NCBI GenBank assembly: GCA_016839765.1
Contig: JAEOTP010000007.1
Span: 1 to 64,000, forward strand
Reading direction: 5' to 3'
Source of the DNA: Promethearchaeota archaeon
GTDB taxonomy: Archaea; Asgardarchaeota; Lokiarchaeia; Sigyniarchaeales; SOKP01
DNA: 64,000 nt
Shown: positions 1-64,000 of the stretch, piece after piece
Layout of the letters: each line of letters starts with the position of its first letter
Numbering within the stretch: position 1 is the stretch's first letter
Position numbers and translations under genes: made by a program
The notes under the pieces: generated by a model
What the model was told of the DNA's origin: nothing
Databases searched by the model: none
What the model saw: only the letters and a program-made list of their open reading frames with translations

Positions 1-20
1 AAGAAGTAGTGAAAATTTGA

Positions 21-1289
21 ATGGATCAAGAGCCTACAAAACAAACATTTAAGCAATATTTATTTTTTTTATTTGGGCAACAATTCTCATTATTAGGGTC
101 TATAGTTGTCTATTTTGTGATTACATGGTGGGTAACTGTTGAAACGGGGAATGCTGTGTATTTAGCGATAATGTCGTTCTTATTTTTTGTTCCACAAATA
201 ATAGTAACTCCAATCGCAGGAGTGTTATCTGATAAATTAGATCGGAAGAAAATTCTAATTTTAATAGATGGTTTCCAAGCATTCGTGACGTTTTTTTTAT
301 TTTTGATATTTTTTCTGAAAATTTCAAACGTGTGGTTGATAATTACAATAAACACTTTACGTAGTACACTTCAAGCGATACACCTACCTACGGTTAATGC
401 GATTGTTCCTACAATGGTTCCAAAAGAAAAATTAAGTAGAATTAATGGAATAAATTTTCTTATGATGATTGTTGGTCCAATTTTAGCCGGATTTCTTCTG
501 GAAATTATCCCAGTTGCTAATTTAATATTACTTGACATTTTTACATTCCTTATTGCTCTTATTCCACTCATTCTCGTAAAAATTCCTTCTGCATCTGTTA
601 ATTCGATTAAAAAAGTGAAAAAAACCTTTATTAAGGATTTTAAAGAAGGGTTTAAGATAGTAAATGCAATTCCTGGACTTCTTAGTTTAATGCTTTATGC
701 GATGCTGGCGAATTTTTTTACACGACCTTTTATGGTATTAATCCCATACTTTGTTAAATTTGTACATTTTGGAGTACCTCTTAGTTATGCTCTAGTTATG
801 ACTTTTTCACAGATAGGCAGTATATCAGGTGCAGTGATTTCATCATTAAAGAAGAATTGGAAGCATAAAGTGACAACGATGATGTTATTAACAATAATTT
901 TCTTTATCGCATATGGATCAGTTATATTAGCTCCTACAGGCAATTTTATATTTATTGGGATATGCGTTTTAGTGGCTTTTTCTACTTTTCCAATCAATTG
1001 GGCAATCTATATGACAATTTTACAGACTGGAGTCCCAAAAGACAAAATTGGTAGAGTGGTTTCGATTGATCATATGATTTCTATGGCGATTACACCTATA
1101 GGAGCAATAATTTCGGGACCTTTAGCAGAATTAATGGGTATCAATAATTTATATCTAGTAAGTGCTCTTCTTGGAATAGCTTTCACAATAATAATCTGGT
1201 CTTTTACAAAAATTAGAATTCTAGATCAGAAAGAAAAAGTAGTTTTTGAAGAAATTACAAAAACACAAGAAGAGTTAATAATTGAATAA
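21..1289 (+). CDS. MFS transporter (DHA3/MefA-like macrolide efflux family)
   Basis: About 12 hydrophobic segments; motif A-like GVLSDKLDRKKIL; N-terminal GQQFSLLGS. Confidence 0.85.
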   Translation: MDQEPTKQTFKQYLFFLFGQQFSLLGSIVVYFVITWWVTVETGNAVYLAIMSFLFFVPQIIVTPIAGVLSDKLDRKKILILIDGFQAFVTFFLFLIFFLKISNVWLIITINTLRSTLQAIHLPTVNAIVPTMVPKEKLSRINGINFLMMIVGPILAGFLLEIIPVANLILLDIFTFLIALIPLILVKIPSASVNSIKKVKKTFIKDFKEGFKIVNAIPGLLSLMLYAMLANFFTRPFMVLIPYFVKFVHFGVPLSYALVMTFSQIGSISGAVISSLKKNWKHKVTTMMLLTIIFFIAYGSVILAPTGNFIFIGICVLVAFSTFPINWAIYMTILQTGVPKDKIGRVVSIDHMISMAITPIGAIISGPLAELMGINNLYLVSALLGIAFTIIIWSFTKIRILDQKEKVVFEEITKTQEELIIE

Positions 1290-1303
1290 AAATTTTCTAG
1301 ATT

Positions 1304-3307
1304 TTATAGATTCAGCTGTTTCTTCCAAAATTTTATTTTTTTATCTGTATCTTCCCTTTCTGCTCTAGAAAGCAATTTAGGGATTGTTTTAAGAGCAGCA
1401 ATAGTAATACTCATTTGACTTAGAACTCTGGAATATCCCCTTTCTTCAACTATTTTGTTCCGCAAAAATTCAATATCAGAAGAAAGCTCACTGGCTAACT
1501 TATTATCTAAATTATTTAATATTTCAGTAAATAATTCTGATACTGATTTTCCTTCTAAATCTGTGGTTACGGGTTTAGGAATTTCAATGCTAGAATGGGG
1601 TTTGCTCTGAGGCTCAATTAAAGGTTTTTGTTCTAATTTTGGCTTTTGTTTTAGAGGCTCTAATGGTTCTACTTTTTTCGGTACAGTTTGTGTCTTAATT
1701 ACAGGCTCAGTTTTGAATGAAGTCGTTGGTTTAGGTATACTAATTTCCTTTTTAACATTAGTGGTAGGTTGTGGCATAATAGGTTCAAATTTCTTTTGAG
1801 GTGGTGCTTGAAAATCAGGACCTAAAGAATACATAATTTCTTCATCACTTATTTTTTTAGCCTGCATCCATACCTCTTCAAGAACACCTGCAAATAATTT
1901 TACATGTTCTTCAAGGATCGATCCCATACCAGCGATTTCCAATTCTGCTCCTTCTATTTTTGATACAGCACATACTACAACTTCTTCAAAATCTCTATTA
2001 ATAGCCCATAAATTTTCTCTTGGATAATGTCGAACACTCATGTTAGTATATTTTACAATTTCAGCAAGTTTAGCTTTATCCCTTGGATCACCCAAATTAA
2101 AATTAGTAGAAATTCTTACATTAGTATGCTTCTTTACTTTAGAAAGAGCTACTAAATCTACATCGGCTAATCTAGGCGCTATTATATGAACTCTCATTTT
2201 CAATCGCGTTAGCGCTTCATTAATCTGGGCTCTTATTCCTTCAACACTTCTAACAAACCAAACATCTTTAAACGTTAACATTGATGCTCTTTTGCTTCTT
2301 TCCCAAAACTCTGTCATTGTATCCTGCGAGAGATCAAGTTGATTAATGATACTCATCATGATATCTTCTTCAAGGGTTTTGTAAATTTCTTTTTGGAACA
2401 TTTCTTTCAGTTCCTCAATACCTTTTTCAACGTCCTCATAAACTGTAGATATTCTCTGATCTAAATCTTCTAGAGTTTCTCTTAATCGCCCTTCTATATC
2501 CGTAAAAACATCGCCCAAATCGCTAGACATCTCCCCTGCAGCATCTGATATCGTTGCGAGTTGGTTGGTTACCTGATCTAAAGTATTTTCAATTGTTTTT
2601 ACAAACTTTTCTTTAAAGTAATCAGTTAAGTCAACAAATTGCTCAGAAATAATCTTTGATACTATTTTTTCTGCCATACTTTTGAGTGCCCCAATCCTAA
2701 ACTGTTTTTCAAATGCATCTGAGATCTCTGATTTCATCTTATCTAAGCGTTCTTCTACAATTCCAAATTCTTTAAGAATTTCATCAGGTACTATTTCTCT
2801 TAAATTCAATATGAAACTTCGAATTTCTTGAAATCTCTTCACGCTCTCCAGCTCTTTTTCTACTCTACTAAATTGGGACTTCAATTGAGCTGGTAGATTC
2901 GTCTTCATCATATGGATATAATTACGATATTCATTGAGTTTTCCAATTTTAGCTGATTGTTCTTCAATTTCTCGAAATTTTAATTCTAAAGTCTTTGGAG
3001 TTGATTCCCGAATGGTTTTTACAACCTCTTTAAATTGCCCAATTTGGTTTAATAAAGCAGTATAGGGGGGTAAGGCAACATAAAACGGTGTTTTTCCGGG
3101 AACTTCTCTTACCAGCCCTTTATTAAGTAGGTTTTTTGCGATTTGAGAGGCTCTCTCTTCGGGAACATCTACTAAAAGGGCTATTTCTCCAACTAAAACC
3201 GGACCTCTACCAGTTAAATGGAAGTATGTATCAACCTCATCTTGAGTTAATCCAATTAATTCTAAAACTTGTTTAGTTGATTTAAATTCATCTTGTTCAA
3301 GAGACAT
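1304..3307 (-). CDS. TrmB-like winged-HTH protein with long coiled-coil, putative PLD-like effector domain and Pro/Lys-rich linker
   Basis: N-terminal LELIGLTQDEVDTYFHL...GEIA...LLNKGLV...YVALPP is TrmB-HTH-like; about 250-aa helical region; VWFVRSVEGIRAQINEAL...VHIIAP resembles the TrmB C-terminal PLD-like fold; PQPTT/PKPTT-rich linker. Confidence 0.6.
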   Translation of the reverse strand: MSLEQDEFKSTKQVLELIGLTQDEVDTYFHLTGRGPVLVGEIALLVDVPEERASQIAKNLLNKGLVREVPGKTPFYVALPPYTALLNQIGQFKEVVKTIRESTPKTLELKFREIEEQSAKIGKLNEYRNYIHMMKTNLPAQLKSQFSRVEKELESVKRFQEIRSFILNLREIVPDEILKEFGIVEERLDKMKSEISDAFEKQFRIGALKSMAEKIVSKIISEQFVDLTDYFKEKFVKTIENTLDQVTNQLATISDAAGEMSSDLGDVFTDIEGRLRETLEDLDQRISTVYEDVEKGIEELKEMFQKEIYKTLEEDIMMSIINQLDLSQDTMTEFWERSKRASMLTFKDVWFVRSVEGIRAQINEALTRLKMRVHIIAPRLADVDLVALSKVKKHTNVRISTNFNLGDPRDKAKLAEIVKYTNMSVRHYPRENLWAINRDFEEVVVCAVSKIEGAELEIAGMGSILEEHVKLFAGVLEEVWMQAKKISDEEIMYSLGPDFQAPPQKKFEPIMPQPTTNVKKEISIPKPTTSFKTEPVIKTQTVPKKVEPLEPLKQKPKLEQKPLIEPQSKPHSSIEIPKPVTTDLEGKSVSELFTEILNNLDNKLASELSSDIEFLRNKIVEERGYSRVLSQMSITIAALKTIPKLLSRAEREDTDKKIKFWKKQLNL

Positions 3308-3331
3308 TTTTTATAAAGACACCTTATATAA

Positions 3332-4459
3332 TTATTTTTTATAAATTTGTTCAAGTAATTCTAAATGCTTAACAGCAGTTTCTTTTTTTAATTTTACTTC
3401 AATTACTGCTTTACTGATATTTTCAATTAAATATTCTGGATAGAATGATTGAGCTATTAGATCAGTTAATAAAAAAACCCAAACCGTATCATCTTCATCC
3501 TTCAGAACTGCTATTATTTTATCATTTTCTAAAGCAATTAAAAACTTTTTTATTTGTTCAAAACTTTCTCCGGGACCTTTAGGGAGCTTATTAATAGGGT
3601 ATGGTTTCTCTCTAAGAAGAATAATATAATCAAAAATATCAGGATTTATCATATGAGCTGCAATTTTTAAATTATCATCAAAGGAAGGTTCATAGTCCGA
3701 GAAATAGTTTGTTGCTAATTCAAGATATTTATTAGCCAGATTTGGGTTTGGTATCCCTTTTCGAGCATCTTCAATTACTTTATTTACTGGAGCTCTCATA
3801 ATACTAAAATCTGAAAGTAGAAATAAACTTATATCTGGATCACCCTCAATCCAATCCTGTTTAACTAAATCAGTTTTTACGAATGGATCAAGTGAGTTAT
3901 CTAGATTTGCAATATATCTCCCTATTTTTTCTTCAAGCAAATTTCGTAATTCTGTTTTGGTTACTGCCCTCTCTTGTAGGATCTCTAAAATTTTTCTGCT
4001 TCTTTCGCTAGTGTAAATTTGAGCCATTATTTGCTCCTTTGTCAAATTTTTCAAACGCTCCAAAAAAAGTAAAGTATCTTTAACGTAATTAGTTAATTCT
4101 TTTGTTAATTCGTAAGAATCATTTGGATATTGATTAATACGTTTTAAATAGAGCAAAATGTTTCGATTTATTTGAGAAATTACCATTTCACCAAAAATCT
4201 CAGGATCTTCTCCTAATTCTAACATTAAGTTAATCATATATGGTTTTTCAGACTCCATACCTGTGAAATAGCTTGATACATTTGAGTGTGCTTTTTCCAG
4301 TCTAACTAATACTTGACCTGCTTCCCCTGCACCTGTGATATGAGCATAGAATATCCTCATCATATCATCTAAATCGATTATTATATTCTCTGGATAGCTA
4401 AACTTAACAATTAAACCTTGATCTTCTGACCATTCTGTTATTATTAATCCTTGAGGCAT
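3332..4459 (-). CDS. Asgard-type protein with N-terminal longin/uDENN-like domain and probable winged-helix region (paralogue of 8665-9789)
   Basis: N-terminal GLIITEWSEDQGLIVKFSYP resembles the uDENN/longin start; long near-identical stretch shared with 8665-9789; ATG directly follows the upstream TAA. Confidence 0.55.
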   Translation of the reverse strand: MPQGLIITEWSEDQGLIVKFSYPENIIIDLDDMMRIFYAHITGAGEAGQVLVRLEKAHSNVSSYFTGMESEKPYMINLMLELGEDPEIFGEMVISQINRNILLYLKRINQYPNDSYELTKELTNYVKDTLLFLERLKNLTKEQIMAQIYTSERSRKILEILQERAVTKTELRNLLEEKIGRYIANLDNSLDPFVKTDLVKQDWIEGDPDISLFLLSDFSIMRAPVNKVIEDARKGIPNPNLANKYLELATNYFSDYEPSFDDNLKIAAHMINPDIFDYIILLREKPYPINKLPKGPGESFEQIKKFLIALENDKIIAVLKDEDDTVWVFLLTDLIAQSFYPEYLIENISKAVIEVKLKKETAVKHLELLEQIYKK

Positions 4460-7400
4460 TTAACTCCCTCCATTTTGTAAATTATCACCTTTTTCAATTT
4501 TAGAATCCACTTGTTCTTTAAAAACTTTTTCGGATTTGATTGGTTTTAATTCCATTTGCTCAATTTTGTTTTTGAAATTCTCATTAACAATTTCTTCTCG
4601 TTTATTAAGCGATATTGGTTTAATTTTCTTTCCCTTCCTAACCTTTTTTCTCAATTTTCTTATTTTTCTTACTAGAGGAGGATATTTAAAGTGTTTCTGA
4701 TACAATCCAAAAACCGAAAGAAGTCCTATTATTACTGAAGAAAAAATAATAATGAGCCAGGTTAAGTCTAAACCTTCTCTTACATTAACACTTAAAGTTA
4801 TCTCATAGCTTTCAAAATCGTAATCATCTCCTGCAGAAGCTGTTATTGTTATGATATAAGTTCCTGAAGGTACATTTACTAAGTCTGCCTCATAAATACC
4901 ATCATTTTCAGGATCCAAAAGTAGTCCCTGTCCATAAGCCCATTTATAAGTCACTGTAGCATTTTTAATAAGTTCGCCAAATGGAAGCATATTGGTATTA
5001 TTTAATATGATAATTAGTTTAATAGTATCTCCTTCTAATCCAGTTATATAAGGTTCTCCCTCTAAAGTACTCGTTGTTATCTTTATGCGGTTGGTAGTAA
5101 TCCTTAAATCTATGGTTCTTATTTGAAAATTGTTTGCATGAGCCACAATCGTAAACAGACTCACTCCAATCTTTAAATTTGTCGTATTGAGATAAATACT
5201 ATATTGATTTAAATTTTCCGTGAAATTTAATGTATCACCCTCTCCTATCAATTGGACTAATGCACCAGAAATATGAAGTCCTGTTTGATTATCAGTATAA
5301 TATATTGTTACATTTAGAATATTGCCTATTGTAACTTCAATAACAGGATCAGGAGTCACATTTTCACGATCTAATAATAAATCTAATTCTGATTCTCTTT
5401 CAACTACTTCAACGAAAAATTGAATACTTTGAGCCTGATATTTATCCAACTGCGCAAATATAGTTAAAACAGTAATTCCTTGATCTAAATCATTTGTATC
5501 TATGGTTCTATTATAGTGACTACTTGTTTCAGTAAAATTTCCTCTTCCTATTAATGTTATAGTTGCACCATCAAGAAGCAATTGAGTTACATTATCCATA
5601 TAGTATACCGTAACATTGATAAATTCATTAACTTCGACTTGAATTTGATCACCATCATTTTTCGGAACACCATCTAAAAATAATAGTAAATCTGTTTCTC
5701 TTTCCACTATTTCAACGAAAAATTGAATACTCTCAGATTGATAATTATCCAATCGAGCAAATACGGTTAAAACACTAATACCAGGATCTAATTCATCAGT
5801 GTCTATAGTAATATTATATTGGTTATTTATTTCAGTTAGACTTAAATCCAACCCCGCCCCTTTCAAAGTTACATTAGCACCACTAAGATGTTGTTTAGTT
5901 ATATTATCTTGGTAATGTACTGTAACATTTATGAATTCATTAGCTTGAACTTGGATTGTATCCTTATCTGTTTTTAATTCACCATCTAAAACTAATGTTA
6001 AAGAAGACGCTAATTCAGTTATTGAAACCCTAATTAAAACAGACTGGGGTTCATATTTATACGGATTTATTGAAATTATGAACGATTGAAGCGTAAGTGC
6101 AGCATAAGCAGACGTATTACATTCTAATTCATACCGCCCAACACTGGGTTGAGTTAAGTGATAATCACCTAGCCATTCATCAATAGTAATATCTGTGGTA
6201 TCAATCCCAATTTGCGGATTATTCTTTTCAGTATAATTAAATCGCACTGTAAAATTTTGGCTCCAGGGAACAGTAAAAAAGTCAGTTTCGATAGTCAGAA
6301 TTGTCTGTTTAATTACCTCAACCGTAATATTTATGATTTTATTTGAATAATAGGTTGAATTAGCATAAATTGTTACAGTATTATTTCCTGCATTGGCTTT
6401 TGTAGCATTAAATTCATATAAGTAAAAACCTGGACTTATTCTATCAAAAGTTTCAATTGTTCCAGTAAAATCTGTGTATACTAATGCATAATCTATTGCA
6501 GATCCATCTACTAAATCACTAAATGATACTTTAATATTGATTATTCTGTCGTCAAACACGTTTTCAATGAAAAAAGTACCTTGATCAGGATAAAGGAGAG
6601 CCTCGTGGATTACAATAAACTTTTTATAAATAACTCCTGTCTCATTTGAACCAAAGAATGAATATGAATTATTCCAAGTAATAATCGCCTCATATTCTCC
6701 TGTTTCATAATTTGGAACATCATCAGGTATCATAATAGGATCAAAAAACACCATTCCTGTATCATCTACAGGCTTTAGCTGATTTTGTATTGACCAAATC
6801 GAACCATTTGGAAATTTTATTTGAAGCAATGCTTTTGTTTGTTGGATATATCCAGAAATCAATTGGGAATTATTAATCTTTCCTGTAATGTTAATATATT
6901 CTCCACTTAGAAATTCATTATTAAGCTCCCAATCGCCTGTAACATTATTGTATATGCCTATTTCTTTACAGTAATTAGGTGATACTGCTGTTAACTTCCA
7001 GAATCCATTTGTATTACTTGTTATGGAACTTACTGGAATATTTACAAACTTTTTGTTTCCATATTCTTTTATAGAAGTTTGAGAAAGAGAATCAGGATTT
7101 TGAGAGAAAAATACTCCTGTTAAACTATAATCAGAAGGATATTCAACTGTCATATTTGTTTCTTCGTATCCTGCTGGAATCTCCATATGTGCATACGTTG
7201 TCCAATTCACATTACTATTATTAGATGCGATAAAAGAGGAGCCTTGATAACTTAAATCAGGATCAGCAGTATAATAGGTTTCAGGACTAAATTTATTTGT
7301 AAACAAATTCAATTTTGTCTCAAGTTCTATTTTGTAACTTAACCAACTCCCCTCTTCTTCAAAAGTTAAAGGCCAATTCGAATCACTACTAAAATTAGCA

Positions 7401-8521
7401 ATTACTGATGTTTGGAGGCTTCCATTCCAATTACCAATAATACCAAGGTTACCTTCACCATAATTGACATTGTTTTTTACTTCTTCATTGTTTAACTGTA
7501 ATTCCAGTTGAGATGGCTTTGCTTTAGATTTTACAATTAACGATACGTTATCAAATAGTAAAGAATAGGATGTTGCATAACCAGGATTTTCATGTCCACT
7601 AACTCTTTTAAATTCTAAAGTAATATTCATGCTTTTAACACCATTAGGAAATAATTGTTCATCATTAGGATCTAAGTAAATTGATGGTGGATTATACCAT
7701 TGCCCACTAGAAGGGTTACCGCATGCCTCTAACATTGATGCAAGACCATTACCCCATAAAACTTTATTATTTACTATAGCTTGCAACACGAAATGATTAT
7801 TATATTGATCACTATATTTTGGAAAGACTGAAAAACTTAACCAAGCTTCCTCTACATCACCTCTATCAATTTCAAAAACGGTTTCCCACCAACATTTGTC
7901 ACCAACGTCATATTCCCCCGAAGAGTCTCCAATCTGTAATTCCAAGCAATCAGCTCCACCTGAACCGCTATAACCAGTATCATAATAATTTCCTGAAAAG
8001 TCATTATCATTTCCTATTATATCCCCCTCTTTAAATGTCCAATTGGCAACATAATTACTATCGTTATCATTTCCAGAATCAACATTATCATCAGGACCAC
8101 AATGAAAGGTTCCATTAATCCAATTCCGTGTATCATATAAATTTGTTATTGTAGAATTTAATTGATATCCATTCCATCCATATAACTCTACTTTTGCATG
8201 AGTATCATCATAAGAATTATTATTAAAACTAACTTCTAAATTTGATTTTGTATAATTAGCATAATGAGTCACGTTCCAAGGGGCTCCTGTTCCTCTGAAA
8301 GAATTATCAGAAGCTAAATCTTGAGTTTCTAAATTCTTAATCTGAAAATCTTCATTATTAATGTATTTTTGATCTTCAGACCCTAAATTAGCATTTATAT
8401 CAAGATATTTTAAAGAAGCCATTAAAATGAAACTGATTAAAATGCCCGATAAAACTAAAATTCGCTTTTTATTATATCGCTTTAATTTTGCATACCTATT
8501 TGTTTTTCCTGACAGTCTCAA
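4460..8521 (-). CDS. Large single-pass cell-surface protein with Ig-like repeats and conserved cytoplasmic tail (paralogue A)
   Basis: N-terminal hydrophobic signal; many N-x-S/T sequons; repeated ~100-aa beta units (INVTVxYxDNxT...GAxVxLxG...IQFFVE); DPENDGIYE loop; C-terminal TM followed by YQKHFKYPPLVRKIRKLRKK. Confidence 0.8.
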   Translation of the reverse strand: MRLSGKTNRYAKLKRYNKKRILVLSGILISFILMASLKYLDINANLGSEDQKYINNEDFQIKNLETQDLASDNSFRGTGAPWNVTHYANYTKSNLEVSFNNNSYDDTHAKVELYGWNGYQLNSTITNLYDTRNWINGTFHCGPDDNVDSGNDNDSNYVANWTFKEGDIIGNDNDFSGNYYDTGYSGSGGADCLELQIGDSSGEYDVGDKCWWETVFEIDRGDVEEAWLSFSVFPKYSDQYNNHFVLQAIVNNKVLWGNGLASMLEACGNPSSGQWYNPPSIYLDPNDEQLFPNGVKSMNITLEFKRVSGHENPGYATSYSLLFDNVSLIVKSKAKPSQLELQLNNEEVKNNVNYGEGNLGIIGNWNGSLQTSVIANFSSDSNWPLTFEEEGSWLSYKIELETKLNLFTNKFSPETYYTADPDLSYQGSSFIASNNSNVNWTTYAHMEIPAGYEETNMTVEYPSDYSLTGVFFSQNPDSLSQTSIKEYGNKKFVNIPVSSITSNTNGFWKLTAVSPNYCKEIGIYNNVTGDWELNNEFLSGEYINITGKINNSQLISGYIQQTKALLQIKFPNGSIWSIQNQLKPVDDTGMVFFDPIMIPDDVPNYETGEYEAIITWNNSYSFFGSNETGVIYKKFIVIHEALLYPDQGTFFIENVFDDRIINIKVSFSDLVDGSAIDYALVYTDFTGTIETFDRISPGFYLYEFNATKANAGNNTVTIYANSTYYSNKIINITVEVIKQTILTIETDFFTVPWSQNFTVRFNYTEKNNPQIGIDTTDITIDEWLGDYHLTQPSVGRYELECNTSAYAALTLQSFIISINPYKYEPQSVLIRVSITELASSLTLVLDGELKTDKDTIQVQANEFINVTVHYQDNITKQHLSGANVTLKGAGLDLSLTEINNQYNITIDTDELDPGISVLTVFARLDNYQSESIQFFVEIVERETDLLLFLDGVPKNDGDQIQVEVNEFINVTVYYMDNVTQLLLDGATITLIGRGNFTETSSHYNRTIDTNDLDQGITVLTIFAQLDKYQAQSIQFFVEVVERESELDLLLDRENVTPDPVIEVTIGNILNVTIYYTDNQTGLHISGALVQLIGEGDTLNFTENLNQYSIYLNTTNLKIGVSLFTIVAHANNFQIRTIDLRITTNRIKITTSTLEGEPYITGLEGDTIKLIIILNNTNMLPFGELIKNATVTYKWAYGQGLLLDPENDGIYEADLVNVPSGTYIITITASAGDDYDFESYEITLSVNVREGLDLTWLIIIFSSVIIGLLSVFGLYQKHFKYPPLVRKIRKLRKKVRKGKKIKPISLNKREEIVNENFKNKIEQMELKPIKSEKVFKEQVDSKIEKGDNLQNGGS

Positions 8522-8664
8522 TCACCTATAATTACTTTTATTTTTTTTCTTTGATTCCTATTTAAACTATAAAAGTTTTTAAGAAAATTTACATAGATAA
8601 TAAAATTTTCTCTTTAAATATTTTTATTATAATAAAAAGTTATAAAGTGATATACAAAGAGCAC

Positions 8665-9789
8665 TTATTTTTTATATACTTGTTCAAGAAGTTCTAAATG
8701 TTTAATAGCAGTATTCTTTTTTAGCTTTTTATCACTGACATTTTTTCTAATATTTTCAATCATATATTCTGGATAAAAAGTATGTGCAACAACATCAGTT
8801 AAGAGAAAAATCCAATCTAATCCTTTGTCATCTGTTATAAATGTAATTATGTTGTCTTTTTCTAATAAATTTAAAAATTCTTTAATTTGATCAAAGGTTT
8901 CCCCCGGGCTTTTTGGGATTTTATTGATAGGATATGCTTTATCTCTAAAAAGAGTTATAAAATCGTATTTATCTGGATTTATCATGTTACTAGCTACTTT
9001 TATGTTATCTTCAAAATTGGGTTTGTATGACCTAAAAAAACGTTTCACTTCTTCTAAATATTTCTGAGCCAATTTCGGCGTAGGTAAATTCTTTTCTGCA
9101 TCTTCTATTACTTTAATTGCTGGTGTTCTTATGATTGTAAAATCAGAGAGTAAAAACAACGATATATCTTGATCTCCCTCTATCCAATCTTGTCTAATTA
9201 AATCAGTTTTAATAAAGGGGTCTAATGTAATTTCGAGATTATAAATTGATCTTCCTAATTTAACTTCTAAAGTATCTCTTAATTCTTTTCGAGCAAAAGC
9301 TTTGTCTTGTAATGTTTCTAATATTTTTCTTCCCTTTTCACTGACATAAATTTGAGCCATTCGTTGTTCTTTACTAAGATTTTTAAGACGTTCAAGTAGA
9401 AAAAGAGATGATTTAAGATAATCTTTTAATTCTTCATTAATCTCATAGCTTCGAGAGGGATTTTCTACCATCGCATTTAAATAATTCATTGTATTGGTAT
9501 TAATTTCTGAAATTACAATTTCACCAAATATTTCAGGTTCTTCATCTAATTCCAGCATCAAATTAACCATAAAAGGTACTTTGGAATCCATACCTGTAAA
9601 GTAACTGGAAACATTTGCCCGTGCTTTTTCCAATCTAACTAACACATTACCTGCTTCTGCAGCTCCAGTAATATGAGCATAAAAAATTCTCATCATATCA
9701 TCTAAATCAACAATTATAGTTTGGGGATAGCTAAATTGCACTGCTAAACCTTCATCAGTCCATCTAGTTATTATAAATCCTTTTGGCAT
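8665..9789 (-). CDS. Asgard-type protein with N-terminal longin/uDENN-like domain and probable winged-helix region (paralogue of 3332-4459)
   Basis: Shares DLDDMMRIFYAHITGAxEAGxVLVRLEKAxxNVSSYFTGM, LDPFxKTDLxxQDWIEGD and FYPEYxIENI with 3332-4459. Confidence 0.55.
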   Translation of the reverse strand: MPKGFIITRWTDEGLAVQFSYPQTIIVDLDDMMRIFYAHITGAAEAGNVLVRLEKARANVSSYFTGMDSKVPFMVNLMLELDEEPEIFGEIVISEINTNTMNYLNAMVENPSRSYEINEELKDYLKSSLFLLERLKNLSKEQRMAQIYVSEKGRKILETLQDKAFARKELRDTLEVKLGRSIYNLEITLDPFIKTDLIRQDWIEGDQDISLFLLSDFTIIRTPAIKVIEDAEKNLPTPKLAQKYLEEVKRFFRSYKPNFEDNIKVASNMINPDKYDFITLFRDKAYPINKIPKSPGETFDQIKEFLNLLEKDNIITFITDDKGLDWIFLLTDVVAHTFYPEYMIENIRKNVSDKKLKKNTAIKHLELLEQVYKK

Positions 9790-9796
9790 CTATATT

Positions 9797-12643
9797 TCAC
9801 TCCTCTTTATTTTTTTCTAAGTTTTTAAAATTTTCAACTTTTTTAAATTGTTCTTGTTCAAATTCTAAAATTTTAATTTGATCTTTATAATTACTTTCCA
9901 TTATTTCATTTCGGTTATTTAATGGAACCATTTTTAATTTCTTTTCTTTCCTAATTTTCTTTTTTAGCTTCCGTATTTTTCTAACCATAGGCGGGTATTT
10001 GAAATGAGTTTGGTATAATATAAAAAATAAAGAAAGACCTGCAATACCTCCAATTAATAAATATACAAGCCAACCTAAATCTTCACCAACAGTAGGAATG
10101 GCACTTATAGTTATGTCAAAACTTTGGAACGAATAATCATCACCAGCATAAGCATTAATTGTTATACTGTAAACACCTTCAGGGATATCTGAGATATATG
10201 CTTCATAAACCCCATCATTGTCGAGATCTGTTAGTTCTCCCTGTCCATAAGCCCATCTATATGTAACAGTAGCATTCTTAATAAGTCCCCCAAAATCAGT
10301 ATTATTTAAAACAATACTTAACAATATTCCCCCTCCTGGTTCTGTTTCAAATAATGTATTTCCTAATGTTGTAATAATCATTCCGCTTATTTTTTCTACA
10401 GTTAATCTTAGCAATATTGTTTTAATCTGGAAATTGTTTTTATATGCTATGATATTTATCAAATTAACTCCTATTTGCAAATGTGAAGTATTAAATAAAG
10501 CCGAGTAATGATTTAAAGCGACATATTCTGTTAAATTTTCTGAGAAGGTTTCAGCATTAACTTGTACAATTGCCCCACTGATATGAAATCCTGTGATATT
10601 ATCAAGGTATTTAATAGTGATATTGAGCATTTCTCCAATAGTGATTTCATAAGTAGGGTTTAAGGTTTTTTCTTCATTTTCTATAAAAAGTTGTATATCT
10701 GTTTCTCTTTCAGATACTCCAACATAAAATTGAATAGTCTGAGGTTTATAATCTTCAATTAAGGCGTTAATAGTAAGAACTGCAATTCCTTCTTCTAAGT
10801 CATTCGTAGAGATTGTAATATTATATTGTTCAGAGGTTTCATTTAGCTCTCCAAATCCCGATAAACTAACTGTTGCGCCGCTTAAATGTTGTTTTGTGTT
10901 ATTATCTCTATAGTAAACTGTAATATTTAAAAATTGATTAACTTCTACGTCTATTGTATCACTATTATTTGTTAAATCTTTATTTACATATAACAACAAT
11001 TCTGAAGATATTTCAGTAACCTCCACGAAAAATTGGAGGATTTGGGTTTCATAATTATCTTTTTGGGCAGAAACAGATAAAGTTTTAACTCCAATTCCTA
11101 ATTGGGATGTATTTACTAAAATTGAATATTGTTGAGAACCTGTAGTTTCATTTATAAAATCTGATATTTTTCCGTGTAATTGAACAGTAGCATTAGATAT
11201 ATGAGCCCCCGATTGCTTTTCATCGTATTTAATAGTAATATTTAACAATTCGTTTGATTGGATTTGAATAAATGGGTCACTTGTTTTATTATCACCTTCT
11301 AAGAATAAATCTAATTTCGTTTGAATGTCAGGAACAGTCTCTGCATATGAAATGTTAAGGTAAACATCATCTATTGAAATCGTTATATTTCTATTTAATG
11401 CAAAAGTATTGGCAATGAATACTTGGATTGAAACCGAGATATTAACGTCTTTCAAAATCAAATAAGTAACATCAAAACCTCCTGGTTTAGCTTCTTGAAA
11501 AGTTTCATTTGCAGAACTTAATCTAATTGTTTCTGTATGTTGATTATCGTTAATTACAACTCGTATTTCAGAAAATGGTGAATCCGCTGTTGGCCATAGC
11601 TGATCAATTTTATACATAAAAGTAAGTCTAGCATCAGTGATTTGGATATTACCGCCTGTAATTGTATTACCAATTTGGTTCCATGATATTGAAGAAAATT
11701 GATCAATCTTTTTCTTTACTGTAAAAGTTAGATTACAAGTTTTAATCATTAAATCACTAAAAGTATCGGTATCAGGACCCCCGAGATTATCTTCAGAGTA
11801 TATATCAATTCCTAAAGTGAGTGTGAAATTTGAATGCGAGGGATCTTTTTCAAAAGCAGATTTTAAAGCAGTTATTAAATCAATTTCATTTACAGTTTGC
11901 AATGGGCTGTCTGATATAGTTAATATTGATGGAGAATTTTGTCCTAAATATTTTGTTTTATTTGAAGCTACTGTATATTTTGGAGGATTATATCCTAAAT
12001 CTGAAATTTGACAATAGAATGTAACCGAATCTCCTATTGCAAAATTTTCCCAATACGCACTATCATTCGGTGTATCGATATTATTACTAACAGAAGCATT
12101 CACAATTACTTCTAAAAATACTGATACGATATCATAATCTGTCATGTCAAGGGGTAAGCTAATATTTGTTCTCCATTGAGCACTTGGAAATTGATTAGGA
12201 TCATCAGTCCATTCATGGCTAGCATAGCAACCATCAGGTGTCATCATAACCGTATCTGGTGGGAGAAAACCTGTCTTATTAAAATATTTCCAACCAGGAG
12301 ATGTAGATGAATTAATAGTATCTGAAATTACAGTAAATGTTTGCATTTCACCTAATACTTCATAATTTGCTTGATTATTACTAATATTCGCATCAACTGT
12401 AGAATTATCTCCTTGATCTCCTTTTAAATAAAACCAATAATCTTGAGTTGAAAAATCATTGTTTTTTAACCATTGCTTGGAATGTAAAATCTCACCAGAG
12501 CTGTGAATATTCTTATTATTATCATCTACTTCTATTTGGAAATCAAATTGATTTATAAAAGTTATATAAAAGTTAGAGAAAATTATTATAAACAAGAAAA
12601 CTAAGCTATAAATCTTTACATTTTTTTTATTCAACCATATCAC
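9797..12643 (-). CDS. Single-pass cell-surface Ig-like-repeat protein (paralogue B)
   Basis: Signal/TM at the N-terminus; same repeat units; DLDNDGVYE; TM followed by YQTHFKYPPMVRKIRKLKKK. Confidence 0.8.
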   Translation of the reverse strand: MIWLNKKNVKIYSLVFLFIIIFSNFYITFINQFDFQIEVDDNNKNIHSSGEILHSKQWLKNNDFSTQDYWFYLKGDQGDNSTVDANISNNQANYEVLGEMQTFTVISDTINSSTSPGWKYFNKTGFLPPDTVMMTPDGCYASHEWTDDPNQFPSAQWRTNISLPLDMTDYDIVSVFLEVIVNASVSNNIDTPNDSAYWENFAIGDSVTFYCQISDLGYNPPKYTVASNKTKYLGQNSPSILTISDSPLQTVNEIDLITALKSAFEKDPSHSNFTLTLGIDIYSEDNLGGPDTDTFSDLMIKTCNLTFTVKKKIDQFSSISWNQIGNTITGGNIQITDARLTFMYKIDQLWPTADSPFSEIRVVINDNQHTETIRLSSANETFQEAKPGGFDVTYLILKDVNISVSIQVFIANTFALNRNITISIDDVYLNISYAETVPDIQTKLDLFLEGDNKTSDPFIQIQSNELLNITIKYDEKQSGAHISNATVQLHGKISDFINETTGSQQYSILVNTSQLGIGVKTLSVSAQKDNYETQILQFFVEVTEISSELLLYVNKDLTNNSDTIDVEVNQFLNITVYYRDNNTKQHLSGATVSLSGFGELNETSEQYNITISTNDLEEGIAVLTINALIEDYKPQTIQFYVGVSERETDIQLFIENEEKTLNPTYEITIGEMLNITIKYLDNITGFHISGAIVQVNAETFSENLTEYVALNHYSALFNTSHLQIGVNLINIIAYKNNFQIKTILLRLTVEKISGMIITTLGNTLFETEPGGGILLSIVLNNTDFGGLIKNATVTYRWAYGQGELTDLDNDGVYEAYISDIPEGVYSITINAYAGDDYSFQSFDITISAIPTVGEDLGWLVYLLIGGIAGLSLFFILYQTHFKYPPMVRKIRKLKKKIRKEKKLKMVPLNNRNEIMESNYKDQIKILEFEQEQFKKVENFKNLEKNKEE

Positions 12644-12658
12644 CTCTAAGTAAACCAG

Positions 12659-15529
12659 TTAAAGAGTTTCTCCTCCTTGTTTTATATTATTTTGAATATT
12701 TGTTTCTTTAATATCTCCTTTAATTTCGCTTTTTTTCTCAACTTCAGTTTCTATTACTTCTAATTTACTTTTTAAATTAGTTTCAATAATATCTTCCCGA
12801 TTTTGAAGCGGTATGGATTTAAGTTTCTTGTTTTTACTTACTTTCTTTCTAAGTTTTCTAATTTTTCTAACTAGAGGGGGATATTTAAAGTGTTTCAGAT
12901 AAGAAACAATTATGATTACAAGGCCTAAAGCGCTACTACCCAAAATAATAACTAACCATTTCCAATCTAATCCTGGAGGTACGGATACGCTAAAAACAAT
13001 CTCATATTCATCAAATTCATAGTTCTCACCAGCGTAAGCAGTTATTGTCATAATATATATGCCTCCTGGAATATTTTCAAAATAAACTTCATAAATACCA
13101 TCATTATCGAGATCAAAAAGTTCTCCTTGCCCGTGAGCCCAACGGTAAGTAACTGTAGCATTTTTGATAAGTCCTCCATAGTCAGTATCATTTAGAGATA
13201 TCATTAATGTATAAGACTCTTCGGGTTCAAGGTAGATTTTAGTTTCACCTGAGACAGTACTGATATTTGCCCGTATTCTATTAACATTTATTCTAATATT
13301 TACAGTATTAATGTTATAATCTGTAGCCTGTGCGACTACTGAAAATAATTTAGGCCCTAGTTGAAGCTCCGTAGAGTTTAGAACTGTAGAATATTGATTT
13401 AAAGTCATATTTTCTATTAAATCTATGGATAACCCTTCTCCAATTAATTGTAGAGTCCCTCCACTTATATAACTCCCTGTTGAATTATCTTTATATCTAA
13501 TAGATACGTTTACCATTTTCCCTATAGGAACATCAATAACAGGATCTGAAGTTTCATCCTCTCCATTAAATAATATTTGTAATTGGGTCGATCTCTGGAT
13601 TACATAAATAAAAAATTTGATTGTTTGAGTTTGATAATTGTTTAATTGAGCAAAAATAGTTAGAATATTAGTCCTTAAATTTAGATCATTTGAGTTTATA
13701 GTAATATTATAATAGTTAATATTTTCATCCAGAAATCCAAATCCTAATAATTCTATAGTTGCCCCACTTAGATGATTGTCAGTAATAAAATCTTTAAAAA
13801 AAACCGAAATATTAATAACTTCATCCACTTCAATTTGCATAGTTTCACTATCGGCTTTTGGATCACTATTAACATACAATGATAATACTGTTCCTCTTTC
13901 ATATACTTCAACAAAGATTTGAGTCAATTGGCTTTCATAATTCGTTTTTTGAGCTTCTACCGAAAGGATTCTGCTTCCAATACCTAACTGGGAAGAATTA
14001 ATGAAAATTGAATATTGTTCATAGGTTTCATTTTCTGGCAAAGGACCCGAGACTATTCCATCTAATTGTACGGTAGCATTTGGGATATGAGAACTAGTTA
14101 GACTATCTCTATATTTAACGGTTATATTTAATATAACATCAATCGGGAGTTGAATTACAGGGTCAGATGTTTTATCATCACTATTTAAAAATAATGTTAA
14201 TTCAGTTGGATAATCAGTAAAGGTTTCAATATATGTAATATTAAGGAACACATCATCAATTGAAATTGTAATGCTCTCATTCAATTCAAACGTATCTTTA
14301 ATGAAAGTTTCAATTGAAACAGTAATATTAATATCTTTTAAGATAAAAGTAGTAACATTAAACCCACCTGGTTTTGCTTCTTGAAATGTACTAGTTGCAG
14401 AGCTTATTTTAATACTTCCTTCTTCAAATTTTCTATCATTAATGTAAAAGTTTATTTCGGAAAGAGGAGCTGTGGTCGGCCAACTTTTATCTATTGAATA
14501 ATTAAAATTGAATATCGCATCTCTTATTTGGATATTACCTCCTGTAATTGTATTACCAATTTGGTTCCATGATAATGAAGTAAATTGATTTATTTTTTTT
14601 TCATAGGTGAATGTAAGATTAAAAGACTTGAAAATTAAAGCATTCCATAAATCATAATCCGGAAAATCATTATCTTCACAGTAAATATCTATACCCATTA
14701 TTAATGTAAATCTAGAGTGACCAACGTCCTTTTCTAAAGCCAAGTTTAAGGCAGTTATAAGATCATTCTCACTTACATAAGATAATTCCCTATCAGGAAT
14801 AGTTAATATTGGAGGACTATCCTGTCCTAAGGTTTGAGTTTTATTTTCCGCTACCCTAAATGCATAACTACTATTTAAATCTGAGATTTCAACATAGAAA
14901 GTTGCTGAATCCCAAATTGCTGATTGCCCTACACTATCACCAGGAGCATCAACATTAGCATCTACACTTGCGTTAAAAAACACCTCAAGTGAAGCAAATG
15001 TAATTTCATAGTCGGACATATCTACGGGCATATTCACATTCTTTTTAAAATGAACACTTGGAAAATTATGTACTTGGCCTGCCCCTCCATTCTCATTTTC
15101 ATCTAAATAATGATAAACATAACAACCCGTTGCATTAATTTCGGTATGATCAGGTAAAAGATAATCACTATTGTTATATATTCCCCATCCATACCAGGTA
15201 GAAGAATTTACATTACCCGAAAGGATATTAGATGTTTGCATTTCACCTAATACTTCATAATTTGCTTGATCAGGACTAGTTGTTGCGTTCATATCTGAAT
15301 TGTCTCCTTCTGTTCCATTTTTCCAAAACCAAATTGGTTTAATAGGATCATCAAATGTTGGATTTTTAATCCATTGTTTTGTTATTGTTCTTTCAGCTGA
15401 AGAATGAACATTTTCACTTATTTCCGAGCTAAATGATTCAAAATCAGATAAATAATGTCTAAATGGAACTAAAATTAAAATTGTAAGTAATAAAAAAACA
15501 AAAAGATAAATTTTACTTTTCTTTTCCAT
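12659..15529 (-). CDS. Single-pass cell-surface Ig-like-repeat protein (paralogue C)
   Basis: Collinear with paralogue B; DLDNDGIYE; TM followed by YLKHFKYPPLVRKIRKLRKK. Confidence 0.8.
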   Translation of the reverse strand: MEKKSKIYLFVFLLLTILILVPFRHYLSDFESFSSEISENVHSSAERTITKQWIKNPTFDDPIKPIWFWKNGTEGDNSDMNATTSPDQANYEVLGEMQTSNILSGNVNSSTWYGWGIYNNSDYLLPDHTEINATGCYVYHYLDENENGGAGQVHNFPSVHFKKNVNMPVDMSDYEITFASLEVFFNASVDANVDAPGDSVGQSAIWDSATFYVEISDLNSSYAFRVAENKTQTLGQDSPPILTIPDRELSYVSENDLITALNLALEKDVGHSRFTLIMGIDIYCEDNDFPDYDLWNALIFKSFNLTFTYEKKINQFTSLSWNQIGNTITGGNIQIRDAIFNFNYSIDKSWPTTAPLSEINFYINDRKFEEGSIKISSATSTFQEAKPGGFNVTTFILKDINITVSIETFIKDTFELNESITISIDDVFLNITYIETFTDYPTELTLFLNSDDKTSDPVIQLPIDVILNITVKYRDSLTSSHIPNATVQLDGIVSGPLPENETYEQYSIFINSSQLGIGSRILSVEAQKTNYESQLTQIFVEVYERGTVLSLYVNSDPKADSETMQIEVDEVINISVFFKDFITDNHLSGATIELLGFGFLDENINYYNITINSNDLNLRTNILTIFAQLNNYQTQTIKFFIYVIQRSTQLQILFNGEDETSDPVIDVPIGKMVNVSIRYKDNSTGSYISGGTLQLIGEGLSIDLIENMTLNQYSTVLNSTELQLGPKLFSVVAQATDYNINTVNIRINVNRIRANISTVSGETKIYLEPEESYTLMISLNDTDYGGLIKNATVTYRWAHGQGELFDLDNDGIYEVYFENIPGGIYIMTITAYAGENYEFDEYEIVFSVSVPPGLDWKWLVIILGSSALGLVIIIVSYLKHFKYPPLVRKIRKLRKKVSKNKKLKSIPLQNREDIIETNLKSKLEVIETEVEKKSEIKGDIKETNIQNNIKQGGETL

Positions 15530-15773
15530 GATCCCTCACATATGACAGATATAAATACCGTAAATATAATGCAAATCGATTTTGTAATGAATTAATTTTC
15601 TAACCCTATATATTAAATTATAATGGTCTTATTATAAGCATAAGAGAAATTTTTAAAATAATAATAAAAATACTCCTTTTTAAAATCTCTTTTATAACTA
15701 GATTAAAAATTGTATATTATACTTTAAAAAAATCTGGAATATTGAAGTGAAATATTGTGAGCTTCTTTCCTTA

Positions 15774-16577
15774 TTAAAATGTGCCTCTTATAAAGCCCCC
15801 ATCAACTTGGATCACTGTACCTGTGATAAAGCTAGCTTTTTCTGAGGCTAAAAACACCACTAAATTAGCTAACTCCTCTGGTTTACCCAACCGACCTAAA
15901 GGAATTTGGTCTGTCCAAGTTTTTTTGATTTCTTTTTCAGATTTTCCAGTCTCTTGAGCTGTTATATCTATTAGTTCCTTCATTCTATCTGTTAATGTCG
16001 GACCGGGACATACAACGTTAACTAAAATTTTCTCTTTTGCATATTCACTGGCTAATGTTTTTGCATAACCCACAACTCCAAGTCGTGTTGTGTTTGAAAG
16101 GACTAAATTTTGTAAAGGCTGTTTTACTGATACAGACGTAATAGCAATAATTCTCCCATTTTTCTGTTTTTGCATAATGGGTAAAATTAGTTCAGTTGTT
16201 CTTATAAAAGAGAGTAAATTTAGATCAATGGAATCTTTCCACTCGTCTTTTGTTATCTTACTTATAGGTCCTGAGGGAGGTCCACCCGCATTATGAATTA
16301 AAATATCTATCCTTCCAAATTCTGTTATAGTTTCTTCAACCAGATGTTTAATTTGCTCCTCATATTTTAGATCAGCTACAATATAATGAATTCTATTGTT
16401 ATGCTTCGATAGTCCAATATTTTTAATTTTTCTCTTTGCTAATATTAAATTTTCTTCTGAACGGCTACAAATTACAACATTCGCTCCTCCGAGATACAAA
16501 CCTTCAGCACAAGCAAAACCTAAACCCTTGCTTGCGGCCAAAACTAAAGCTACTTTCGATTCTAATCCTAAATTCAT
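15774..16577 (-). CDS. SDR family oxidoreductase (FabG-like)
   Basis: LAASKGLG nucleotide-binding motif, HNAGGP, VNVVCPG, ASFITGTVIQVDGG; catalytic YxxxK appears as SNTTR. Confidence 0.9.
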   Translation of the reverse strand: MNLGLESKVALVLAASKGLGFACAEGLYLGGANVVICSRSEENLILAKRKIKNIGLSKHNNRIHYIVADLKYEEQIKHLVEETITEFGRIDILIHNAGGPPSGPISKITKDEWKDSIDLNLLSFIRTTELILPIMQKQKNGRIIAITSVSVKQPLQNLVLSNTTRLGVVGYAKTLASEYAKEKILVNVVCPGPTLTDRMKELIDITAQETGKSEKEIKKTWTDQIPLGRLGKPEELANLVVFLASEKASFITGTVIQVDGGFIRGTF

Positions 16578-16673
16578 AATAAATCAAGTTTATGATCATA
16601 TTTAGATTTTATATGACACTAGGAAAAAGTTTATATACCAAGTTGGGATAAACAATCTTAACGAAAATCTATT

Positions 16674-19600
16674 GTGAAACCAATGAAAAAAGCAAAAATC
16701 CTAACTATCTATATTCTTCTTTCACTTTTAATATTAAAAACTAGTAATATTAACAATTTCTATACCTCTAGGAATGAGAGTGACAAAATTGTAAAAACGT
16801 CTGATTCTTCATATAGTGGTGGCGGATACATTATGAATACCGAAGCAGCATATGCATGGGAAGAAATAAACTCTACGGGTACTCTTTTAGGAAATTTAAC
16901 TCAATTTGTTGTTAAAGAAGTAAACTTTACTGAAGGTGGATGGAGTTTTACATTTTACAATACATTATATGATAAGATTTATGTTCGTACCCAAGGTTGG
17001 ATGACTTTTACTGAGTTTGGTATATTGGGTTACTGGCCAATACCATCAATACAATCATTCGATTATGATTTTGTTGCTTTAATGATGACTTCACCAAGCC
17101 TTGACATAAGTTCAGGAGGAAATATCTATTATCAATTCTTAACCTCCCCAAATAGATTAGTAATAGAATATTCCGGTATGTATGATCAAATGGCTCAACT
17201 TGTAGGGGATTTTGAGGTGATTTTCTATGAAACAGGCGCTATAAAATTTCAATATAAGGATGTTTATAATGTGTTTTCACAATCTCCTGTGATAGGCTTA
17301 GATCACGGAGATGAGCTAAACTATAATTCATATACACCTGATTTGCCTATGCAATCAAAAGCCATTGAATTTACATTTGATCAGATGGTTGATCCCAATT
17401 TTGGACTCAATTTTAAGACAAATGAAGAATTTCCCTGGATAGTAACTCAAATTGATGAGGATAAATTAGAATCTTTTTACGGCTCAGACTGGGAAGATAA
17501 TTTTGGGTTTTTATCAGATCCACTTATCGGAGATAAGATGAAGATAAATATCTCATCAATCTATGAAAATTCTACGGATTGGGAAATATCCTTTGATTTA
17601 TGGGATTGGAATAGCAGATATGATACCTTCCCAAGTTCTACTGGATCAGATAATTTAGTCTATAAAAAAGACCCTTATACATATAACCACCATAACTTAA
17701 CTAATATTATGCCGCTGCTTTTACCGAATCGAACAAAATTTTACTTACGTAGAGCGAATTTATCCCATCAATATCATGTGTCGGATATCATGGGTGGTGT
17801 TTATGTGAGCTGGCATGAATTAAAATCTATAGGTGGGGATAGTATTAGTATAGACATTTCTTCAGTTTATAATCCTGATGGGATACTAGATAAGATGCAA
17901 ATTAAATGGGATAATCACACATCCAATGAACAAAAGACAATATTCAACCTTGAAACGCTCACATCATGGTTTTTAGAAGAATCATCTTTGTCAACCCAAT
18001 TAAATGATGAACATTGGTTTTATATGCGAGATGCAAATGATACAATTATGCAAACCTTTTTTGGTTCGAACTGGGAGCAACTTTTTGGAATCCCTTCCAA
18101 TTCATTTTCAGATAGCAAATTCAAAATGAAAATTACATCAACTGGAGAAAACTTAACCCATTGGATAACTAATTATTCATTATGGGACTGTATTTATAGA
18201 GATGACGCATTTATTTCACCACCAACTCTAAATAAGTCTGTTTTGTACCTAAAAGAGCCATTAAATTACACAGAACCACATATTTGGGATCCAATCTTTC
18301 CACTATTTTTACCAAAACCAGGAAGGATGTATACTGACTATGCCAATTTAAATTATTCATTTTATTCAATTCCAGATTCCTCCTCATTTTATCCTCCACA
18401 ATTGAGCTTTTTCATGAGTACTATGACAGAATCCATTCAAGCTAGAGCAATTTATAGTATGGATGGATATTTGCAAGAAATTATTATTCGGCAATCAGAA
18501 TATGATTTCATGACAGGAACTACAACATTTATACCTGTTCTTACAATTTCTCATTTTACTGAAGGAGCAGTTCCATCTTATGTAGGGATAAATCCTGGGG
18601 AAACTTACTCATATGGCATATTTAATTGTTCAAAAGTATATCCATATGGTTACTCACAATATAAAAGAATGAACATTACTATTGATTATATTTCTGGAGA
18701 AGATTTTTATCTTGAAAGGGTTCTTACTTTAATAAATTTTAGCTTTCTAAGCGCTAGCGATGTTTGGGGCGATGATATTGATCCATATGCAGCTCTTGGT
18801 GTTCCTATCAGTGAGATAAATTACATTTTTCCAAATTCATCAGAAAACATTTATTTATTTACGAGTCCACCTTTGTTTTTTGAAATTGGAGTTGATTGGG
18901 GAGACTATGTGGTTGCACTTGAGGCTGTACTTAAACAATTAATTTCCCCAGGCTATGATATAGTTATTGTAAATTTAACCAACGGATTTATGATCTCACA
19001 AGAGTATATGCCAGGGCAATTTGGGGATCAAATATATAAGTATACCTCAAATGGCGTTTTAGAAACGATATCTTTTGTGATGGACGGTAAAGAATTCTAT
19101 ACTATCAGATTGAATGATTTTGATTACGTTATGGAAGGGTGTGATATTTATGATCCAATAATAACCATAAATTCACCAACACCAAATAGTTTCCATGATT
19201 CTCAACCGCCACCAGTAGACCTCTCTATTGAAGAACATTATTTAGATACTGTATGGTATAATTTAGATAATGTATCTGTACAAACAAGTAACTACACATA
19301 TACAGGCTCAATTCCACAGGGTGTATGGGATCAAGTTGGAAATGGAACAGTTACTATTACATTTTATGCCAATGATACTAATGGAAACGAAGGATTTGCT
19401 TATGTTATTGTAAATAAAGATATATTTGCTCCAGATATTACAATAAATTCACCTGCCGATGATCAGGAATTTACTGACACAGCCCCTACTTTCGATCTTA
19501 CAATAATCGAAACTAACTTAGATTCCATCTGGTATTCGTTTGATGATGGAGTCACAAATTACCCATGTGGGATATCCGGTCAGATTGATGGGACTGTATG

Positions 19601-20066
19601 GGATAGTTTAGCAGATGGGATATTAACTCTTAGATTTTATGCTTATGATTTAGCTGGAAACGTAGATTATTCTGAGGTTAACATAGAAAAAGATGTAACT
19701 GCTCCAGACATTACAATAAATTCACCAACCCACAATCAGGAGTTTACTGACACAGCCCCTACTTTCGATCTTACAATAGTCGATCCTAATTTAGATTCCA
19801 TTTGGTACTCATTTGATAACGGAATCACAAATTACCCATGTGGGATATCCGGTCAGATTGATGGGACTGGATGGGATAGTTTAGCAGAAGGAATGTACAC
19901 TCTTCGATTTTATGCCAATGATACTTTTGGATATGAGGGATATTCCGAAGTTATTATAATTAAAACTTCAGAAATTATTCCTGGATTTCCATTTTATGGT
20001 ATAGCAATTTTTCTATCAATAGGAATAATAGCAATAATACCTCAACTGAGGAAAAAAATCAAATAA
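16674..20066 (+). CDS. Cell-surface glycoprotein: NIDO-like N-terminal domain, C-terminal Ig-like repeats, Loki-CTERM/PGF-CTERM-like sorting signal
   Basis: Signal peptide (ATG at 16683 is an alternative start); FTFYNTLYDKIYVRTQGWMTF...FEVIFYETGAIKFQY; three PxITINSP repeats; C-terminal IPGF + TM + RKKIK. Confidence 0.75.
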   Translation: MKPMKKAKILTIYILLSLLILKTSNINNFYTSRNESDKIVKTSDSSYSGGGYIMNTEAAYAWEEINSTGTLLGNLTQFVVKEVNFTEGGWSFTFYNTLYDKIYVRTQGWMTFTEFGILGYWPIPSIQSFDYDFVALMMTSPSLDISSGGNIYYQFLTSPNRLVIEYSGMYDQMAQLVGDFEVIFYETGAIKFQYKDVYNVFSQSPVIGLDHGDELNYNSYTPDLPMQSKAIEFTFDQMVDPNFGLNFKTNEEFPWIVTQIDEDKLESFYGSDWEDNFGFLSDPLIGDKMKINISSIYENSTDWEISFDLWDWNSRYDTFPSSTGSDNLVYKKDPYTYNHHNLTNIMPLLLPNRTKFYLRRANLSHQYHVSDIMGGVYVSWHELKSIGGDSISIDISSVYNPDGILDKMQIKWDNHTSNEQKTIFNLETLTSWFLEESSLSTQLNDEHWFYMRDANDTIMQTFFGSNWEQLFGIPSNSFSDSKFKMKITSTGENLTHWITNYSLWDCIYRDDAFISPPTLNKSVLYLKEPLNYTEPHIWDPIFPLFLPKPGRMYTDYANLNYSFYSIPDSSSFYPPQLSFFMSTMTESIQARAIYSMDGYLQEIIIRQSEYDFMTGTTTFIPVLTISHFTEGAVPSYVGINPGETYSYGIFNCSKVYPYGYSQYKRMNITIDYISGEDFYLERVLTLINFSFLSASDVWGDDIDPYAALGVPISEINYIFPNSSENIYLFTSPPLFFEIGVDWGDYVVALEAVLKQLISPGYDIVIVNLTNGFMISQEYMPGQFGDQIYKYTSNGVLETISFVMDGKEFYTIRLNDFDYVMEGCDIYDPIITINSPTPNSFHDSQPPPVDLSIEEHYLDTVWYNLDNVSVQTSNYTYTGSIPQGVWDQVGNGTVTITFYANDTNGNEGFAYVIVNKDIFAPDITINSPADDQEFTDTAPTFDLTIIETNLDSIWYSFDDGVTNYPCGISGQIDGTVWDSLADGILTLRFYAYDLAGNVDYSEVNIEKDVTAPDITINSPTHNQEFTDTAPTFDLTIVDPNLDSIWYSFDNGITNYPCGISGQIDGTGWDSLAEGMYTLRFYANDTFGYEGYSEVIIIKTSEIIPGFPFYGIAIFLSIGIIAIIPQLRKKIK
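19428..19960 (+). repeat. Intragenic tandem duplication with a 273-nt (91-aa) period, encoding Ig-like domains
   Basis: GCTCCAGAYATTACAATAAATTCACC at 19428 and 19701; identical blocks such as TTTACTGACACAGCCCCTACTTTCGATCTTACAATA and TCACAAATTACCCATGTGGGATATCCGGTCAGATTGATGGGACTG in both copies. Confidence 0.9.
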
Positions 20067-20268
20067 TCTTTTTTTTATTATTCCCTTATTATCTTTTCAC
20101 AGTTTTCTACCGACAAAAAAAACAATTAATTAGCAAAAACCAAATACATAATTTTTTATAGCAATCTTTTCATAATATTTTTAAATCGATTTACTGTATG
20201 AAAATATTTATTAGAATAAAATTTAATATTATTATATAAATTATCAAAATACCTAAAAGGTGTGAAAA

Positions 20269-20724
20269 ATTAGCTTAGACACTAAAAGTTTTGATAATAT
20301 CTTAAGTAAAATCATTAAGTCAGAAAGCGGAATAAAAAAAGTAATTCTTGTTGATAGAACTGGATTGACAATAGCAAGTGTGTCTAAATTTAGTTATTTT
20401 CCTGCTGACGTCGATGGTATTGGTGCCATTGCTAGTGCAGTATTCTGTGCAAGTGAAGAACAAGGAAAAAATCTTGAACTTGGAGACTTAGAGATAGTTA
20501 CCAGTGAGTTTTCTGGTGGAAAAATATTTGCTTCAAGCTGCGGGCCCAAAGGTGTCCTAACTTTAATTTCAGATCCAGATATTAATATTGGACTAATTAG
20601 ATTAATTCTAAAGCGCTCTGGAGATGAATTGAAAGAGATTTTAGATGAGTTCTTATCTGATATTCCAGATACTCTTGATTCAGGCTTAGATTTAAGTGAC
20701 TTAGATGAATTAACTCCTGATTAA
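20269..20724 (+). CDS. Roadblock/LC7 (MglB/LAMTOR-like) protein, about 151 aa, probable ATT start
   Basis: Frame is open from ATT 20269 (SLDTKSFDNILSKIIKSESGIKKVILVDRTGLTIAS), supplying the first helix and strand missing from the 20365 call; AGGTGTGA lies just upstream; NIGLIRL motif. Confidence 0.8.
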   Translation: MSLDTKSFDNILSKIIKSESGIKKVILVDRTGLTIASVSKFSYFPADVDGIGAIASAVFCASEEQGKNLELGDLEIVTSEFSGGKIFASSCGPKGVLTLISDPDINIGLIRLILKRSGDELKEILDEFLSDIPDTLDSGLDLSDLDELTPD

Positions 20725-20833
20725 ACAAATAATTTTTTTAAAAATCTACTTAAGAATTATTAAACTTAAAATTTCACTTAATAGTGAATCTCTTCTTTTC
20801 AATATGTTTTTATCATTTTTGAAACGAACAAAT

Positions 20834-22048
20834 TTAAAGTAGATTATTATCTTTTACAATTTTTTTATAATGATCTCTTTCTCGCCTTAAAACTTTTATT
20901 TCTTTTTTGAGATCAAAAATATCGTTTTTAACTTTCTCTCCTTCTTTCTTTTCAGAGGTAAATTTATCTTTTAGAGTCTTAACTTCAAGTTTTAAACTTG
21001 TAATTGAATCTATGTGAATGCTATTTTCATTCTTGGATTTCTCTATTTGTTCCTCCAGTTTTTTTATTTCAGTAGCGAATTTTTCAATTTCAGCATTTAA
21101 GCTTAAATTTATCCTTTTCAGATCTTCTTTTTCTTTTAATGATTTTTCAGCTTGTTTTTCAAATTCCTCTACTGATTTTAGTTCCTTCTTTAGGTTCTCA
21201 ATCTTCTTTTCCTTTACTTCTATTTCATCTTTCCTAAGAGAAACGTTATCATTAAGCTCCTTTACTTCTTCCAATAATTTGGCATTGTTTTCATTTAAAT
21301 CAGCCATTTGCTGACTCCATTTTTCTAATTTAATATACTGCTCACTTACTTCAGCTTTTAATTTTTCAACCTGCTCATTATTTTGATTTTTTTCCTCCAT
21401 TAATTCCGTGTATTTGTTTGTTAATTCTCTTAATTTACCTGTTTTTTCTTCCAACATACCCTCAAGTTCTTGGTTTTTCTCTTTAATTGCCTCAAATTCT
21501 TTTAGTAATTCATAACCTCCAGGTTCTGTTGGAATTTCTTCTTTAGTTTTATGTTCAATTTGCTCTTCTTCAGTATCTAAATGTTCTTTTTCATCTTTAA
21601 TTAACACTTTACTAGTCTCACCTTCAACAGTCTCTTCCCAGTAGGGAGTTAATTCTTCATTTTTCAGCATATCATAATATCTCCCAAAAATATCATCAAA
21701 ATTAAGCGCTTCCCTTTTTGGCAATAATTCATATGCAATTCTTCTCATCATCCCTTCAAAATCTTTAGAGAGAATGTCGTCATCGGATAAAAAAACGGTA
21801 ATCGCATAATTGGGCTTTCCAACATAATGTCGGAATGAAAAACCTGTATAGAAACTTGCTATACTTATTTCATTTTCAAGTACTAATTCAGCATAATTTG
21901 GTTCCATCTTTCTTTGCATATGGTCTTCTACTAAACCCTTAAGCTTTTGGGGTGTGATACCAAGGAATTCACTGAGATTTGAAGGAAATTGAGTATCAAT
22001 AAATACTTTAGCATTATCATTAAATCCTAAAACCATAATTCCCTTCAA
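20834..22048 (-). CDS. Longin/uDENN-like N-terminal domain plus long C-terminal coiled coil
   Basis: MKGIMVLGFNDNAKVFIDTQFP start and IASFYTG strand echo 3332/8665; about 220-aa E/K heptad region. Confidence 0.55.
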   Translation of the reverse strand: MKGIMVLGFNDNAKVFIDTQFPSNLSEFLGITPQKLKGLVEDHMQRKMEPNYAELVLENEISIASFYTGFSFRHYVGKPNYAITVFLSDDDILSKDFEGMMRRIAYELLPKREALNFDDIFGRYYDMLKNEELTPYWEETVEGETSKVLIKDEKEHLDTEEEQIEHKTKEEIPTEPGGYELLKEFEAIKEKNQELEGMLEEKTGKLRELTNKYTELMEEKNQNNEQVEKLKAEVSEQYIKLEKWSQQMADLNENNAKLLEEVKELNDNVSLRKDEIEVKEKKIENLKKELKSVEEFEKQAEKSLKEKEDLKRINLSLNAEIEKFATEIKKLEEQIEKSKNENSIHIDSITSLKLEVKTLKDKFTSEKKEGEKVKNDIFDLKKEIKVLRRERDHYKKIVKDNNLL

Positions 22049-22276
22049 ATTTAAAACCTCTTAGCAGTTATAATTACGTAATAATAAATTATTGACAATC
22101 TCAAGTAATTTTCATATTATATTAATATTTGGTTCTATTTATTTTATCCTTAGAGATTTTTAAATATAACTCTATAACCAAAAAAATGATTTAAATTCTT
22201 TTTAAATCCTTTTTAAATCATCAAATTCTGAGAATTTTTACTAAGATAGAATTTGTAAATATTCCATATATAGAAA

Positions 22277-23818
22277 TTAATTAAAAATTTGAGTAATACA
22301 ATTTAATATCTGATTTTCATCAGTAGCTAAAAAATTTTGTTTAAAGGCAGACGCAAAAAATGCACGATCTTTCGGATTAAAATATTTATACCCAAATTTG
22401 TTCCATTCCATTCCTTTATTTAGAGGAGCTATAAGAGATAATTGATTTTTTACCAAATCCGTTAATATAAAAGGAATTTCCTCTTTTGTAGTAGATTTAA
22501 CAGCATTGAGTAAAATATCATCATTAAATTTATCCCATGTTTCCTTAAATTGTAAACAAAAACTTTTAATATCAATTTTATTCTCTGTAATTAACTTCGC
22601 TAAAATTCTTAATGTCATTTCATAGGAGTTATTGTTAATATTTGAAGTAGTAGAGATTATTGTACTAGGCAATGGCTTAGGGTCTTTTCTAACTAAAGGA
22701 ATATTATATTCGGGTAACAATCTTATTTGATTTAATCCAAGTATATTCCTTACATCTTGAAGAGATCCTCCTGAATCAAAAAATTGTTTATTGATAACAT
22801 ATTTGAGAAGTTTCTGCGCATGTACATCTCCAAAATATGGATAATCTGATGCAAATAGAAGATATTCTGACCAATCTCTATTATCCACCGAATATTTATT
22901 ATTAGACTTAAACCATTTTCGAAAATCCTCAAAAAAGTTTCCCGCACCTTCTCCATGAAGCATTGAAAGATCTCCATTGGTGTTTGGTTGCACAATTGCA
23001 TTATAGACATCATGATCACCAATATTCCCCTGAGCAAAATGAGCAATAATTACCTTGAAATGAGGTAATAATTCTGGATATTGCTGATTTATAACACTTC
23101 TTGTAGATTTTACCAATTCCGCAATATCTAATATAGAACCTCTTCCTCTAGTATCAAAAATCACTGGCATTGAATGGCTAGCGGCTTCTACAAGAACATT
23201 AACCGCCTTACTTGACTTAATGTCATCAATCCATCTTTCTGAACGGGGGTGAAGTTTTAAACCCCTTAGACCTAATACTTCTCGAGCATAACTTACCTCT
23301 TTAACCGCTTTTTCCCCTTCCATAGGATCAACTCGTCCATATCCCACTAATTTCATAGAAAATGGAAATCGTGTTGTAAACCGAGAAACGTTGATATTAC
23401 TTGCTCGATATAAAGCCTCTGGTCTTTTATCTCGGAATACATCCTGGAAAGGAAATACCACTCCCTGATCAATAAATGAATAAAATTTAGATTTTTCTTT
23501 TAAATCTGAATATCTTTTTCCCAATTTCTGTAAAGCAATATATAATTTATCAGTAAAAGGATAAGGTGTAAATGACCACGAAACTCGAGTTGAGGTTCCA
23601 TCCATTATAGTCGAAAAAGATTGTTCACCAGTTTTTTCCCAATCTGCCTTAATCCGACCTTGAATGTTACCCCAAAAATCAAAAGTTCCCGAGCCCGGAG
23701 CTAACGGATTCATCATGGTAGCCCCATCTACGTCTTCCCCTAAATGAGAATGGGCATCAATCACAAAAATTTGCTCAATTCTCTTTTTTCCGCCTTGTTC
23801 TATTGTTGCAGTTAGCAT
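22277..23818 (-). CDS. Amidohydrolase family (Amidohydro_2-like) protein
   Basis: IDAHSHLG, GLRGLKLHP, IIAHF, LLFASDYPY metal-binding motifs. Confidence 0.85.
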   Translation of the reverse strand: MLTATIEQGGKKRIEQIFVIDAHSHLGEDVDGATMMNPLAPGSGTFDFWGNIQGRIKADWEKTGEQSFSTIMDGTSTRVSWSFTPYPFTDKLYIALQKLGKRYSDLKEKSKFYSFIDQGVVFPFQDVFRDKRPEALYRASNINVSRFTTRFPFSMKLVGYGRVDPMEGEKAVKEVSYAREVLGLRGLKLHPRSERWIDDIKSSKAVNVLVEAASHSMPVIFDTRGRGSILDIAELVKSTRSVINQQYPELLPHFKVIIAHFAQGNIGDHDVYNAIVQPNTNGDLSMLHGEGAGNFFEDFRKWFKSNNKYSVDNRDWSEYLLFASDYPYFGDVHAQKLLKYVINKQFFDSGGSLQDVRNILGLNQIRLLPEYNIPLVRKDPKPLPSTIISTTSNINNNSYEMTLRILAKLITENKIDIKSFCLQFKETWDKFNDDILLNAVKSTTKEEIPFILTDLVKNQLSLIAPLNKGMEWNKFGYKYFNPKDRAFFASAFKQNFLATDENQILNCITQIFN

Positions 23819-23841
23819 CTTTTATCAATTTATTTGAATTT

Positions 23842-25530
23842 TTATTCTCTCATTTCTCTTGGCAATGTTAATACTCCCGTTAAAGGATTATTTAAAGGAT
23901 CTTGGCAATACTGAATGGTAAAATAAATCAAATCCCATAAAATGTTCGGGTTTTCTCCATTATCTAGTTTATATTTGTATAAGCTCAGCTGGTATTCTGC
24001 CTCGGTTATGGGAGGCTCGGCGTAGCTCACACTTCCGAAAACAGACTGAAGTATTGGTTTTAAAAATGGGGAATAAAGAAAGCCAAGTTCCCTTAATTCA
24101 TCTTTTAAATAGAAAAACATTCGCTGGACTGCTTGCATCATATATCTTATTGGCTGATTTTGAGGTCCTAAGTATTGTTCAGCAAATTCAGGATCGTACT
24201 GTGCAAGGTGTTCTCGAGTTAAACTTGGAGCCAGTCGAAATAACGAAATTAAACCTCTTTCAATAGTCCCCTTTCTATTACTTGCAATTGTTTCACTTCC
24301 AGCGTCAGGAACCCATCTTCCCTTCTGAAGTAATTTTCGTGTTTTATAACACATGGCTTGTAATAAAAGTACAATTCCAATTCTTCGGCAGATTGATATT
24401 TGGGCATCACTAATTCTAACTTCTATTGTATTCCAATCAGTAAAAGGGAAAACATCTTGAAATCTGCCATCTTCGAGACTTGCTTTTTGAATTACGCCGA
24501 GAAAGTAATTTATAGTTTCTTGGTCAGCTGAGGTGATATATGGAATAAAATGCCTAGGATCATTATTACTCAACATTGTTGTATTACTTTTTAAGCGCAA
24601 AGAACGAACACACTGGGGTGCCGTAATGCGGTTATTGACGACTTTTACAACATCTGTCGGTTTGTTATTGATGATAGGAGAATTGCATGTTAGTGCGATA
24701 ATGTGGGGTATAAAATTCCTTATCATGCAATAAGCTTGAACCTTTTCCACATCTGATTGAAAAAAACCGATGTGAGAATGATCAGCCTGACTCAATCCTC
24801 TCATGTACTCCTTTGCTGCAGGATTGATTGCTGAAGCAATAATATGCAAATCAGTAGGCAGTGTACTCTTAGCTAACAGAAAGAGTGTCGAAGCCCAATA
24901 TGCTAATTCTTCCACATACTCGCAAGGGGGTGTTACAAGTTCTAATATATAAGTAACTGCAGTTACATTACCGTCTCTAGCAAAAGTGTCAATGTCCACT
25001 TCAACACCGTCTGGCAATCTATATCTTATATCCATAGCATAACCTTTTTCTAAATCCTCACGGCCATATGGGCGTGCTGTAACTTTAGAGCGAATATAAT
25101 CTGGAACAGGATAGAAATCATCTCGTCCTTCATATAAAATTTGATCCATTATTCTTATAGCATCTTTCACAATCTCTCTCATTCGATAGACCATCTCATC
25201 ACCAGGTGGATAATTCCCTTGATCATCTGCAATGATGAGCTCCATTTCTATACCATGAGTAAAGGGTAATCGGGTCCAATGTTCAACGTCCCATAAAATT
25301 TCTCCCCATGTTCTTTCAGGGATATATACTTCGCGGTAATCTGTTCCCAGAAATAATTTATCAGCAGATCGATCTACAGGATTGCCTATAGAAACACCGT
25401 AAGAGGCTCCAGATACTTTTTTACCTTTTACCTTTCCAGAATCCATAAAGGTTGAAAACGTATCGGAACCTCCTTTGCTCTTTCCTTTCTTTTTTTTCTT
25501 TTTCTTATCCTTGCCCATGTGTTTTTTCAC
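23842..25530 (-). CDS. Glutamate-cysteine ligase family 2 (GCS2/YbdK-like carboxylate-amine ligase)
   Basis: THGIEMELII, LELVTPP, HSHIG, ALTCNSP, TIEVRISD; Lys-rich N-terminal tail. Confidence 0.75.
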   Translation of the reverse strand: MKKHMGKDKKKKKKKGKSKGGSDTFSTFMDSGKVKGKKVSGASYGVSIGNPVDRSADKLFLGTDYREVYIPERTWGEILWDVEHWTRLPFTHGIEMELIIADDQGNYPPGDEMVYRMREIVKDAIRIMDQILYEGRDDFYPVPDYIRSKVTARPYGREDLEKGYAMDIRYRLPDGVEVDIDTFARDGNVTAVTYILELVTPPCEYVEELAYWASTLFLLAKSTLPTDLHIIASAINPAAKEYMRGLSQADHSHIGFFQSDVEKVQAYCMIRNFIPHIIALTCNSPIINNKPTDVVKVVNNRITAPQCVRSLRLKSNTTMLSNNDPRHFIPYITSADQETINYFLGVIQKASLEDGRFQDVFPFTDWNTIEVRISDAQISICRRIGIVLLLQAMCYKTRKLLQKGRWVPDAGSETIASNRKGTIERGLISLFRLAPSLTREHLAQYDPEFAEQYLGPQNQPIRYMMQAVQRMFFYLKDELRELGFLYSPFLKPILQSVFGSVSYAEPPITEAEYQLSLYKYKLDNGENPNILWDLIYFTIQYCQDPLNNPLTGVLTLPREMRE

Positions 25531-25566
25531 AAATTTTTATATTTGATAATTTTTTTTGATTTTAAT

Positions 25567-27456
25567 TTATAATAATGATTCTACAAAAGCTTTAAACGTG
25601 GCATGGTCGTTTAAAAACTCATAAGATAATATTAAATTAATTATTTTGAAGTTATAGGACATAAAAATATTTTTTAAATTTGTAACAATCTGTCCACCTT
25701 CGAAAAATGAATCATCAACCAAAACTTGAACATTTTTGCCAAGTTTTTTAATTATTCTAGACTTTAACTGGTTGAGATCTTCTGAATCAGAAGCAAGAAT
25801 GATTGTAGGTTTTCCTAAATATGGAATAAAATCCAGATTAAATAAATAAATTTGGTTTGAAATTTTATTGGGTGAAACAAATAATCGAAGAGTATTTTGA
25901 ATTATATTCAATTCCTCTTGGTTATGGTGTCGAATAGATGGATAGATGTAATAAGCAATAGATTTATTTGAATTAAATTTTAATTCAGAATAAATTCTGT
26001 CGATAATTGGGAAAATTCCAAAATCATAGCTAAATAGCGATAAAAATGCAATATTAAAATTAAAATCCCTTGATAAAAGATTACTACTCACATTCCCTCC
26101 ATTTAGGGAAAAATCTGTAACTTCATTAATAATTTTAGAAGCAAAAACATTTAATAAATAATATTGAGAAAAAATTAAGGTTGGTTCTATTTTAGTACGT
26201 AATTCATCAACCAATACATAGATTTCATTAAATAAATCTTTTGTAATGTTCTCTCTAACATCTTGAGTACCAATACTTTTGATTACTTTATCTGCAGCCT
26301 CTGGACAATCTAATTCGGCTAAAAGGCAGATTGAATTCTTAAAAAATTGGTAGGCAGGGTGTTGAGAATTATTTAGGTTAATTTTTGAAGAATTTAGTAT
26401 AATTTGATTAATTTGGTTAATAATTTGTAAAAGTTCTTCCTTATTTTTACTTTCATGTAATTGTTTGGCGACATTAAATAAAACGTTTACTTTTAGCACT
26501 TCATCTTTAATTAGGTAAGTGAGTTTTAAGGCTAATTTAACATCTTTTTTAAGAACATTCCCTATAACTTTAGCTACAACTTCTTCTTTTTTCAAAGGAT
26601 TCTCTATTAAATTTACTATTTTTATTATGTGATCGTGATTTAAATCTACAAAATCTAATGCTAACTTATTAATGATTTCAAGTTTCTTAACCTCATCGTT
26701 AAGATTTGTTATAACCTGTAGACAAGCATCTAAATCAACCGTAGCATAAGCTCTAATTAAATTGTAATAAAATTGAACCCTTTCTGTTTCATTAGATAAC
26801 TTTAATGATGTTTCTAAAGCTCTATAGAACTCTTTTATGGACAAATAGTGTTTAGCTAAAATTTTGATTTTTGAATCGATATTCTCGAGGGAAATTCCTG
26901 GTTTTGGAGGCACTAAAGCAGAAATTGCTTCACTTGGATGTACTTGACTTTGCATATAGGACTCATATTCCGCCCTCATGGACTTAATTTCCTTTTCTAA
27001 TTTCTTCAGATCATTTTTTTGGTTATTAATAAAAAAGGATTTTGGTTTAAATTTATCTCCTGAATCGGTAGTTAAAACTTGGATACTTCCTAAAATTTTT
27101 TTAATACTACTTGATGATATCACATCTCGAATTTTTTGAACTTTTACCGTATATTGGATAAGTTTCATCCAATAAGCGTTAACAGTTAACTTACCATACC
27201 CGTCTGCTGTAGGAGTTATTTTCAAATCGATATTTCTGGTCTCTCCAGGTTCAAATTTTATTTCATTTTTGAACTCTTTTGGTTCATAAGTTATATCCAA
27301 ATTCTCTCCTTCAAAACTGAATTTTAATGTTTCAATCTTCTTTGAGGCATTCATTACTTGAAGTGATACTTGATTATCACCATTAGGAATTAAAAGGTTC
27401 TGAGGAAATTTAGTTACTGTAAGATTAATGACTTTATTAGGATCTGAGGAGGACAT
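25567..27456 (-). CDS. Hypothetical protein (beta-sandwich N-terminus, helical-repeat middle)
   Basis: 629-aa ORF in an operon-like arrangement; beta-rich first ~110 aa, then amphipathic helical repeats. Confidence 0.6.
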   Translation of the reverse strand: MSSSDPNKVINLTVTKFPQNLLIPNGDNQVSLQVMNASKKIETLKFSFEGENLDITYEPKEFKNEIKFEPGETRNIDLKITPTADGYGKLTVNAYWMKLIQYTVKVQKIRDVISSSSIKKILGSIQVLTTDSGDKFKPKSFFINNQKNDLKKLEKEIKSMRAEYESYMQSQVHPSEAISALVPPKPGISLENIDSKIKILAKHYLSIKEFYRALETSLKLSNETERVQFYYNLIRAYATVDLDACLQVITNLNDEVKKLEIINKLALDFVDLNHDHIIKIVNLIENPLKKEEVVAKVIGNVLKKDVKLALKLTYLIKDEVLKVNVLFNVAKQLHESKNKEELLQIINQINQIILNSSKINLNNSQHPAYQFFKNSICLLAELDCPEAADKVIKSIGTQDVRENITKDLFNEIYVLVDELRTKIEPTLIFSQYYLLNVFASKIINEVTDFSLNGGNVSSNLLSRDFNFNIAFLSLFSYDFGIFPIIDRIYSELKFNSNKSIAYYIYPSIRHHNQEELNIIQNTLRLFVSPNKISNQIYLFNLDFIPYLGKPTIILASDSEDLNQLKSRIIKKLGKNVQVLVDDSFFEGGQIVTNLKNIFMSYNFKIINLILSYEFLNDHATFKAFVESLL

Positions 27457-27611
27457 TTTATCGGTTGTGTCTTTTATTCAGTTATATTTTAAAATTAAGC
27501 ATATAAGATAATTATTTTGTTTAAGTAAGTTTCTGTAAAACTGGTATAATACCTTTATAACATCAACATAAAAGTAATTAATTTTAAACTTTTAGTTTAC
27601 AGAATTTCATT

Positions 27612-28337
27612 TCATTCTCCTTTACGCCTGTTTCTATTGACATACTCCATTAAATCTTCGATCATCATTTCTTTTGTATAATCTGGCCAATAATCGTCCC
27701 TAAACTTGAATTCTGCATATGAGGCATCCCAGAGTAAAAATCCTGAAATTCTTGCTCCGTCCTCCATACCAGTTCTTATAATATAGTCTAGCTCAGGAAA
27801 ATCCTTTGTATGTAAATAATTTTTAACTAATTCACGATTAATTTTTTCAGGGTCAACTCCTTCTTTTATCAACCTTTTAATGGCATCTACAATTTCTTCT
27901 TGACCATCATACATAATACAGACATTTAAGAATGCTTGGTCAGAATTTCGAGTAAAATCTGTTAACTCTTTAAGTTTTTTTCTAACATCTTCTGGGAGTA
28001 AGTGCAATCTCCCTATAAAATTAATTTTAATTTTCTCGTCCCTTATGATTGATTCTTTTTTTACAGAATCTACAGCAGCATAAATTATTTTATAGATATA
28101 TTTCAACTCATCGGGGCTTCTTTTTCTGGCATTTTCAAGTGATAAAGCATACACAGTCACATATCTTATGCCTGCGTCGTAAAAATCGAATAATCGATCC
28201 CTTAAGTTTCTATATCCTTCTAAATGACCTAAATTAGGATCAAGGTTATTTTTTCTTGCCCAACGTCTATTTCCATCAAGAATCAAGCCGATATGGTTTG
28301 GCAACTTTTCTTTTTGGATATTTTTGAGCTCTTCCAA
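27612..28337 (-). CDS. uppS: cis-prenyltransferase (undecaprenyl/polyprenyl diphosphate synthase)
   Basis: PNHIGLILDGNRRWA, YALSLEN, YDGQEEI, DYIIRTG...RISGFLLW. Confidence 0.95.
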   Translation of the reverse strand: MEELKNIQKEKLPNHIGLILDGNRRWARKNNLDPNLGHLEGYRNLRDRLFDFYDAGIRYVTVYALSLENARKRSPDELKYIYKIIYAAVDSVKKESIIRDEKIKINFIGRLHLLPEDVRKKLKELTDFTRNSDQAFLNVCIMYDGQEEIVDAIKRLIKEGVDPEKINRELVKNYLHTKDFPELDYIIRTGMEDGARISGFLLWDASYAEFKFRDDYWPDYTKEMMIEDLMEYVNRNRRKGE

Positions 28338-28513
28338 AATTTTAACCTAATTTAAGAAATTACTACTAATAATCTTATTGAAGATATATTAAATAATAAG
28401 ATTTTATAAATTTAAAAATAATTGAAGAAAAATTGTTATTTTATTCGACATTGTAGGATTTAAAAGGATTAAAAAATAAAAAGAATAGCTTGGTCTTCTC
28501 TAAAAATGAAAAA

Positions 28514-29632
28514 TTATAATAGATTCTTCATAACTATTTCAGAACTTCTATGTTCTTCCCATAAAGAAAGAAATTTTTTTAGATTTTCATCGTTCTGAAA
28601 GATTTTATCCCTAGCAACTCGTTTAGCTTTGAGGACTTTCAAAAAATTGCGGTCTAAACTTCTTTCATATTCTAATCCCAATTTGTTTAATTTATCTCTT
28701 TTCTCACATTTAATTATTGCTTCGATTGCAAATTTACCAGACATCATCGCGTAAGGGATTCCTTTTCCGCTAATTGGATCAACAATACCCCCTGCATCCC
28801 CAATAGCAAAAACATTATCCCCATATAATTTTGGTCTTAATCCTACTGGGATAAGATGAGGTTTAAAGATTTCTAATTTTGAACCTTCGAGAGCACCCTT
28901 TACAAATTGAAGATTTTCAAATTTTTTAAATTCTTCCCTTGAGTTTTTTACTAAATTAATTTGGTTTCCCCAACCGACTGTTATTGTTTCCATTTTTGGA
29001 AATAACCAGGCATAACCTACAGAAATTAGATCTTTAATCCCAAAAAATAAATGAACTGTATCCTTACCCAATTCTTTATTGATTTTAGAATTGGTTGATT
29101 TCATTTCTTTGGTAATGGTCAAAATAATATCTTCCTGTTTAAAATAAGGCCATCCCAATATTTTTAATGTTTTGGAAGTAACCCCATCAGCAGCAATAAC
29201 ATACTTCGACCAATATTTTCCTTCATTTGTCGTAATACAGTACTTTTCTCCTTTCTTTTCAATGTTAGTTAACATTTCTCGATCTCTTAAGATAACACCA
29301 GCATCTAATGCCATATCTGTTAAAAATTTATCAAAAATACCACGCCAAATGACTGCACCTTTTCCCTTTTTTGAATAATCATCTCCATCAGTGTGGTGTA
29401 ACTCTAAGGATTCAATAATACGTTCTATTTTATCTTCTGGATAATCTATCTCCTCTACAAGCTCCCATGCTAGAGCTCCACCACATGCTTTATACCGTCC
29501 GTTTTCACCAAGATGCTCTTTCTCTATTATACATGTTGAATATCCATTTTCTCTCGCAACCTTAGCGGCAACTGAGCCGCCTGGACCAGCACCTATTACC
29601 AAAATGTCAAATTCATTGGAAATTGAATTCAT
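28514..29632 (-). CDS. Geranylgeranyl reductase family FAD-dependent oxidoreductase
   Basis: IGAGPGG, RYKACGG, AADG, YAWLFPK, GDAGGIVDPISGKGIPYAM; lies in the isoprenoid cluster. Confidence 0.85.
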   Translation of the reverse strand: MNSISNEFDILVIGAGPGGSVAAKVARENGYSTCIIEKEHLGENGRYKACGGALAWELVEEIDYPEDKIERIIESLELHHTDGDDYSKKGKGAVIWRGIFDKFLTDMALDAGVILRDREMLTNIEKKGEKYCITTNEGKYWSKYVIAADGVTSKTLKILGWPYFKQEDIILTITKEMKSTNSKINKELGKDTVHLFFGIKDLISVGYAWLFPKMETITVGWGNQINLVKNSREEFKKFENLQFVKGALEGSKLEIFKPHLIPVGLRPKLYGDNVFAIGDAGGIVDPISGKGIPYAMMSGKFAIEAIIKCEKRDKLNKLGLEYERSLDRNFLKVLKAKRVARDKIFQNDENLKKFLSLWEEHRSSEIVMKNLL

Positions 29633-30123
29633 TATTTAACACATCTAATAATTTTATAATTCTTCGCTTCGTAAACAACTTTAATATTACTAATTTTAAT
29701 AAAGAATTGGTTAAAAAATTCACGTAAAGTATTCTATTTTTAACGTTGATTTATATTTCATTTATTCATATTTTTTTCATTTAAATATTGAAGTAAATAA
29801 TATTTCTAAGACTATGAATCGTTCATAATGTTAACCGTATCGAATCTTAGGTTTAATAGACACAAAGTTTAAAACATTCCTTTCCTATTCTTTTTTAATC
29901 AAATAACTATTTTATTAAAGGATTTTTTAAGAAAAAAAATTTAATTTCGTAGAAGCAAAATAAAAAAAGAGATAGCCAATAAGGACTATTTCTAAATTAA
30001 GAAAATTTAATTGAAAAGAAAATAAATTATCATTCATATCGTTAATCTTAAATATGGTTTTACAATAAAATTTTTTAAATAGATAAGTTTTTGAATAAAT
30101 AAATATTACCTTAGTTTATTATC

Positions 30124-31797
30124 ATGATTTCAAACGATTATCTTTTTACTGAAATTGGCATAGATTCGTGTGCTTTTTACGCACCTAGGTCATACCTCGA
30201 TCTGCATGAACTTGCATTAGAAAGGAAAGTAGATCCAGCAAAATATTCGAAAGGATTATTATGTAAAGAAATGAGGGTCGCTGAGATCGATGAAGACGTT
30301 ATTTCTCTTGGATTAAAAGCAGGATATAATGCCTTACAAAGGGGAGGCATACACCCTAAGAGTATAGATGCTTTATTTGTAGGAACTGAAACTGAAGTGT
30401 ATGCAGCTAAGAGCATCTCTAATATATTTGCCGAAATGTTAGAGATATCACCCAATTCATTAACACAGGATGTCTATAATGCTTGCGCTGGCGGTACGCT
30501 AACAATTCTTAATGCAATCGCTTTAATTGAAAAGGAGATTATAAACAAGGCTCTCATTATTAGCACAGACATTTCTTCATATCACCTTGGTTCTTCAGGT
30601 GAACCAACTCAAGGATCAGGCGCTATTGGGCTTGTTATCTCGAAAAACCCTCGAATAGCTAAATTTAGTAAGAGTTTTGGTAAGGTTTCAGGAAGTGTTA
30701 ATGATTTTTTCAGACCTCATAATGATAAAAATGCTAGAGCGTTTGGTCGATATTCCCAAGATACATATCTAAAATTCCAGCTTGGTGCTTACGATGATTT
30801 AATCAAAAGTATTGGTGATTTTCAAGCGGATTTTTATACATTTCATGCTCCCTATTCTAAATTACCTTTAAAATGCATGCAAGAAATAATACTAAAGCGT
30901 TGGATAAAACATCTACATGATCTACCTAAATTTGAGAGAAATAAGATTAAAACTTCCATAATTAAGAAACTTGATCATTTTTTACATGATGTAGCCGTAT
31001 TACCAGAATATATTTATTTAAAACTAAAAGAGAGAGGGTATTCTTCTTCGATTTTAGAGAAACTCTCATATTGGGTGAATACTAATGTAAAAGAAAGAGT
31101 ACTTCCTCAACTAAATGTACCAATGCACTTTGGTAATATGTACAATGCTTCATTATGGGCTCAAATTATATATCTTCTTGAGAATTATGCTCGTGCTAAT
31201 GATACAATATACTTTGGTTCTTATGGCTCAGGAGCTACCTGTATTTCTGGTCTTTTAAAAGTCCAAAATGAGTTTAATGAAATTACTCAAAAAAGCCCCC
31301 ATATTAATGATTTTATAAAAATAAAGACGAGAGTAAGCGTTCAAGAATATGAATTAATGAAAAATGGTAGTGCTAAAACACAGATATCATTGGGTCATAT
31401 AGTTGAGCATGAGCAAAATAATAATAGAGGTTTTACACTTCATTTCTGTGATGAGGGGTGCCTTATCCCAAATATAGAGGGTTTAGATCACTGTCCTAAA
31501 GGACATTCTGGCTATCATAAAAGATTTTTCCCTCTCTTTGCGAAGTTAGATAGTGATCCAATTTTTCGTTCAAATGATGATCTAAAATATTTGTGTGAAG
31601 ACCTGGTAAGAGTAGCTACTAATGCACGGAAAGGTGATTCTTTAGAATATGAAATAAGGAGATTTGAGAATAAAAACGAGCAAAATATTAACGCAAAAGG
31701 ATTATTAAATTGGATTCCTGTATATATAACTATACCTGAAGACCATTTAATAAAGAGAGGTAATCAAATCCAAGATATACCCATTCCTCTTGAGTGA
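30124..31797 (+). CDS. mvaS: Hydroxymethylglutaryl-CoA synthase with C-terminal Cys/His-containing extension
   Basis: VGTET (Glu), YNACAGG (Cys), FHAPYSK (His), GEPTQGSGA, GNMYNAS, SYGSGA. Confidence 0.9.
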   Translation: MISNDYLFTEIGIDSCAFYAPRSYLDLHELALERKVDPAKYSKGLLCKEMRVAEIDEDVISLGLKAGYNALQRGGIHPKSIDALFVGTETEVYAAKSISNIFAEMLEISPNSLTQDVYNACAGGTLTILNAIALIEKEIINKALIISTDISSYHLGSSGEPTQGSGAIGLVISKNPRIAKFSKSFGKVSGSVNDFFRPHNDKNARAFGRYSQDTYLKFQLGAYDDLIKSIGDFQADFYTFHAPYSKLPLKCMQEIILKRWIKHLHDLPKFERNKIKTSIIKKLDHFLHDVAVLPEYIYLKLKERGYSSSILEKLSYWVNTNVKERVLPQLNVPMHFGNMYNASLWAQIIYLLENYARANDTIYFGSYGSGATCISGLLKVQNEFNEITQKSPHINDFIKIKTRVSVQEYELMKNGSAKTQISLGHIVEHEQNNNRGFTLHFCDEGCLIPNIEGLDHCPKGHSGYHKRFFPLFAKLDSDPIFRSNDDLKYLCEDLVRVATNARKGDSLEYEIRRFENKNEQNINAKGLLNWIPVYITIPEDHLIKRGNQIQDIPIPLE

Positions 31798-31824
31798 ATC
31801 AAATCAATACCATTTTCAAAAATT

Positions 31825-32157
31825 CTAATCTTCGATATAATTATTTAAAAATTTTTCAACTTCATTATTAGAATTATTAATAAGTTTTTCAATATCTTCG
31901 TTTGTAGCATTATCGAGATGGATTCCTACAATAACTATCACTGTTTTCTTAATTTCCTTTGAAATCTTTTCTGCTAATGGTTTAGCGATTTCACCATCTT
32001 TATGACCATAAACACTAAGCAAGCTTGCACTTGAAGTTTGTTTATAAGGAATTGCTAGTGCAACAGCTCCGATATGAGGTTTATTTCCTCCCGTCAGCAT
32101 GAGAACTAAGTCATCTCCCATTTCAAAAGAATTTAAATCGACTTTCCATTTATTCAA
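31825..32157 (-). CDS. lpdD: LpdD-like prenylated-flavin chaperone
   Basis: LTGGNKPHIGAVALA, GHKD, GIHLDNAT motifs; overlaps the ubiX stop codon. Confidence 0.7.
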   Translation of the reverse strand: MNKWKVDLNSFEMGDDLVLMLTGGNKPHIGAVALAIPYKQTSSASLLSVYGHKDGEIAKPLAEKISKEIKKTVIVIVGIHLDNATNEDIEKLINNSNNEVEKFLNNYIED

Positions 32158-32701
32158 CTCCCCACCTCTTTATATCACTTTCTATACCAATTTGATCAAG
32201 AATCCGCCCTACTGTATATTCGATAAGTTCTTCAACAGATCTTGGTTTGATATAGTAAGAGGGAACTGGAGGGGCTATTACTACTCCTAATTTGGCGAGT
32301 TTGAGCATATTTTCAAGATGAATCGCGCTTAAAGGGCTTTCTCTTACTATTAAAATTAATTTTCTCTTTTCTTTAATATTGACATCAGCAGCTCTGGTAA
32401 TTAAGTTGTTAGCGTAACCATGAGCAATGGCTGCTAATGTTTTCATAGTACAAGGTACAATAATCATAGCATCAAGTTTATGGGAACCACTTGCAGGAGG
32501 AGCTTCTAAATCATTTACATCATAGGTTTTAGAAGCCAGATCAATAATATCTGAAATACTTAGTTCTGTTTCAGTATTTAATACTAATTCTGCAGCTTTT
32601 GATATGATTAATTCTGTTGAAATTTTTTTTTCTTTTAGGACCTTTAATAATTTAATAGCAATCAAAACCCCTGTAGCACCTGTAATTGCAACAAGAATCA
32701 T
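32150..32701 (-). CDS. ubiX: Flavin prenyltransferase UbiX
   Basis: VAITGATG, ASGS, PCTMKTL, RAADV, RESPL, HLENM. Confidence 0.95.
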   Translation of the reverse strand: MILVAITGATGVLIAIKLLKVLKEKKISTELIISKAAELVLNTETELSISDIIDLASKTYDVNDLEAPPASGSHKLDAMIIVPCTMKTLAAIAHGYANNLITRAADVNIKEKRKLILIVRESPLSAIHLENMLKLAKLGVVIAPPVPSYYIKPRSVEELIEYTVGRILDQIGIESDIKRWGVE

Positions 32702-32901
32702 TACTAATCACTAAAATTTTTACATTAACTTTTTCTTAATAATAATAGGTATTTAGGGATAATAATTATTTTATGTAAATATTTCAAAATTTATTTTCGC
32801 AGCAATTTCTTATAGAAAGAAAATAAATTCACATTAAAAAACTCTATAACTATTAAATATAATATATTATTTAAATTAGCAAAAAAATTGGTTGTGATAA
32901 A

Positions 32902-34182
32902 ATGAGTAAATTCCATTCTGATATCTCAGGTTTTTATAAACTATCCTTAAGAGAACGGCAAAAAACTCTTTCTGAGCTTGTTAATCTTGATGATGAAGAG
33001 GTCAAATTACTTAAAAATTTTGGATATTTCAAAGAGACACAAATTGATACTTTAATTGAAAACGTTGTTGGATCTTATCAATTACCCATTGGGATTGCGT
33101 GTAATTTTAGAATTAATAACAAGGATTACTTGATTCCTATGGTAATAGAGGAACCTTCCGTTGTTGCAGCAGCTTCAAACGCAGCAAGAATTGCTCGAAA
33201 ACATGGAGGATTTTTTTCAGAAAAAGTAGATTCAATTATGATATCTCAAATCCAAATAACCAATCTTACTGATGTTGAACAAGCTAAAAAAATTTTGTTA
33301 GAGAATAAAAAGAATATATTGAAGATTGCTAATGACCAAGATCCAATCTTAGTAAAACTTGGTGGAGGAGCATATGATTTTGAACTCAGAGATATTTATA
33401 CAAGAAAAGGTGTTATGTTAATAATTCATTTATTAGTCAATGTTTTAGATGCTATGGGTGCTAATGTAGTCAATACTATGGCTGAGTCTGTTACGCCTTA
33501 TATCGAGGAGTTATGTGAGGGTAAAGTTAATCTACGAATCGTATCAAATTTAGCCATTCATAGACTGGCAAAATGTAAAGCTAAATTTGACAAAGTCTTA
33601 TTAGGTGGAGAAGAAGTTGTAAAAGGTATAGTTAATGCATATGAATTTGCCCTTGCTGATCCATATCGTGCCACAACTCATAATAAAGGAATAATGAATG
33701 GAATAACTGCTCTAACTTTAGCAACTGGGAATGATACACGAGCTATAGAATCTGGAGCTCATGCTTATGCTTCATTAAAAGGTAATTATTCTCCATTGAC
33801 TAATTTTGAAGTTGATGCAGAAGGAAATTTAATAGGTGAAATTAAGATTCCACTTGCTTTAGGAATTATTGGCGGGATGACAAAATTACATCCAATGGCG
33901 CGATTAAATCTAAAAATTCTAGGTGTAAAATCAGCTGCAGAGTTATCTCAAGTTGCAGCTGCAGTAGGACTAGCTCAAAACGTTGCAGCATTAAGAGCTT
34001 TAGCGGCTGAAGGTATTCAGAGAGGTCATATGGCACTTCATTCTCGTAATATTGCAAAATTAGCTGGAGTGCCTGAGAATCTTATTGATCAAGTAGCAAA
34101 AAAATTAGTTAAAGATAACAAAATTAGGATTGATTATGCTAAAGAAATATTACAAAAAATTATCGATAAGAAAAACCTTTAG
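32902..34182 (+). CDS. mvaA: HMG-CoA reductase, class II
   Basis: IENVVG, PMVIEEPSVVAAAS, DAMGANVVNT, RATTHNKG, GIQRGHMALH. Confidence 0.95.
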   Translation: MSKFHSDISGFYKLSLRERQKTLSELVNLDDEEVKLLKNFGYFKETQIDTLIENVVGSYQLPIGIACNFRINNKDYLIPMVIEEPSVVAAASNAARIARKHGGFFSEKVDSIMISQIQITNLTDVEQAKKILLENKKNILKIANDQDPILVKLGGGAYDFELRDIYTRKGVMLIIHLLVNVLDAMGANVVNTMAESVTPYIEELCEGKVNLRIVSNLAIHRLAKCKAKFDKVLLGGEEVVKGIVNAYEFALADPYRATTHNKGIMNGITALTLATGNDTRAIESGAHAYASLKGNYSPLTNFEVDAEGNLIGEIKIPLALGIIGGMTKLHPMARLNLKILGVKSAAELSQVAAAVGLAQNVAALRALAAEGIQRGHMALHSRNIAKLAGVPENLIDQVAKKLVKDNKIRIDYAKEILQKIIDKKNL

Positions 34183-34263
34183 TTTTATAAAAAGTGGTTC
34201 ATAAACTTCTCTAGTTAAAACCTTTATTATTCGTAATACTATCATTATAAAAAATGATTTGAG

Positions 34264-35574
34264 TTGATAAATTTGGGATTTAGACAATATTTAAATAAAA
34301 TTGAAGAAAGCGGACTTCTTAAAAAAATAGATGTTGATGTTTCAAAGAAATTAGAGATTTCAGGTATTTTAAAAGAATTAGAGCCAACCCCCGTATTGTT
34401 TAATAATGTCAATGAATCTGAGTTCCGAGTAGTTGGCAATATGTTTTGTACTAAAAATGTAATTGCTTCATATTTCGGTGTGACTCCAGCAGATCTTATT
34501 CCTATGCTTTCTAAAGCGATTAAAGAAAGAAAAGAACCTGAGGTTATATCAAAGGCCCCCTGCCAAGAAGTAGTCGAATCAAATGTAGATTTAGATAAAG
34601 TTCCAATATTATTCCACTGTGAAAAGGATGGGGGGAATTATATAAGCTCAGCTGTAGTTGTCACTAAGGATCCTGATTATGGGCAAAATTTGGATTTTCA
34701 TAGAGCTATGCAGATTTCTAAAGAAAAATTTACGACTAGAATAGTAAAAGGACGTCACTTTTACAAATTTTTAGAAAAGAATGGTGAATTGGACGTAGCT
34801 TTTTGTATAGGGAATTCTCCAAATATTCTTATTGCTGGAGCTACTTCTGTTGATATTGGGGTAGATGAATTGACAATTGCTAATGCATTAGAACCAATTA
34901 AACTTGTTAAGGCAAATTCTGTTGATTTATTAATTCCTGCAGAAACTGAATTTGTTTTAGAGGGACGAGTATTTTCGGAAGAAAGATATGCTGAGGGACC
35001 TTTTGTTGATTTAACTGAAACATATGATGTAGTGAGAGATGAACCTGTTTTTGAAGTTAAGAAAATCACACATAGAAAAGATGCAATTTGGCAAGCATTA
35101 TTACCAGGTGCCCTAGAGCATAAGATTTTAATGGGAATGCCCCGTGAGCCAACCATTTTTAATAAAGTGAATGAATCAGGCGTAAAATGTCTAGATGTAA
35201 ACATTAATCCGGGAGGATGCTCATGGCTTCATGCCATTGTAAAAATTGACAAGTCTTCAGAAGAGGATGGTAAAAAAGCAATTTATGGCGCTTTTGCTGG
35301 TCATAGTAGCTGTAAACATGTCTTTGTTGTAGATAAAGATATTGATATCTATGACCCATTATCCGTGGAATGGGCAATGGCAACTCGTTTTCAAGGAGAT
35401 TTAAGAATGGTAATTAAAGATAAAGAACCGGGTAGTAGTTTAGATCCAAGTGCTGAACCAGGCACAAAAATGACTACGAAAATTGGCTTTGATTTCACAA
35501 AACCACTTGTTACTAAGGGTAAGAGTTTTGACTTAGCCAAATTTCCTAAAGTTGACATAGATAAATATCTTTAA
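34264..35574 (+). CDS. ubiD: UbiD-family decarboxylase, probable anhydromevalonate phosphate decarboxylase
   Basis: FHR, EGPFVD, VVDKDIDIYD, VEWAMATR, GSSLDPS; operon with the AcnX subunits and mvk. Confidence 0.88.
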   Translation: MINLGFRQYLNKIEESGLLKKIDVDVSKKLEISGILKELEPTPVLFNNVNESEFRVVGNMFCTKNVIASYFGVTPADLIPMLSKAIKERKEPEVISKAPCQEVVESNVDLDKVPILFHCEKDGGNYISSAVVVTKDPDYGQNLDFHRAMQISKEKFTTRIVKGRHFYKFLEKNGELDVAFCIGNSPNILIAGATSVDIGVDELTIANALEPIKLVKANSVDLLIPAETEFVLEGRVFSEERYAEGPFVDLTETYDVVRDEPVFEVKKITHRKDAIWQALLPGALEHKILMGMPREPTIFNKVNESGVKCLDVNINPGGCSWLHAIVKIDKSSEEDGKKAIYGAFAGHSSCKHVFVVDKDIDIYDPLSVEWAMATRFQGDLRMVIKDKEPGSSLDPSAEPGTKMTTKIGFDFTKPLVTKGKSFDLAKFPKVDIDKYL

Positions 35575-35592
35575 TTTTTGGAGGTAATGAAA

Positions 35593-36786
35593 ATGAAATT
35601 AACTTCTGAAGATCAAGATATGTTGGATGGTAAATATGGAAAGGCCACCCAAAAATCAATGGAAATTTTAACCATACTTGGTGAAATATTTGAAGCTGAA
35701 GATATGATTGATGTGGTGGGTGTTCAGATCGCAGGTGTGTCCTATGACAATCTTGGAGAAGCAGGATTGGAATTCTTAAGCGAGATGGCAGAAGATGGAA
35801 AGGTTAGAGTCTTAACTACATTAAATCCAGCAGGAATGGATCGTGAAAATTGGCGAGCATTGGGTATTGATGAAGAATTTGCTAAGAATCAAAATCGCGC
35901 TCTCGATGCTTTTGCTAAAATGGGGATAATTACAACCTGTTCTTGTACGCCTTACTTAATTGGTAATACGCCTCATTATGGTCAGCATCTTGCATGGGCT
36001 GAAAGTAGCGCGGTATGTTATGCTAATTCCGTTATTGGTGCTCGAAGTAATCGTGAAGGCGGCCCAAGTGCTCTAGCATCAGCTTTGACCGGAATAACAC
36101 CTAGATATGGGTATCATTTGGATAAAAATCGTCAAGGGGAAGTTTTAATTAAAGTTAACGCTCCAGTTAAAGGAACCGATGAATTTGGAGTTTTAGGAAA
36201 AATAATAGGTGATAAATTAGTTAAATTAGGCAAAAAAATACCATACATAACAGGTATCCCTTCTGCTTCAATTGAAGAACTCAAGTCATTTTGTGCTTCC
36301 GTTGCTACTTATGGTGGAACTGCACTATTCCACATGGAAAGAATAACTCCCGAATTCGATACATACCCTAAACCAAGCGATATCGTTTTTGACATTAATC
36401 AAAGCGATCTAGATAAAGCACGTGCTGAGCTTATAGATGATCATCTTGAAATTGATTTTGTAAGTATTGGCTGTCCTCACGCTTCAATACATGAAATTGC
36501 CACAATTGCAAAATTGTTAAAGGGAAAGAAAGTAAAGAAAGAATTTTGGATAACTACTGCTCGTCCAACCAAGAGAATTGCAGATGAAGTTGGTTATTCT
36601 AAAATAATTGAAATGGCAGGAGCAAAATTTGCAGCAGATACTTGCTGTGTTGTAGCCCCAATTAAAGGACGTTTCAAGGGTATAATGGTTGACTCCGCTA
36701 AAGCATGTTATTATGGTCGTGCAAAGAATAAATTTAAAGTAAAAATAGGAAAAATTGAAGAATGTGTTGAGGAGGCTACAAAATGA
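35593..36786 (+). CDS. Phosphomevalonate dehydratase large subunit (aconitase X, DUF521)
   Basis: QIAGVSY, TTLNP, CSCTPY, WAESSA, NREGGP, IGCPHAS, DTCCVV; GGAGGT SD at 35580-35585 favours ATG 35593 over TTG 35578. Confidence 0.9.
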   Translation: MKLTSEDQDMLDGKYGKATQKSMEILTILGEIFEAEDMIDVVGVQIAGVSYDNLGEAGLEFLSEMAEDGKVRVLTTLNPAGMDRENWRALGIDEEFAKNQNRALDAFAKMGIITTCSCTPYLIGNTPHYGQHLAWAESSAVCYANSVIGARSNREGGPSALASALTGITPRYGYHLDKNRQGEVLIKVNAPVKGTDEFGVLGKIIGDKLVKLGKKIPYITGIPSASIEELKSFCASVATYGGTALFHMERITPEFDTYPKPSDIVFDINQSDLDKARAELIDDHLEIDFVSIGCPHASIHEIATIAKLLKGKKVKKEFWITTARPTKRIADEVGYSKIIEMAGAKFAADTCCVVAPIKGRFKGIMVDSAKACYYGRAKNKFKVKIGKIEECVEEATK

Positions 36787-37175
36787 AGCTAAATGGAAGA
36801 AAAATATATAAGGGGAAAACTAAAGGAAAAACAATAGTCACCAAAGACGGAATTTCGTTTTATGGAGGCATAGATCCCGATACTGGAATAGTTGTGGAAG
36901 TTGGACATGAATTAGAAGGCCAATCTGTTTCTGGTAAAATATTAGTATTTCCAACTGGAAAAGGTTCTACTGTGGGGTCTTATACTATGTATCGAATGAA
37001 GAAGAATAATACAGCTCCTCTAGCTATAATTAACGAAAAGATCGATACGATCATTGCAGTGGGATGTATAATAAGCGAAATTCCATGCGTGGATATGATC
37101 GATATTAACTTAATAAAAAATGAACAGGAAGTTGTTGTCAATGGTTCTGAAGGAACTGTTGAAATTATAGATTAA
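36783..37175 (+). CDS. Phosphomevalonate dehydratase small subunit (aconitase X swivel domain, DUF126)
   Basis: ISFYGGIDPDTG, GKILVFPTGKGSTVGS; ATGA overlap with the large subunit. Confidence 0.92.
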   Translation: MKLNGRKIYKGKTKGKTIVTKDGISFYGGIDPDTGIVVEVGHELEGQSVSGKILVFPTGKGSTVGSYTMYRMKKNNTAPLAIINEKIDTIIAVGCIISEIPCVDMIDINLIKNEQEVVVNGSEGTVEIID

Positions 37176-37254
37176 TTAAAAAAAAAAAAATTTATATTTT
37201 TTTATAATAATTATTCAAGATAAATAACCAAATTATGTAGAGAAGGTGAAATTT

Positions 37255-38221
37255 TTGGGAACTGGAAAAGGGTATGGAAAGACTATTCTTTTTGGCGAAT
37301 TTTTCCTCCCAATTCGGGAATAAACGCTAACATTTTGTAGTTTATGGTCTTCCAGCAATCGCATCCGCTATCGGTTCTAAGACAATCGCTACTGTTAAAG
37401 CAGTCAATGGCGAAGGATGGACAGTAGATGACCAACGAATAGCAACACCAGGTTATAAGGATAAAAAATTTAAAGAGGCCCAACAAGCTATTATTAACGT
37501 TATTAAATACTTAAATATTGATATTATTAATAATAAACTTGAGATTACTTTTACAGGAGATTTAGTAGCAGCAAGTGGAGTGGGAGCTTCTGCAGCTCAA
37601 TGTACTTCTCTTGCTCGTGCACTCAGTGAGGAATTTAATCTTAATTTAGATGATGAAAAAATAAATGAAGCTGCTTATTCAGGTGAAATGGCATACCATG
37701 GAACTCCATCTGGCATCGATAATACCGCATCCACATATGGAGGATTAATTTGGTTTGTGAAAAGTTTAAGTGGAGGAAAAAACACCATTGATCGTCTCAA
37801 ATCTGCCGAAAAAATGCATTTAATTATAGCAAATACGGGCATAACTGCTTCTACTGCTGAGGTTGTTGCAGATGTTCGTAAATTGAGAGAAGAGAATCCA
37901 GAAAAGTTTAATAAAATATTCAATAAATATGAAAAAATCGCAAAAAATGCAAAAAATGCATTAATTAAAGGCGATAGGGATTCTGTTGGAAAATTAATGA
38001 ATCAAAATCATAAATTATTACAATTAATATCAGTTTCATCTGAGATTAATGACAAAATTGTCGATATTGCCTTAAATAATGGAGCAATAGGAGCAAAAAT
38101 GACTGGGACTGGTCGAGGGGGATTAGTAATAGCTTTAACCTTAGATGAAAATAATCAAAAAAGTGTTTCTGCTACTATCGAGAAGGAGGGTTTTTCAACA
38201 TGGAAAACAACTATTGGTTAA
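37255..38221 (+). CDS. mvk: Mevalonate kinase, interrupted: exon 1 37255-37299, exon 2 37331-38221 (311 aa if spliced)
   Basis: AGGTGA SD then TTG 37255; exon 1 MGTGKGYGKTILFGE joins exon 2 HFVVYGLPAIASAIG; GHMP motifs ASGVGASAA, HGTPSGIDN, GAKMTGTGRGG. Confidence 0.9.
37300..37330 (+). other. Putative 31-nt bulge-helix-bulge (BHB) pre-mRNA intron in mvk
   Basis: Central helix GGCG(37294-97)/CGCU(37325-28); 3-nt bulges AAU and AAC; cutting after the second bulge nucleotide gives GAA|CAT; internal UCCC/GGGA hairpin; in-frame TAA at 37321. Confidence 0.8.
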
Positions 38222-38290
38222 ATTATTATGTTTTAAATCTAAATCAAAATTACTTAAATCATTTATTTCATTTTTAGATGGGTATTAGAT

Positions 38291-40183
38291 GTGAAGAGAG
38301 ACAATACAATATACTTATTAAAATTAGGCGGTAGTTTACTAACTGATAAAAACGAACCTTCTTCATTAAGGGAAGATGTTATAAACAGAGCTATTGAACA
38401 GATTATAGAAAGTAATAAAAGAGTTGTTTTGATTCATGGCGGAGGTTCATTTGGTCACCCTATTGCAAAAAAATATCAATTATTTAAAGGATTAAACACA
38501 TCTATTAAAAATCAAGTATTAGGGCTTTCTAAAACTCATGAAATGATGAATCAACTTAATACAATAATAATAAACAAATTTTTAAAGAAGAATTACCCAG
38601 TTTTATCTATTTCACCTTCAGCAATATTTATTAAAAGATCTCAACAGTTTATACTTAATTCCATTGATCCAATTGAAATTTCATTGAAATTAGGGGTTTT
38701 ACCAATCCTCTATGGAGATATCATCCTAGAAAAAGATGGTTCCTTCTCAATAATATCTGGAGATGACATAATTTTAGAATTATGTAAGACCTTGAAGAAT
38801 TTTGAAATTGTTAAGGTTATTTTTGCTATTGAGAAAGACGGGATTTATGTAAAAGACGGAGATAGTATTGAATTTGCTTCACAAATTAATTTTGATGAAT
38901 TAAAAAGTGTAGAATTAGCTGATTTAGAGCATAAAATAGATGTGACCGGAGGAATTGGAAGAAAATTTGAAATTATAAAACAAATTGCTGAATTAAATAT
39001 TCCTGTTCAAGTTATTAATGGCTTAAAAAAAAATTATATCTTAAAATCTTTAAAAAACCAAAAGCTAGATTGCACAAATATTAGCTTATCTAAGGAAAAA
39101 GATGATATTCAAGCAATTCATACCAGAAAATTAGAACATTTAACAATCCCATTAGATTATAATGTACAATCCACTAAAAATTATTTTGACGAAATTATAT
39201 TAATACATCATCCATTACCTGAAATAGAATTACATGATGTTGAATTAGGAACCCAATTTTTCAATAAAAGTGTTTCCGCTCCTATTTGTATTGCAGCTAT
39301 AACTGGTGGCCATCCAATATCTAAAAAAATTAATAAAATATTAGCAGAAGCTGCTGAATCAGAAAATATAATAATGAGTGTTGGAAGTCAACGTATAGCA
39401 TTAGAGGATCAAACCGCTGTTGAATCCTTTCAAATCGTTCGAGAATGCGCTCCAAATATTCCTATTATTGGAAATCTTGGAATAGGACAAATAAGTTCTA
39501 ATGATTTTCAATTAGAAGAATTTCAAAAATGCATTGAAATGATAAATGCTGATATTATGGCAATTCATTTCAATGCTCTCCATGAATTAGTACAAAAAGA
39601 TGGTAATATTTATTATACAGCTTTTTCTGATAACTTTAAAACAGTAAGGGAAAGGTTTAAGATTCCCATAATTGCTAAAGAAGTTGGAACAGGCTTTAAC
39701 CGTGATCTAGCCTTACAGCTTGACCTTTTGGGTTTTGATGGATTTGACGTAGGAGGAATGGGAGGCACAAATTTTACTAGTATAGAATCAATTAGAGATA
39801 ATGATAATAATGAAAATTATACAAGAAAACTTGCTGATACACTAAAAAATTGGGGGATACCAACTCCAATTAGTATTTTAAATGTCAGAAGTACATCAAA
39901 AAAGCCTATCATTGCAACGGGAGGGTTAAGGACGGGACTTGATATTGCAAAAAGTATAGTTTTAGGAGCGGATATAGGAGGTTTTGCCTACAAATTCCTT
40001 AAATCTGCTTGGAAAGATTATAAACAAGAAACAATAACCAATACAATAAATGAAATTCGAACATTAAAACACGAATTACTGTCAGTAATGTGGTTATTAA
40101 ATATAGATAAAATTGAAAATCTTAAAAGTAAAAGAGAAAAAAGTATCCTCTTAGGAGATATGTATAAATGGGCTAACCAATAA
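38291..40183 (+). CDS. fni: Fusion of isopentenyl phosphate kinase and type 2 isopentenyl-diphosphate isomerase
   Basis: N-half LKLGGSLLTDK, HGGGSFGH, ISGD, DVTGGI (IPK); C-half RKLEHL, AITGG, VGSQR, AKEVGTG, GGTNF, WGIPT, TGGLRTG (IDI-2). Confidence 0.92.
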   Translation: MKRDNTIYLLKLGGSLLTDKNEPSSLREDVINRAIEQIIESNKRVVLIHGGGSFGHPIAKKYQLFKGLNTSIKNQVLGLSKTHEMMNQLNTIIINKFLKKNYPVLSISPSAIFIKRSQQFILNSIDPIEISLKLGVLPILYGDIILEKDGSFSIISGDDIILELCKTLKNFEIVKVIFAIEKDGIYVKDGDSIEFASQINFDELKSVELADLEHKIDVTGGIGRKFEIIKQIAELNIPVQVINGLKKNYILKSLKNQKLDCTNISLSKEKDDIQAIHTRKLEHLTIPLDYNVQSTKNYFDEIILIHHPLPEIELHDVELGTQFFNKSVSAPICIAAITGGHPISKKINKILAEAAESENIIMSVGSQRIALEDQTAVESFQIVRECAPNIPIIGNLGIGQISSNDFQLEEFQKCIEMINADIMAIHFNALHELVQKDGNIYYTAFSDNFKTVRERFKIPIIAKEVGTGFNRDLALQLDLLGFDGFDVGGMGGTNFTSIESIRDNDNNENYTRKLADTLKNWGIPTPISILNVRSTSKKPIIATGGLRTGLDIAKSIVLGADIGGFAYKFLKSAWKDYKQETITNTINEIRTLKHELLSVMWLLNIDKIENLKSKREKSILLGDMYKWANQ

Positions 40184-40196
40184 GAGAACTTATATT

Positions 40197-40445
40197 TTAT
40201 CTAAACTTTTTCCGTTCTCTTATTTCATTGATTAATTTTTTAACATATAAATCAAATTCTTCTTCAGTAACTTCTTCACTTTCAGGTGAATGTTTAAAAA
40301 ATTTGCTTAAATAGCTTAAATCTCTTTTAAAATCACCTGATTCCCAATCAAAAGCTAAAATGTCAATGCCTCCATCTGGTGTAGGTATGAATTTCACAGG
40401 TCTTCTGCCAAATATCATAAATAATGGGAGTTTAAACCCAGTCAC
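40197..40445 (-). CDS. Small hypothetical protein
   Basis: 82-aa ORF with GAGGT SD-like site upstream of the GTG start, downstream of 40484-42217. Confidence 0.65.
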   Translation of the reverse strand: MTGFKLPLFMIFGRRPVKFIPTPDGGIDILAFDWESGDFKRDLSYLSKFFKHSPESEEVTEEEFDLYVKKLINEIRERKKFR

Positions 40446-40483
40446 TTATTTCTACCTCTAATGAGATAATAGAATATTTAAAT

Positions 40484-42217
40484 TCACTCCTTTTTATATT
40501 TTTCTAAGATTTCTTGCTTTCTATGTCTCAAACTATCAAAATCATAATTTTGTTCAAAGAAAAAATCGAATGGATCTTTTATATCCTCCATTAATGGTTT
40601 TGAATAGAATTTTTCATACATATACTTACCTTTTTCAGTAATTTTTACCATAATCTGTTTTTCCTGGCTCAATAAACCATCCTCTATTAAATTTTTAACT
40701 ACAGAATTAATACCATTTTCTTTAAATATATAAAGACCAATATATGAAAAGCTTGTATAAATTTCTTCACTTTTCTTTAAAGAAAGCTGAAATTTCTCGT
40801 TAAGTTCATTTAAGGTAAATTTTTTTTCGGTATTATCAATAAAAACTGATAAAATCCATTTAATAATGTATTCCTTAAAATTTTCTTCATAGGACATTTG
40901 GAACTTCTCAAATTCAATCTCCTCTTCTTTTCCTGTTATAAATTCAATGAAAATCTCGATGATTTCTCTAAAAATGAATAAACTTACTGCTATTGCTATA
41001 ATTGGATCAAAATAAAAAAGAAATACAATTCCTTGAGATCTCCCAAATTCAGAAACAAGGGCACCTAAAATTATGCCAATAGAGATGAATATATTTACTC
41101 TTGAATCTATTGCGCTTGCGACTAATGATGAATTTCTATTCTTTTTTCCCACGAAATTTTTCAATGTACGTAAATAAGTGTTTAAAAATATAGATAATAC
41201 AGCAATAATTATAACAATTTGAGGCATTTTGATAGATTCTGGACCTGTTATTAAAGAAATAATTGATTCAAACAGTATTGTCCCACCTGCAAAGGCCATT
41301 AAGATTACTAAAACAATATTAACCAATTTTTCTTTTTTGTATCTTATTCCTATTCCAATTAATACAACTGCTATACAATCAAGGAAATTCTCAATACCTT
41401 CAGCTCGAAGCGAATCTGAGCTATAAGTTCCAATAAAAATTTTTAATAAACTAAGAATTAATAATCCAATAAATGATCTAATTAAGACTCCTCTACTGTT
41501 TAAAGTCTTATTGTATCTTTTTATTTGATTTTGTAAAGTCTCATTCCATAATACAACCTTTTCTTTTCCTTTAATATTTAAGGAAACAATATTGTCTTCA
41601 TTAATATCTGCTAGTCGAATACCACATAAATGGTATATTGAAGAAGCTGCGGTTTCATCATTAAAATAAACTTCTGGTATAAATATATTTAGCAACCCTT
41701 TGATACTGTCTTTTAATTTACCGAATTTCATTATTTTTTCCTGACTCAAATACTTCATAGCCGCATATTCTACTCTGTTTATTGGAAATAAATCTGACTT
41801 TCTTCTATGAAAAGCAACAGCAATTATTCTGATAAGGTGATTGATCGATATTAAAATAAGGCTTATAATACCTAAAATTAGTATAAAACTTGCAACTATC
41901 CCAAAACCGATATATTCACGATAAGTTAAATAATGAGAAATGAAATATATTTGTACATAAAGAAAGACAATTCCGAATAATATCCAAGGTGTTATTAAAT
42001 TTCTTACTACCTTTTTAATATGAAATTGTTTAAAGAATTCATTAATGGCTCTTCTCATATGGTGGCCAACAAAAAACGCCCCAATGTAGGTTATTATAAA
42101 ACTCCATTGAAAACTACCTGTCAATACAATTTCTATAATAGATGATATTAGAGATATTAAAAAGTAAGAAAGAAGTACTTTTTTATAATCTAACTCCCAA
42201 AACTTACTAAGACCCAT
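40484..42217 (-). CDS. Membrane protein with a cation-efflux (CDF)-like TM domain flanked by probable winged-helix domains
   Basis: SDSLRAEGIENFLD, SSLVASAIDSRVN, YFDPIIAIAV are CDF-like; LIEDGLL...VKITEKG is wHTH-like. Confidence 0.6.
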   Translation of the reverse strand: MGLSKFWELDYKKVLLSYFLISLISSIIEIVLTGSFQWSFIITYIGAFFVGHHMRRAINEFFKQFHIKKVVRNLITPWILFGIVFLYVQIYFISHYLTYREYIGFGIVASFILILGIISLILISINHLIRIIAVAFHRRKSDLFPINRVEYAAMKYLSQEKIMKFGKLKDSIKGLLNIFIPEVYFNDETAASSIYHLCGIRLADINEDNIVSLNIKGKEKVVLWNETLQNQIKRYNKTLNSRGVLIRSFIGLLILSLLKIFIGTYSSDSLRAEGIENFLDCIAVVLIGIGIRYKKEKLVNIVLVILMAFAGGTILFESIISLITGPESIKMPQIVIIIAVLSIFLNTYLRTLKNFVGKKNRNSSLVASAIDSRVNIFISIGIILGALVSEFGRSQGIVFLFYFDPIIAIAVSLFIFREIIEIFIEFITGKEEEIEFEKFQMSYEENFKEYIIKWILSVFIDNTEKKFTLNELNEKFQLSLKKSEEIYTSFSYIGLYIFKENGINSVVKNLIEDGLLSQEKQIMVKITEKGKYMYEKFYSKPLMEDIKDPFDFFFEQNYDFDSLRHRKQEILEKYKKE

Positions 42218-42319
42218 AGATTTCGACTCTCGACACTTATTTTGATTATATAAGGTAGATAATCGAATTATGAATAAATATTCTTTGATGTTTTTCTTTA
42301 AAAAGAAATTAAGGTTACA

Positions 42320-43387
42320 CTAATAATTCCTATTCATCACAAATTTTAAGAGACTTTCAAAAAATTCTGTTTCTGACGGATCTATTACTTTCTTTAGACC
42401 ATCTAGAGCATTTTTTGCTTTATCAAAATAATTTCTTGATAATTCCTTGCACGAATCAACTACTTCAGCTTCTAAAAACAAATCCTTGACTTTTTGAACA
42501 TCATTTTTTGCCATGTTTTGATTATGTATCAAATCATTAAGATGCTTTTTCTTACTATCATCCAATTTCTCATAAGCTTCTATTAATAAACAAGTCTTTT
42601 TACCTTCTCTTATATCTCCATCAGTTGGTTTTCCTGTTACTTTTTCATCCCCAAAAGTACCTAGGATGTCATCTATAATTTGAAAAACTATACCTAAATT
42701 AATGCCATAACTAGATAAGAGTTTAACGTTAGCTTTATTTACATTGGCATAATTTGCACCAATTAATAATGATTTTTCGATTAATGCGCCCGTTTTTAAG
42801 GAAATCATGTTAATATAGTCATTAATTGTTAATTCTTCCTTATTTACCATATCCATTTCAATTAAAACACCATTCGCAATTTCAATAAAAGCTTGCTCAT
42901 ACAAGGAAACCGCTTTTAAATTTAAATCTGTAGCAAAATCATTATAAAAATACGCTTCTAAACCTAAGAAAAACGCTGTATCACCACCTATTATTCCTAT
43001 GGAATTACCAAAATCTAACGCATCCATCTTTTGTAGACTGTACTTCTTGTGATAATTCTGAAATCTATAATGAAAAGCAGGATTTCCTCTTCTAAAATTA
43101 TCTTTATCTATAATATCGTCGTGTACTAATGAGGCATTGTGAAGAAATTCGATTCCAACACTTGGAATTAAAATTCTTTCATCTTTTTCTTTCTTAAATG
43201 CGTTATAGGCAGCTATAGTGAGGATTGGGCGAATCCTTTTACCCCCACTGAGAAAATAATCTTGAAGTTCTGAATAATAACTAATTAAAAAATCATCTTT
43301 TATATTTTTTAACTTTCTTTCAAAAAGATTATTAATTTCTTCGTTAATCTTTGGTCTATAAAGCCCTAAATAATTTAAAAATTTAAT
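42320..43387 (-). CDS. idsA: trans-polyprenyl diphosphate synthase (GGPP/GFPP synthase family), 355 aa, probable ATT start
   Basis: Frame is open 120 codons upstream of the 43027 call and contains GGKRIRP, HNASLVHDDIID and RRG; KTG, FQIIDDILG and DIREGKKT lie downstream; no in-frame ATG/GTG/TTG upstream, ATT 43387 follows TAGTGA. Confidence 0.88.
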   Translation of the reverse strand: MKFLNYLGLYRPKINEEINNLFERKLKNIKDDFLISYYSELQDYFLSGGKRIRPILTIAAYNAFKKEKDERILIPSVGIEFLHNASLVHDDIIDKDNFRRGNPAFHYRFQNYHKKYSLQKMDALDFGNSIGIIGGDTAFFLGLEAYFYNDFATDLNLKAVSLYEQAFIEIANGVLIEMDMVNKEELTINDYINMISLKTGALIEKSLLIGANYANVNKANVKLLSSYGINLGIVFQIIDDILGTFGDEKVTGKPTDGDIREGKKTCLLIEAYEKLDDSKKKHLNDLIHNQNMAKNDVQKVKDLFLEAEVVDSCKELSRNYFDKAKNALDGLKKVIDPSETEFFESLLKFVMNRNY

Positions 43388-43738
43388 AGAAAATCACTAA
43401 AATTTATTGTGTTATTTCTTAATTTAAATTGATTTTAAATAAAAGTGCTATCAAATTTAGAATAATATGAAAGGTTTGATAGATGTGATAAATTAATAAT
43501 TTAATAAAAAATATTGTTCTCTGATATGATAAAAAAGAATCGATACAGATTTTCTTATTAATTCTTTATTAAATTACTAAATTCACTTAGTATAATTATT
43601 ATAAAAAACACATTCTTTTGATGATACTATAAAGACAAACAAGTATTTCGCTTACTAAGAATCTTAATACCAACATTATGGAGATATAAAAATCAAGGTG
43701 TTTTAAAAACCAAATTATCGAAAAATTAATAGAAAAAA

Positions 43739-44965
43739 ATGAGATTAACTGAGGTTATCCATGTAAAGCATTCATTAGAATTATCAAAAGTATGTCATTT
43801 AGCTAAGAACCTTTATAATTTAGCTAATTGGTATATAAGACAGGATTTCTTTAATCTTAATAATGTTTTAACCTATTATGATTTAGACTTTATTTTGAAA
43901 CATACACAAGCTTATCAGAATCTTCCCTCTCAAACTTCACAGCAAATTCTCAAATATGTGAATAGAAACTGGAAATCTTATTTTAGAGCGATAAAAGAAT
44001 ATAACCGAGATAACAAGAAGTTTAAGCAAAAACCCAGAATCCCCAGTTACAAAAAGAAAAGTGGAGAATCTATTGTAGTTTTTACCAATCAACAATGCCG
44101 GATAAAAAAAGGATATTTACATTTTCCAAAAAGGGTTAATCTTGAATCAATTAAAATTAGAATTAAAAATAAATTAAAGGAAGTAAGGATAATCCCTTTA
44201 GGAGTAAAATATAAAATTGAAACGATATATGAAAAAGAAGAGAAGGAGTTAGGATTAGATAAAGAGTATATTTTAAGCATTGATTTAGGGTTGAATAATC
44301 TCATAACTGCAGAAAATAATAGGTGTACCCCATTTATTATAAAAGGTGGGATGATAAAATCTATAAATCAATATTATAACAAACAATTGGCATATTTTAG
44401 AAGTATTGAAAATAAGAAGGGAAATTTTAGTGATACAAAAAGAATTCAAAAACTGCATTTAACTCGAAACAATAAACTTACTACATTGTTTCATCGAATT
44501 TCCAAAAATGTAATTAAGTATTGTATTCAAAATAACATTGGAACAATTTTAATAGGATACAATAACGGATGGAAGCAGAACATTAGTTTTGGAAAAAAAA
44601 AAAATCAGAAATTTATTCAAATTCCTTTCTTGAAATTAGTAAAACAAATTGAATATAAAAGTAAATTGAAAGGGATTCAAGTTAAGCGAGTTGAAGAATC
44701 TTACACTTCCAAATGCTCTTTCTTAGACAAAGAATCTATTGAAAAACATGAAAAGTATGGAGGAAAAAGAATTTCCAGAGGCTTGTTTAAAACTTCTAAA
44801 GGTATTCTAATCAATGCCGATGTGAATGGGGCATATAATATCATGAAAAAAGCATTCCCAAATGCCGTTTCGGTGGATGGGATAGAGGCATTCGGACTAA
44901 TGCCACAAATAATTCAACAACACATCGCTGATAAGATTATTTGCAATAAAATGGGTATAGTATAA
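43739..44965 (+). CDS. tnpB: IS200/IS605-family RNA-guided endonuclease TnpB (solo, IS1341-like)
   Basis: AKNLYN, LPSQTSQQ, RuvC-I SIDLGLNNL, EESYTSKCSFLD, RuvC-III NADVNGAYNI; no tnpA adjacent. Confidence 0.92.
   Translation: MRLTEVIHVKHSLELSKVCHLAKNLYNLANWYIRQDFFNLNNVLTYYDLDFILKHTQAYQNLPSQTSQQILKYVNRNWKSYFRAIKEYNRDNKKFKQKPRIPSYKKKSGESIVVFTNQQCRIKKGYLHFPKRVNLESIKIRIKNKLKEVRIIPLGVKYKIETIYEKEEKELGLDKEYILSIDLGLNNLITAENNRCTPFIIKGGMIKSINQYYNKQLAYFRSIENKKGNFSDTKRIQKLHLTRNNKLTTLFHRISKNVIKYCIQNNIGTILIGYNNGWKQNISFGKKKNQKFIQIPFLKLVKQIEYKSKLKGIQVKRVEESYTSKCSFLDKESIEKHEKYGGKRISRGLFKTSKGILINADVNGAYNIMKKAFPNAVSVDGIEAFGLMPQIIQQHIADKIICNKMGIV
44887..44917 (+). mobile_element. Possible IS200/IS605 right end / omega-RNA 3' hairpin
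   Basis: GGCATT-cggact-AATGCC hairpin (44887-44904) followed by TCAA (44914-44917) within the tnpB 3' end. Confidence 0.35.
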
Positions 44966-45039
44966 CTCATTTTAATAGTCTACTTCTTTACAAAGATATC
45001 AAAAATGTTTTTAATTTTTATGAGATTATTGTTTATACC

Positions 45040-47895
45040 TTGATCGAAAAAAAAGGTCATTATTCGGGAAACAGAAGAATCGATACATCTCGTTTTAATG
45101 AACCAGATTTAGATGATGAAAAATCTAGAGAAAAATGGTTCGGAGGAAAAAGAAAAGTTAATACGAGTCGGTTATTACCAAAATGGATAAATTCAATTTC
45201 AAAATCAACTAGTCCCGAGAGTTTGCGAATTCACATTGTGGGACAATCACATATTGATATAGCTTGGATGTGGCGATATGAACAAACAAAGAAAAAGGCT
45301 CAAAAAACTTTTAAAAAGGCTGTATTGCACTCAAATATATTTCCAGACAGATTTCGTTTTGCATTAAGTGAACCATTACTTTTAGATTGGGTTAAAAAAG
45401 ATAATCCAGTTTTGTTTAACGAAATTCAAGATTTAGTGAAAAGAGGAAATATTGAGCTCGTTGGTGGATCATACGTTGAACCTGATTGTATGATGCCATC
45501 AGGCGAATCTTTTATTAGACAGAGATTATATGGTATGAGATTTTACATGGAGAATTTTGGCATTCTTCCTAATGTAGAGTGGTATTTAGATTCTTTTGGG
45601 TATAATCATGGTCTATCCCAGATATTAGCAAAATCAGGAGCGAGATATTTTTGGACTAGTAAATTAACATGGAATAAAGACACAGTATTCCCATTTGTTA
45701 ACTTTTGGTGGCAAGGACCTGATGGATCAAGAATTTTAACCGCGAATTTTGGTATGGGAATGGGACCTTTAGAAAATTGGAAAAGGTTCGAAGTAGGGAG
45801 ACACTTACTTAAAAGAGATGGAAGAAAAGTCTGGAATTATAACTTAGATTATGAAACTCTAAATCAACATGTTGAAAAAGAAATATGTCCACACGTGGGA
45901 TATTTTTTTGGACATGGAGATGGCGGACATGGACCTACACATAAAGAAGTAGCATTTGCAAACGAGTTAGCTAAAAATTCAATGTTTAAATGGAGTAAAA
46001 TTGAAGATTTTTACAAAGAACTAGAAAATTACAGCGAAAAATTTCCTATATGGAATGACGAGTTGTACTTAGAAACCCATAGAGGTTGTTTCTCAAATCA
46101 TGCTGAAGTTAAAAGATATAATCGAAAGTTCGAAAATTTACTCGTTTCTCTTGAAATCCTATCAACAATTTTAACTAAACTTTTACCAGAGTTTCAATAT
46201 CCTAAAGAACATTTAGAATTATTATGGAAAATAACACTTAAAAATCAGTTTCATGATATTCTTCCGGGGAGCTCTATTCCTGAAGTATATGATGATTGTT
46301 GGGAAGATTGGAATGAACAAAAAGTCTTATTTAAATCCATTTTCAATGAAATGGGAAATTCTTTATCAAATGATAATAGTATTTCAGATAAAGAGAATTC
46401 GGCTGATATTTATTTTTTTAATCCATCTAGCTGGGAAAGAAACTCAAGAGTTTTTATACCCATAACAGTTTTCAATAATAATTTAGAGTTGAATAATCAT
46501 AATGCACCCAATTACGCTAAAGTGAAAATCTTTGATGGCAAGAATAAGGATTATATTTGCCAACCAATCAGAGCAGAATCGTATGATACAATAGATCCTA
46601 CGCCTGCTGGCTGGTGGACAGTTATGCCATTAAAACCTTTATGTTTAACTCCAGCAAAGATAACACTTTTCAACGAAAAAGAAAGTAAAAAGATTAAAAA
46701 TTCAGAGATATTGAAAGCAAGTGAAAATTTTCTATCAAATAAAGTTCTCTCAGTAAAGATTAATCCAAAAAATGGAGCAGTAATCGAGTTATTAGCAAAG
46801 TACATTGATAAAGGTAAAAATTTGTTAAATGGCGAATCTTCTAATTTGACATTTGGTTATCTTGATATTGGATATGAAGGCTTTAGTGCATGGAATTTAA
46901 CACGTAATTATTGGGAACATCCATTAGAGCTTGATAATAGCAATAAAACTAAAGTAAAAATAATTAATTCAGGACCGATCTTTGCCTCATTAGAAATATC
47001 CAAAGAACTTGGTATTAATCCTGTAAGCCAAAAAATTACTCTATTCAAAGATCTACCCCTTGTTTATCTTGAGTACAACACAAATTGGAAGCAATCTGAT
47101 GCTATGTTAAAAATATTATATAGTACTAACACTAAAGCGGATATAGTAACTTCAGATGGAGTCTATTGTGCAATACAACATAAAACAAATCCAAAAGTTC
47201 CATGTGATAAAGCTCGATTTGAAAAAATCTGTCACAAATATATTGACTTAAGTACACCTGATAGAAAATGGGGTATAGCTTTACTTAATGAAGGCAAATA
47301 TGCTTTTGATGTAAATGATCAAGAAATGAGGTTAACAATGCTTCGTTGCTGTAAATATCCTCCACCATCAATAGACGCTTGGGTAAATAAGGAAAGAAAA
47401 GTAAATAAAGAAAAATTCAACCATGTTGTTCCCACTCATAGCGGATTAGGACCTTTTAAGTGTCGATATGCTCTATTTCCTCACAATGGAGGTGCTTTAT
47501 TAAATCCTGATGGATCGGCCAACGTTGCAGTGAAAAGAAAAGCAGAAGAATTTAATAATCCAATAATTACTTTACCATCTAAAGGTCATAGACTAGATAC
47601 AATAGATCCAATTTTAGAAATTCAACCACCAAATGTTTATTTGGGTGCTTTAAAATTAAAAGAATGGACTAAATCAGATAATATTATTATCAGATTTTTT
47701 GAAGGGTCAGGAATTTCAACAACAGCAAGAATTAAGATAAATTCAGGTTTACTTGATAAAATTTCTTTAATTCAACCAATGGATTTGCTTGAACGTGAAA
47801 TAAATAAAAGTTATGAATTTAAAAGAGATTTAGGAATTTTAACTTTTGAAATAAATAAATTTGAGATTTGTACATTTGAACTTGTATTAAATTAA
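45040..47895 (+). CDS. Alpha-mannosidase, glycoside hydrolase family 38
   Basis: SHIDIAWMW, VEPDCMMPSGES, DSFGY, GDGGHGP, ELYLETHRG, NQFHDILPGSSI. Confidence 0.93.
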   Translation: MIEKKGHYSGNRRIDTSRFNEPDLDDEKSREKWFGGKRKVNTSRLLPKWINSISKSTSPESLRIHIVGQSHIDIAWMWRYEQTKKKAQKTFKKAVLHSNIFPDRFRFALSEPLLLDWVKKDNPVLFNEIQDLVKRGNIELVGGSYVEPDCMMPSGESFIRQRLYGMRFYMENFGILPNVEWYLDSFGYNHGLSQILAKSGARYFWTSKLTWNKDTVFPFVNFWWQGPDGSRILTANFGMGMGPLENWKRFEVGRHLLKRDGRKVWNYNLDYETLNQHVEKEICPHVGYFFGHGDGGHGPTHKEVAFANELAKNSMFKWSKIEDFYKELENYSEKFPIWNDELYLETHRGCFSNHAEVKRYNRKFENLLVSLEILSTILTKLLPEFQYPKEHLELLWKITLKNQFHDILPGSSIPEVYDDCWEDWNEQKVLFKSIFNEMGNSLSNDNSISDKENSADIYFFNPSSWERNSRVFIPITVFNNNLELNNHNAPNYAKVKIFDGKNKDYICQPIRAESYDTIDPTPAGWWTVMPLKPLCLTPAKITLFNEKESKKIKNSEILKASENFLSNKVLSVKINPKNGAVIELLAKYIDKGKNLLNGESSNLTFGYLDIGYEGFSAWNLTRNYWEHPLELDNSNKTKVKIINSGPIFASLEISKELGINPVSQKITLFKDLPLVYLEYNTNWKQSDAMLKILYSTNTKADIVTSDGVYCAIQHKTNPKVPCDKARFEKICHKYIDLSTPDRKWGIALLNEGKYAFDVNDQEMRLTMLRCCKYPPPSIDAWVNKERKVNKEKFNHVVPTHSGLGPFKCRYALFPHNGGALLNPDGSANVAVKRKAEEFNNPIITLPSKGHRLDTIDPILEIQPPNVYLGALKLKEWTKSDNIIIRFFEGSGISTTARIKINSGLLDKISLIQPMDLLEREINKSYEFKRDLGILTFEINKFEICTFELVLN

Positions 47896-49406
47896 TAATT
47901 CAATACTGATTTTCCTACAACACTATAATGTGGTTTCAAACCCAATAAATCCAATAGAGTTGGAACCATATCAGTCGTTTTACAATATTTAATTTTAGTT
48001 TTAGCAATTTCTGGGGAACCTCCTACGATAAATGGCACTGTCATAGACTTCTTCAGCCCAATATCATGAGAGTATTGATGTGCTTCAACAGATTTTCCGT
48101 GTTCATAACTAAAACCATATTCTCCAATTGTAGACATCATTACATCACACGAACGAGGATTTTTAAAATACCGAGGGATTTGATCGATAATTATAGGAAA
48201 ATCTATTTTACTTGTACCCTCTAACCATTCTTCTATAGTGTGAGCTCTATTATCTAATAATTTTGCAGATTCTTCATAGATTTTATACCTGTATATTTCT
48301 TTATCCTCAAAAATATATTTTGTTTTTTGTTGTTTTCCATGGCCCTCATATTCAATTCTACCTTTGTTTATTTTTCCTGTCTTATTATCCGTACTTTCTA
48401 TATGAATTATCCCTTTATCTGGTGTATTCTCATTATCACGATAATACATCAATTTTACTCCAGGAATTCTCCATAATATCTCAAATAAATTGACTGTTTT
48501 ATTATTATTAAGTTTAAATTGCTTCAATTTTTCTAAGGTTGGATGATGATGCCAATCTTCCCCAGGGAAATTGAAAAATCCTACAGAACCCATAGTTGCA
48601 TCAAAATCTCCTGTGCCATTTTTTGGTTGATATTGTGTTAAACCAGTCTGTTTGAAGAAAGGTTCAATATCATACATCTTTTCTGACTTATAATTACCAT
48701 GATCCGAAATAATCCCTATAGCAGTTGAATCATACAAACCCCTCTCTTTGAGAGTCCTAATTAAAGATCCTATATACCTATCACAGTTGATTATCTCCTT
48801 AATATAATCTGGATGTTCAAAACCTTTCTTATGCATGAGATCATCAGTTTCTGGAATATATGCAACTGTTACTTTTGGTACTTCCTTTTCTTGAAAAAAA
48901 TCTAGTGGATTTTCGAATATATTTTCAACTTCCTTCATTATTGAAGCAGAGGTAAATTGTTTAACGGGGATAAAAAGGGAACCGCGATTGATAAGATTTA
49001 ATGAACTAGCGAAATTCCCATCACCTGCTTGCTCGAAAATTGTTTTCACATTTGTGCCAATATCTTTATTGATTTTTCTAATATGTCTTGCAGATCCATA
49101 AGTTTTAATAATAGGATATTTTTTACCTTTAGTAGCGGGGTCTTCTCTCGCAATCCAATGATACATTGGAATACCACTCCCCTCTTTGGGATAATAACCT
49201 GAATAGGACCCAAGAATTATATTACTATAGCAAGGATAAGTGATACTTGGAAAAGTAGTAATACAATTTGAACAAGAAATGCCATCTTTTGCAAGTTTAG
49301 CGATATTTGGGAGTTTATTTTGGTCAATCAAAGTGAAAAGATGAGAGGCTCTCACATCATCTAAAATAATTAGGATAACTTGGTTAACTTTAGGATTTCG
49401 GCTCAT
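47892..49406 (-). CDS. Alkaline phosphatase superfamily protein (nucleotide pyrophosphatase/phosphodiesterase-like)
   Basis: LIILDD, TTFPSITYP, DDLMH, IISDHG, HDIG, DMVPTLL. Confidence 0.85.
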   Translation of the reverse strand: MSRNPKVNQVILIILDDVRASHLFTLIDQNKLPNIAKLAKDGISCSNCITTFPSITYPCYSNIILGSYSGYYPKEGSGIPMYHWIAREDPATKGKKYPIIKTYGSARHIRKINKDIGTNVKTIFEQAGDGNFASSLNLINRGSLFIPVKQFTSASIMKEVENIFENPLDFFQEKEVPKVTVAYIPETDDLMHKKGFEHPDYIKEIINCDRYIGSLIRTLKERGLYDSTAIGIISDHGNYKSEKMYDIEPFFKQTGLTQYQPKNGTGDFDATMGSVGFFNFPGEDWHHHPTLEKLKQFKLNNNKTVNLFEILWRIPGVKLMYYRDNENTPDKGIIHIESTDNKTGKINKGRIEYEGHGKQQKTKYIFEDKEIYRYKIYEESAKLLDNRAHTIEEWLEGTSKIDFPIIIDQIPRYFKNPRSCDVMMSTIGEYGFSYEHGKSVEAHQYSHDIGLKKSMTVPFIVGGSPEIAKTKIKYCKTTDMVPTLLDLLGLKPHYSVVGKSVLNY

Positions 49407-49528
49407 TGTCTGTTTATTATTATTAAGTTTTAAATATTAAATTCAGAAATAATTAATAAATTTGCCAAACCAATTAATCTTTAATGAATATTGAAATACT
49501 AATTTATAGAAATTGTTGAGTATAAATA

Positions 49529-50749
49529 TTGTTTAACATAGAAGAACCGATTATATACTACAAATCTTCTGAGAAAATGGGAGAAGTTGAAGATAGTTCA
49601 ATTCAATTAATAATTACATCTCCTCCTTATGGTCAAATAAAGAATTATGGTTCTAAAAATCAGATAGGATTTTTTGATTCTTTTGAAGATTATTTTCAAA
49701 GATTAAAAAATGTTTGGACAGAATGTTTTAGAGTGTTAGAACCCCAGTGTCGAATGGTAATTAATGTTGGAGACCAATATTTAAGAACTAAGGAATATGG
49801 AAGATATCGGATATTATCAATCCAAAGTAAAATAATTGAAGCCTGTCAAAAAATAGATTTTGATTTTCTTGGTGATATTATATGGCAAAAAGTCAGTACA
49901 ACTAACACAACAGGTGGTTGTTCTTTAATGGGTTCAATATATTATCCTAGAAATGGTTTGTTAACATATGATTATGAACACATTCTAATTTTTAAAAAAC
50001 CTCATGGAAAAGGAAGAAAAGTTGACTTAAAGATAAAAGAAATGTCAAAAATATCTTTGAGTGAATGGAAAAAATGGTTTATTGGACATTGGAAATTTCC
50101 TGGAGTGATACAAAAAGAGCATATTGCAATGTTTCCAGAAGAATTACCTTACAGATTAATACGTATGTTCACGTTTATTGGAGATACTGTTTTAGATCCT
50201 TTCGTAGGTTCAGGAACTACTCTTAAAGTAGCAAAATCATTATTTCGAAAGAGTATCGGTTATGAAATTAATGAATACTTCCAACCTACAATAAATAATA
50301 AAATTAAGGAAGCAAAAATTGGATATTTTAAAGATTTTCAATATCTACTATACACCCTTTTTAAAAGGAGCCGACAAGAAAATTTTGATATTATCTACCA
50401 AGAACAAAAACAGAAAGGAATCATTGCTCTTGAGAATTTTAATAAAAAGAAAACAATATTAGATTATTTATTAATTCAAAATAATGATTTGTTTAAGGAA
50501 GAAATCGAAAAAGAAATAAATGCGAAGTTAGAAGAAAATCCAGTTCAAAATTATTTAAAGGAAAAATTAGATTGGATTACTTTATCTAATTACATAATCG
50601 TTATAAATTCTAATCTACAATTGTTTAGCAAAATTAAAGATAGTTTTGAAAATTGTTTGAGAAGTTATAAGAGTAAGAAAGATGTTAGAATTATTCTATT
50701 TGATGATATTATTTCTGATAAATTTCAATTTAATACTCTCTTCATATAG
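49529..50749 (+). CDS. Site-specific DNA methyltransferase (N4-C/N6-A, beta class) with C-terminal extension
   Basis: ITSPPY precedes HIAMFPEEL and VLDPFVGSGTT. Confidence 0.9.
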   Translation: MFNIEEPIIYYKSSEKMGEVEDSSIQLIITSPPYGQIKNYGSKNQIGFFDSFEDYFQRLKNVWTECFRVLEPQCRMVINVGDQYLRTKEYGRYRILSIQSKIIEACQKIDFDFLGDIIWQKVSTTNTTGGCSLMGSIYYPRNGLLTYDYEHILIFKKPHGKGRKVDLKIKEMSKISLSEWKKWFIGHWKFPGVIQKEHIAMFPEELPYRLIRMFTFIGDTVLDPFVGSGTTLKVAKSLFRKSIGYEINEYFQPTINNKIKEAKIGYFKDFQYLLYTLFKRSRQENFDIIYQEQKQKGIIALENFNKKKTILDYLLIQNNDLFKEEIEKEINAKLEENPVQNYLKEKLDWITLSNYIIVINSNLQLFSKIKDSFENCLRSYKSKKDVRIILFDDIISDKFQFNTLFI

Positions 50750-50769
50750 TTTTTAAATTAAACTGATAG

Positions 50770-50846
50770 AAATCCTTACTCGCGCAAAGTATTCATCAAA
50801 TAACTTTCCAAATTGGTTTTTTTATTTGAATCATTATATAGGATTT
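50770..50846 (-). promoter_or_regulatory. Putative eukaryote-like (Loki-type) SECIS element
   Basis: mRNA reads AUGAU-UCAAAUAA-AAAAA-CCAAUUUGG-AAAG-UUAUUUGA-UGAA: RUGAN/KGAW kink-turn core, 8-bp helix, unpaired apical As, mini-helix; outer AAAUCCU/AGGAUUU helix. Confidence 0.7.
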
Positions 50847-51774
50847 ACTTTTGGGAACAATCAATTCCTTCTTGAAGATTTATTTTCATAAATGCCTCCT
50901 CTTGTTGATTTCTTTGCTCTGATTTGACAGATCTATTGACTTGAGCCAGATATCTGATTGCATTTACTTTCCCTTCCTTTATGTTTTGTATTAATTCTTC
51001 TTTATTTAAACCACCAGAAATTACTAAAGCCGTTTGAAAACTATGATCGGGTTCCAATGTCATAAACTCAATTTGTAGGGAAGATAATATTTCTCCCATG
51101 CCCTCGTATAAAGTATTTGATAGATTTAATTTATCATTATCTATTTTAAAGTCTTTTGTTAAGCTCGATTCATAATGAGTTGATTTTGAGATTGGGGAAA
51201 AGCCAGCATATAATCCAGTATCATCGTATTGATAAATTATATCGTTCTCCTCATCATAACCCGAATAATCGTTATCAAAACCCTTTAATCCATTTACATC
51301 GAAATCAAATACGAAGTACATTGAGAAATCGATTAAATTATAGTCAGATATGTTTTTTATAGTAAAAAAGGTATTTATATAAGGAACTTTAGGAGGATTG
51401 AATATATCTACATACAATCTTATTAATGAATTTTCTTTTCTAAATTTAAGCGGAGGAATTATATTTCCTTTGACTAATTTTTTTAAGTATTCTTTTATAT
51501 CAAAATCAAGTGTAATTCGGTCTATAGTTGTGCCTGTTCTGGTATTAACCATTTTATATATTGGAGTAGGTTCAATATTTTTTAATATTACTGGAATCAT
51601 GCCAATACGCTCTCCCTTTAAGACAAATGAAAACCATGGACCCGCAAATTCCTGTTCAGTAAGGAAAAGTAAGGGTTTTTCTTTATACGTCAACTCCTTA
51701 ATTGAGAATCCCATCAAATAACCTGATTGATTTCATGTAGCCAAAACTTCATTGAAGGATACTTTTAAAACTAT
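50845..51774 (-). CDS. Candidate selenoprotein (Sec at codon 14, TGA 51735-51733); beta-rich protein of unknown function, 309 aa
   Basis: AGGAGGT SD 51790-51784, ATA 51774; reads (M)VLKVSFNEVLAT-U-NQSGYLMGFSIK into the annotated 290-aa ORF; SECIS-like hairpin after the stop. Confidence 0.65.
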
Positions 51775-51889
51775 TTTTCAATAACCTCCTTTGAATTGTA
51801 ATTAAAAAAAATCCATTATAATTATTTCATTATAATTATTTTATTATAATTATTAATTAAACAAATTAAAAAAGATATTTTAAAAGTAA

Positions 51890-52864
51890 TTACACTTTTT
51901 CTATAAATCTATAGGCGATATAAAGGAATGCTTCGTTGACATTTTCGCCCGTTTTAGCACTTGTCACTATGAAATGAAGGTCTAACTGTTTCGCAATAAC
52001 TTTAATCTGTTCTTCAGTAATGACAATATTTTTATTTAAATCTGATTTATTACCTACGATAACAATTGGGATATTACGTGGAACAGATTCTTTAATATCT
52101 TTAAACCAAGTTTTAATACTATCTAGATGATCTCGCGTTCTATCAACCACAATAAATGCAGCATTGGCACCATCATAGAATCTTTGCCTATAAGGTCTAA
52201 TTTGTCCAATCTGTCCACCTATATCCCATAAAACAAAATTCAGTTTTGTATTTTCGTCCATGATAATTGATTTTTTCGATATTTCAACGCCAATCGTGGA
52301 AATATAATCCTCCTTAAAATTATTTTCAACAAATCTTCGAATTAAAGAAGTTTTACCCACTTTAAAATCTCCAGTTACTATTAATTTAGCTGTAAATTGT
52401 CCTTTTGGTAACTTTCCTTCTCTTCTTTTAGATAATACTCTTATTATTTCTGGAATTTTAATTGAGACATTCTCATTTCCTTCTAATAACATCTCAATTT
52501 TGCCTGCAATATGTTCAGAATAAACTTTTAACTCAACATCCGAAGTTGATGGATCCGCAATTGTAGTTAGAATGGAGTGATGTCCCATTGAACAATATGC
52601 GAATTTTCTGTTTTGTAATGAGGTTATGTTGAAAAAATTACTTTGAGTCTGATACTCACTTTTTATTCTATCGATATATATATCTAAAAATGCTGAAATT
52701 GCACCTATAATAGAATCTGAATCTTTATCTTCCTTAACTTTACTCTCCGAAGCTATAATAAAACCATCTCTGTCGCATAACGCAACAGCTGCTGCACCAT
52801 CAACTTCATACATATAATTTTTCAATAGTGTAGTAATGAGATTAATATTAGGAAGACTTTCCAT
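51890..52864 (-). CDS. Roadblock domain fused to a Rab/Ras-like small GTPase
   Basis: VALCDRDGFIIAS roadblock N-terminus; G1 GDFKVGKTS, G2 TIGVE, G3 WDIGGQ, G4 NKSD, G5 TSAK. Confidence 0.92.
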   Translation of the reverse strand: MESLPNINLITTLLKNYMYEVDGAAAVALCDRDGFIIASESKVKEDKDSDSIIGAISAFLDIYIDRIKSEYQTQSNFFNITSLQNRKFAYCSMGHHSILTTIADPSTSDVELKVYSEHIAGKIEMLLEGNENVSIKIPEIIRVLSKRREGKLPKGQFTAKLIVTGDFKVGKTSLIRRFVENNFKEDYISTIGVEISKKSIIMDENTKLNFVLWDIGGQIGQIRPYRQRFYDGANAAFIVVDRTRDHLDSIKTWFKDIKESVPRNIPIVIVGNKSDLNKNIVITEEQIKVIAKQLDLHFIVTSAKTGENVNEAFLYIAYRFIEKV

Positions 52865-53018
52865 TAAACTTCACTCTTTAAGTGTATCTCTTACGATTAA
52901 TATAATTTTCATTAATATAAATATAGGTATTAGAAACATATTAAATTCTTGTTTTAGAATAATCTGATTATCTCCATAATATATTATTTTTTATCTCTTT
53001 ATTATATACTAACATTTC

Positions 53019-53171
53019 ATGACTAAAGATGATTTATTAAAACATGAAGAGAATATCGCAAAAGTTCTAGACCATATCGTATCATTATGTAAGCAAACAG
53101 GGTTAACAGATCTAGCTAAAAAAGGTGAACAGGTATTAAAGTATTATTCTAAGTCTAAAAATTTAAGATAG
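53019..53171 (+). CDS. Small helical protein, 50 aa (paralogue of 53259-53432)
   Basis: MTKDDLLKHEENIAKVLDHIVSLCKQTGLTDLAKKGEQVLKYYSKSKNLR; below the ORF-track cutoff. Confidence 0.6.
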   Translation: MTKDDLLKHEENIAKVLDHIVSLCKQTGLTDLAKKGEQVLKYYSKSKNLR

Positions 53172-53258
53172 CCAATTTGATTAGTCCTTTATTTGTATCC
53201 CATTAGTTACATCACCATATTATACTCTTTTTTAATGAACTTACAGTTCTTTTAATTT

Positions 53259-53432
53259 ATGATGGAAACTATTAAGTTTAATAATGATCTATCAAAAGAA
53301 GCAAAAATTATACAAATTTTTGATCGCGCTGTCACATTATTTAAAAAGACAGGTTTGAATGAATTAGCAGAGAAATGGAATAAGATCTTAAAAACATATA
53401 CTAATCGAGAGAATTTGAGCAAATTGTCTTAA
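53259..53432 (+). CDS. Small helical protein, 57 aa (paralogue of 53019-53171)
   Basis: MMETIKFNNDLSKEAKIIQIFDRAVTLFKKTGLNELAEKWNKILKTYTNRENLSKLS. Confidence 0.6.
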   Translation: MMETIKFNNDLSKEAKIIQIFDRAVTLFKKTGLNELAEKWNKILKTYTNRENLSKLS

Positions 53433-53465
53433 AAAATTCTTAATTTTTTCCATTTAAAAATGATT

Positions 53466-55382
53466 TCATAAATTTTTTAAGAAATTTGAAATATATTGTC
53501 TATTTTTATATGAAATCTGATATATATTAAAAACTAAAGAATCAATATCATTTTGTAATTTGTCAATCTCTTTCTTGCTTAAATCATTAAGTGATATAAT
53601 TTTTCTAACCTTTTCTTGAATATTTTTAGAAATTAGTAGTTCATTGGGTGTTTGAGGGAACTTAATAGGTAAATTTTTAACTTTTTCAATAAGAATCCTT
53701 GGAAACAATTTCTTATAAGAGCCAAAAATCTTGATAAAATAATACGATAATAATTGAGAATTTAATAAACCTAATAAATAAAAATGATTAAATTCAGGTA
53801 TAGGAGTCTTGATAATTTTTATATTGTAAAAGGACTGAGAAGTCAAAGATTCCTTATCATAAGTAGCACATATTAAATTATTTTGACTTAGCTGTCGTAG
53901 AACAATTCTATCTTTATAATCCTCTATATTTTTGTAATTGATTCCCCTTTTTTTGATATTAATATATTTGTATCGTTTTACATGGTATCTATTCATTGAA
54001 AATAGGAAGGGTCTGTAATTTTCCTCTAATCCTTTAGGAATTTTATTATTAATAATTTTCTCTACGATATGTAAATCCAAAAGAGAATTACAATCTTTAC
54101 ATATAGCATTATTTTTGGGAAGGGGAAGGTATCTCTTACATTTTTTGCAATAAACTATTGCTCCCTCTTTTCCTAATTCTACACCCCTAAAAATGATAAT
54201 TTTATACTCTGGATTTTTCATGATATTTTTAATTTTTGGGAAATTAGAATTAAGATATTCAACAATTTTGATATCAATATCATTAATACTTACTAAAAAC
54301 TTATACTCCCACTCTTTAAGAGTGGATTGTTTGATAGAAATATTTAATCCACTGTTAATTAATGGATTATATATCGATATTAAATTTCTAAGTCTCTCTT
54401 CTTCTTCTCTTTCTTTTTGTAATATTATTATAACATTTGAAACAATCGGGTCCTCAAAACTAGGACCAATATAGTATAATTCTCTGATTTTAGTTTTATT
54501 AAATATAAATTTTCTAATCAATTTTCGATTTGACAGGGCTAAGAGAGAATCTGGAAGGATATAACCTAAGAAACCATTTTCCTTTAAAACGCTAATACCC
54601 AATTCAATAAAAATTTGATAATAATCATATTGACCTTTAATAGTTTTAAAATCCCCTTGTTCTATTAAGAGTTTATCATCCGAACTGATATCCCTTAAAA
54701 ATAAATAGGGAGGATTTCCCACCACGAAATCAAAGGAATCAAAATTAGGATACTCAAGTACATTTACATTAATAATTTTTACATCTGGAAGTTCAAAACT
54801 ATTATCAATTTTAAGACTAATCTTAATTAGTTCATAAAACGAATAGTAGAGATTTATACAACATAAAATACAGGCAATAGGATTTATATCAAAACCGAAT
54901 ACATTTTCTTGAATTTCCCTAATGATAATTTTAGCCTGATCAATAGAAAGATCAGATAAACTTCCTAAATCAAATTTCTTTACATATAAATTTATTATAA
55001 TTTTTACAATTTGAATAAGAAAACTTCCGCAACCACAACTAAAATCAACTATTTTTTTGCCTTCTATTTTATTATCCATATTATAACCGATAGCATTTAG
55101 GATATATTTTACGACATGAGTTGGTGTGTAAAATTCACCTAATCTTTTCTTTTGTGTATTAGAAATCTTGCTTTCATATATATTTCCAATGATATCTATA
55201 CCCTTCACTTCTTTCTGGTTATTATAATAGCCAAAATCCTTATTAGTTCCTAGATTGACAAATATTTCAATTATTGCATCAATAAATTCACTTTCTTCGG
55301 AATTATGTTGGCCTAATTTATAAAACTTTTTTAAACGCTGGATTATCCCTTTATTTGTAAGAAAATCTATAAATTCTCTCAT
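53466..55382 (-). CDS. N6-adenine DNA methyltransferase (Eco57I/TaqI-like, gamma class) with C-terminal target-recognition domain
   Basis: GEFYTP, DFSCGCGSFL, GFDIN, VVGNPPY, LLGLLNSQL; CxxC..CxxC insert. Confidence 0.88.
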   Translation of the reverse strand: MREFIDFLTNKGIIQRLKKFYKLGQHNSEESEFIDAIIEIFVNLGTNKDFGYYNNQKEVKGIDIIGNIYESKISNTQKKRLGEFYTPTHVVKYILNAIGYNMDNKIEGKKIVDFSCGCGSFLIQIVKIIINLYVKKFDLGSLSDLSIDQAKIIIREIQENVFGFDINPIACILCCINLYYSFYELIKISLKIDNSFELPDVKIINVNVLEYPNFDSFDFVVGNPPYLFLRDISSDDKLLIEQGDFKTIKGQYDYYQIFIELGISVLKENGFLGYILPDSLLALSNRKLIRKFIFNKTKIRELYYIGPSFEDPIVSNVIIILQKEREEEERLRNLISIYNPLINSGLNISIKQSTLKEWEYKFLVSINDIDIKIVEYLNSNFPKIKNIMKNPEYKIIIFRGVELGKEGAIVYCKKCKRYLPLPKNNAICKDCNSLLDLHIVEKIINNKIPKGLEENYRPFLFSMNRYHVKRYKYINIKKRGINYKNIEDYKDRIVLRQLSQNNLICATYDKESLTSQSFYNIKIIKTPIPEFNHFYLLGLLNSQLLSYYFIKIFGSYKKLFPRILIEKVKNLPIKFPQTPNELLISKNIQEKVRKIISLNDLSKKEIDKLQNDIDSLVFNIYQISYKNRQYISNFLKNL

Positions 55383-55479
55383 AATATATTTTTTTTACTT
55401 ATAAATCAACAAGTTATAATATAATAGATTCAAAAATTAAGAAAAAATTTTTTTATTAAATAGAGAGTAATCCACAATT

Positions 55480-55986
55480 ATGGAAATAATTAATGGAAAT
55501 CTAAAAAGTTTTAAAGAAAGAAGATTTCCAGAAAAAATTTGCTTTAAACCTATTGGAGTTATTCATTCTCCATTTAAAAGTCTAAAAGGGATACCAATCC
55601 AACCAACTATGTCAAAGACTTCAGGTATGATTGAAATTTTTGCAGAATATCAAGATGGTTTAAAAGATTTAGAAGGCTTTTCATATATTTATTGTTTATA
55701 TGTTTTTGATATGGTAAAATTACCAGTTCCATTATTATCTAAACCCTTTTTGCAAAATGAATTGAAGGGAGTGTTTTCTATTCGAACTCCCTTCCGCCCC
55801 AACCCGATTGGGTTATCCTTGTTAGAAATTTCAGAGATTAACAAAAATGTAATTAAAGTGAATAACATTGATGTTCTAGATAAGACTCCTGTATTGGATA
55901 TAAAACCTTATGTCCCTCAATTTGATTTCAGAGAAACAGATAAGATAGGTTGGTTAAAAAATAAGATTAGAGATAAAATAAGTTAG
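55480..55986 (+). CDS. trmO: tRNA (N6-threonylcarbamoyladenosine37-N6)-methyltransferase TrmO
   Basis: KPIGVIHSPF, GLKDLEGFS, GVFSIRTPFRPNPIGLS, TPVLDIKPY. Confidence 0.9.
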   Translation: MEIINGNLKSFKERRFPEKICFKPIGVIHSPFKSLKGIPIQPTMSKTSGMIEIFAEYQDGLKDLEGFSYIYCLYVFDMVKLPVPLLSKPFLQNELKGVFSIRTPFRPNPIGLSLLEISEINKNVIKVNNIDVLDKTPVLDIKPYVPQFDFRETDKIGWLKNKIRDKIS

Positions 55987-56108
55987 TTTGAAGTAAAGTA
56001 TAAGGTTTTTATATAAAATACCATTAAACTAAAATTTATATAATTTTGAAATATATAATTTGTTGATTGATATTCATTTAATCGCTATTTAAGGATCCAA
56101 AATTATCC

Positions 56109-57209
56109 ATGATTGGAATTGTCTATATTAGCGTTTTCATGCTATTATTACTTGTTGGTATTATTCATGGCATTTATGCTAGAGAAAATTACGAAGTAGA
56201 AACTGGATTTGCAGTAATCATTTTTATGTATTTCATTGGTCAAGCCTTATATTTCGTTTCATTCAATTTATCCGTAGAAAATTATTTTAAAATAGAGATC
56301 TCGCAAATATTATGGAAAATATCAATCTTTATTAGAATCTTTTCAATAGGGTTAATGTCTTCTATTCATAGCGTGGAATTACATAAACATAGTAAAATAA
56401 GATTTTTAGCAATTATTATTTATCTTTTCTTGGAAGGGATAATTATTAGTTTGCTTATTTTTCCAAATTCGTTTCTGACACTACAACAAGATAATAATTA
56501 TCTATATTTCTTTCAAGATGTTACACTATTAGTATTTATATTTGTATTCAATTTAGCTATAATTATTTTTTTAGGCATATCACAAATAATGGGTTATAAG
56601 AACTTTAATGATAAAAATTTAGCAAAATTTTTCTCAAGTTATATTTGCCTTCTCTCATTGAATATTATTGTCTATTCAATCTTTCTTATAACTCAGAATA
56701 TTATTTCCAGGACTTTACATGTAATCTTATATATTATCAATAGTGGTTTTGTATTATATGTTATAATAGAAAAACCTGCTCTATTTTTAGTATTCACAAA
56801 TAAGATTTTTGATTTTATAATCTTTCATAAGTCTGGAATTTTACTTTATTCATATGATTTCCAAGCTAGTAGGGAAGTCGATGAATCTCTCTTGAAAGGG
56901 AGTATTTTAATAGGGATAAATCACATTCTTGCAAATTTTACTGGAGTTGAGAATCAATTAGATCACATAAAAATGAGTGATAAGGGGGTTGTATTTAATT
57001 TTCAAAATGATCTGGGCTATGCTGTATTATTAATTGCAAAACACAAAAACAAGATTCTGGAAAAGGCAGTACAAAAATTTATTAAAAAATTTTCAGATCA
57101 AAATAAAGAGAAATTACTCAATTTAAGTGGATTAATTGATGTTTCGGTATTTAAAGACGCTGGGAAATTGATAAAGGAATGTTTTAGTAAATATTATATT
57201 AAAGTTTAA
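56109..57209 (+). CDS. Multi-pass (about 7 TM) membrane protein with C-terminal longin-like domain
   Basis: About 7 hydrophobic segments then IIFHKSGILLYSYDF...LLKGSILIGINHIL...GYAVLLIA...F. Confidence 0.65.
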   Translation: MIGIVYISVFMLLLLVGIIHGIYARENYEVETGFAVIIFMYFIGQALYFVSFNLSVENYFKIEISQILWKISIFIRIFSIGLMSSIHSVELHKHSKIRFLAIIIYLFLEGIIISLLIFPNSFLTLQQDNNYLYFFQDVTLLVFIFVFNLAIIIFLGISQIMGYKNFNDKNLAKFFSSYICLLSLNIIVYSIFLITQNIISRTLHVILYIINSGFVLYVIIEKPALFLVFTNKIFDFIIFHKSGILLYSYDFQASREVDESLLKGSILIGINHILANFTGVENQLDHIKMSDKGVVFNFQNDLGYAVLLIAKHKNKILEKAVQKFIKKFSDQNKEKLLNLSGLIDVSVFKDAGKLIKECFSKYYIKV

Positions 57210-57374
57210 TCATTACAACCACACACACGACATATTCTCTTTAATAATATTAACCAAATGCATATATATGAATAAATCTTCTATCTTAAAAGACTTGTAA
57301 AAAAAATAAAATGTAAGAAATCTTAATAATACCTTAAATTGTAAAACAAAATTATAAACACTATAATTAGAATA

Positions 57375-58523
57375 ATGAATAATTTTGTAAGTATTTCATT
57401 AATATTAGGATATTTTCTAATTTTGTGCCTAACTTTTATTACTGTAATCTATGTAATTAAAAATCGAAAGCAATATGGTACAGATCTTATTGCTTATTTA
57501 AATATTGCAGCTGTTTTTAACTCTGGATTTATTTTTTCCACTTGCTACTTATTTTCAGTTGTTTTCTTTATTTCAAATACAACTAATCGAATATTATGGA
57601 AAATTTCAGTTATCTCATGGTTTCTCTCATTAATAATTACATCCTTTCTCTATTCATTCTTTAAAGAGTATAGAAAGATTCAAATAATTCCAATGTTAAT
57701 GATTTCGATGCTTCTCGGTCTTCTTATTGGGACTTTATTTTTACCCAATTCTATATTGATCTCTATTAGTTTTCCTCCATCTCTTCCTTTTTCTATGATA
57801 GATGTTTCTACAATTAATTATAATTTTAATTTTTTGACGGGAACAATTATTATTATCTTTCTAATATCCATTACAATTTATCTTGTATATATTTCAATTT
57901 ACATAAACCTAAAGTCAGAAAATCGTAAAGAGAGTTTACCCCTTTTTTTAAATACAAGCATTTTTACAGCCCCTATAATTTTTTATATACTTTATTTAAT
58001 CTTTCAAGTTCAATTTTATAGAGAACTTTTTGTCATTCTAATCTGGATTACAAATTTTGGATTAGATGTAATGATAATTTTAAAACCTGAAATGTTTTTC
58101 ATTTTACCAAATAAAGTTTATTCAATAAACATTTACCACAAGTCTGGAGTTCTTCTATATTCCTATAATTTTGATAAAAAGGCAAGTATTTTGAATAATT
58201 TAAAGGTATGGGGTAATATTATAATTGGATTAAATTATATTCTAAGTGAATTCGTAGATAAGTCCGATAAAATAGATGTGATTCAAATAAGAGAAGCTGA
58301 TATAGTTGTTGATTATGATAATGAATATGGATTTGCTGTAGTTGTAATTACATCAAAAAAAAATGCAATTTTAGAAAGATTAATTCAAAAATTTTCACAA
58401 GAGTTTAGATCTTTCTATAGAAATGAGTTAAATGAAATTCAAGATTTAAATCGATTAATTAATGTATCAGAATTTAAAAATGCACAACAGATTATTGAAA
58501 AAAACTTCGAATTATATCTATAA
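57375..58523 (+). CDS. Multi-pass (about 7 TM) membrane protein with C-terminal longin-like domain (paralogue of 56109-57209)
   Basis: IYHKSGVLLYSYNF...IIIGLNYIL...GFAVVVIT...LINVSEFK. Confidence 0.65.
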   Translation: MNNFVSISLILGYFLILCLTFITVIYVIKNRKQYGTDLIAYLNIAAVFNSGFIFSTCYLFSVVFFISNTTNRILWKISVISWFLSLIITSFLYSFFKEYRKIQIIPMLMISMLLGLLIGTLFLPNSILISISFPPSLPFSMIDVSTINYNFNFLTGTIIIIFLISITIYLVYISIYINLKSENRKESLPLFLNTSIFTAPIIFYILYLIFQVQFYRELFVILIWITNFGLDVMIILKPEMFFILPNKVYSINIYHKSGVLLYSYNFDKKASILNNLKVWGNIIIGLNYILSEFVDKSDKIDVIQIREADIVVDYDNEYGFAVVVITSKKNAILERLIQKFSQEFRSFYRNELNEIQDLNRLINVSEFKNAQQIIEKNFELYL

Positions 58524-58638
58524 ATTTCAAAATTACTAAATCATAAATATCTAAACATTTTTTAATGCTTATTGATATAAAATTCATAAAACCCCATGTT
58601 ATAGGTATATTATAAAATAATTTACATTATATATCAAA

Positions 58639-58851
58639 ATGGAACAAACTGAAATTCAAGATGAAGAATGGGCTCAGGATTGGAATATTATTGTGAGAAT
58701 CTATGACACAATTGATCAATTAAGAACATTATTTTCAGAATTAGATGTGCCATACTTGAGAGAAATTCAACAAAAACTTCTTATTCTCAATCTTGAAAAA
58801 TATGCATGGTCTCTTCAAAATTATATAATTGAGAAGTATTCAAAGGAATAG
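58639..58851 (+). CDS. Small helical hypothetical protein
   Basis: 70-aa ORF in an otherwise intergenic gap, with coding-like composition. Confidence 0.6.
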   Translation: MEQTEIQDEEWAQDWNIIVRIYDTIDQLRTLFSELDVPYLREIQQKLLILNLEKYAWSLQNYIIEKYSKE

Positions 58852-59001
58852 TATTATATAAGTTTAAACATACAAATGAAGAACTATTCCAGATAATTTT
58901 GAAGTCAGTAAATGATCAACTATTTATTTTAGTTAATAGAAAATAAAATATATATTTCTATTATAAAAGAAAATTTTATCAAATTTTATTAGGGAAATAA
59001 T

Positions 59002-60387
59002 ATGAGTGAAGAAATAAGTGAGCAAAAGTCCAGGTTTAGTAAGGGACAAAAATGGAGTTTTGGAATGGGGAGTTTTGCTCAGTGGTTTTATAATACGGCA
59101 TTTAATACATGGGTATTTGCATTCTATTTCACAGCAGTTAAACTAGATACTATTTATATACTACTAGCTTTCATTATATGGACAGTCTGGAATGCTATTA
59201 ATGATCCCTTATTAGGTTACATCTCTGATAGGACAAAAACTCGGTGGGGGCGTAGAAAGCCATATATAATCTTAGGATCTATTCCCATTTTAATAATTGA
59301 AATTATAATATGGATACCTCCATTAGGCAATGAATTAATAACGTTTGTATATCTTCTTATCATGCTCTTTTTGTATGATACATTTTATACAATGATTACT
59401 TTTTTTGATGCCCTTTTCCCAGAACTCTATACATCCGTTGAAGAAAGAGCAGAGGTTAATACTATTAAACAGATTTTATCCACTATTGGTTTAATAATGG
59501 CGTTCCTTATCCCTGGAATAGTAATAGGAGACACATCTGTTATGACTGGCTATTTCTTTACAGGGGTTATAACTTCGGTTATAGTAGGAATTGCATTAGT
59601 AATCGCTATTAAGTGGGGTGTAGTTGAAAAAGAAGAATTTAGAATGGATCATAAACATGAATTTTCATTTTTTAAAGGACTAAAATATACTTTCAAAAAC
59701 AAGGGATTTGTACTCTATACTATTATGTTCTTTTTATTTGAGTTCATTCTAATGTTATATAGTTATGTAATACCACTTTGGAGTCGACATATTTTATTAG
59801 AGGAAAACACATTTTCAATTGCGATCCTGCTAGGAATCATATTTCTTGTAGGGATAATTTCTGTAGTTCTATGGAAAAAGTTAGATGTCAAAATTGGTAG
59901 TAGAACTTCTTTTGCAATAGCTCTAGTTATATTTGCTATTGCAATCACTCCAATTCTATTTATCACAGATTATTTAATTGCTGTCATTGTTTTATCCCTA
60001 GCTGGTATTGGTTTTGGAGGGATGCTATATTTTATTTATCTAATTGTTGCCGATACTATTGACGAAGATGAATTAAAAACTGGTGTTCGGAGAGAGGGAA
60101 CATTCTTCGGTATCACTAACTTTTTTATGCGGCTTTCAGTAGTTTTATCAATTGTATCTGTCTCATCTATTTTTCTTTCAACAGGTTGGGAAGAATGGAC
60201 CGAAAATCCAGCAATTGACACCCTTTTTGGTATTCAACTTCTTATGGTCCTATTTCCTGCTATAGCAATAGGCATATCACTCTTATGTCTCTATTTCTAC
60301 CCTTTTACCAAAGCAAAAGTAGATGAAATGAAGGAGAAATTAGCAATTATTCATAAAGAAAAGAAAGAAAAAGTAAAATCGTTATAA
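59002..60387 (+). CDS. MFS transporter, GPH/MelB-like family
   Basis: WNAINDPLLGYISDRTKTRWGRRKPY; ADTIDEDELKTGVRREG. Confidence 0.9.
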   Translation: MSEEISEQKSRFSKGQKWSFGMGSFAQWFYNTAFNTWVFAFYFTAVKLDTIYILLAFIIWTVWNAINDPLLGYISDRTKTRWGRRKPYIILGSIPILIIEIIIWIPPLGNELITFVYLLIMLFLYDTFYTMITFFDALFPELYTSVEERAEVNTIKQILSTIGLIMAFLIPGIVIGDTSVMTGYFFTGVITSVIVGIALVIAIKWGVVEKEEFRMDHKHEFSFFKGLKYTFKNKGFVLYTIMFFLFEFILMLYSYVIPLWSRHILLEENTFSIAILLGIIFLVGIISVVLWKKLDVKIGSRTSFAIALVIFAIAITPILFITDYLIAVIVLSLAGIGFGGMLYFIYLIVADTIDEDELKTGVRREGTFFGITNFFMRLSVVLSIVSVSSIFLSTGWEEWTENPAIDTLFGIQLLMVLFPAIAIGISLLCLYFYPFTKAKVDEMKEKLAIIHKEKKEKVKSL

Positions 60388-60537
60388 ATAAAATTTCTTT
60401 TATTTTTTTAATTTCGTGATCCTGATCATAAATTAAATTTGACAAAAATATCAAAATTTATTTAAGAATAACTCTCTTATTTTTAATCGAAATCTAACTA
60501 TAATTTAAATAAATTAAATTAGAGGTGTGATTAAGAA

Positions 60538-60840
60538 ATGGCTCATTTTATGGCAACTTTAATGTACCCTACAGAAAGCGCACAGGATATTGGAAAGAAA
60601 TTTACCTCTGGAGCGTTGCCTAAATTACCTGATTTTGTAAAACAATTGTATATTTTCGTGGCAACTGCAGGTGATATAAAAACCTATTCTCTTTACGAAG
60701 TCCCTGATGATAAAAAACATGAAGGATTTAAGGCAATAAATAATAGATATGCTGGATACTTCGGAATTAAAGGTTTTAAATATACTTTAGAACCTTTGCT
60801 AACATCAAGAGAGGCCTTACCTATGATAGGACTGGGTTAG
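60538..60840 (+). CDS. Hypothetical protein (small alpha/beta)
   Basis: 100-aa ORF with GAGGTGTGA SD upstream. Confidence 0.7.
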   Translation: MAHFMATLMYPTESAQDIGKKFTSGALPKLPDFVKQLYIFVATAGDIKTYSLYEVPDDKKHEGFKAINNRYAGYFGIKGFKYTLEPLLTSREALPMIGLG

Positions 60841-60878
60841 AAATCTATAAAAATAATTTCAAATCTTTTTTTTTTATT

Positions 60879-62159
60879 TTAAATTTGAGACAATGCTTGT
60901 TCTAAGTCTCGTATTAAATCATCAGGATCTTCTAAACCAATAGAAAATCTAAAATGTGTGTCAGACATATTCATAGATCTTTTTTCCCAACCGGCTAGAT
61001 CAAATCCCGTCATAACAGCAGTATATTCAATCAATGAGGTTGTATCACCTAAGGAGACTCCAACTTTAATAAATTTAAGGAGATCTATAAATTTATAACT
61101 AGCCTCCATAGATTCTAATTCAAACCCAATCATACCACCAAAATTTTTCATTTGTTTTTTAGCGATCTCATGTTCGGGATGTGATTTTAATCCAGGATAA
61201 ACAACTTCTACTACCTTTGGGTGGTTTTTTAGAAATTGAGCAACTTCCATAGCAGTTTTACAATGACGTTCCATTCTCATACTTAATGTTCTGCATCCTC
61301 GTAATATTAACCACGCGTTAAAAGGACTTAAAATAGGACCTTGTAATTCCATCCAAAAATATCTTATGTTTTGTAATTCATTTTTTGGGCCAATAATTGC
61401 ACCACCTAGAGCGTCTCCATGACCATTTATGTATTTAGTTAAACTTTCAACAACAAAATCAGCTCCTAGTTCAAGTGGTTTCTGTAATGCTGGTGAAGCA
61501 AATGTATTATCAACAATAGACTTTCCTCCTCTTTCATGAATCAGTTCAGAACATTTTTCTATATCAATTATTTCAATAGTGGGATTTGCAGGTGTTTCTA
61601 TAAAGATTAATTTTGTTTGATCATCTATCGCATCTTCTAAGGCATCTAAATTTCTCATATCAACAATTCGAGGTTCAATACCCATTTGGGGGTAAAGGTT
61701 CATGAAAAGCCTATATGTTCCAGTATATAGATTTTTATGCATAATAATATTTGGAATTTGTTCTGGATGACGCTGAGGGTAATATTTTTCTAATTTTTTA
61801 GGTTTTATTCTCTTTATTCTTTTTTGTAGAACACTTGAAGAAACAAGATGGATTGCTGCCATACCTGATGCTACAGACAGCGCGTCCTCCCCTCCATGTA
61901 AGGTTGCAAGTTTTTTATCCAGAGCATATAAAGTTGGGTTCTCGGTTCTAGAATAAAAATAATGCTTTTTTAATAATTCTGTCATAGACGAGTAAACATA
62001 AGACTTGGTTGCATAAATTGGTAAGCGTAAACTATTTTCTGTAGAAGGATATGGATCCTCTCCTGCTCTAATTTGCTGTGAATCAAAATTTTGATTATCC
62101 CACACTTTACGTAATTCTTTATATATTTGATCCATAGTTTTTTTCTTTTCTTCGTCCAT
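60879..62159 (-). CDS. Cys/Met metabolism PLP-dependent enzyme (methionine gamma-lyase / cystathionine gamma-lyase family)
   Basis: YSRTENPT, ASGMAAI, ETPANP, DNTFASP, SLTKYINGHGD, VSLG. Confidence 0.92.
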   Translation of the reverse strand: MDEEKKKTMDQIYKELRKVWDNQNFDSQQIRAGEDPYPSTENSLRLPIYATKSYVYSSMTELLKKHYFYSRTENPTLYALDKKLATLHGGEDALSVASGMAAIHLVSSSVLQKRIKRIKPKKLEKYYPQRHPEQIPNIIMHKNLYTGTYRLFMNLYPQMGIEPRIVDMRNLDALEDAIDDQTKLIFIETPANPTIEIIDIEKCSELIHERGGKSIVDNTFASPALQKPLELGADFVVESLTKYINGHGDALGGAIIGPKNELQNIRYFWMELQGPILSPFNAWLILRGCRTLSMRMERHCKTAMEVAQFLKNHPKVVEVVYPGLKSHPEHEIAKKQMKNFGGMIGFELESMEASYKFIDLLKFIKVGVSLGDTTSLIEYTAVMTGFDLAGWEKRSMNMSDTHFRFSIGLEDPDDLIRDLEQALSQI

Positions 62160-62161
62160 GA

Positions 62162-63667
62162 TTATCCCTCCAAACCTGTTATCCCTTCAGTAGAATCTGA
62201 TTTCTCCATCCCTTCCGCTTTTCGGAAATCGTCATAAGTTCTAGAGTAAATGCGCTTATAATACTCTTGTAATTTACCTTCGATTTCTGAAGAAATTCCG
62301 GGTCCTTTTTGAGTTTCAAGAATTTTATTAACTCTTTCTCTAGCTCTCATTATAATATCTTTACTTCCAAGTTTACTCCAAATTCCACGGCGATCTCGAT
62401 CCACTAGTTTTGGCACAAAAATCTCCTTTCTAGTGTTTTTAGCAGTGTGTTTCAACATTAAATAATTTTTTCCTTCAGTTACCGCTCTCTTAATCTCGTT
62501 GATAGCTAATGATTCCTCATCTACTCTAATTCCACTGATCCCACGTTTTACTATGTCAATCAGCTCATCATCTATCACTAGCAACTCTAATGCTTCTGCC
62601 AGTGAAGATTCATACGTACCTGCACAGGTAATATAATTGATTCCGGCATTAGCTGCAAAATAGAGGGTCATAAAACGTTCAAACCCACATTGAATGTCAA
62701 AACATTTTGATTCGGTTACAGCTCCAGGTCCTCTTGAAGGAATATTATAAAAACGAGCTAATTGCGCTGCAGCTGTTGTTATTAAACCTGTTTCTATAGA
62801 TCCCCAAGCTACATTCCCAGTTGGAGGATCCATTGGGGCATTCATAGTGGAATAAAACACTGGGGCTCTAGGATTGATTAACTGTGTCAACACAATCGAG
62901 GATAATGTTTCCATATTAGATTGTATTAATAAACCAGCTAAAGTAACTGGAGCAGTCGATCCAGCACTTGCAGCTGGAGCAATAATTGTGGGTTGTTTAT
63001 ACTTTACAAAAATAAATAACCCGTTTAGCATGATCTTAGTAAGAGTTAGTGGGCTTGTTGGATTAAAAAAACCAATTAATCTTGGTTTATTAATTAACTC
63101 TTCATCTCCTCCAACAATAATAGATGTTAGATTCATCATATCTTGGGAAGCAACTTTTCCATAACAACCCAATCCATATGGTTTATAACTGTTTTGCGCC
63201 CATGCACGAATTGTGTGGTAGTGAAGTTCTAAATAAGGGATATCATTTGGCCAGACATCTACGTGTGAACACATAATGTTTTTTAAGTTATCTACTATAC
63301 GTATTTGTTTTATAGTATCTTCTAAAATTGTTTTACGAATTCCTTTTTTCTTGGAGGGATCATAGATTTTTACTGGAGTACCTACCGTTGCAAAATTAAC
63401 AGTAGATGTATTTACTTCGAACTTAAATGACCCATCTGGACCCCATAAAGAAAATGATTGAGGAACTTTTTTTAATTGTTCTTTCACAAGATTTTCCGGA
63501 AACCTAATAAAATGATCCTTCGCTAAAGTACATCCATTTTCTATCAATAGTTCCTTTGCTTCTTCTGATTCAACTTTGACTCCAATCACTTCCAATAAAT
63601 TTAGAGTATTTGAATGAATTAACTCAATCTCATCTTTAGATAATACTTCTATTTGCTTTAATTTCAT
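62162..63667 (-). CDS. Trimethylamine methyltransferase (MttB) superfamily protein, non-pyrrolysine
   Basis: SPL, AGSTAPVTLAG, GSIETG, AQLARFYNIPSR, DIQCGFE; no in-frame TAG. Confidence 0.9.
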   Translation of the reverse strand: MKLKQIEVLSKDEIELIHSNTLNLLEVIGVKVESEEAKELLIENGCTLAKDHFIRFPENLVKEQLKKVPQSFSLWGPDGSFKFEVNTSTVNFATVGTPVKIYDPSKKKGIRKTILEDTIKQIRIVDNLKNIMCSHVDVWPNDIPYLELHYHTIRAWAQNSYKPYGLGCYGKVASQDMMNLTSIIVGGDEELINKPRLIGFFNPTSPLTLTKIMLNGLFIFVKYKQPTIIAPAASAGSTAPVTLAGLLIQSNMETLSSIVLTQLINPRAPVFYSTMNAPMDPPTGNVAWGSIETGLITTAAAQLARFYNIPSRGPGAVTESKCFDIQCGFERFMTLYFAANAGINYITCAGTYESSLAEALELLVIDDELIDIVKRGISGIRVDEESLAINEIKRAVTEGKNYLMLKHTAKNTRKEIFVPKLVDRDRRGIWSKLGSKDIIMRARERVNKILETQKGPGISSEIEGKLQEYYKRIYSRTYDDFRKAEGMEKSDSTEGITGLEG

Positions 63668-63792
63668 AATAATCTTCTTTAAAATAAGCCTGATTATATT
63701 AAATAATATATGATATGATGAGTTTAAAAAACTTATTTTAAAGAATTCATTTTTGATAATAAATTAATTTTAAAATATTTAAGGGATATTGC

Positions 63793-64000
63793 ATGTCAAT
63801 TGAAGATGAAATGAGACAATTTGTAGAAGAATGGGATAAAGAAGGATTAAAAGAAATGTGTAAATCCTTAATTGATAAAGGAAAGGCTAGTCCTGAAGAA
63901 TTATTAAAATTCATTGGAAATATAATGAAATTTATTGGTGAACAATTTGAAAACGAAGAGATTTTCCTTCCAGATTTAATTGGTGCTGCTGACACTGTAA
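63793..64000 (+). CDS. Corrinoid (B12-binding) methyl-acceptor protein, N-terminal cap domain (partial, runs off the window)
   Basis: MSIEDEMRQFVEEWDKEG...MKFIGEQFENEEIFLPDLIGAADTV matches the B12-binding_2 cap motif; divergent from the MttB homologue. Confidence 0.8.
   Translation, partial: MSIEDEMRQFVEEWDKEGLKEMCKSLIDKGKASPEELLKFIGNIMKFIGEQFENEEIFLPDLIGAADTV

Follow-up and report, generated by a model that had tools for sequence, protein, structure and literature searches.

What do three large membrane proteins with different heads and the same inner tail do beside two copies of a soluble longin protein and a TrmB-type protein? The question is raised by a locus near one end of the window, a stretch of 64,000 nucleotides from a Promethearchaeota archaeon of the Sigyniarchaeales (contig JAEOTP010000007.1, positions 1 to 64,000). 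The locus consists of six minus-strand open reading frames in the order receptor C, receptor B, adaptor 2, receptor A, adaptor 1 and TrmB/coiled-coil protein. From the coordinates, the gaps are 15, 7, 143, 0 and 24 nt in that order, and the TAA stop of receptor A abuts the ATG of adaptor 1; order, spacing and the zero gap are all as given in the original prediction for this locus. The explanation favoured here, with slightly more confidence than doubt, is that the six genes are one locally expanded copy of a phylum-wide Asgard cassette with three gene kinds: a receptor with a conserved cytoplasmic tail, a longin adaptor and a TrmB-type output protein.

Receptor C (12659..15529, minus strand; 956 aa) is a type I surface protein made up of an N-terminal signal/TM segment, a variable head, three ~100-aa repeats, a membrane-proximal β-sandwich, a TM helix (858–876) and a basic tail. 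Receptor B (9797..12643, minus strand; 948 aa, GTG start) is its paralog, built in the same way. Receptor A (4460..8521, minus strand) is longer, with 1353 aa, a TTG start as listed and the TM helix at 1255–1273. The three align solely over their C-terminal ~500 residues (A 833–1335 against B and C ~436–876, 46–48% identity), a region that comprises the three repeats, a domain with the signature NATVTYxWAxGQG...NDGxYE, the single TM helix and the tail. Neither B nor C has anything that corresponds to residues 1 to ~830 of receptor A. Both the common membrane-proximal domain and tail and the unrelated N-terminus of A had been proposed before, and the alignment bears them out.

The heads also differ between strains. 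In the ortholog comparison with genome G138, the cytoplasmic partner proteins are 96% identical, and receptor C is 84–97% identical apart from a segment at residues ~100–300 (14630..15232, minus strand), where identity falls to 45–56%. The same segment of receptor B (11744..12346, minus strand) is 40–54% identical to its ortholog in G138 and 40–55% identical to that in G077, against ~90% elsewhere. The variable heads of the original prediction are thus real: strains that share ~90% identity elsewhere drop to 40–56% over residues 100–300. Receptor A has an ortholog in G077 (87% identity) and none at the G138 locus. The density of N-x-S/T sequons in the receptors exceeds the genome’s 95th percentile; in receptor C, it reaches 2.8 per 100 aa (genome-wide median 0.47, 95th percentile 1.63). 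Judged by their sequences, the receptors would be large, glycosylated type I surface proteins in which a hypervariable distal head is carried on a constant stalk of β-sandwich repeats.

Two other identities for these proteins were considered and ruled out. They are not PGF-CTERM/archaeosortase substrates: the window receptors lack the PGF motif and have tails of 70–78 aa, and a search of the 96%-complete genome for archaeosortase (PF09721) found none. Nor is this an anti-phage defence system according to the PADLOC models, which gave no defence-family match, the TrmB protein matching only the ZorA tail weakly through its coiled coil (E 8e-5) and the other five proteins nothing. The same genome encodes many giant surface proteins that lack the tail, for example that at 16674..20066.

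The TM helix and the tail that follows it lie at 12791..12970 in receptor C (KHFKYPPLVRKIRKLRKKV), 9905..10084 in receptor B (THFKYPPMVRKIRKLKKKI) and 4592..4771 in receptor A (KHFKYPPLVRKIRKLRKKV), all on the minus strand. The tail, HFKYPP[LM]VRKIRKL[RK]KK, is common to all three, and its conservation far exceeds that of the TM helix, as had been observed when the locus was first described. Synonymous-only differences are found at 13 (A–B), 8 (A–C) and 10 (B–C) of the 30 tail codons. Because the tail codons carry so many synonymous differences, recent gene conversion was rejected as the source of the identity, and the peptide is instead under purifying selection. The tails have a net charge of +13 to +16, with +16 in the first 33 residues of that of receptor A. 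Across the family, the motif becomes [RK]-h-P-x-x-h-[KR]-[KQ]-h (window version KYPPLVRKIRKL), a basic amphipathic helix that directly follows the TM helix and starts at an invariant proline. In a natural fusion protein, P0168, modelled with 66 fused homologs, this helix has a pLDDT of 93. The residue preceding the proline varies by family (I, V, R or Y). YPPL as a YxxΦ or YPxL (ALIX) sorting signal therefore fails at the family level, where the proline alone is invariant.

The adaptors are acidic proteins, adaptor 1 (3332..4459, minus strand) with 375 aa and a pI of 4.9 and adaptor 2 (8665..9789, minus strand) with 374 aa and a pI of 5.3. They are 64% identical over their full length, and the orthologs of adaptor 2 in G138 and G077 are 96% identical. 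The AlphaFold2 model of adaptor 1 (pLDDT 94.8, pTM 0.89) has a longin domain at residues 1–110, a helical linker, two winged helices (~141–223 and ~259–342) and C-terminal helices; adaptor 2 likewise consists of a longin domain and two winged helices. The secondary structure of the longin domain assigned by DSSP (E4-11, E15-22, H30-41, E48-54, E59-65, E74-81, H91-110) follows the ββαβββα order of the longin superfamily fold. Its structural matches include an FLCN complex chain (6nzd_H; Z 11.8, rmsd 3.1, 131 aligned), Lst4 (4zy8_C; Z 11.7), a Loki Roadblock-Longin protein (8yqg_B; Z 11.6) and a GATOR1 chain (8fw5_B; Z 11.3). The second winged helix matches those of ArsR type at Z 8–9, and the winged helices of the fused-protein model match MecI, RosR and cullin WH-B at Z 8.7–9.2. 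The two winged helices have acidic pI values of 4.9 and 4.6. The second has a net charge of −6 and a D/E-rich consensus recognition helix, so that the basic DNA-reading helix and wing of the ArsR/SmtB type are missing, though the fold matches. The longin and winged-helix folds suggested by the original prediction thus both appear in the model, as an FLCN/Lst4/NPRL-type longin with two winged helices.

NPRL2 and NPRL3 consist of a longin domain and two or more winged HTH domains (PMC5681675). With ~375 aa and an N-terminal FLCN/NPRL-type longin followed by winged helices, the modelled adaptor has the same architecture as these subunits (Npr2/Npr3) of GATOR1/SEACIT. Foldseek aligns the entire model over ~370 columns to GATOR1 chains of NPRL2/3 length (362–370 aa), and the longin domain matches GATOR1/SEA chains at Z 11.1–11.3. 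However, neither adaptor matches Pfam NPR2 (PF06218) or NPR3 at E ≤ 1, and a PDB sequence profile search returned ArsR-type winged helices only (PH1932, E 3e-4) and no NPRL2. The adaptor also differs from NPRL2/NPRL3 in its partners, which are surface receptors and a TrmB-type protein rather than Rag GTPases. ‘NPRL2-like longin’ proteins have been listed for Asgard archaea (Liu et al., bioRxiv 10.1101/2020.10.19.343400), and the adaptor family probably belongs among these asCOGs; no link between NPRL2-like Asgard longins and membrane proteins is described in the searchable literature.

The adaptor gene travels with the tail. A TM+tail HMM run on the genome picked out exactly eight ORFs at E < 1e-15 (next best 0.004), and all eight have adaptor paralogs in their cassettes, which are located on C96, C14 and C59. 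In the split gene pair on C59, the stop codon abuts the next ATG. In other families, the direct neighbour at 13 of 20 adaptor loci is a type I protein of 860–2400 aa with the juxtamembrane motif, in either gene order. Five near-complete genomes gave 17 tail matches, of which 9 adjoin a full-length adaptor; this includes 4 of the 12 matches outside the model-building set, where chance would give ~1% each. Across the 151 Asgard genomes sampled, the adaptor is found in 118, with up to 11 copies per genome, and the tail in 74, every one of which has the adaptor; the tail was found in none of the 33 that lack the adaptor. There are exceptions to the linkage: at 7 of the 20 loci, no receptor adjoins the adaptor, in 44 genomes the adaptor is present but no tail was detected, and G038 has four tail-bearing genes that are all distant from its single adaptor.

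Receptor and adaptor are also found as a single chain. This is the case in 9 of the best 150 representative clusters, and at least 72 clusters at 90% identity join receptor, TM, tail and adaptor. The fused chains start with a LamG/transthyretin-like ectodomain, followed by the TM helix, the tail, a ~70-aa linker and a complete adaptor. Within single genomes, receptors with KYP-type tails and those with KIPxFVKK-type tails pair with different adaptor clades (supports 97–98 in a quick IQ-TREE run); five rows of the tail-class tree were scored as ‘other’ or tail-less by artefact, four from a wrong HMM domain and one from a locus boundary. The G138 locus, with its 96%-identical partner proteins, contains C, B, adaptor 2 and TrmB, to which the window and G077 add exactly receptor A plus adaptor 1; the break falls at the stop codon of the adaptor. 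The co-duplicated adaptor of the original prediction is thus part of a unit in which receptor and adaptor are gained or lost together, and the linkage between tail and adaptor genes that it asked to be checked is supported by adjacency, phyletic pattern and natural fusions. Receptor and adaptor very probably form one functional module.

The third gene kind is represented by the protein at 1304..3307 (minus strand; 667 aa), which is mostly coiled coil. Residues 16–81 match the TrmB HTH (PF01978) with E 4.5e-11 and 42.9 bits against a cut-off of 25.6. This winged HTH is followed by a long helical region, a conserved α/β-looking domain (~335–490), a Pro/Lys-rich linker and a helical domain that ends in FWKKQLNL. 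The ~335–490 domain has no sequence match in Pfam, NCBIfam or the PDB, and a PDB profile search with the protein family gave coiled-coil noise only; weak language-model leads in the ESM Atlas, at a sub-threshold 0.82–0.83, point to Regulator_TrmB and PLDc_2 clusters. The protein is like members of the TrmB family in its N-terminal winged HTH, helical dimerisation-type region and C-terminal globular domain. It differs from them by a ~250-residue helical insertion, the Pro/Lys-rich linker and the extra C-terminal domain, by a C-terminal domain that matches nothing in Pfam or NCBIfam, including the effector-binding PF11495, and in that it always comes with a longin domain of the adaptor type, as a pair or as a fusion.

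The TrmB-type protein belongs with the system, as was originally supposed. The adaptor on C14 is followed by a full-length TrmB paralog (29% identity, E 1e-93), which makes a paralogous triad, and within this family, at least 12 genomes have an ortholog of the TrmB protein adjoining an adaptor. Proteins of 461 aa from two other families combine in one chain a longin domain of the adaptor type (E 3e-29 and 3e-34), a TrmB HTH (Pfam E 7e-10 and 1.8e-9) and the C-terminal domain of the 667-aa protein (E 5e-50). The TrmB protein is found in 55 of the 151 genomes at E ≤ 1e-12, which is only part of the phylum, and in other natural fusions, the adaptor is joined to SIR2_2+TPR. DNA binding by the TrmB domain is a prediction, and the N-terminal winged HTH region is net acidic by manual residue count. 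Transcription through this domain is a possible output, to be held tentatively.

In the proposed mechanism, the adaptor would act in physical association with the receptor on its cytoplasmic side; the two genes are translationally coupled or fused. The acidic adaptor may sit on the juxtamembrane helix, with its tail charge of +13 to +16, and would pass on what the variable head encounters outside the cell to a cytoplasmic output that can be exchanged. At this locus, the TrmB-type protein would be that output, either as a coiled-coil scaffold or as a transcription regulator that is retained at the membrane or set free from it. We infer the direction of information flow, and a role in signalling, sorting or anchoring, from this arrangement. 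A short tail read by a longin protein would follow the same logic as the N-terminal domains of AP σ and μ and the VAMP7 longin–peptide contact, and structural matches of the adaptor to these longins reach Z 8–11. The differences are that no other AP subunits are present here and that the tail is a basic amphipathic helix with a proline, not a YxxΦ or dileucine signal.

Whether the tail is the docking site for the adaptor is evenly balanced. Because the tail is nearly invariant even in proteins with a covalently fused adaptor, simple recruitment of the adaptor is not its whole role, and it might serve another purpose, for example attachment to the membrane surface or to a third partner. The original prediction is thus supported in part: the fold, the linkage, the variable heads, inheritance as a unit and the TrmB connection all stand, while the tail has a role beyond the simple recruitment that was envisaged.

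What the heads are for can be addressed only tentatively. Possibly, the system carries out polymorphic surface recognition, for contact with a partner, kin or virus, through an NPRL2/C9orf72-type adaptor that grips the juxtamembrane helix and is connected to interchangeable outputs, TrmB-type here and SIR2/TPR elsewhere. TgrB1 and TgrC1 of Dictyostelium are polymorphic single-pass recognition receptors with Ig-like stalks. The receptors resemble such Tgr- and SlaB-type stalk proteins in their β-sandwich repeats, strain-variable distal region and single TM helix with a cytoplasmic tail, but have no sequence relation to them, and the cytoplasmic partners are unrelated.

The rival that survives best is a structural one, which is nevertheless rather unlikely. 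The receptors would be the Asgard cell coat, and the adaptor and the coiled-coil TrmB-like protein would be their cytoplasmic anchor, chaperone or positioning scaffold, keeping them in place, sorting them or setting their spacing, in the way that an S-layer stalk is fixed in the membrane. In the fused-protein model, the membrane-proximal β-sandwich and TM helix match SlaB, the S-layer anchor of Sulfolobus (Z 10.7, 129 residues aligned). Lokiarchaeal cells have no ordered S-layer but numerous complex surface proteins (PMC9834061), and these receptors may be among them. The coiled-coil nature of the third partner also fits an anchor, as does the absence of an enzyme: neither a kinase nor a GTPase nor any other classical signalling enzyme was found to be conserved near the cassette. 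Sorting and targeting are indeed the work of longin-fold subunits in the AP and SRP-receptor systems, which the adaptor matches at Z 8–9.6. However, hypervariable heads and the presence in one genome of several paralogous receptor classes that each have an adaptor clade of their own fit recognition better than a uniform coat, the fusions to SIR2_2+TPR and of longin to TrmB HTH resemble signalling outputs, and many of the giant surface proteins of this genome do without the tail.

Recognition through an adaptor on the tail must also be weighed against an improbable reading, that the adaptor is a membrane-recruited GTPase regulator, a GAP like NPRL2, FLCN and C9orf72–SMCR8 or a GEF like DENN and Mon1–Ccz1. 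It would act on an Asgard Rag/Arf-like GTPase, and the receptor tail would merely localise it. The top structural matches are indeed GAP and GEF longins, namely FLCN, Lst4, the GATOR1 chains, C9orf72–SMCR8 and DENND1A. In the 55-sequence alignment, the β1–β2 loop has W10 in 51, D11 in 42 (S/T in the window’s two adaptors) and G15 in 53, with the spacing of W33-D34...G38 in C9orf72 (PMC12290439, which also defines the arginine finger and GP motif). The adaptor family shares this W-D-x-x-x-G pattern and a longin fold match of Z 9.6–10.4 with C9orf72, FNIP and NPRL3. A Gtr1/RagA-like GTPase is encoded 7 kb from the C59 cassette, an Arf-like GTPase adjoins the receptor-less adaptor paralog on C6, and 5 kb from receptor C are genes for a roadblock protein and for a longin+coiled-coil protein (20834..22048). 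Against this, the longin domain lacks a conserved arginine finger: the best column has Arg in 23 of 55 sequences, and both window adaptors are without this partial Arg at position 13. The GP motif before β2 is absent as well, G15 being followed by A, V or L with no conserved Pro. In lacking its own arginine finger, the adaptor is like the non-catalytic partners C9orf72, FNIP and NPRL3, but it has winged helices after the longin where C9orf72-type proteins have a DENN module, and no arginine-bearing longin partner like SMCR8 was identified. Small GTPases were found in 2 of 24 fetched loci, and none near the receptor-linked adaptors of this genome, by a strict G1/G3/G4 scan that misses Rag/Arf-like forms. 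Genome searches found neither PF06218 nor the DEPDC5/Iml1 family PF12257 of GATOR1, which is weak evidence as the control genomes (14 for PF12257) were likewise empty. 

Least probable is that the adaptor itself is a membrane-sequestered or, where fused, membrane-tethered transcription factor, with ArsR-like winged helices that bind DNA upon release by receptor engagement: the ArsR/SmtB matches in profile and fold, and the JGI label of transcriptional regulator on two family members, are outweighed by the acidic winged helices, by the protein-binding winged helices of NPRL2/3, ESCRT-II and cullin (cullin/APC2 WH-B matches at Z 8.7–8.8) and by the lack of a conserved release protease nearby.

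The favoured explanation, a receptor tail, a longin adaptor and a TrmB-type output, combines component folds that were already known, and no published description of their assembly was found. It gives the abundant Asgard longin family a concrete, testable partner, the inner tail of strain-variable surface glycoproteins. If the polymorphic-recognition reading is true, the system would be a prokaryotic forerunner of the eukaryotic longin adaptors that read membrane-protein tails, and also of the membrane placement of GATOR/folliculin-type longin modules. If the contact between tail and adaptor is real, it would constitute the first receptor-to-adaptor pathway in Asgard archaea, and a peptide of ~20 residues and a soluble protein of 375 aa would provide a biochemical handle on partner sensing. 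The same contact would then be a plausible ancestor of tail-reading longin adaptors and membrane-bound NPRL/FLCN-type modules.

The six genes are closely packed on the minus strand, in the order receptor C (12659-15529), receptor B (9797-12643), adaptor 2 (8665-9789), receptor A (4460-8521), adaptor 1 (3332-4459) and a 667-residue TrmB-type protein (1304-3307). The gaps between these ORFs are 15, 7, 143, 0 and 24 nt, just as the original prediction had them, and GC content is about 30% across the cluster. The two adaptors are 64% identical. Pfam and NCBIfam recognise a single domain in the six proteins: residues 16-81 of the TrmB-type protein form a TrmB winged HTH.

Every receptor has a hydrophobic signal or anchor at the N-terminus, a single C-terminal TM helix and a cytoplasmic tail of 70-78 residues with a net charge of +13 to +16 over its first 33. 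The three receptors can be aligned over their final ~500 residues only, and nothing in B or C corresponds to the first ~830 residues of receptor A. The common part comprises three ~100-aa repeats, the membrane-proximal NATVTY...NDGxYE domain, the TM helix, which is far less conserved than the tail, and the tail itself, with the motif HFKYPP[LM]VRKIRKL[RK]KK. The receptor alignment thus agrees with the expected shared domain and tail, the unrelated N-terminus of A and the stronger conservation of the tail. Since the paralogs differ synonymously at 8-13 positions over 30 tail codons, the tail peptide is under purifying selection, and recent gene conversion is ruled out as the source of the tail identity.

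The receptors were compared with those of two relatives (G138 and G077) that share 96% identity with this genome in the cytoplasmic partner proteins. Receptors B and C match their orthologs at ~90% identity, but this falls to 40-56% at residues ~100-300 (11744-12346 in B and 14630-15232 in C); the remainder of both receptors and the adjacent genes keep 84-97% identity. The heads, predicted to be variable, are therefore polymorphic between strains. Receptor A and adaptor 1 (3332-8664) are also found in G077 but are missing at the G138 locus (L039, G138:C310), which is otherwise 96% identical and has the order MFS, TrmB, adaptor 2, B, C, SDR. The breakpoint is exactly at the adaptor stop codon, consistent with recombination between the two adaptor genes at their conserved 3' ends. 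Receptor A and adaptor 1 are inherited as a unit.

The association of tail and adaptor extends well beyond this locus. In the same genome, an HMM of the TM helix and tail matched exactly eight ORFs at E < 1e-15 (next best 0.004), all eight in cassettes with adaptor paralogs: three in the window, four in tandem and divergent from an adaptor on contig C14, and one on contig C59, its stop codon directly against the ATG of the adaptor. In nine cluster representatives of 588-2548 residues, a large ectodomain, one TM helix, the tail, a ~70-residue linker and a whole adaptor form one protein, with a tail of the same pattern as that of the receptors (e.g., KIPxFVKKVR). A search for longer relatives yielded 72 clusters with receptor-adaptor fusions, many bearing LamG, CarboxypepD_reg or DUF2341 domains. 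Of 20 adaptor loci from other families of the phylum, 13 directly adjoin a type I protein of 860-2400 residues with [RK]-h-P-x-x-h-[KR]-[KQ]-h after the TM helix, the Pro being invariant; the other seven have no receptor neighbour. The two genes occur both ways round, commonly with 0-3-nt gaps or overlaps. A full-length adaptor adjoins 9 of 17 tail matches in five near-complete genomes from five families, and 4 of the 12 matches kept out of model building (chance ~1% each); in G038, four tail genes are unlinked to an adaptor. Of the 151 genomes sampled, 118 have the adaptor (42 of 52 genera) and 74 have the tail, every one of these 74 being adaptor-positive; no tail was found in the 33 adaptor-negative genomes, and none was detectable in 44 adaptor-positive ones. 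In the adaptor tree, neighbours of KYP tails and of KIPxFVKK tails form separate, well-supported clades, even within one genome. The proposed linkage across Asgard genomes is thus upheld by fusions, adjacency, phyletic pattern and class pairing. The full-text literature on Asgard longins, NPRL2 and surface proteins gave no account of the pairing, which is thus undescribed as far as this incomplete coverage, which is no proof, goes; on Asgard NPRL2-like longins, the texts searched offer only a family listing and fusions to two-component domains.

The C14 receptors (L012, C14:6001-21000) are 545-581 aa long with KYPxPxRKxRKY tails. They are divergent from a 418-aa adaptor and a 723-aa TrmB-type protein with an additional N-terminal segment, CxxC...HGxPPH; one 141-aa gene and two of ~350-385 aa lie upstream. 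C59-type receptors (L013:3466-7755:-) and fused homologs (alignment A3) have a PGF/PGIP-like motif directly before the TM helix and, past the tail, a longer conserved cytoplasmic stretch, SESLLY...KW..IGLSLE..LGI, retained in split and fused forms alike. At 16674-20066 (plus strand), a surface protein of 1130 aa with Big_13 repeats has a PGF-CTERM-like end (PGF, TM, RKKIK) and no adaptor-linked tail. A search of the source genome, which is 96% complete, for an archaeosortase (PF09721) was negative.

The receptor ectodomains carry 2.8-3.2 N-x-S/T sequons per 100 residues (genome median 0.47, 95th percentile 1.63). When a related fused protein was modelled, its membrane-proximal domain came out as an Ig/macroglobulin-like beta-sandwich (Z 9.7-9.9 to macroglobulin domains) that, with the TM helix, resembles SlaB, the S-layer anchor of Sulfolobus (Z 10.7). 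This SlaB-like stalk, the coiled-coil partner protein and the lack of an enzyme in the cassette all favour a rival to signalling, namely envelope anchoring or biogenesis.

An AlphaFold2 model of the adaptor, built from a 55-sequence alignment (pLDDT 94.8, pTM 0.89), has longin topology at residues 1-110, then a helical linker and two winged-helix units, which is the longin/uDENN and wHTH combination that had been anticipated. The longin matches FLCN (Z 11.8), the Lst4 longin domain (11.7), a solved Lokiarchaeal Roadblock-Longin protein (11.6), FNIP2 (11.6), a GATOR1 chain (11.3), and C9orf72-SMCR8 and DENND1A (10.4). With the entire model, Foldseek aligned ~370 columns with GATOR1 chains of 362-370 residues. 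Since NPRL2 and NPRL3 are described as combining a longin domain with at least two winged HTH domains (PMC5681675), the modelled architecture is NPRL2/3-like; Asgard "NPRL2-like longin" families have already been listed (bioRxiv 10.1101/2020.10.19.343400; PMC9834061). By the defining catalytic features, however, the adaptor does not qualify as a member: in the 55-sequence alignment, no longin column has a conserved Arg, and the GP motif lacks its Pro. A W-D-x-x-x-G motif (W 51/55, D 42/55, G 53/55) is spaced as in C9orf72 W33-D34...G38. This motif, the best fold matches, and the GTPase and roadblock genes near some adaptors would suit a GTPase regulator, but there is neither an arginine finger nor, by a strict motif scan, a conserved GTPase neighbour. 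The second winged helix resembles ArsR/SmtB-type regulators (fold Z 8-9; profile marginal, E 3e-4), but the adaptors (pI 4.9-5.3) and both winged helices are acidic, which argues against DNA binding and disfavours a DNA-binding factor. Near-identical adaptor orthologs in one NCBI MAG batch bear Thor-, Hermod-, Hod- and Heimdallarchaeota labels and are 63-70% identical to a Loki-type protein; these labels look like an unreliable guide to the range of the family.

The TrmB-type protein, originally a possible output, stands as an associate of the adaptor and a putative output. Orthologs directly adjoin the adaptor in at least 12 genomes of this family; the protein after the C14 adaptor is a full-length paralog (29% identity, E 1e-93), and G144 has two copies of the C14-type cassette. 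In two other families, 461-residue proteins (L035:5023-6408, plus strand, G001; L036:4377-5762, minus strand, G053) combine an adaptor-type longin (E 3e-29, 3e-34), the TrmB HTH (Pfam E 7e-10) and the C-terminal domain of the TrmB-type protein (E 5e-50), without the long coiled coil. These fusions form a second, independent link, and they fit the tendency of longin domains to pair with each other. Since the window protein as query matched in only 55 of 151 genomes, the TrmB-type protein is a lineage-specific partner. Pfam and PDB sequence searches assigned no family to its C-terminal domain.

Other longin and adaptor-like genes occur in the genome. A 404-aa protein (20834-22048, minus strand) begins with a domain that matches the adaptor-type longin (HMM positions 3-117, E 1.4e-8) and continues as a long coiled coil; it is a possible longin partner of the adaptors. 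Its gene lies ~5 kb from receptor C and converges on a Roadblock/LC7 gene (20269/20365-20724, plus strand, Pfam E 2e-10). On contig C6, a receptor-less adaptor paralog (C6:75943-77016) adjoins an Arf-like GTPase, and 3.5 kb away a 1352-aa protein (C6:80480-84538) has, by eye, a TPR-like C-terminus and an N-terminus like the SIR2-like part of P0189 and P0219, adaptor homologs fused to SIR2_2 and TPR repeats.

We propose that the acidic adaptor would bind the basic juxtamembrane helix of the receptor and couple it to the TrmB-type protein. In the fused-protein model, the chain kinks at the invariant Pro, and the tail helix has a pLDDT of 93 versus 78-87 for the TM helix. The tail is still conserved in fused proteins, and a role at the membrane surface or a third partner is therefore possible. 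As other natural fusions join the adaptor to SIR2_2 and TPR or to helix-hairpin-helix repeats, its outputs may be interchangeable.

Follow-up and report, generated by a model that had tools for sequence, protein, structure and literature searches.

The locus examined here raises the question of how a functional mevalonate kinase could be produced from a gene (mvk) whose catalytic motif is interrupted. In the window, that is, the whole 64,000-nt stretch of a lokiarchaeial metagenome-assembled genome that was analysed, a 31-nt insert at 37300-37330 (+) splits the FGE|H of the mevalonate kinase GHMP motif 1. Without removal of the insert, translation from the TTG at 37255 stops after 22 aa, and the frame of exon 2 is closed by the TAA at 37328-30, directly ahead of the His; when the insert is removed, a 311-aa product with no internal stop is obtained. 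These coordinates and lengths agree with those of an earlier note on this DNA, which proposed that the insert represents a bulge-helix-bulge (BHB) mRNA intron, cut by the tRNA-splicing endonuclease EndA and ligated by RtcB. The note also held that the insert is not a duplication of its flanks; terminal repeats are absent and no near copy was found elsewhere in the genome. The features discussed below are collected in Table 1.

Table 1. Features of the mvk locus (window coordinates) and inserts on other contigs of the same genome.
Feature	Position	Strand	Remarks
Archaeal mevalonate-pathway cluster around mvk	30124..40183		HMG-CoA synthase, UbiX-like, HMG-CoA reductase, UbiD-like, AcnX large and small, mvk, isopentenyl-phosphate kinase/IDI-2 fusion
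Shine-Dalgarno-like AGGTGA	37244..37249	+	Upstream of the TTG start, which aligns with ATG starts in close relatives
mvk alternative start, in-frame GTG	37246	+	Would give 314 aa
mvk exon 1	37255..37299	+	15 codons, ends FGE; Lys9 and Glu15 of GHMP motif 1; frame conserved among carriers
Distal exon-exon helix	37280..37343	+	37280-86 with 37337-43; equally good in intronless alleles
Central helix, 5' strand GGCG (exon 1)	37294..37297	+	Followed by bulge AA^U, 37298-37300
mvk insert, candidate BHB-type (relaxed HBh') mRNA intron	37300..37330	+	31 nt; both relevant frames closed by stops
Intron hairpin (h' helix and loop)	37301..37324	+	Not perfect here; relatives have as many as 9 bp
Central helix, 3' strand CGCU (intron)	37325..37328	+	Followed by AA^C, 37329-37331
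mvk exon 2	37331..38221	+	296 codons and stop, starts at His16; joined product TIGR00549 219 bits; dN/dS 0.11-0.17
EF-1alpha insert, splits P-loop	contig C57:103567	+	33 nt; same BHB-like geometry
Pfk insert, splits GGDD	contig C22:40418	-	30 nt; same BHB-like geometry
DnaG insert, splits conserved motif	contig C17:32113	-	37 nt; same BHB-like geometry
PurA-like insert, splits WGDEGKGK	contig C6:33814	+	30 nt; same BHB-like geometry
Scan hit in a gene without name	contig C56:5347	-	30 nt; good BHB geometry, chance possible

The interrupted gene and its genomic setting

No gene but mvk passes the family cut-off for mevalonate kinase in this 96% complete genome (two other GHMP hits resemble HddA-type and pantoate-type kinases), and the mevalonate cluster that holds it is intact. 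The joined product scores 219 bits against TIGR00549, over the curated cut-off, versus 163 for exon 2 alone, and only in the joined product is motif 1 (K...FGEH) complete. Lys9 and Glu15 of exon 1 are the equivalents of the catalytic Lys18 and Glu24 of Leishmania MK; the roles of the motif 1 residues are described in PMC1851959 and PMC10910542. A protein devoid of exon 1 is unlikely to be a functional kinase. Using an intronless relative (P0015) as query, the nearest solved structure is Leishmania major MK (E 3e-73), while the archaeal and bacterial MKs give E 6e-33 or weaker.

Several other observations concern the same region. The HMG-CoA synthase-like protein (30124-31797, 557 aa) carries a long C-terminal extension, and the gene at 38291-40183 encodes a 630-aa fusion of isopentenyl-phosphate kinase with a type 2 IPP isomerase-like domain. 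The polyprenyl (GGPP-type) synthase gene at 42320-43387 (-) has no ATG, GTG or TTG start. We rejected the idea that this is a split gene, its appearance being explained by an ATT start at 43387, opposite which two relatives have ATG and two others ATC in the alignment. An IS605 TnpB/Cas12f-like gene (43739-44965) adjoins the isoprenoid cluster. As for mvk itself, apparent ACG or CTG starts directly after the upstream stop are found in alleles L007, L008, L010, L011, L013, L052, L062, L048, L057 and L018; the ACG starts occur in carriers of the insert and in two intronless alleles, and non-canonical starts seem common in the lineage.

Neither the tRNA introns nor any other locus of this genome proved similar to the insert, and an Rfam search gave no match. 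At 31 nt and with no Rfam match, it has neither the ribozyme core of a group I or II self-splicing intron nor the encoded mobility protein of a homing-endonuclease intron.

Same-site inserts in related alleles

The comparison was based on 55 distinct mvk alleles of related genomes (>60% identity). Exactly the same site is occupied by an insert in 27 of them, while the remaining 28 are cleanly joined. The insert is present in all 8 genomes of the clade to which the source genome belongs. A pattern scan, which is biased to carrier-type flanks, found the same-site insert in 58 JGI metagenome contigs as well. Altogether these amount to 57 distinct inserts with lengths of 28, 30 or 31 nt, and in every carrier the insert puts a stop in the frame of exon 1. 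Exon 2 of carriers has a dN/dS of 0.11-0.17, like that of intronless pairs, and most of the variation in exon 1 falls on third codon positions; judging from these substitution patterns, both exons are under purifying selection.

These data bear on the reality of the insert. The source is an uncultured organism known from a metagenome-assembled genome, for which an assembly artefact or a pseudogene might be suspected. However, a contig of an independent study covers 37089-37497 with the insert in place and a sole gap at 37180, and no 31-nt deletion was seen in any aligned DNA run compared with the site. An artefact is hard to reconcile also with the presence of the insert throughout the clade and with its 57 sequence variants, and decay of the gene with the selection acting on both exons and with the failure to find a second mvk in the genome. 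The probability of either origin is negligible.

Could the cell dispense with splicing? One possibility is a 315-aa protein with a MERPFFLA-type N-terminus, translated from an out-of-frame ATG of exon 1 through the insert, or else a truncated protein, and these are indeed the forms in which many carriers appear in public annotation. The frame is open from the ATG in 16 of 29 carriers and its N-terminus is present in 31 of the best 120 database hits. On the other hand, a TAA closes it in the source genome and 7 of the 29 carriers, 6 more have no ATG, and amino-acid identity is 68% in that frame vs 97% in the true one; the product would be devoid of Lys9 and Glu15, and the ATG comes about as a side effect of the Tyr-Gly codons. 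We hold this reading to be very improbable. The FGEH motif is missing from 47 of the best 120 database hits, P0001-P0010 among them, and a quarter of the closest database proteins bear a wrong-frame N-terminus, which amounts to a systematic annotation error.

Translational recoding was also considered. The bypass of T4 gene 60 involves a hairpin with a stop codon, and the mvk insert, being a hairpin with a stop codon, is superficially similar, so that a frameshift or a ribosomal hop might carry the ribosome across. Against this, stops close both frames in the source genome, lengths of 28, 30 and 31 nt call for different frame changes, and a codon at the end of the insert matching the take-off Glu codon occurs in none of the 57 inserts. 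Recoding is accordingly given very little credence here.

Shape of the junctions and splicing enzymes

The folding of the junctions was analysed with ViennaRNA. The 4-bp central helix between GGCG of exon 1 and CGCU of the intron, already described in the earlier note, is predicted with pair probabilities of 0.97-0.99, and a 4-bp helix in register with a 3-bp intron stem is found in only 0.09% of random genomic 31-mers. Other elements of the fold proposed in the note fared less well. The pair U37293-A37332 has probability 0, so that the 3' cut would lie in an internal loop and not in the closed 3-nt bulge that had been claimed; the UUU/AAA intron stem has p of about 0.05; and the distal exon-exon stem is present but cannot be regarded as intron-specific, because intronless alleles have one of equal quality. 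Constraining the fold to the BHB shape costs 3.2 kcal/mol relative to the minimum in this genome. The overall folding energy (z -1.45, not significant) is uninformative. With an exon-side helix of 1 bp, the motif departs from the strict canonical hBHBh' (two closed 3-nt bulges, helices of at least 2 bp on both sides) and is of the relaxed HBh' type, comprising an exon/intron central helix, junctions two bases 3' of its strands and an intron-side helix.

The comparison of the inserts points to the same central helix. Its three inner pairs are kept in 57 of 57 distinct inserts, and in 4 alleles both sides have changed in a compensatory manner, from GGCG/CGCU to GGUG/CACU; the alignment of orthologues, which the earlier note had recommended, thus yielded both same-site inserts and compensatory changes. 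The outer pair is G.A in 31 of the 57. In the named structure 87% of cells pair vs 40-48% in slid registers, although covariation exceeds that of shuffled sets only modestly (6-71 of 500) and related alleles do not count as independent. Among the cut placements compared, the BHB rule alone yields FGE|H in 57 of 57 inserts; cuts shifted by one or two bases give it in 11 of 57 and otherwise change Glu15. Among the genome alleles, the flanking codons for Phe13 (TTT in 27/27 carriers vs 10/28 intronless alleles) and Gly14 (GGY in 27/27 vs 12/28) are biased in carriers; JGI codon counts were not used, since these codons were fixed by the search pattern. This bias may in part reflect linkage on recombination tracts (see below) and not RNA structure.

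Two EndA paralogues, forming an (alpha-beta)2-type enzyme, and one RtcB are encoded in the genome. The EndA genes are on contigs C72 and C82, that of RtcB on C25. One of the paralogues matches the catalytic subunit of Aeropyrum, and the match takes in the loop linked with broad specificity. The (alpha-beta)2 EndA cuts relaxed motifs and has been reported for Asgard archaea (PMC5829648). In addition, ARAGORN identified only 19 tRNAs in this 96% complete genome, 11 of them called with introns, and probably many of its tRNA genes are hidden by non-canonical introns.

We consider it highly likely that the mvk insert is an mRNA intron of the cbf5 kind, spliced by EndA and RtcB. In the mechanism that we propose, GGCG of exon 1 would pair with CGCU of the intron, which would close into a hairpin; the (alpha-beta)2 endonuclease, tolerant of relaxed motifs, would cut after A37299 and after A37330; and RtcB would join GAA to CAU, giving the 311-aa mevalonate kinase. 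All of its steps, from transcription to cleavage and ligation, are predicted, as is the exact position of the cuts. Very probably the mvk mRNA must be cut and rejoined, as the only mvk found is broken in its active-site motif by an insert resembling a tRNA intron. The splicing proposed in the earlier note thus gains comparative support from the 57 inserts, the helix register, the stops, selection, the single mvk and the enzymes, while its motif turns out to be a relaxed one.

Since the motif is relaxed and thermodynamically marginal, its BHB-like shape might be incidental and the insert removed by another nuclease at the RNA level, or by excision from DNA. Yet both junctions lie two bases 3' of the helix strands, according to the EndA rule, in mvk and in four other genes (see below), and neither terminal repeats nor copies of the insert are present. 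Furthermore, no DNA allele with a precise deletion and carrier-type flanks was found among the alleles or JGI contigs. An exact search of the latter for the joined junction with such flanks gave no hit, and a looser pattern recovered four contigs free of the intron, each of which differs from every carrier by 40% or more. Likewise, the protein database searches returned no intron-free protein identical to a carrier, and the nearest carrier/intron-free protein pairs are mosaic DNA alleles. Removal by another route is therefore considered improbable, and EndA/RtcB splicing is the reading retained below.

Distribution of the proposed intron, other split genes and known systems

The distribution of the intron among relatives is patchy. 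A tree built from the distal part of exon 2 requires 12 changes of intron status, of which strong branches force at least 10; when the tree is built from the 90 exon bases nearest the site, 3 changes suffice, compared with 13-14 in three control windows of equal length, although trees as short as these are poorly resolved. Among allele pairs less than 10% apart distally, divergence around the site is 12-29% in pairs of mixed status (11 pairs, corresponding to about five contrasts that are independent) and 0-12% in same-status pairs (medians of 3% for carrier-carrier and 5% for intronless-intronless pairs). Allele L062, a carrier, sits within a group of intronless kin and has a flank resembling that of distant carriers, an apparent gain, and L091 and L089 show the reverse pattern, apparent losses; several of the mosaic alleles are short metagenome contigs and possibly chimeric, while the L062 set derives from genome contigs of 23-385 kb. 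The patchy distribution would be best explained by the exchange of short homologous recombination tracts with an intron-bearing or an intron-free 5' end. Loss mediated by cDNA is argued against, because it would leave carrier-type flanks, and a homing-like bias favouring the intron is unsupported, given that tracts apparently move in both directions. Five intronless mvk genes in records titled Bathyarchaeia or Nitrosopumilales (L042, L050, L053, L059 and L067) are nested in the Loki clade, due either to transfer or to mislabelled records.

Inserts of similar geometry split conserved motifs of other genes of the genome (Table 1), one of which, with its WGDEGKGK motif, we take to be PurA-like; the evidence for the EF-1alpha, Pfk, DnaG and PurA-like inserts is at the level of sequence. 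A relaxed genome-wide BHB scan gave 5 hits vs 0-2 in controls, a lower bound and partly circular, since the scan was tuned on three known cases. A strict scan matched its controls (4 vs 1-8) and was too strict.

In the papers found, cbf5 is the only case of splicing inside an archaeal coding sequence, the introns of other genes being predicted and unconfirmed (PMC2738675). The BHB intron of the cbf5 pre-mRNA is found both in the Sulfolobales and in the Desulfurococcales (Watanabe 2002; Yokobori 2009, PMC2738675). The mvk and cbf5 cases share a short insert in a catalytic motif, relaxed BHB junctions, a hetero-oligomeric EndA and patchy gain and loss. They differ in gene and phylum, and also in that the splicing of cbf5 has been demonstrated with cDNA and by cleavage in vitro, that of mvk being predicted; moreover, the mvk genome has at least 5 genes with inserts, and its mosaic flanks point to exchange by recombination. 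The earlier note regarded cbf5 as the only known BHB intron of an archaeal protein gene; this needs amending, as the 5' UTR intron of Haloferax HVO_1309 is a published mRNA substrate of the splicing endonuclease (PMC7714728), a property inferred for mvk. However, the HVO_1309 intron, of 46 nt, is outside the coding sequence, while removal of the mvk insert is needed for the protein (Schwarz 2020, PMC7714728).

Asgard archaea are known to have non-canonical introns in tRNA genes (PMC11291895; bioRxiv 10.64898/2026.10.13.758758), and relaxed HBh'/BHL motifs have also been described (PMC5829648), with the same type of motif, enzyme architecture and repeated gains as in mvk. These intron papers cover tRNA genes only, whereas mvk is a protein gene, and the terms mRNA, cbf5 and recombination are absent from the 2026 preprint (bioRxiv 10.64898/2026.10.13.758758).

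What is new, in the literature searched, is a predicted coding-sequence mRNA intron in a central lipid-precursor enzyme, such introns having been confirmed earlier for cbf5 only. Outside Archaea, a parallel is provided by XBP1/HAC1, whose non-spliceosomal mRNA intron is cut by IRE1 at two hairpin loops under stress regulation and whose exons are joined by a tRNA ligase (RtcB in animals). Like it, the mvk intron is short and frame-shifting, and would be cut out by a nuclease and its exons joined by a tRNA ligase; the XBP1/HAC1 system differs in its regulation by stress and in its nuclease, which in mvk would be EndA. The mvk intron thus offers a testable parallel to XBP1-type splicing and bears on how introns first spread through genes.

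On balance, we think it somewhat more likely than not that Lokiarchaeia routinely splice several housekeeping mRNAs (here mvk, EF-1alpha, pfk, dnaG and purA-like) with the tRNA machinery, and that protein-less mini-introns are gained and lost from species to species by way of recombination tracts some 50-250 bp long and not by cDNA-mediated loss. The mosaic flanks suggest a concrete route of intron gain and loss, named as an open problem in the 2026 preprint on Asgard tRNAs. If true, mRNA splicing by EndA and RtcB would be a routine and probably essential step in the closest prokaryotic relatives of eukaryotes.

Follow-up and report, generated by a model that had tools for sequence, protein, structure and literature searches.

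Organization of the locus and its reading frame

The stretch of DNA analysed here (the window, 64,000 nt, C96:1-64000) derives from a 3.32 Mb genome that is 96% complete. On its minus strand lies a gene for a 309-aa protein (50845..51774, P0001; delimited by frame reading, structural model and fold match), whose nearest kin are found in Promethearchaeota (Lokiarchaeia) MAGs with protein identities of up to 99%. About 100 nt upstream and on the same strand is a gene encoding a Roadblock-Ras/Rab-like GTPase fusion (51890..52864), which matches Pfam Ras with an E value of 6e-37 and gives a weak roadblock-like match. Two DNA methyltransferase-like genes (49529-50749 on the plus strand and 53466-55382 on the minus strand), both without an obvious nuclease, flank this gene pair in many relatives.

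An earlier note had proposed that the 309-aa product is a new selenoprotein with a single TGA breaking an otherwise open, ATA-led frame, and the TGA was found where it had been placed: the frame reads IVLKVSFNEVLAT-TGA(51735-51733)-NQSGYLMGF, and the next stop is the TAA at 50847-50845. The strong Shine-Dalgarno sequence AGGAGGT (51784..51790, minus strand) is likewise present and lies 67 nt upstream of the called TTG start at 51717. Another in-frame TGA at 51780, in the leader between the Shine-Dalgarno sequence and the ATA, is unconserved. The database entries for the protein are hypothetical proteins of 286-290 aa, shortened to a start near Met21.

A survey of 79 related loci points to an unusual start codon. 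A GAGG element stands 7-12 nt upstream of codon 1 in 77 of them, most commonly at a spacing of 10 nt, and codon 1 itself is ATA in 69, ATC in 3 and ATT in 2 (74/79 together). An in-frame ATG, GTG or TTG alternative of any kind exists in only six loci. L157 has ATG exactly at the position of codon 1, and L075 and L079 have it two codons before. The codons 5' of codon 1 show no conservation and are frequently stops. Because ATA, ATC or ATT occurs at a fixed distance from the Shine-Dalgarno sequence and canonical starts are available in six loci only, AUA initiation is the best reading, and we infer that translation of the window gene begins at the AUA at 51774-51772 (minus strand). The literature searched, outside subscription journals, yielded nothing on AUA starts in Asgard archaea. 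In a crude survey of the window's genome, 7 of 53 ORFs with a strong Shine-Dalgarno sequence had ATA, ATT or ATC alone in range, which suggests that AUH starts behind such sequences are not rare there.

Conservation of the UGA codon and Cys/Sec exchange

The TGA (51733..51735, minus strand), taken as Sec14, is kept in all 80 related loci (67-99% identity); it occupies the identical codon in 75 and is followed by a short insert in the other five. Synonymous codon variation runs on either side of it, from codon -13 to codon +9, so that the 13 codons upstream vary in a coding-like manner just as those downstream do. When 400 Asgard genomes were searched, the gene was found in 123 of the 134 genomes in the window's family, in nearly every case as a single copy with one TGA. 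In an alignment of 40 diverse homologues, with identities to the window protein down to 17%, position 14 is invariably Cys or Sec and is one of only four invariant columns; the homologues do not start at LMGFSIK, downstream of the UGA.

Cysteine replaces selenocysteine in the sister family f3, in which nine loci carry Cys at this column within a CxxC motif. These include genes of cultured species, and the Cys homologues include DSAG12_02345 of Promethearchaeum syntrophicum, NEF87_004727 of Ca. Lokiarchaeum ossiferum and K9W44_12540 of Ca. Harpocratesius repetitus, for whose accessions no mention was found in the literature searched outside subscription journals. CxxU occurs at the same column in five further lineages, one of them Thorarchaeia-type, whose members read CxxUG. 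The absence of a CxxU motif, which the earlier note had reported, thus holds for the window protein and fails for the family, whose ancestral motif is CxxU/CxxC; the window's clade lost the first Cys (Cys11).

The SECIS element

A type II eukaryote-like SECIS core (50792..50834, minus strand) was assigned from stem pairing, covariation and lokiSECIS features. Its AUGA (50834-50831) starts 10 nt past the TAA stop and is followed by an 8-bp stem (50829-50822 paired with 50803-50796), an A-run (50821-50817), a CCA/UGG mini-stem, a loop-final AG and the GA at 50794-50793; the tandem G.A core, 8-bp helix, A-run and apical mini-helix described in the earlier note are therefore all where it had put them. 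From pairing and compensatory changes, the whole domain extends over 50772..50844 and includes a lower stem (AUCC/GGAU) together with a small hairpin on its 3' side (50790-50778).

RNAfold returns both the stem and the mini-stem, with z-scores of only -1.3 to -1.7, so that the folding energy alone is not significant and the significance of the element comes from its conservation, covariation and genome-wide rarity. In a set of 54 sequences, pairing of the upper stem reaches 99.1% and five of its eight pairs show compensatory changes; the lower stem (93.5% paired) and the side hairpin (87%) also show compensatory changes in the same set. Slid registers gave 29-46% pairing in the same test, in which relatedness among the sequences inflates the shuffle comparison. 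A near-identical element follows 79 of the 80 close genes, that of L055 being divergent. A strict SECIS descriptor matched seven sites in the 3.3 Mb genome against 1, 0, 1, 1 and 0 in five shuffled versions, and the seven sites belong to hdrA, vhuD, vhuU, the window gene and three unannotated UGA-containing ORFs; a loose descriptor was unspecific (29 matches against 17 and 23 in shuffles), and only the strict version discriminates.

The lokiSECIS elements are 3' elements near the stop codon with an AUGA/GA core, an apical A-run and a loop-final AG (PMC4989117). The window element shares these features (AUGA, apical As, loop-final AG and GA) and is of type II, as is that of the lokiSECIS-bearing SelD; elements of that type were missed by the first lokiSECIS model (Mariotti 2016, PMC4989117). 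An Rfam scan of the hairpin did not return the SECIS family; lokiSECIS did not surface either, which makes that scan uninformative. Five of the seven Thorarchaeia-type genes have a SECIS unlike that of the window gene: its stem is 9 bp long and its core overlaps the UGA stop. No SECIS match was found behind the nine Cys genes, although the Cys-clade genomes checked encode Sec-SelD, nor, with the descriptor used, behind the UGA-bearing f2, f4 and f28 homologues. The hairpin was also considered as a terminator of the convergent methylase gene and rejected in that role, because the hairpin stays with the selenoprotein gene when the genes downstream of it change. In the same genome, the selD 3' region (C51:93545-94550) has no strict-descriptor match, which fits the reported atypical SelD SECIS, and no prxL SECIS is among the strict-descriptor matches.

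Selenocysteine machinery and distribution of the family

The genome encodes the machinery expected of a selenocysteine user. A tRNA-Sec gene (RF01852, 62 bits) lies directly above SepSecS on C34, the SelD gene has an in-frame TGA of its own (Sec-SelD), PSTK is on C67 (E value of 8e-49, below the TIGR cut-off), and EFSec lies in two pieces, one at an end of contig C34 and one at an end of C75.

With the TGA kept in 80 of 80 loci, exchange with Cys, a conserved and covarying hairpin and this machinery all in favour of recoding, the selenocysteine reading of the earlier note stands: the gene almost certainly has a Shine-Dalgarno-led AUA start and a UGA codon 14 that is decoded as Sec under a type II lokiSECIS in the 3'-UTR, and it represents, with equally high probability on this comparative evidence, a real and previously uncatalogued Asgard selenoprotein family. 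The UGA could instead be a real stop or a codon of the 5' leader, with the start at Met21 as annotated; every database entry does start near Met21 and AUA is an unusual start, but codon-level conservation reaches upstream of the UGA, Cys and Sec share its column, a SECIS accompanies UGA but not Cys, and a start at Met21 would cost the first hairpin of the fold. If UGA were read as Trp, the use of TGG for Trp in the same gene and the TGA ends of other genes would be hard to accommodate. Together these two readings are extremely improbable.

Full-length orthologues are confined to SepSecS-positive families except for f2, a single 66%-complete genome without a SepSecS match. This near-restriction, and the position of the f28 gene one gene (GcvH-like) away from SepSecS, could point to a selenium-handling protein, one that carries or stores selenium or assists in Sec synthesis. 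However, in the SepSecS-positive families f5, f6, f7, f9, f20 and f21 the gene is missing or only weak domain matches occur, so that it is not required for Sec synthesis; the f28 SepSecS is on the opposite strand, and kin are not independent of one another. Such a role is accordingly given little probability. The weak matches elsewhere correspond to the same sandwich domain within long proteins of 625-1900 aa.

Protein fold and cysteine residues

No sequence-level match to the window protein was obtained in Pfam, NCBIfam or the PDB; a HMMER search over 1.8 billion representatives returned only 39 proteins, and Atlas feature searches only unnamed archaeal clusters. The structure was modelled with AlphaFold. 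A first AF2 model built on close homologues had a disordered N-terminus, and a diverse alignment gave an ordered one (pLDDT 91.7, pTM 0.90). The model is a stand-alone beta-supersandwich followed by two helices and an ordered C-terminal tail, of which the last nine residues have a pLDDT of 58, and in it strands 3-13 and 16-30 form the first beta-hairpin, with Sec14 at the turn. The closest folds are those of 8rf9 (GH94; Z 20.3, rmsd 2.5 Å, 228 residues aligned) and 1ulv (GH15; Z 19.9, rmsd 2.4 Å, 212 residues aligned), the best matches as a group being non-catalytic N-terminal domains (VIA Z 18-20). The loose resemblance to GH15 N-terminal supersandwich domains noticed earlier is borne out by these values (VIA Z 19-20). 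Since the fold alignment begins at residue 1 of the 309-aa protein, the strand before the UGA would be part of the domain, and the annotated truncation would remove the first hairpin. We are thus highly confident in the prediction that the product is a soluble, single-domain beta-supersandwich of the GH15/GH94 N-terminal type whose first hairpin bears Sec at its tip.

The family shares this N-terminal supersandwich with GH15 glucodextranase and glucoamylase (1ulv, 1lf6), with GH94 phosphorylases and cyclic beta-glucan synthase (8rf9, 2cqs) and with the GH65 and GH116 families. In contrast to GH15 and GH94 members, to which it is 12-14% identical, it stands alone and carries CxxU or xxxU; the catalytic (alpha/alpha)6 barrel is absent and the protein ends after the two tail helices. 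A stand-alone, mutarotase-like carbohydrate enzyme or lectin with a redox-regulatory Sec could be envisaged, given that the fold falls within the galactose-mutarotase-like supersandwich group, with Z 12-13 against aldose epimerases, and that an acidic DFD...D motif is conserved across the 40-sequence alignment. Yet the top matches at Z 18-20 are non-catalytic, the same acidic motif recurs in long and probably secreted proteins (P0155), and the alignment contains no invariant His/Glu catalytic pair, all of which makes this assignment improbable.

The window protein has a sole Cys, fourth from the C-terminus as the earlier note had said. This residue, Cys306 (50857..50859, minus strand), was marked by its conservation as the candidate resolving cysteine; it is invariant in 74 of 74 close homologues and is also found in f3 and f4 Lokiarchaeia homologues. 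The C-terminal Cys is absent from the Thorarchaeia-type and f28 homologues, all of which keep CxxU. All homologues examined retain Cys11, the C-terminal Cys or both, and loss of Cys11 is limited to members with an invariant tail Cys. A homologue with a CKWU motif (L139, about 720 aa) is fused to a C-terminal region with a VWA domain, the only fusion seen. A divergent subfamily (P0138, P0143, P0147 and P0156) has CxxCxxC at the hairpin, its full-length members being without a C-terminal Cys; P0156 adjoins a DsrE-like gene.

Because Cys11 and the C-terminal Cys are retained in a complementary manner, we prefer a mechanism in which Sec14 would act as a redox-active surface selenol cycling through a selenenylsulfide with a partner cysteine. 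The partner would be Cys11 in the CxxU and CxxC members and Cys306 in the window's clade, which lost Cys11, and the supersandwich would serve as a binding platform and not as a glycosidase. We lean slightly towards this proposal. Its main rival, by reason of the CxxUG or CxxCxxC found in some members, is that the protein is a true selenoprotein whose Sec binds a metal or metalloid. The hairpin with CxxC/CxxU(G), which we take to resemble a rubredoxin or zinc-knuckle half-site, would then need the C-terminal Cys, a third Cys (in CxxCxxC members) or a second subunit to complete it. The location of the motif at a beta-hairpin turn in the model, the CxxUG of Thorarchaeia-type members and the CxxCxxC of full-length proteins lacking a tail Cys would all suit a metal site, but the largest clade, that of the window, lost Cys11, and Sec14 with Cys306 offers too few ligands for a mononuclear site within one chain. 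We regard a metal site as fairly unlikely.

Linkage to a Roadblock-GTPase gene

The GTPase gene is located directly upstream in 76 of 79 close loci, in all 11 distant f1 loci and in all 8 Cys-clade loci, where the gap narrows to as little as 21-38 nt. The Cys-clade GTPase finds its best match in the window's genome in the upstream GTPase gene, so that orthology holds across families. This linkage is confined to f1 and f3; f2, f4, f28 and the Thorarchaeia-type members have other neighbours. In f28 (L136, L137, L150 and L151) the CxxU homologue is followed by a GcvH-like gene and then by SepSecS on the opposite strand; the CxxU motif was read in L136 and L137, in both of which a radical-SAM (NifB-like) gene is upstream.

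The linkage suggests a signalling role. Asgard gene layout is, though, a poor guide to GTPase partners (PMC10933270). A predicted complex of a Cys homologue with its upstream GTPase scored 0.01, which speaks neither for nor against such a partnership. It is only tentatively proposed that in Lokiarchaeia the protein would feed redox or nutrient information into the adjacent Roadblock-GTPase module, a proposal we consider rather doubtful. Taken as a whole, the explanation we judge best, and reasonably probable, is a new Asgard Sec family with a redox-active Sec supersandwich and possible input to the GTPase module. A bolder version would make the protein, as a selenoprotein specific to Asgard archaea and of a fold new to selenoproteins, a redox switch on the Roadblock-Rab-like GTPase module. 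Its expression would be gated by the AUA start, by the recoding of UGA and, in certain lineages, by EndA splicing one base 3' of that codon. We consider this version fairly unlikely; if true, it would put GTPase signalling of a eukaryote-like kind under redox control by selenium in archaeal relatives of eukaryotes.

Putative introns in relatives

Six relatives carry an insert of 28-32 nt one base 3' of the UGA (L031:4959-4986, L037:4958-4986, L045:4955-4986, L046:4956-4986, L058:1737-1767 and L164), whereas the window gene is without an intron. The inserts have conserved ends and variable middles, and their lengths break the frame in both directions. They can be drawn as a relaxed HBh' bulge-helix-bulge (BHB) with a CUUG/CAAG helix in all six; the intron helix measures 4-10 bp in five and falls to 0 bp in L045 if no mismatch is allowed. 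In the five cases tested by script, the T-U-N-x-x-G-Y frame is regained when each bulge is cut behind its second nucleotide, and two EndA subunits are present. The inserts are hence putative BHB-type mRNA introns. In a quick tree, intron-bearing alleles occur in at least two places among intron-less kin of one genus, and the pattern occurs once per genome. An origin from a tRNA-Ser(UGA) 37/38 intron, considered because the junction CU-UGA-A|A mimics the anticodon loop of that tRNA, was rejected, as no donor was found and the pattern matches equal the controls. The BHB intron of the crenarchaeal cbf5 pre-mRNA is the published precedent (PMC2738675). It is alike in its BHB shape and in lying at or beside a key catalytic codon; the present inserts differ in that they belong to Asgard genes and sit one base 3' of a Sec codon.

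Comparison with known selenoproteins and further candidates

Seven Asgard selenoprotein families have been described, all from known seeds (Huang 2024, PMC11227280), and the lokiSECIS selenoproteins of Lokiarchaeia are SelD, VhuU/FrhA, VhuD/FrhD, HdrA and a Prx-like protein (PMC4989117; PMC11227280). The window family resembles these in the recoding of UGA through a 3' SECIS close to the stop, and differs in being an unrelated protein with an unrelated fold. It is missing from the published list of seven; its motifs gave 0 matches in the 87 supplementary files of Huang 2024, and neither homology nor motif connects it to any of the seven families, PrxL being unrelated in sequence and different in fold. 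The claim that it is unlike the familiar archaeal selenoproteins is thus upheld at the levels of sequence, motif and fold. The 2026 inventory of 119 prokaryotic selenoprotein families (PMC13188914) has no corresponding entry in its Table 1; the 11 archaeal families listed are all common to bacteria or methanogens, and nearly all are tied to hydrogenase/Hdr chemistry or to the thioredoxin fold. CxxU thiol-oxidoreductases (SELENOW-like, AhpD-like and GrdA; PMC13188914) have in common with the window family the CxxU/CxxC motif and the exchange of Cys and Sec between lineages, but the latter has neither a thioredoxin nor an AhpD fold: in its confident model, a beta-sandwich, the motif occupies a hairpin turn and not a helix N-terminus. 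The modelled fold is one that matches no listed selenoprotein, so Sec would be placed here on a glycosidase-type supersandwich, and the family appears native to Asgard archaea.

We attribute the absence of the family from earlier work to AUA starts and the UGA, which shorten the gene call, and to published searches seeded with known families. Its Cys homologues in the cultured P. syntrophicum and Ca. L. ossiferum make its function testable, and the type II SECIS with its covariation and the alleles with putative introns offer substrates for the study of SBP2-less SECIS reading and archaeal mRNA splicing. The Asgard selenoproteome, a bridge to the eukaryotic Sec system, is probably under-counted, since the same descriptor gave three more candidates with UGA and SECIS in this one genome.

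The first (C20:10364-10825, plus strand; L171:1365-1826) encodes 154 aa with a Gly-Cys-Sec-Sec motif, has an apparent ATT start and a strict lokiSECIS 8 nt past the stop, and lies in an arsenic-type cluster. It has no Pfam or NCBIfam match and is found in 52 of 60 family genomes, nearly all with 2-3 in-frame TGA codons; GCUU is intact in the 14 loci read. The second (C12:3643-3834, plus strand; L170:1144-1335) encodes a small membrane-anchored product, combines a GGGUPC motif with a strict lokiSECIS, and is present in 8 of 60 family genomes, mostly with one TGA. The third and weakest (C64:40325-41239, plus strand; L172:826-1740) encodes a product of about 320 aa, either secreted or membrane-anchored; its frame contains a TGA (GIAUD), its SECIS core overlaps the stop, and the TGA is retained in the three close relatives found (80-90% identity).
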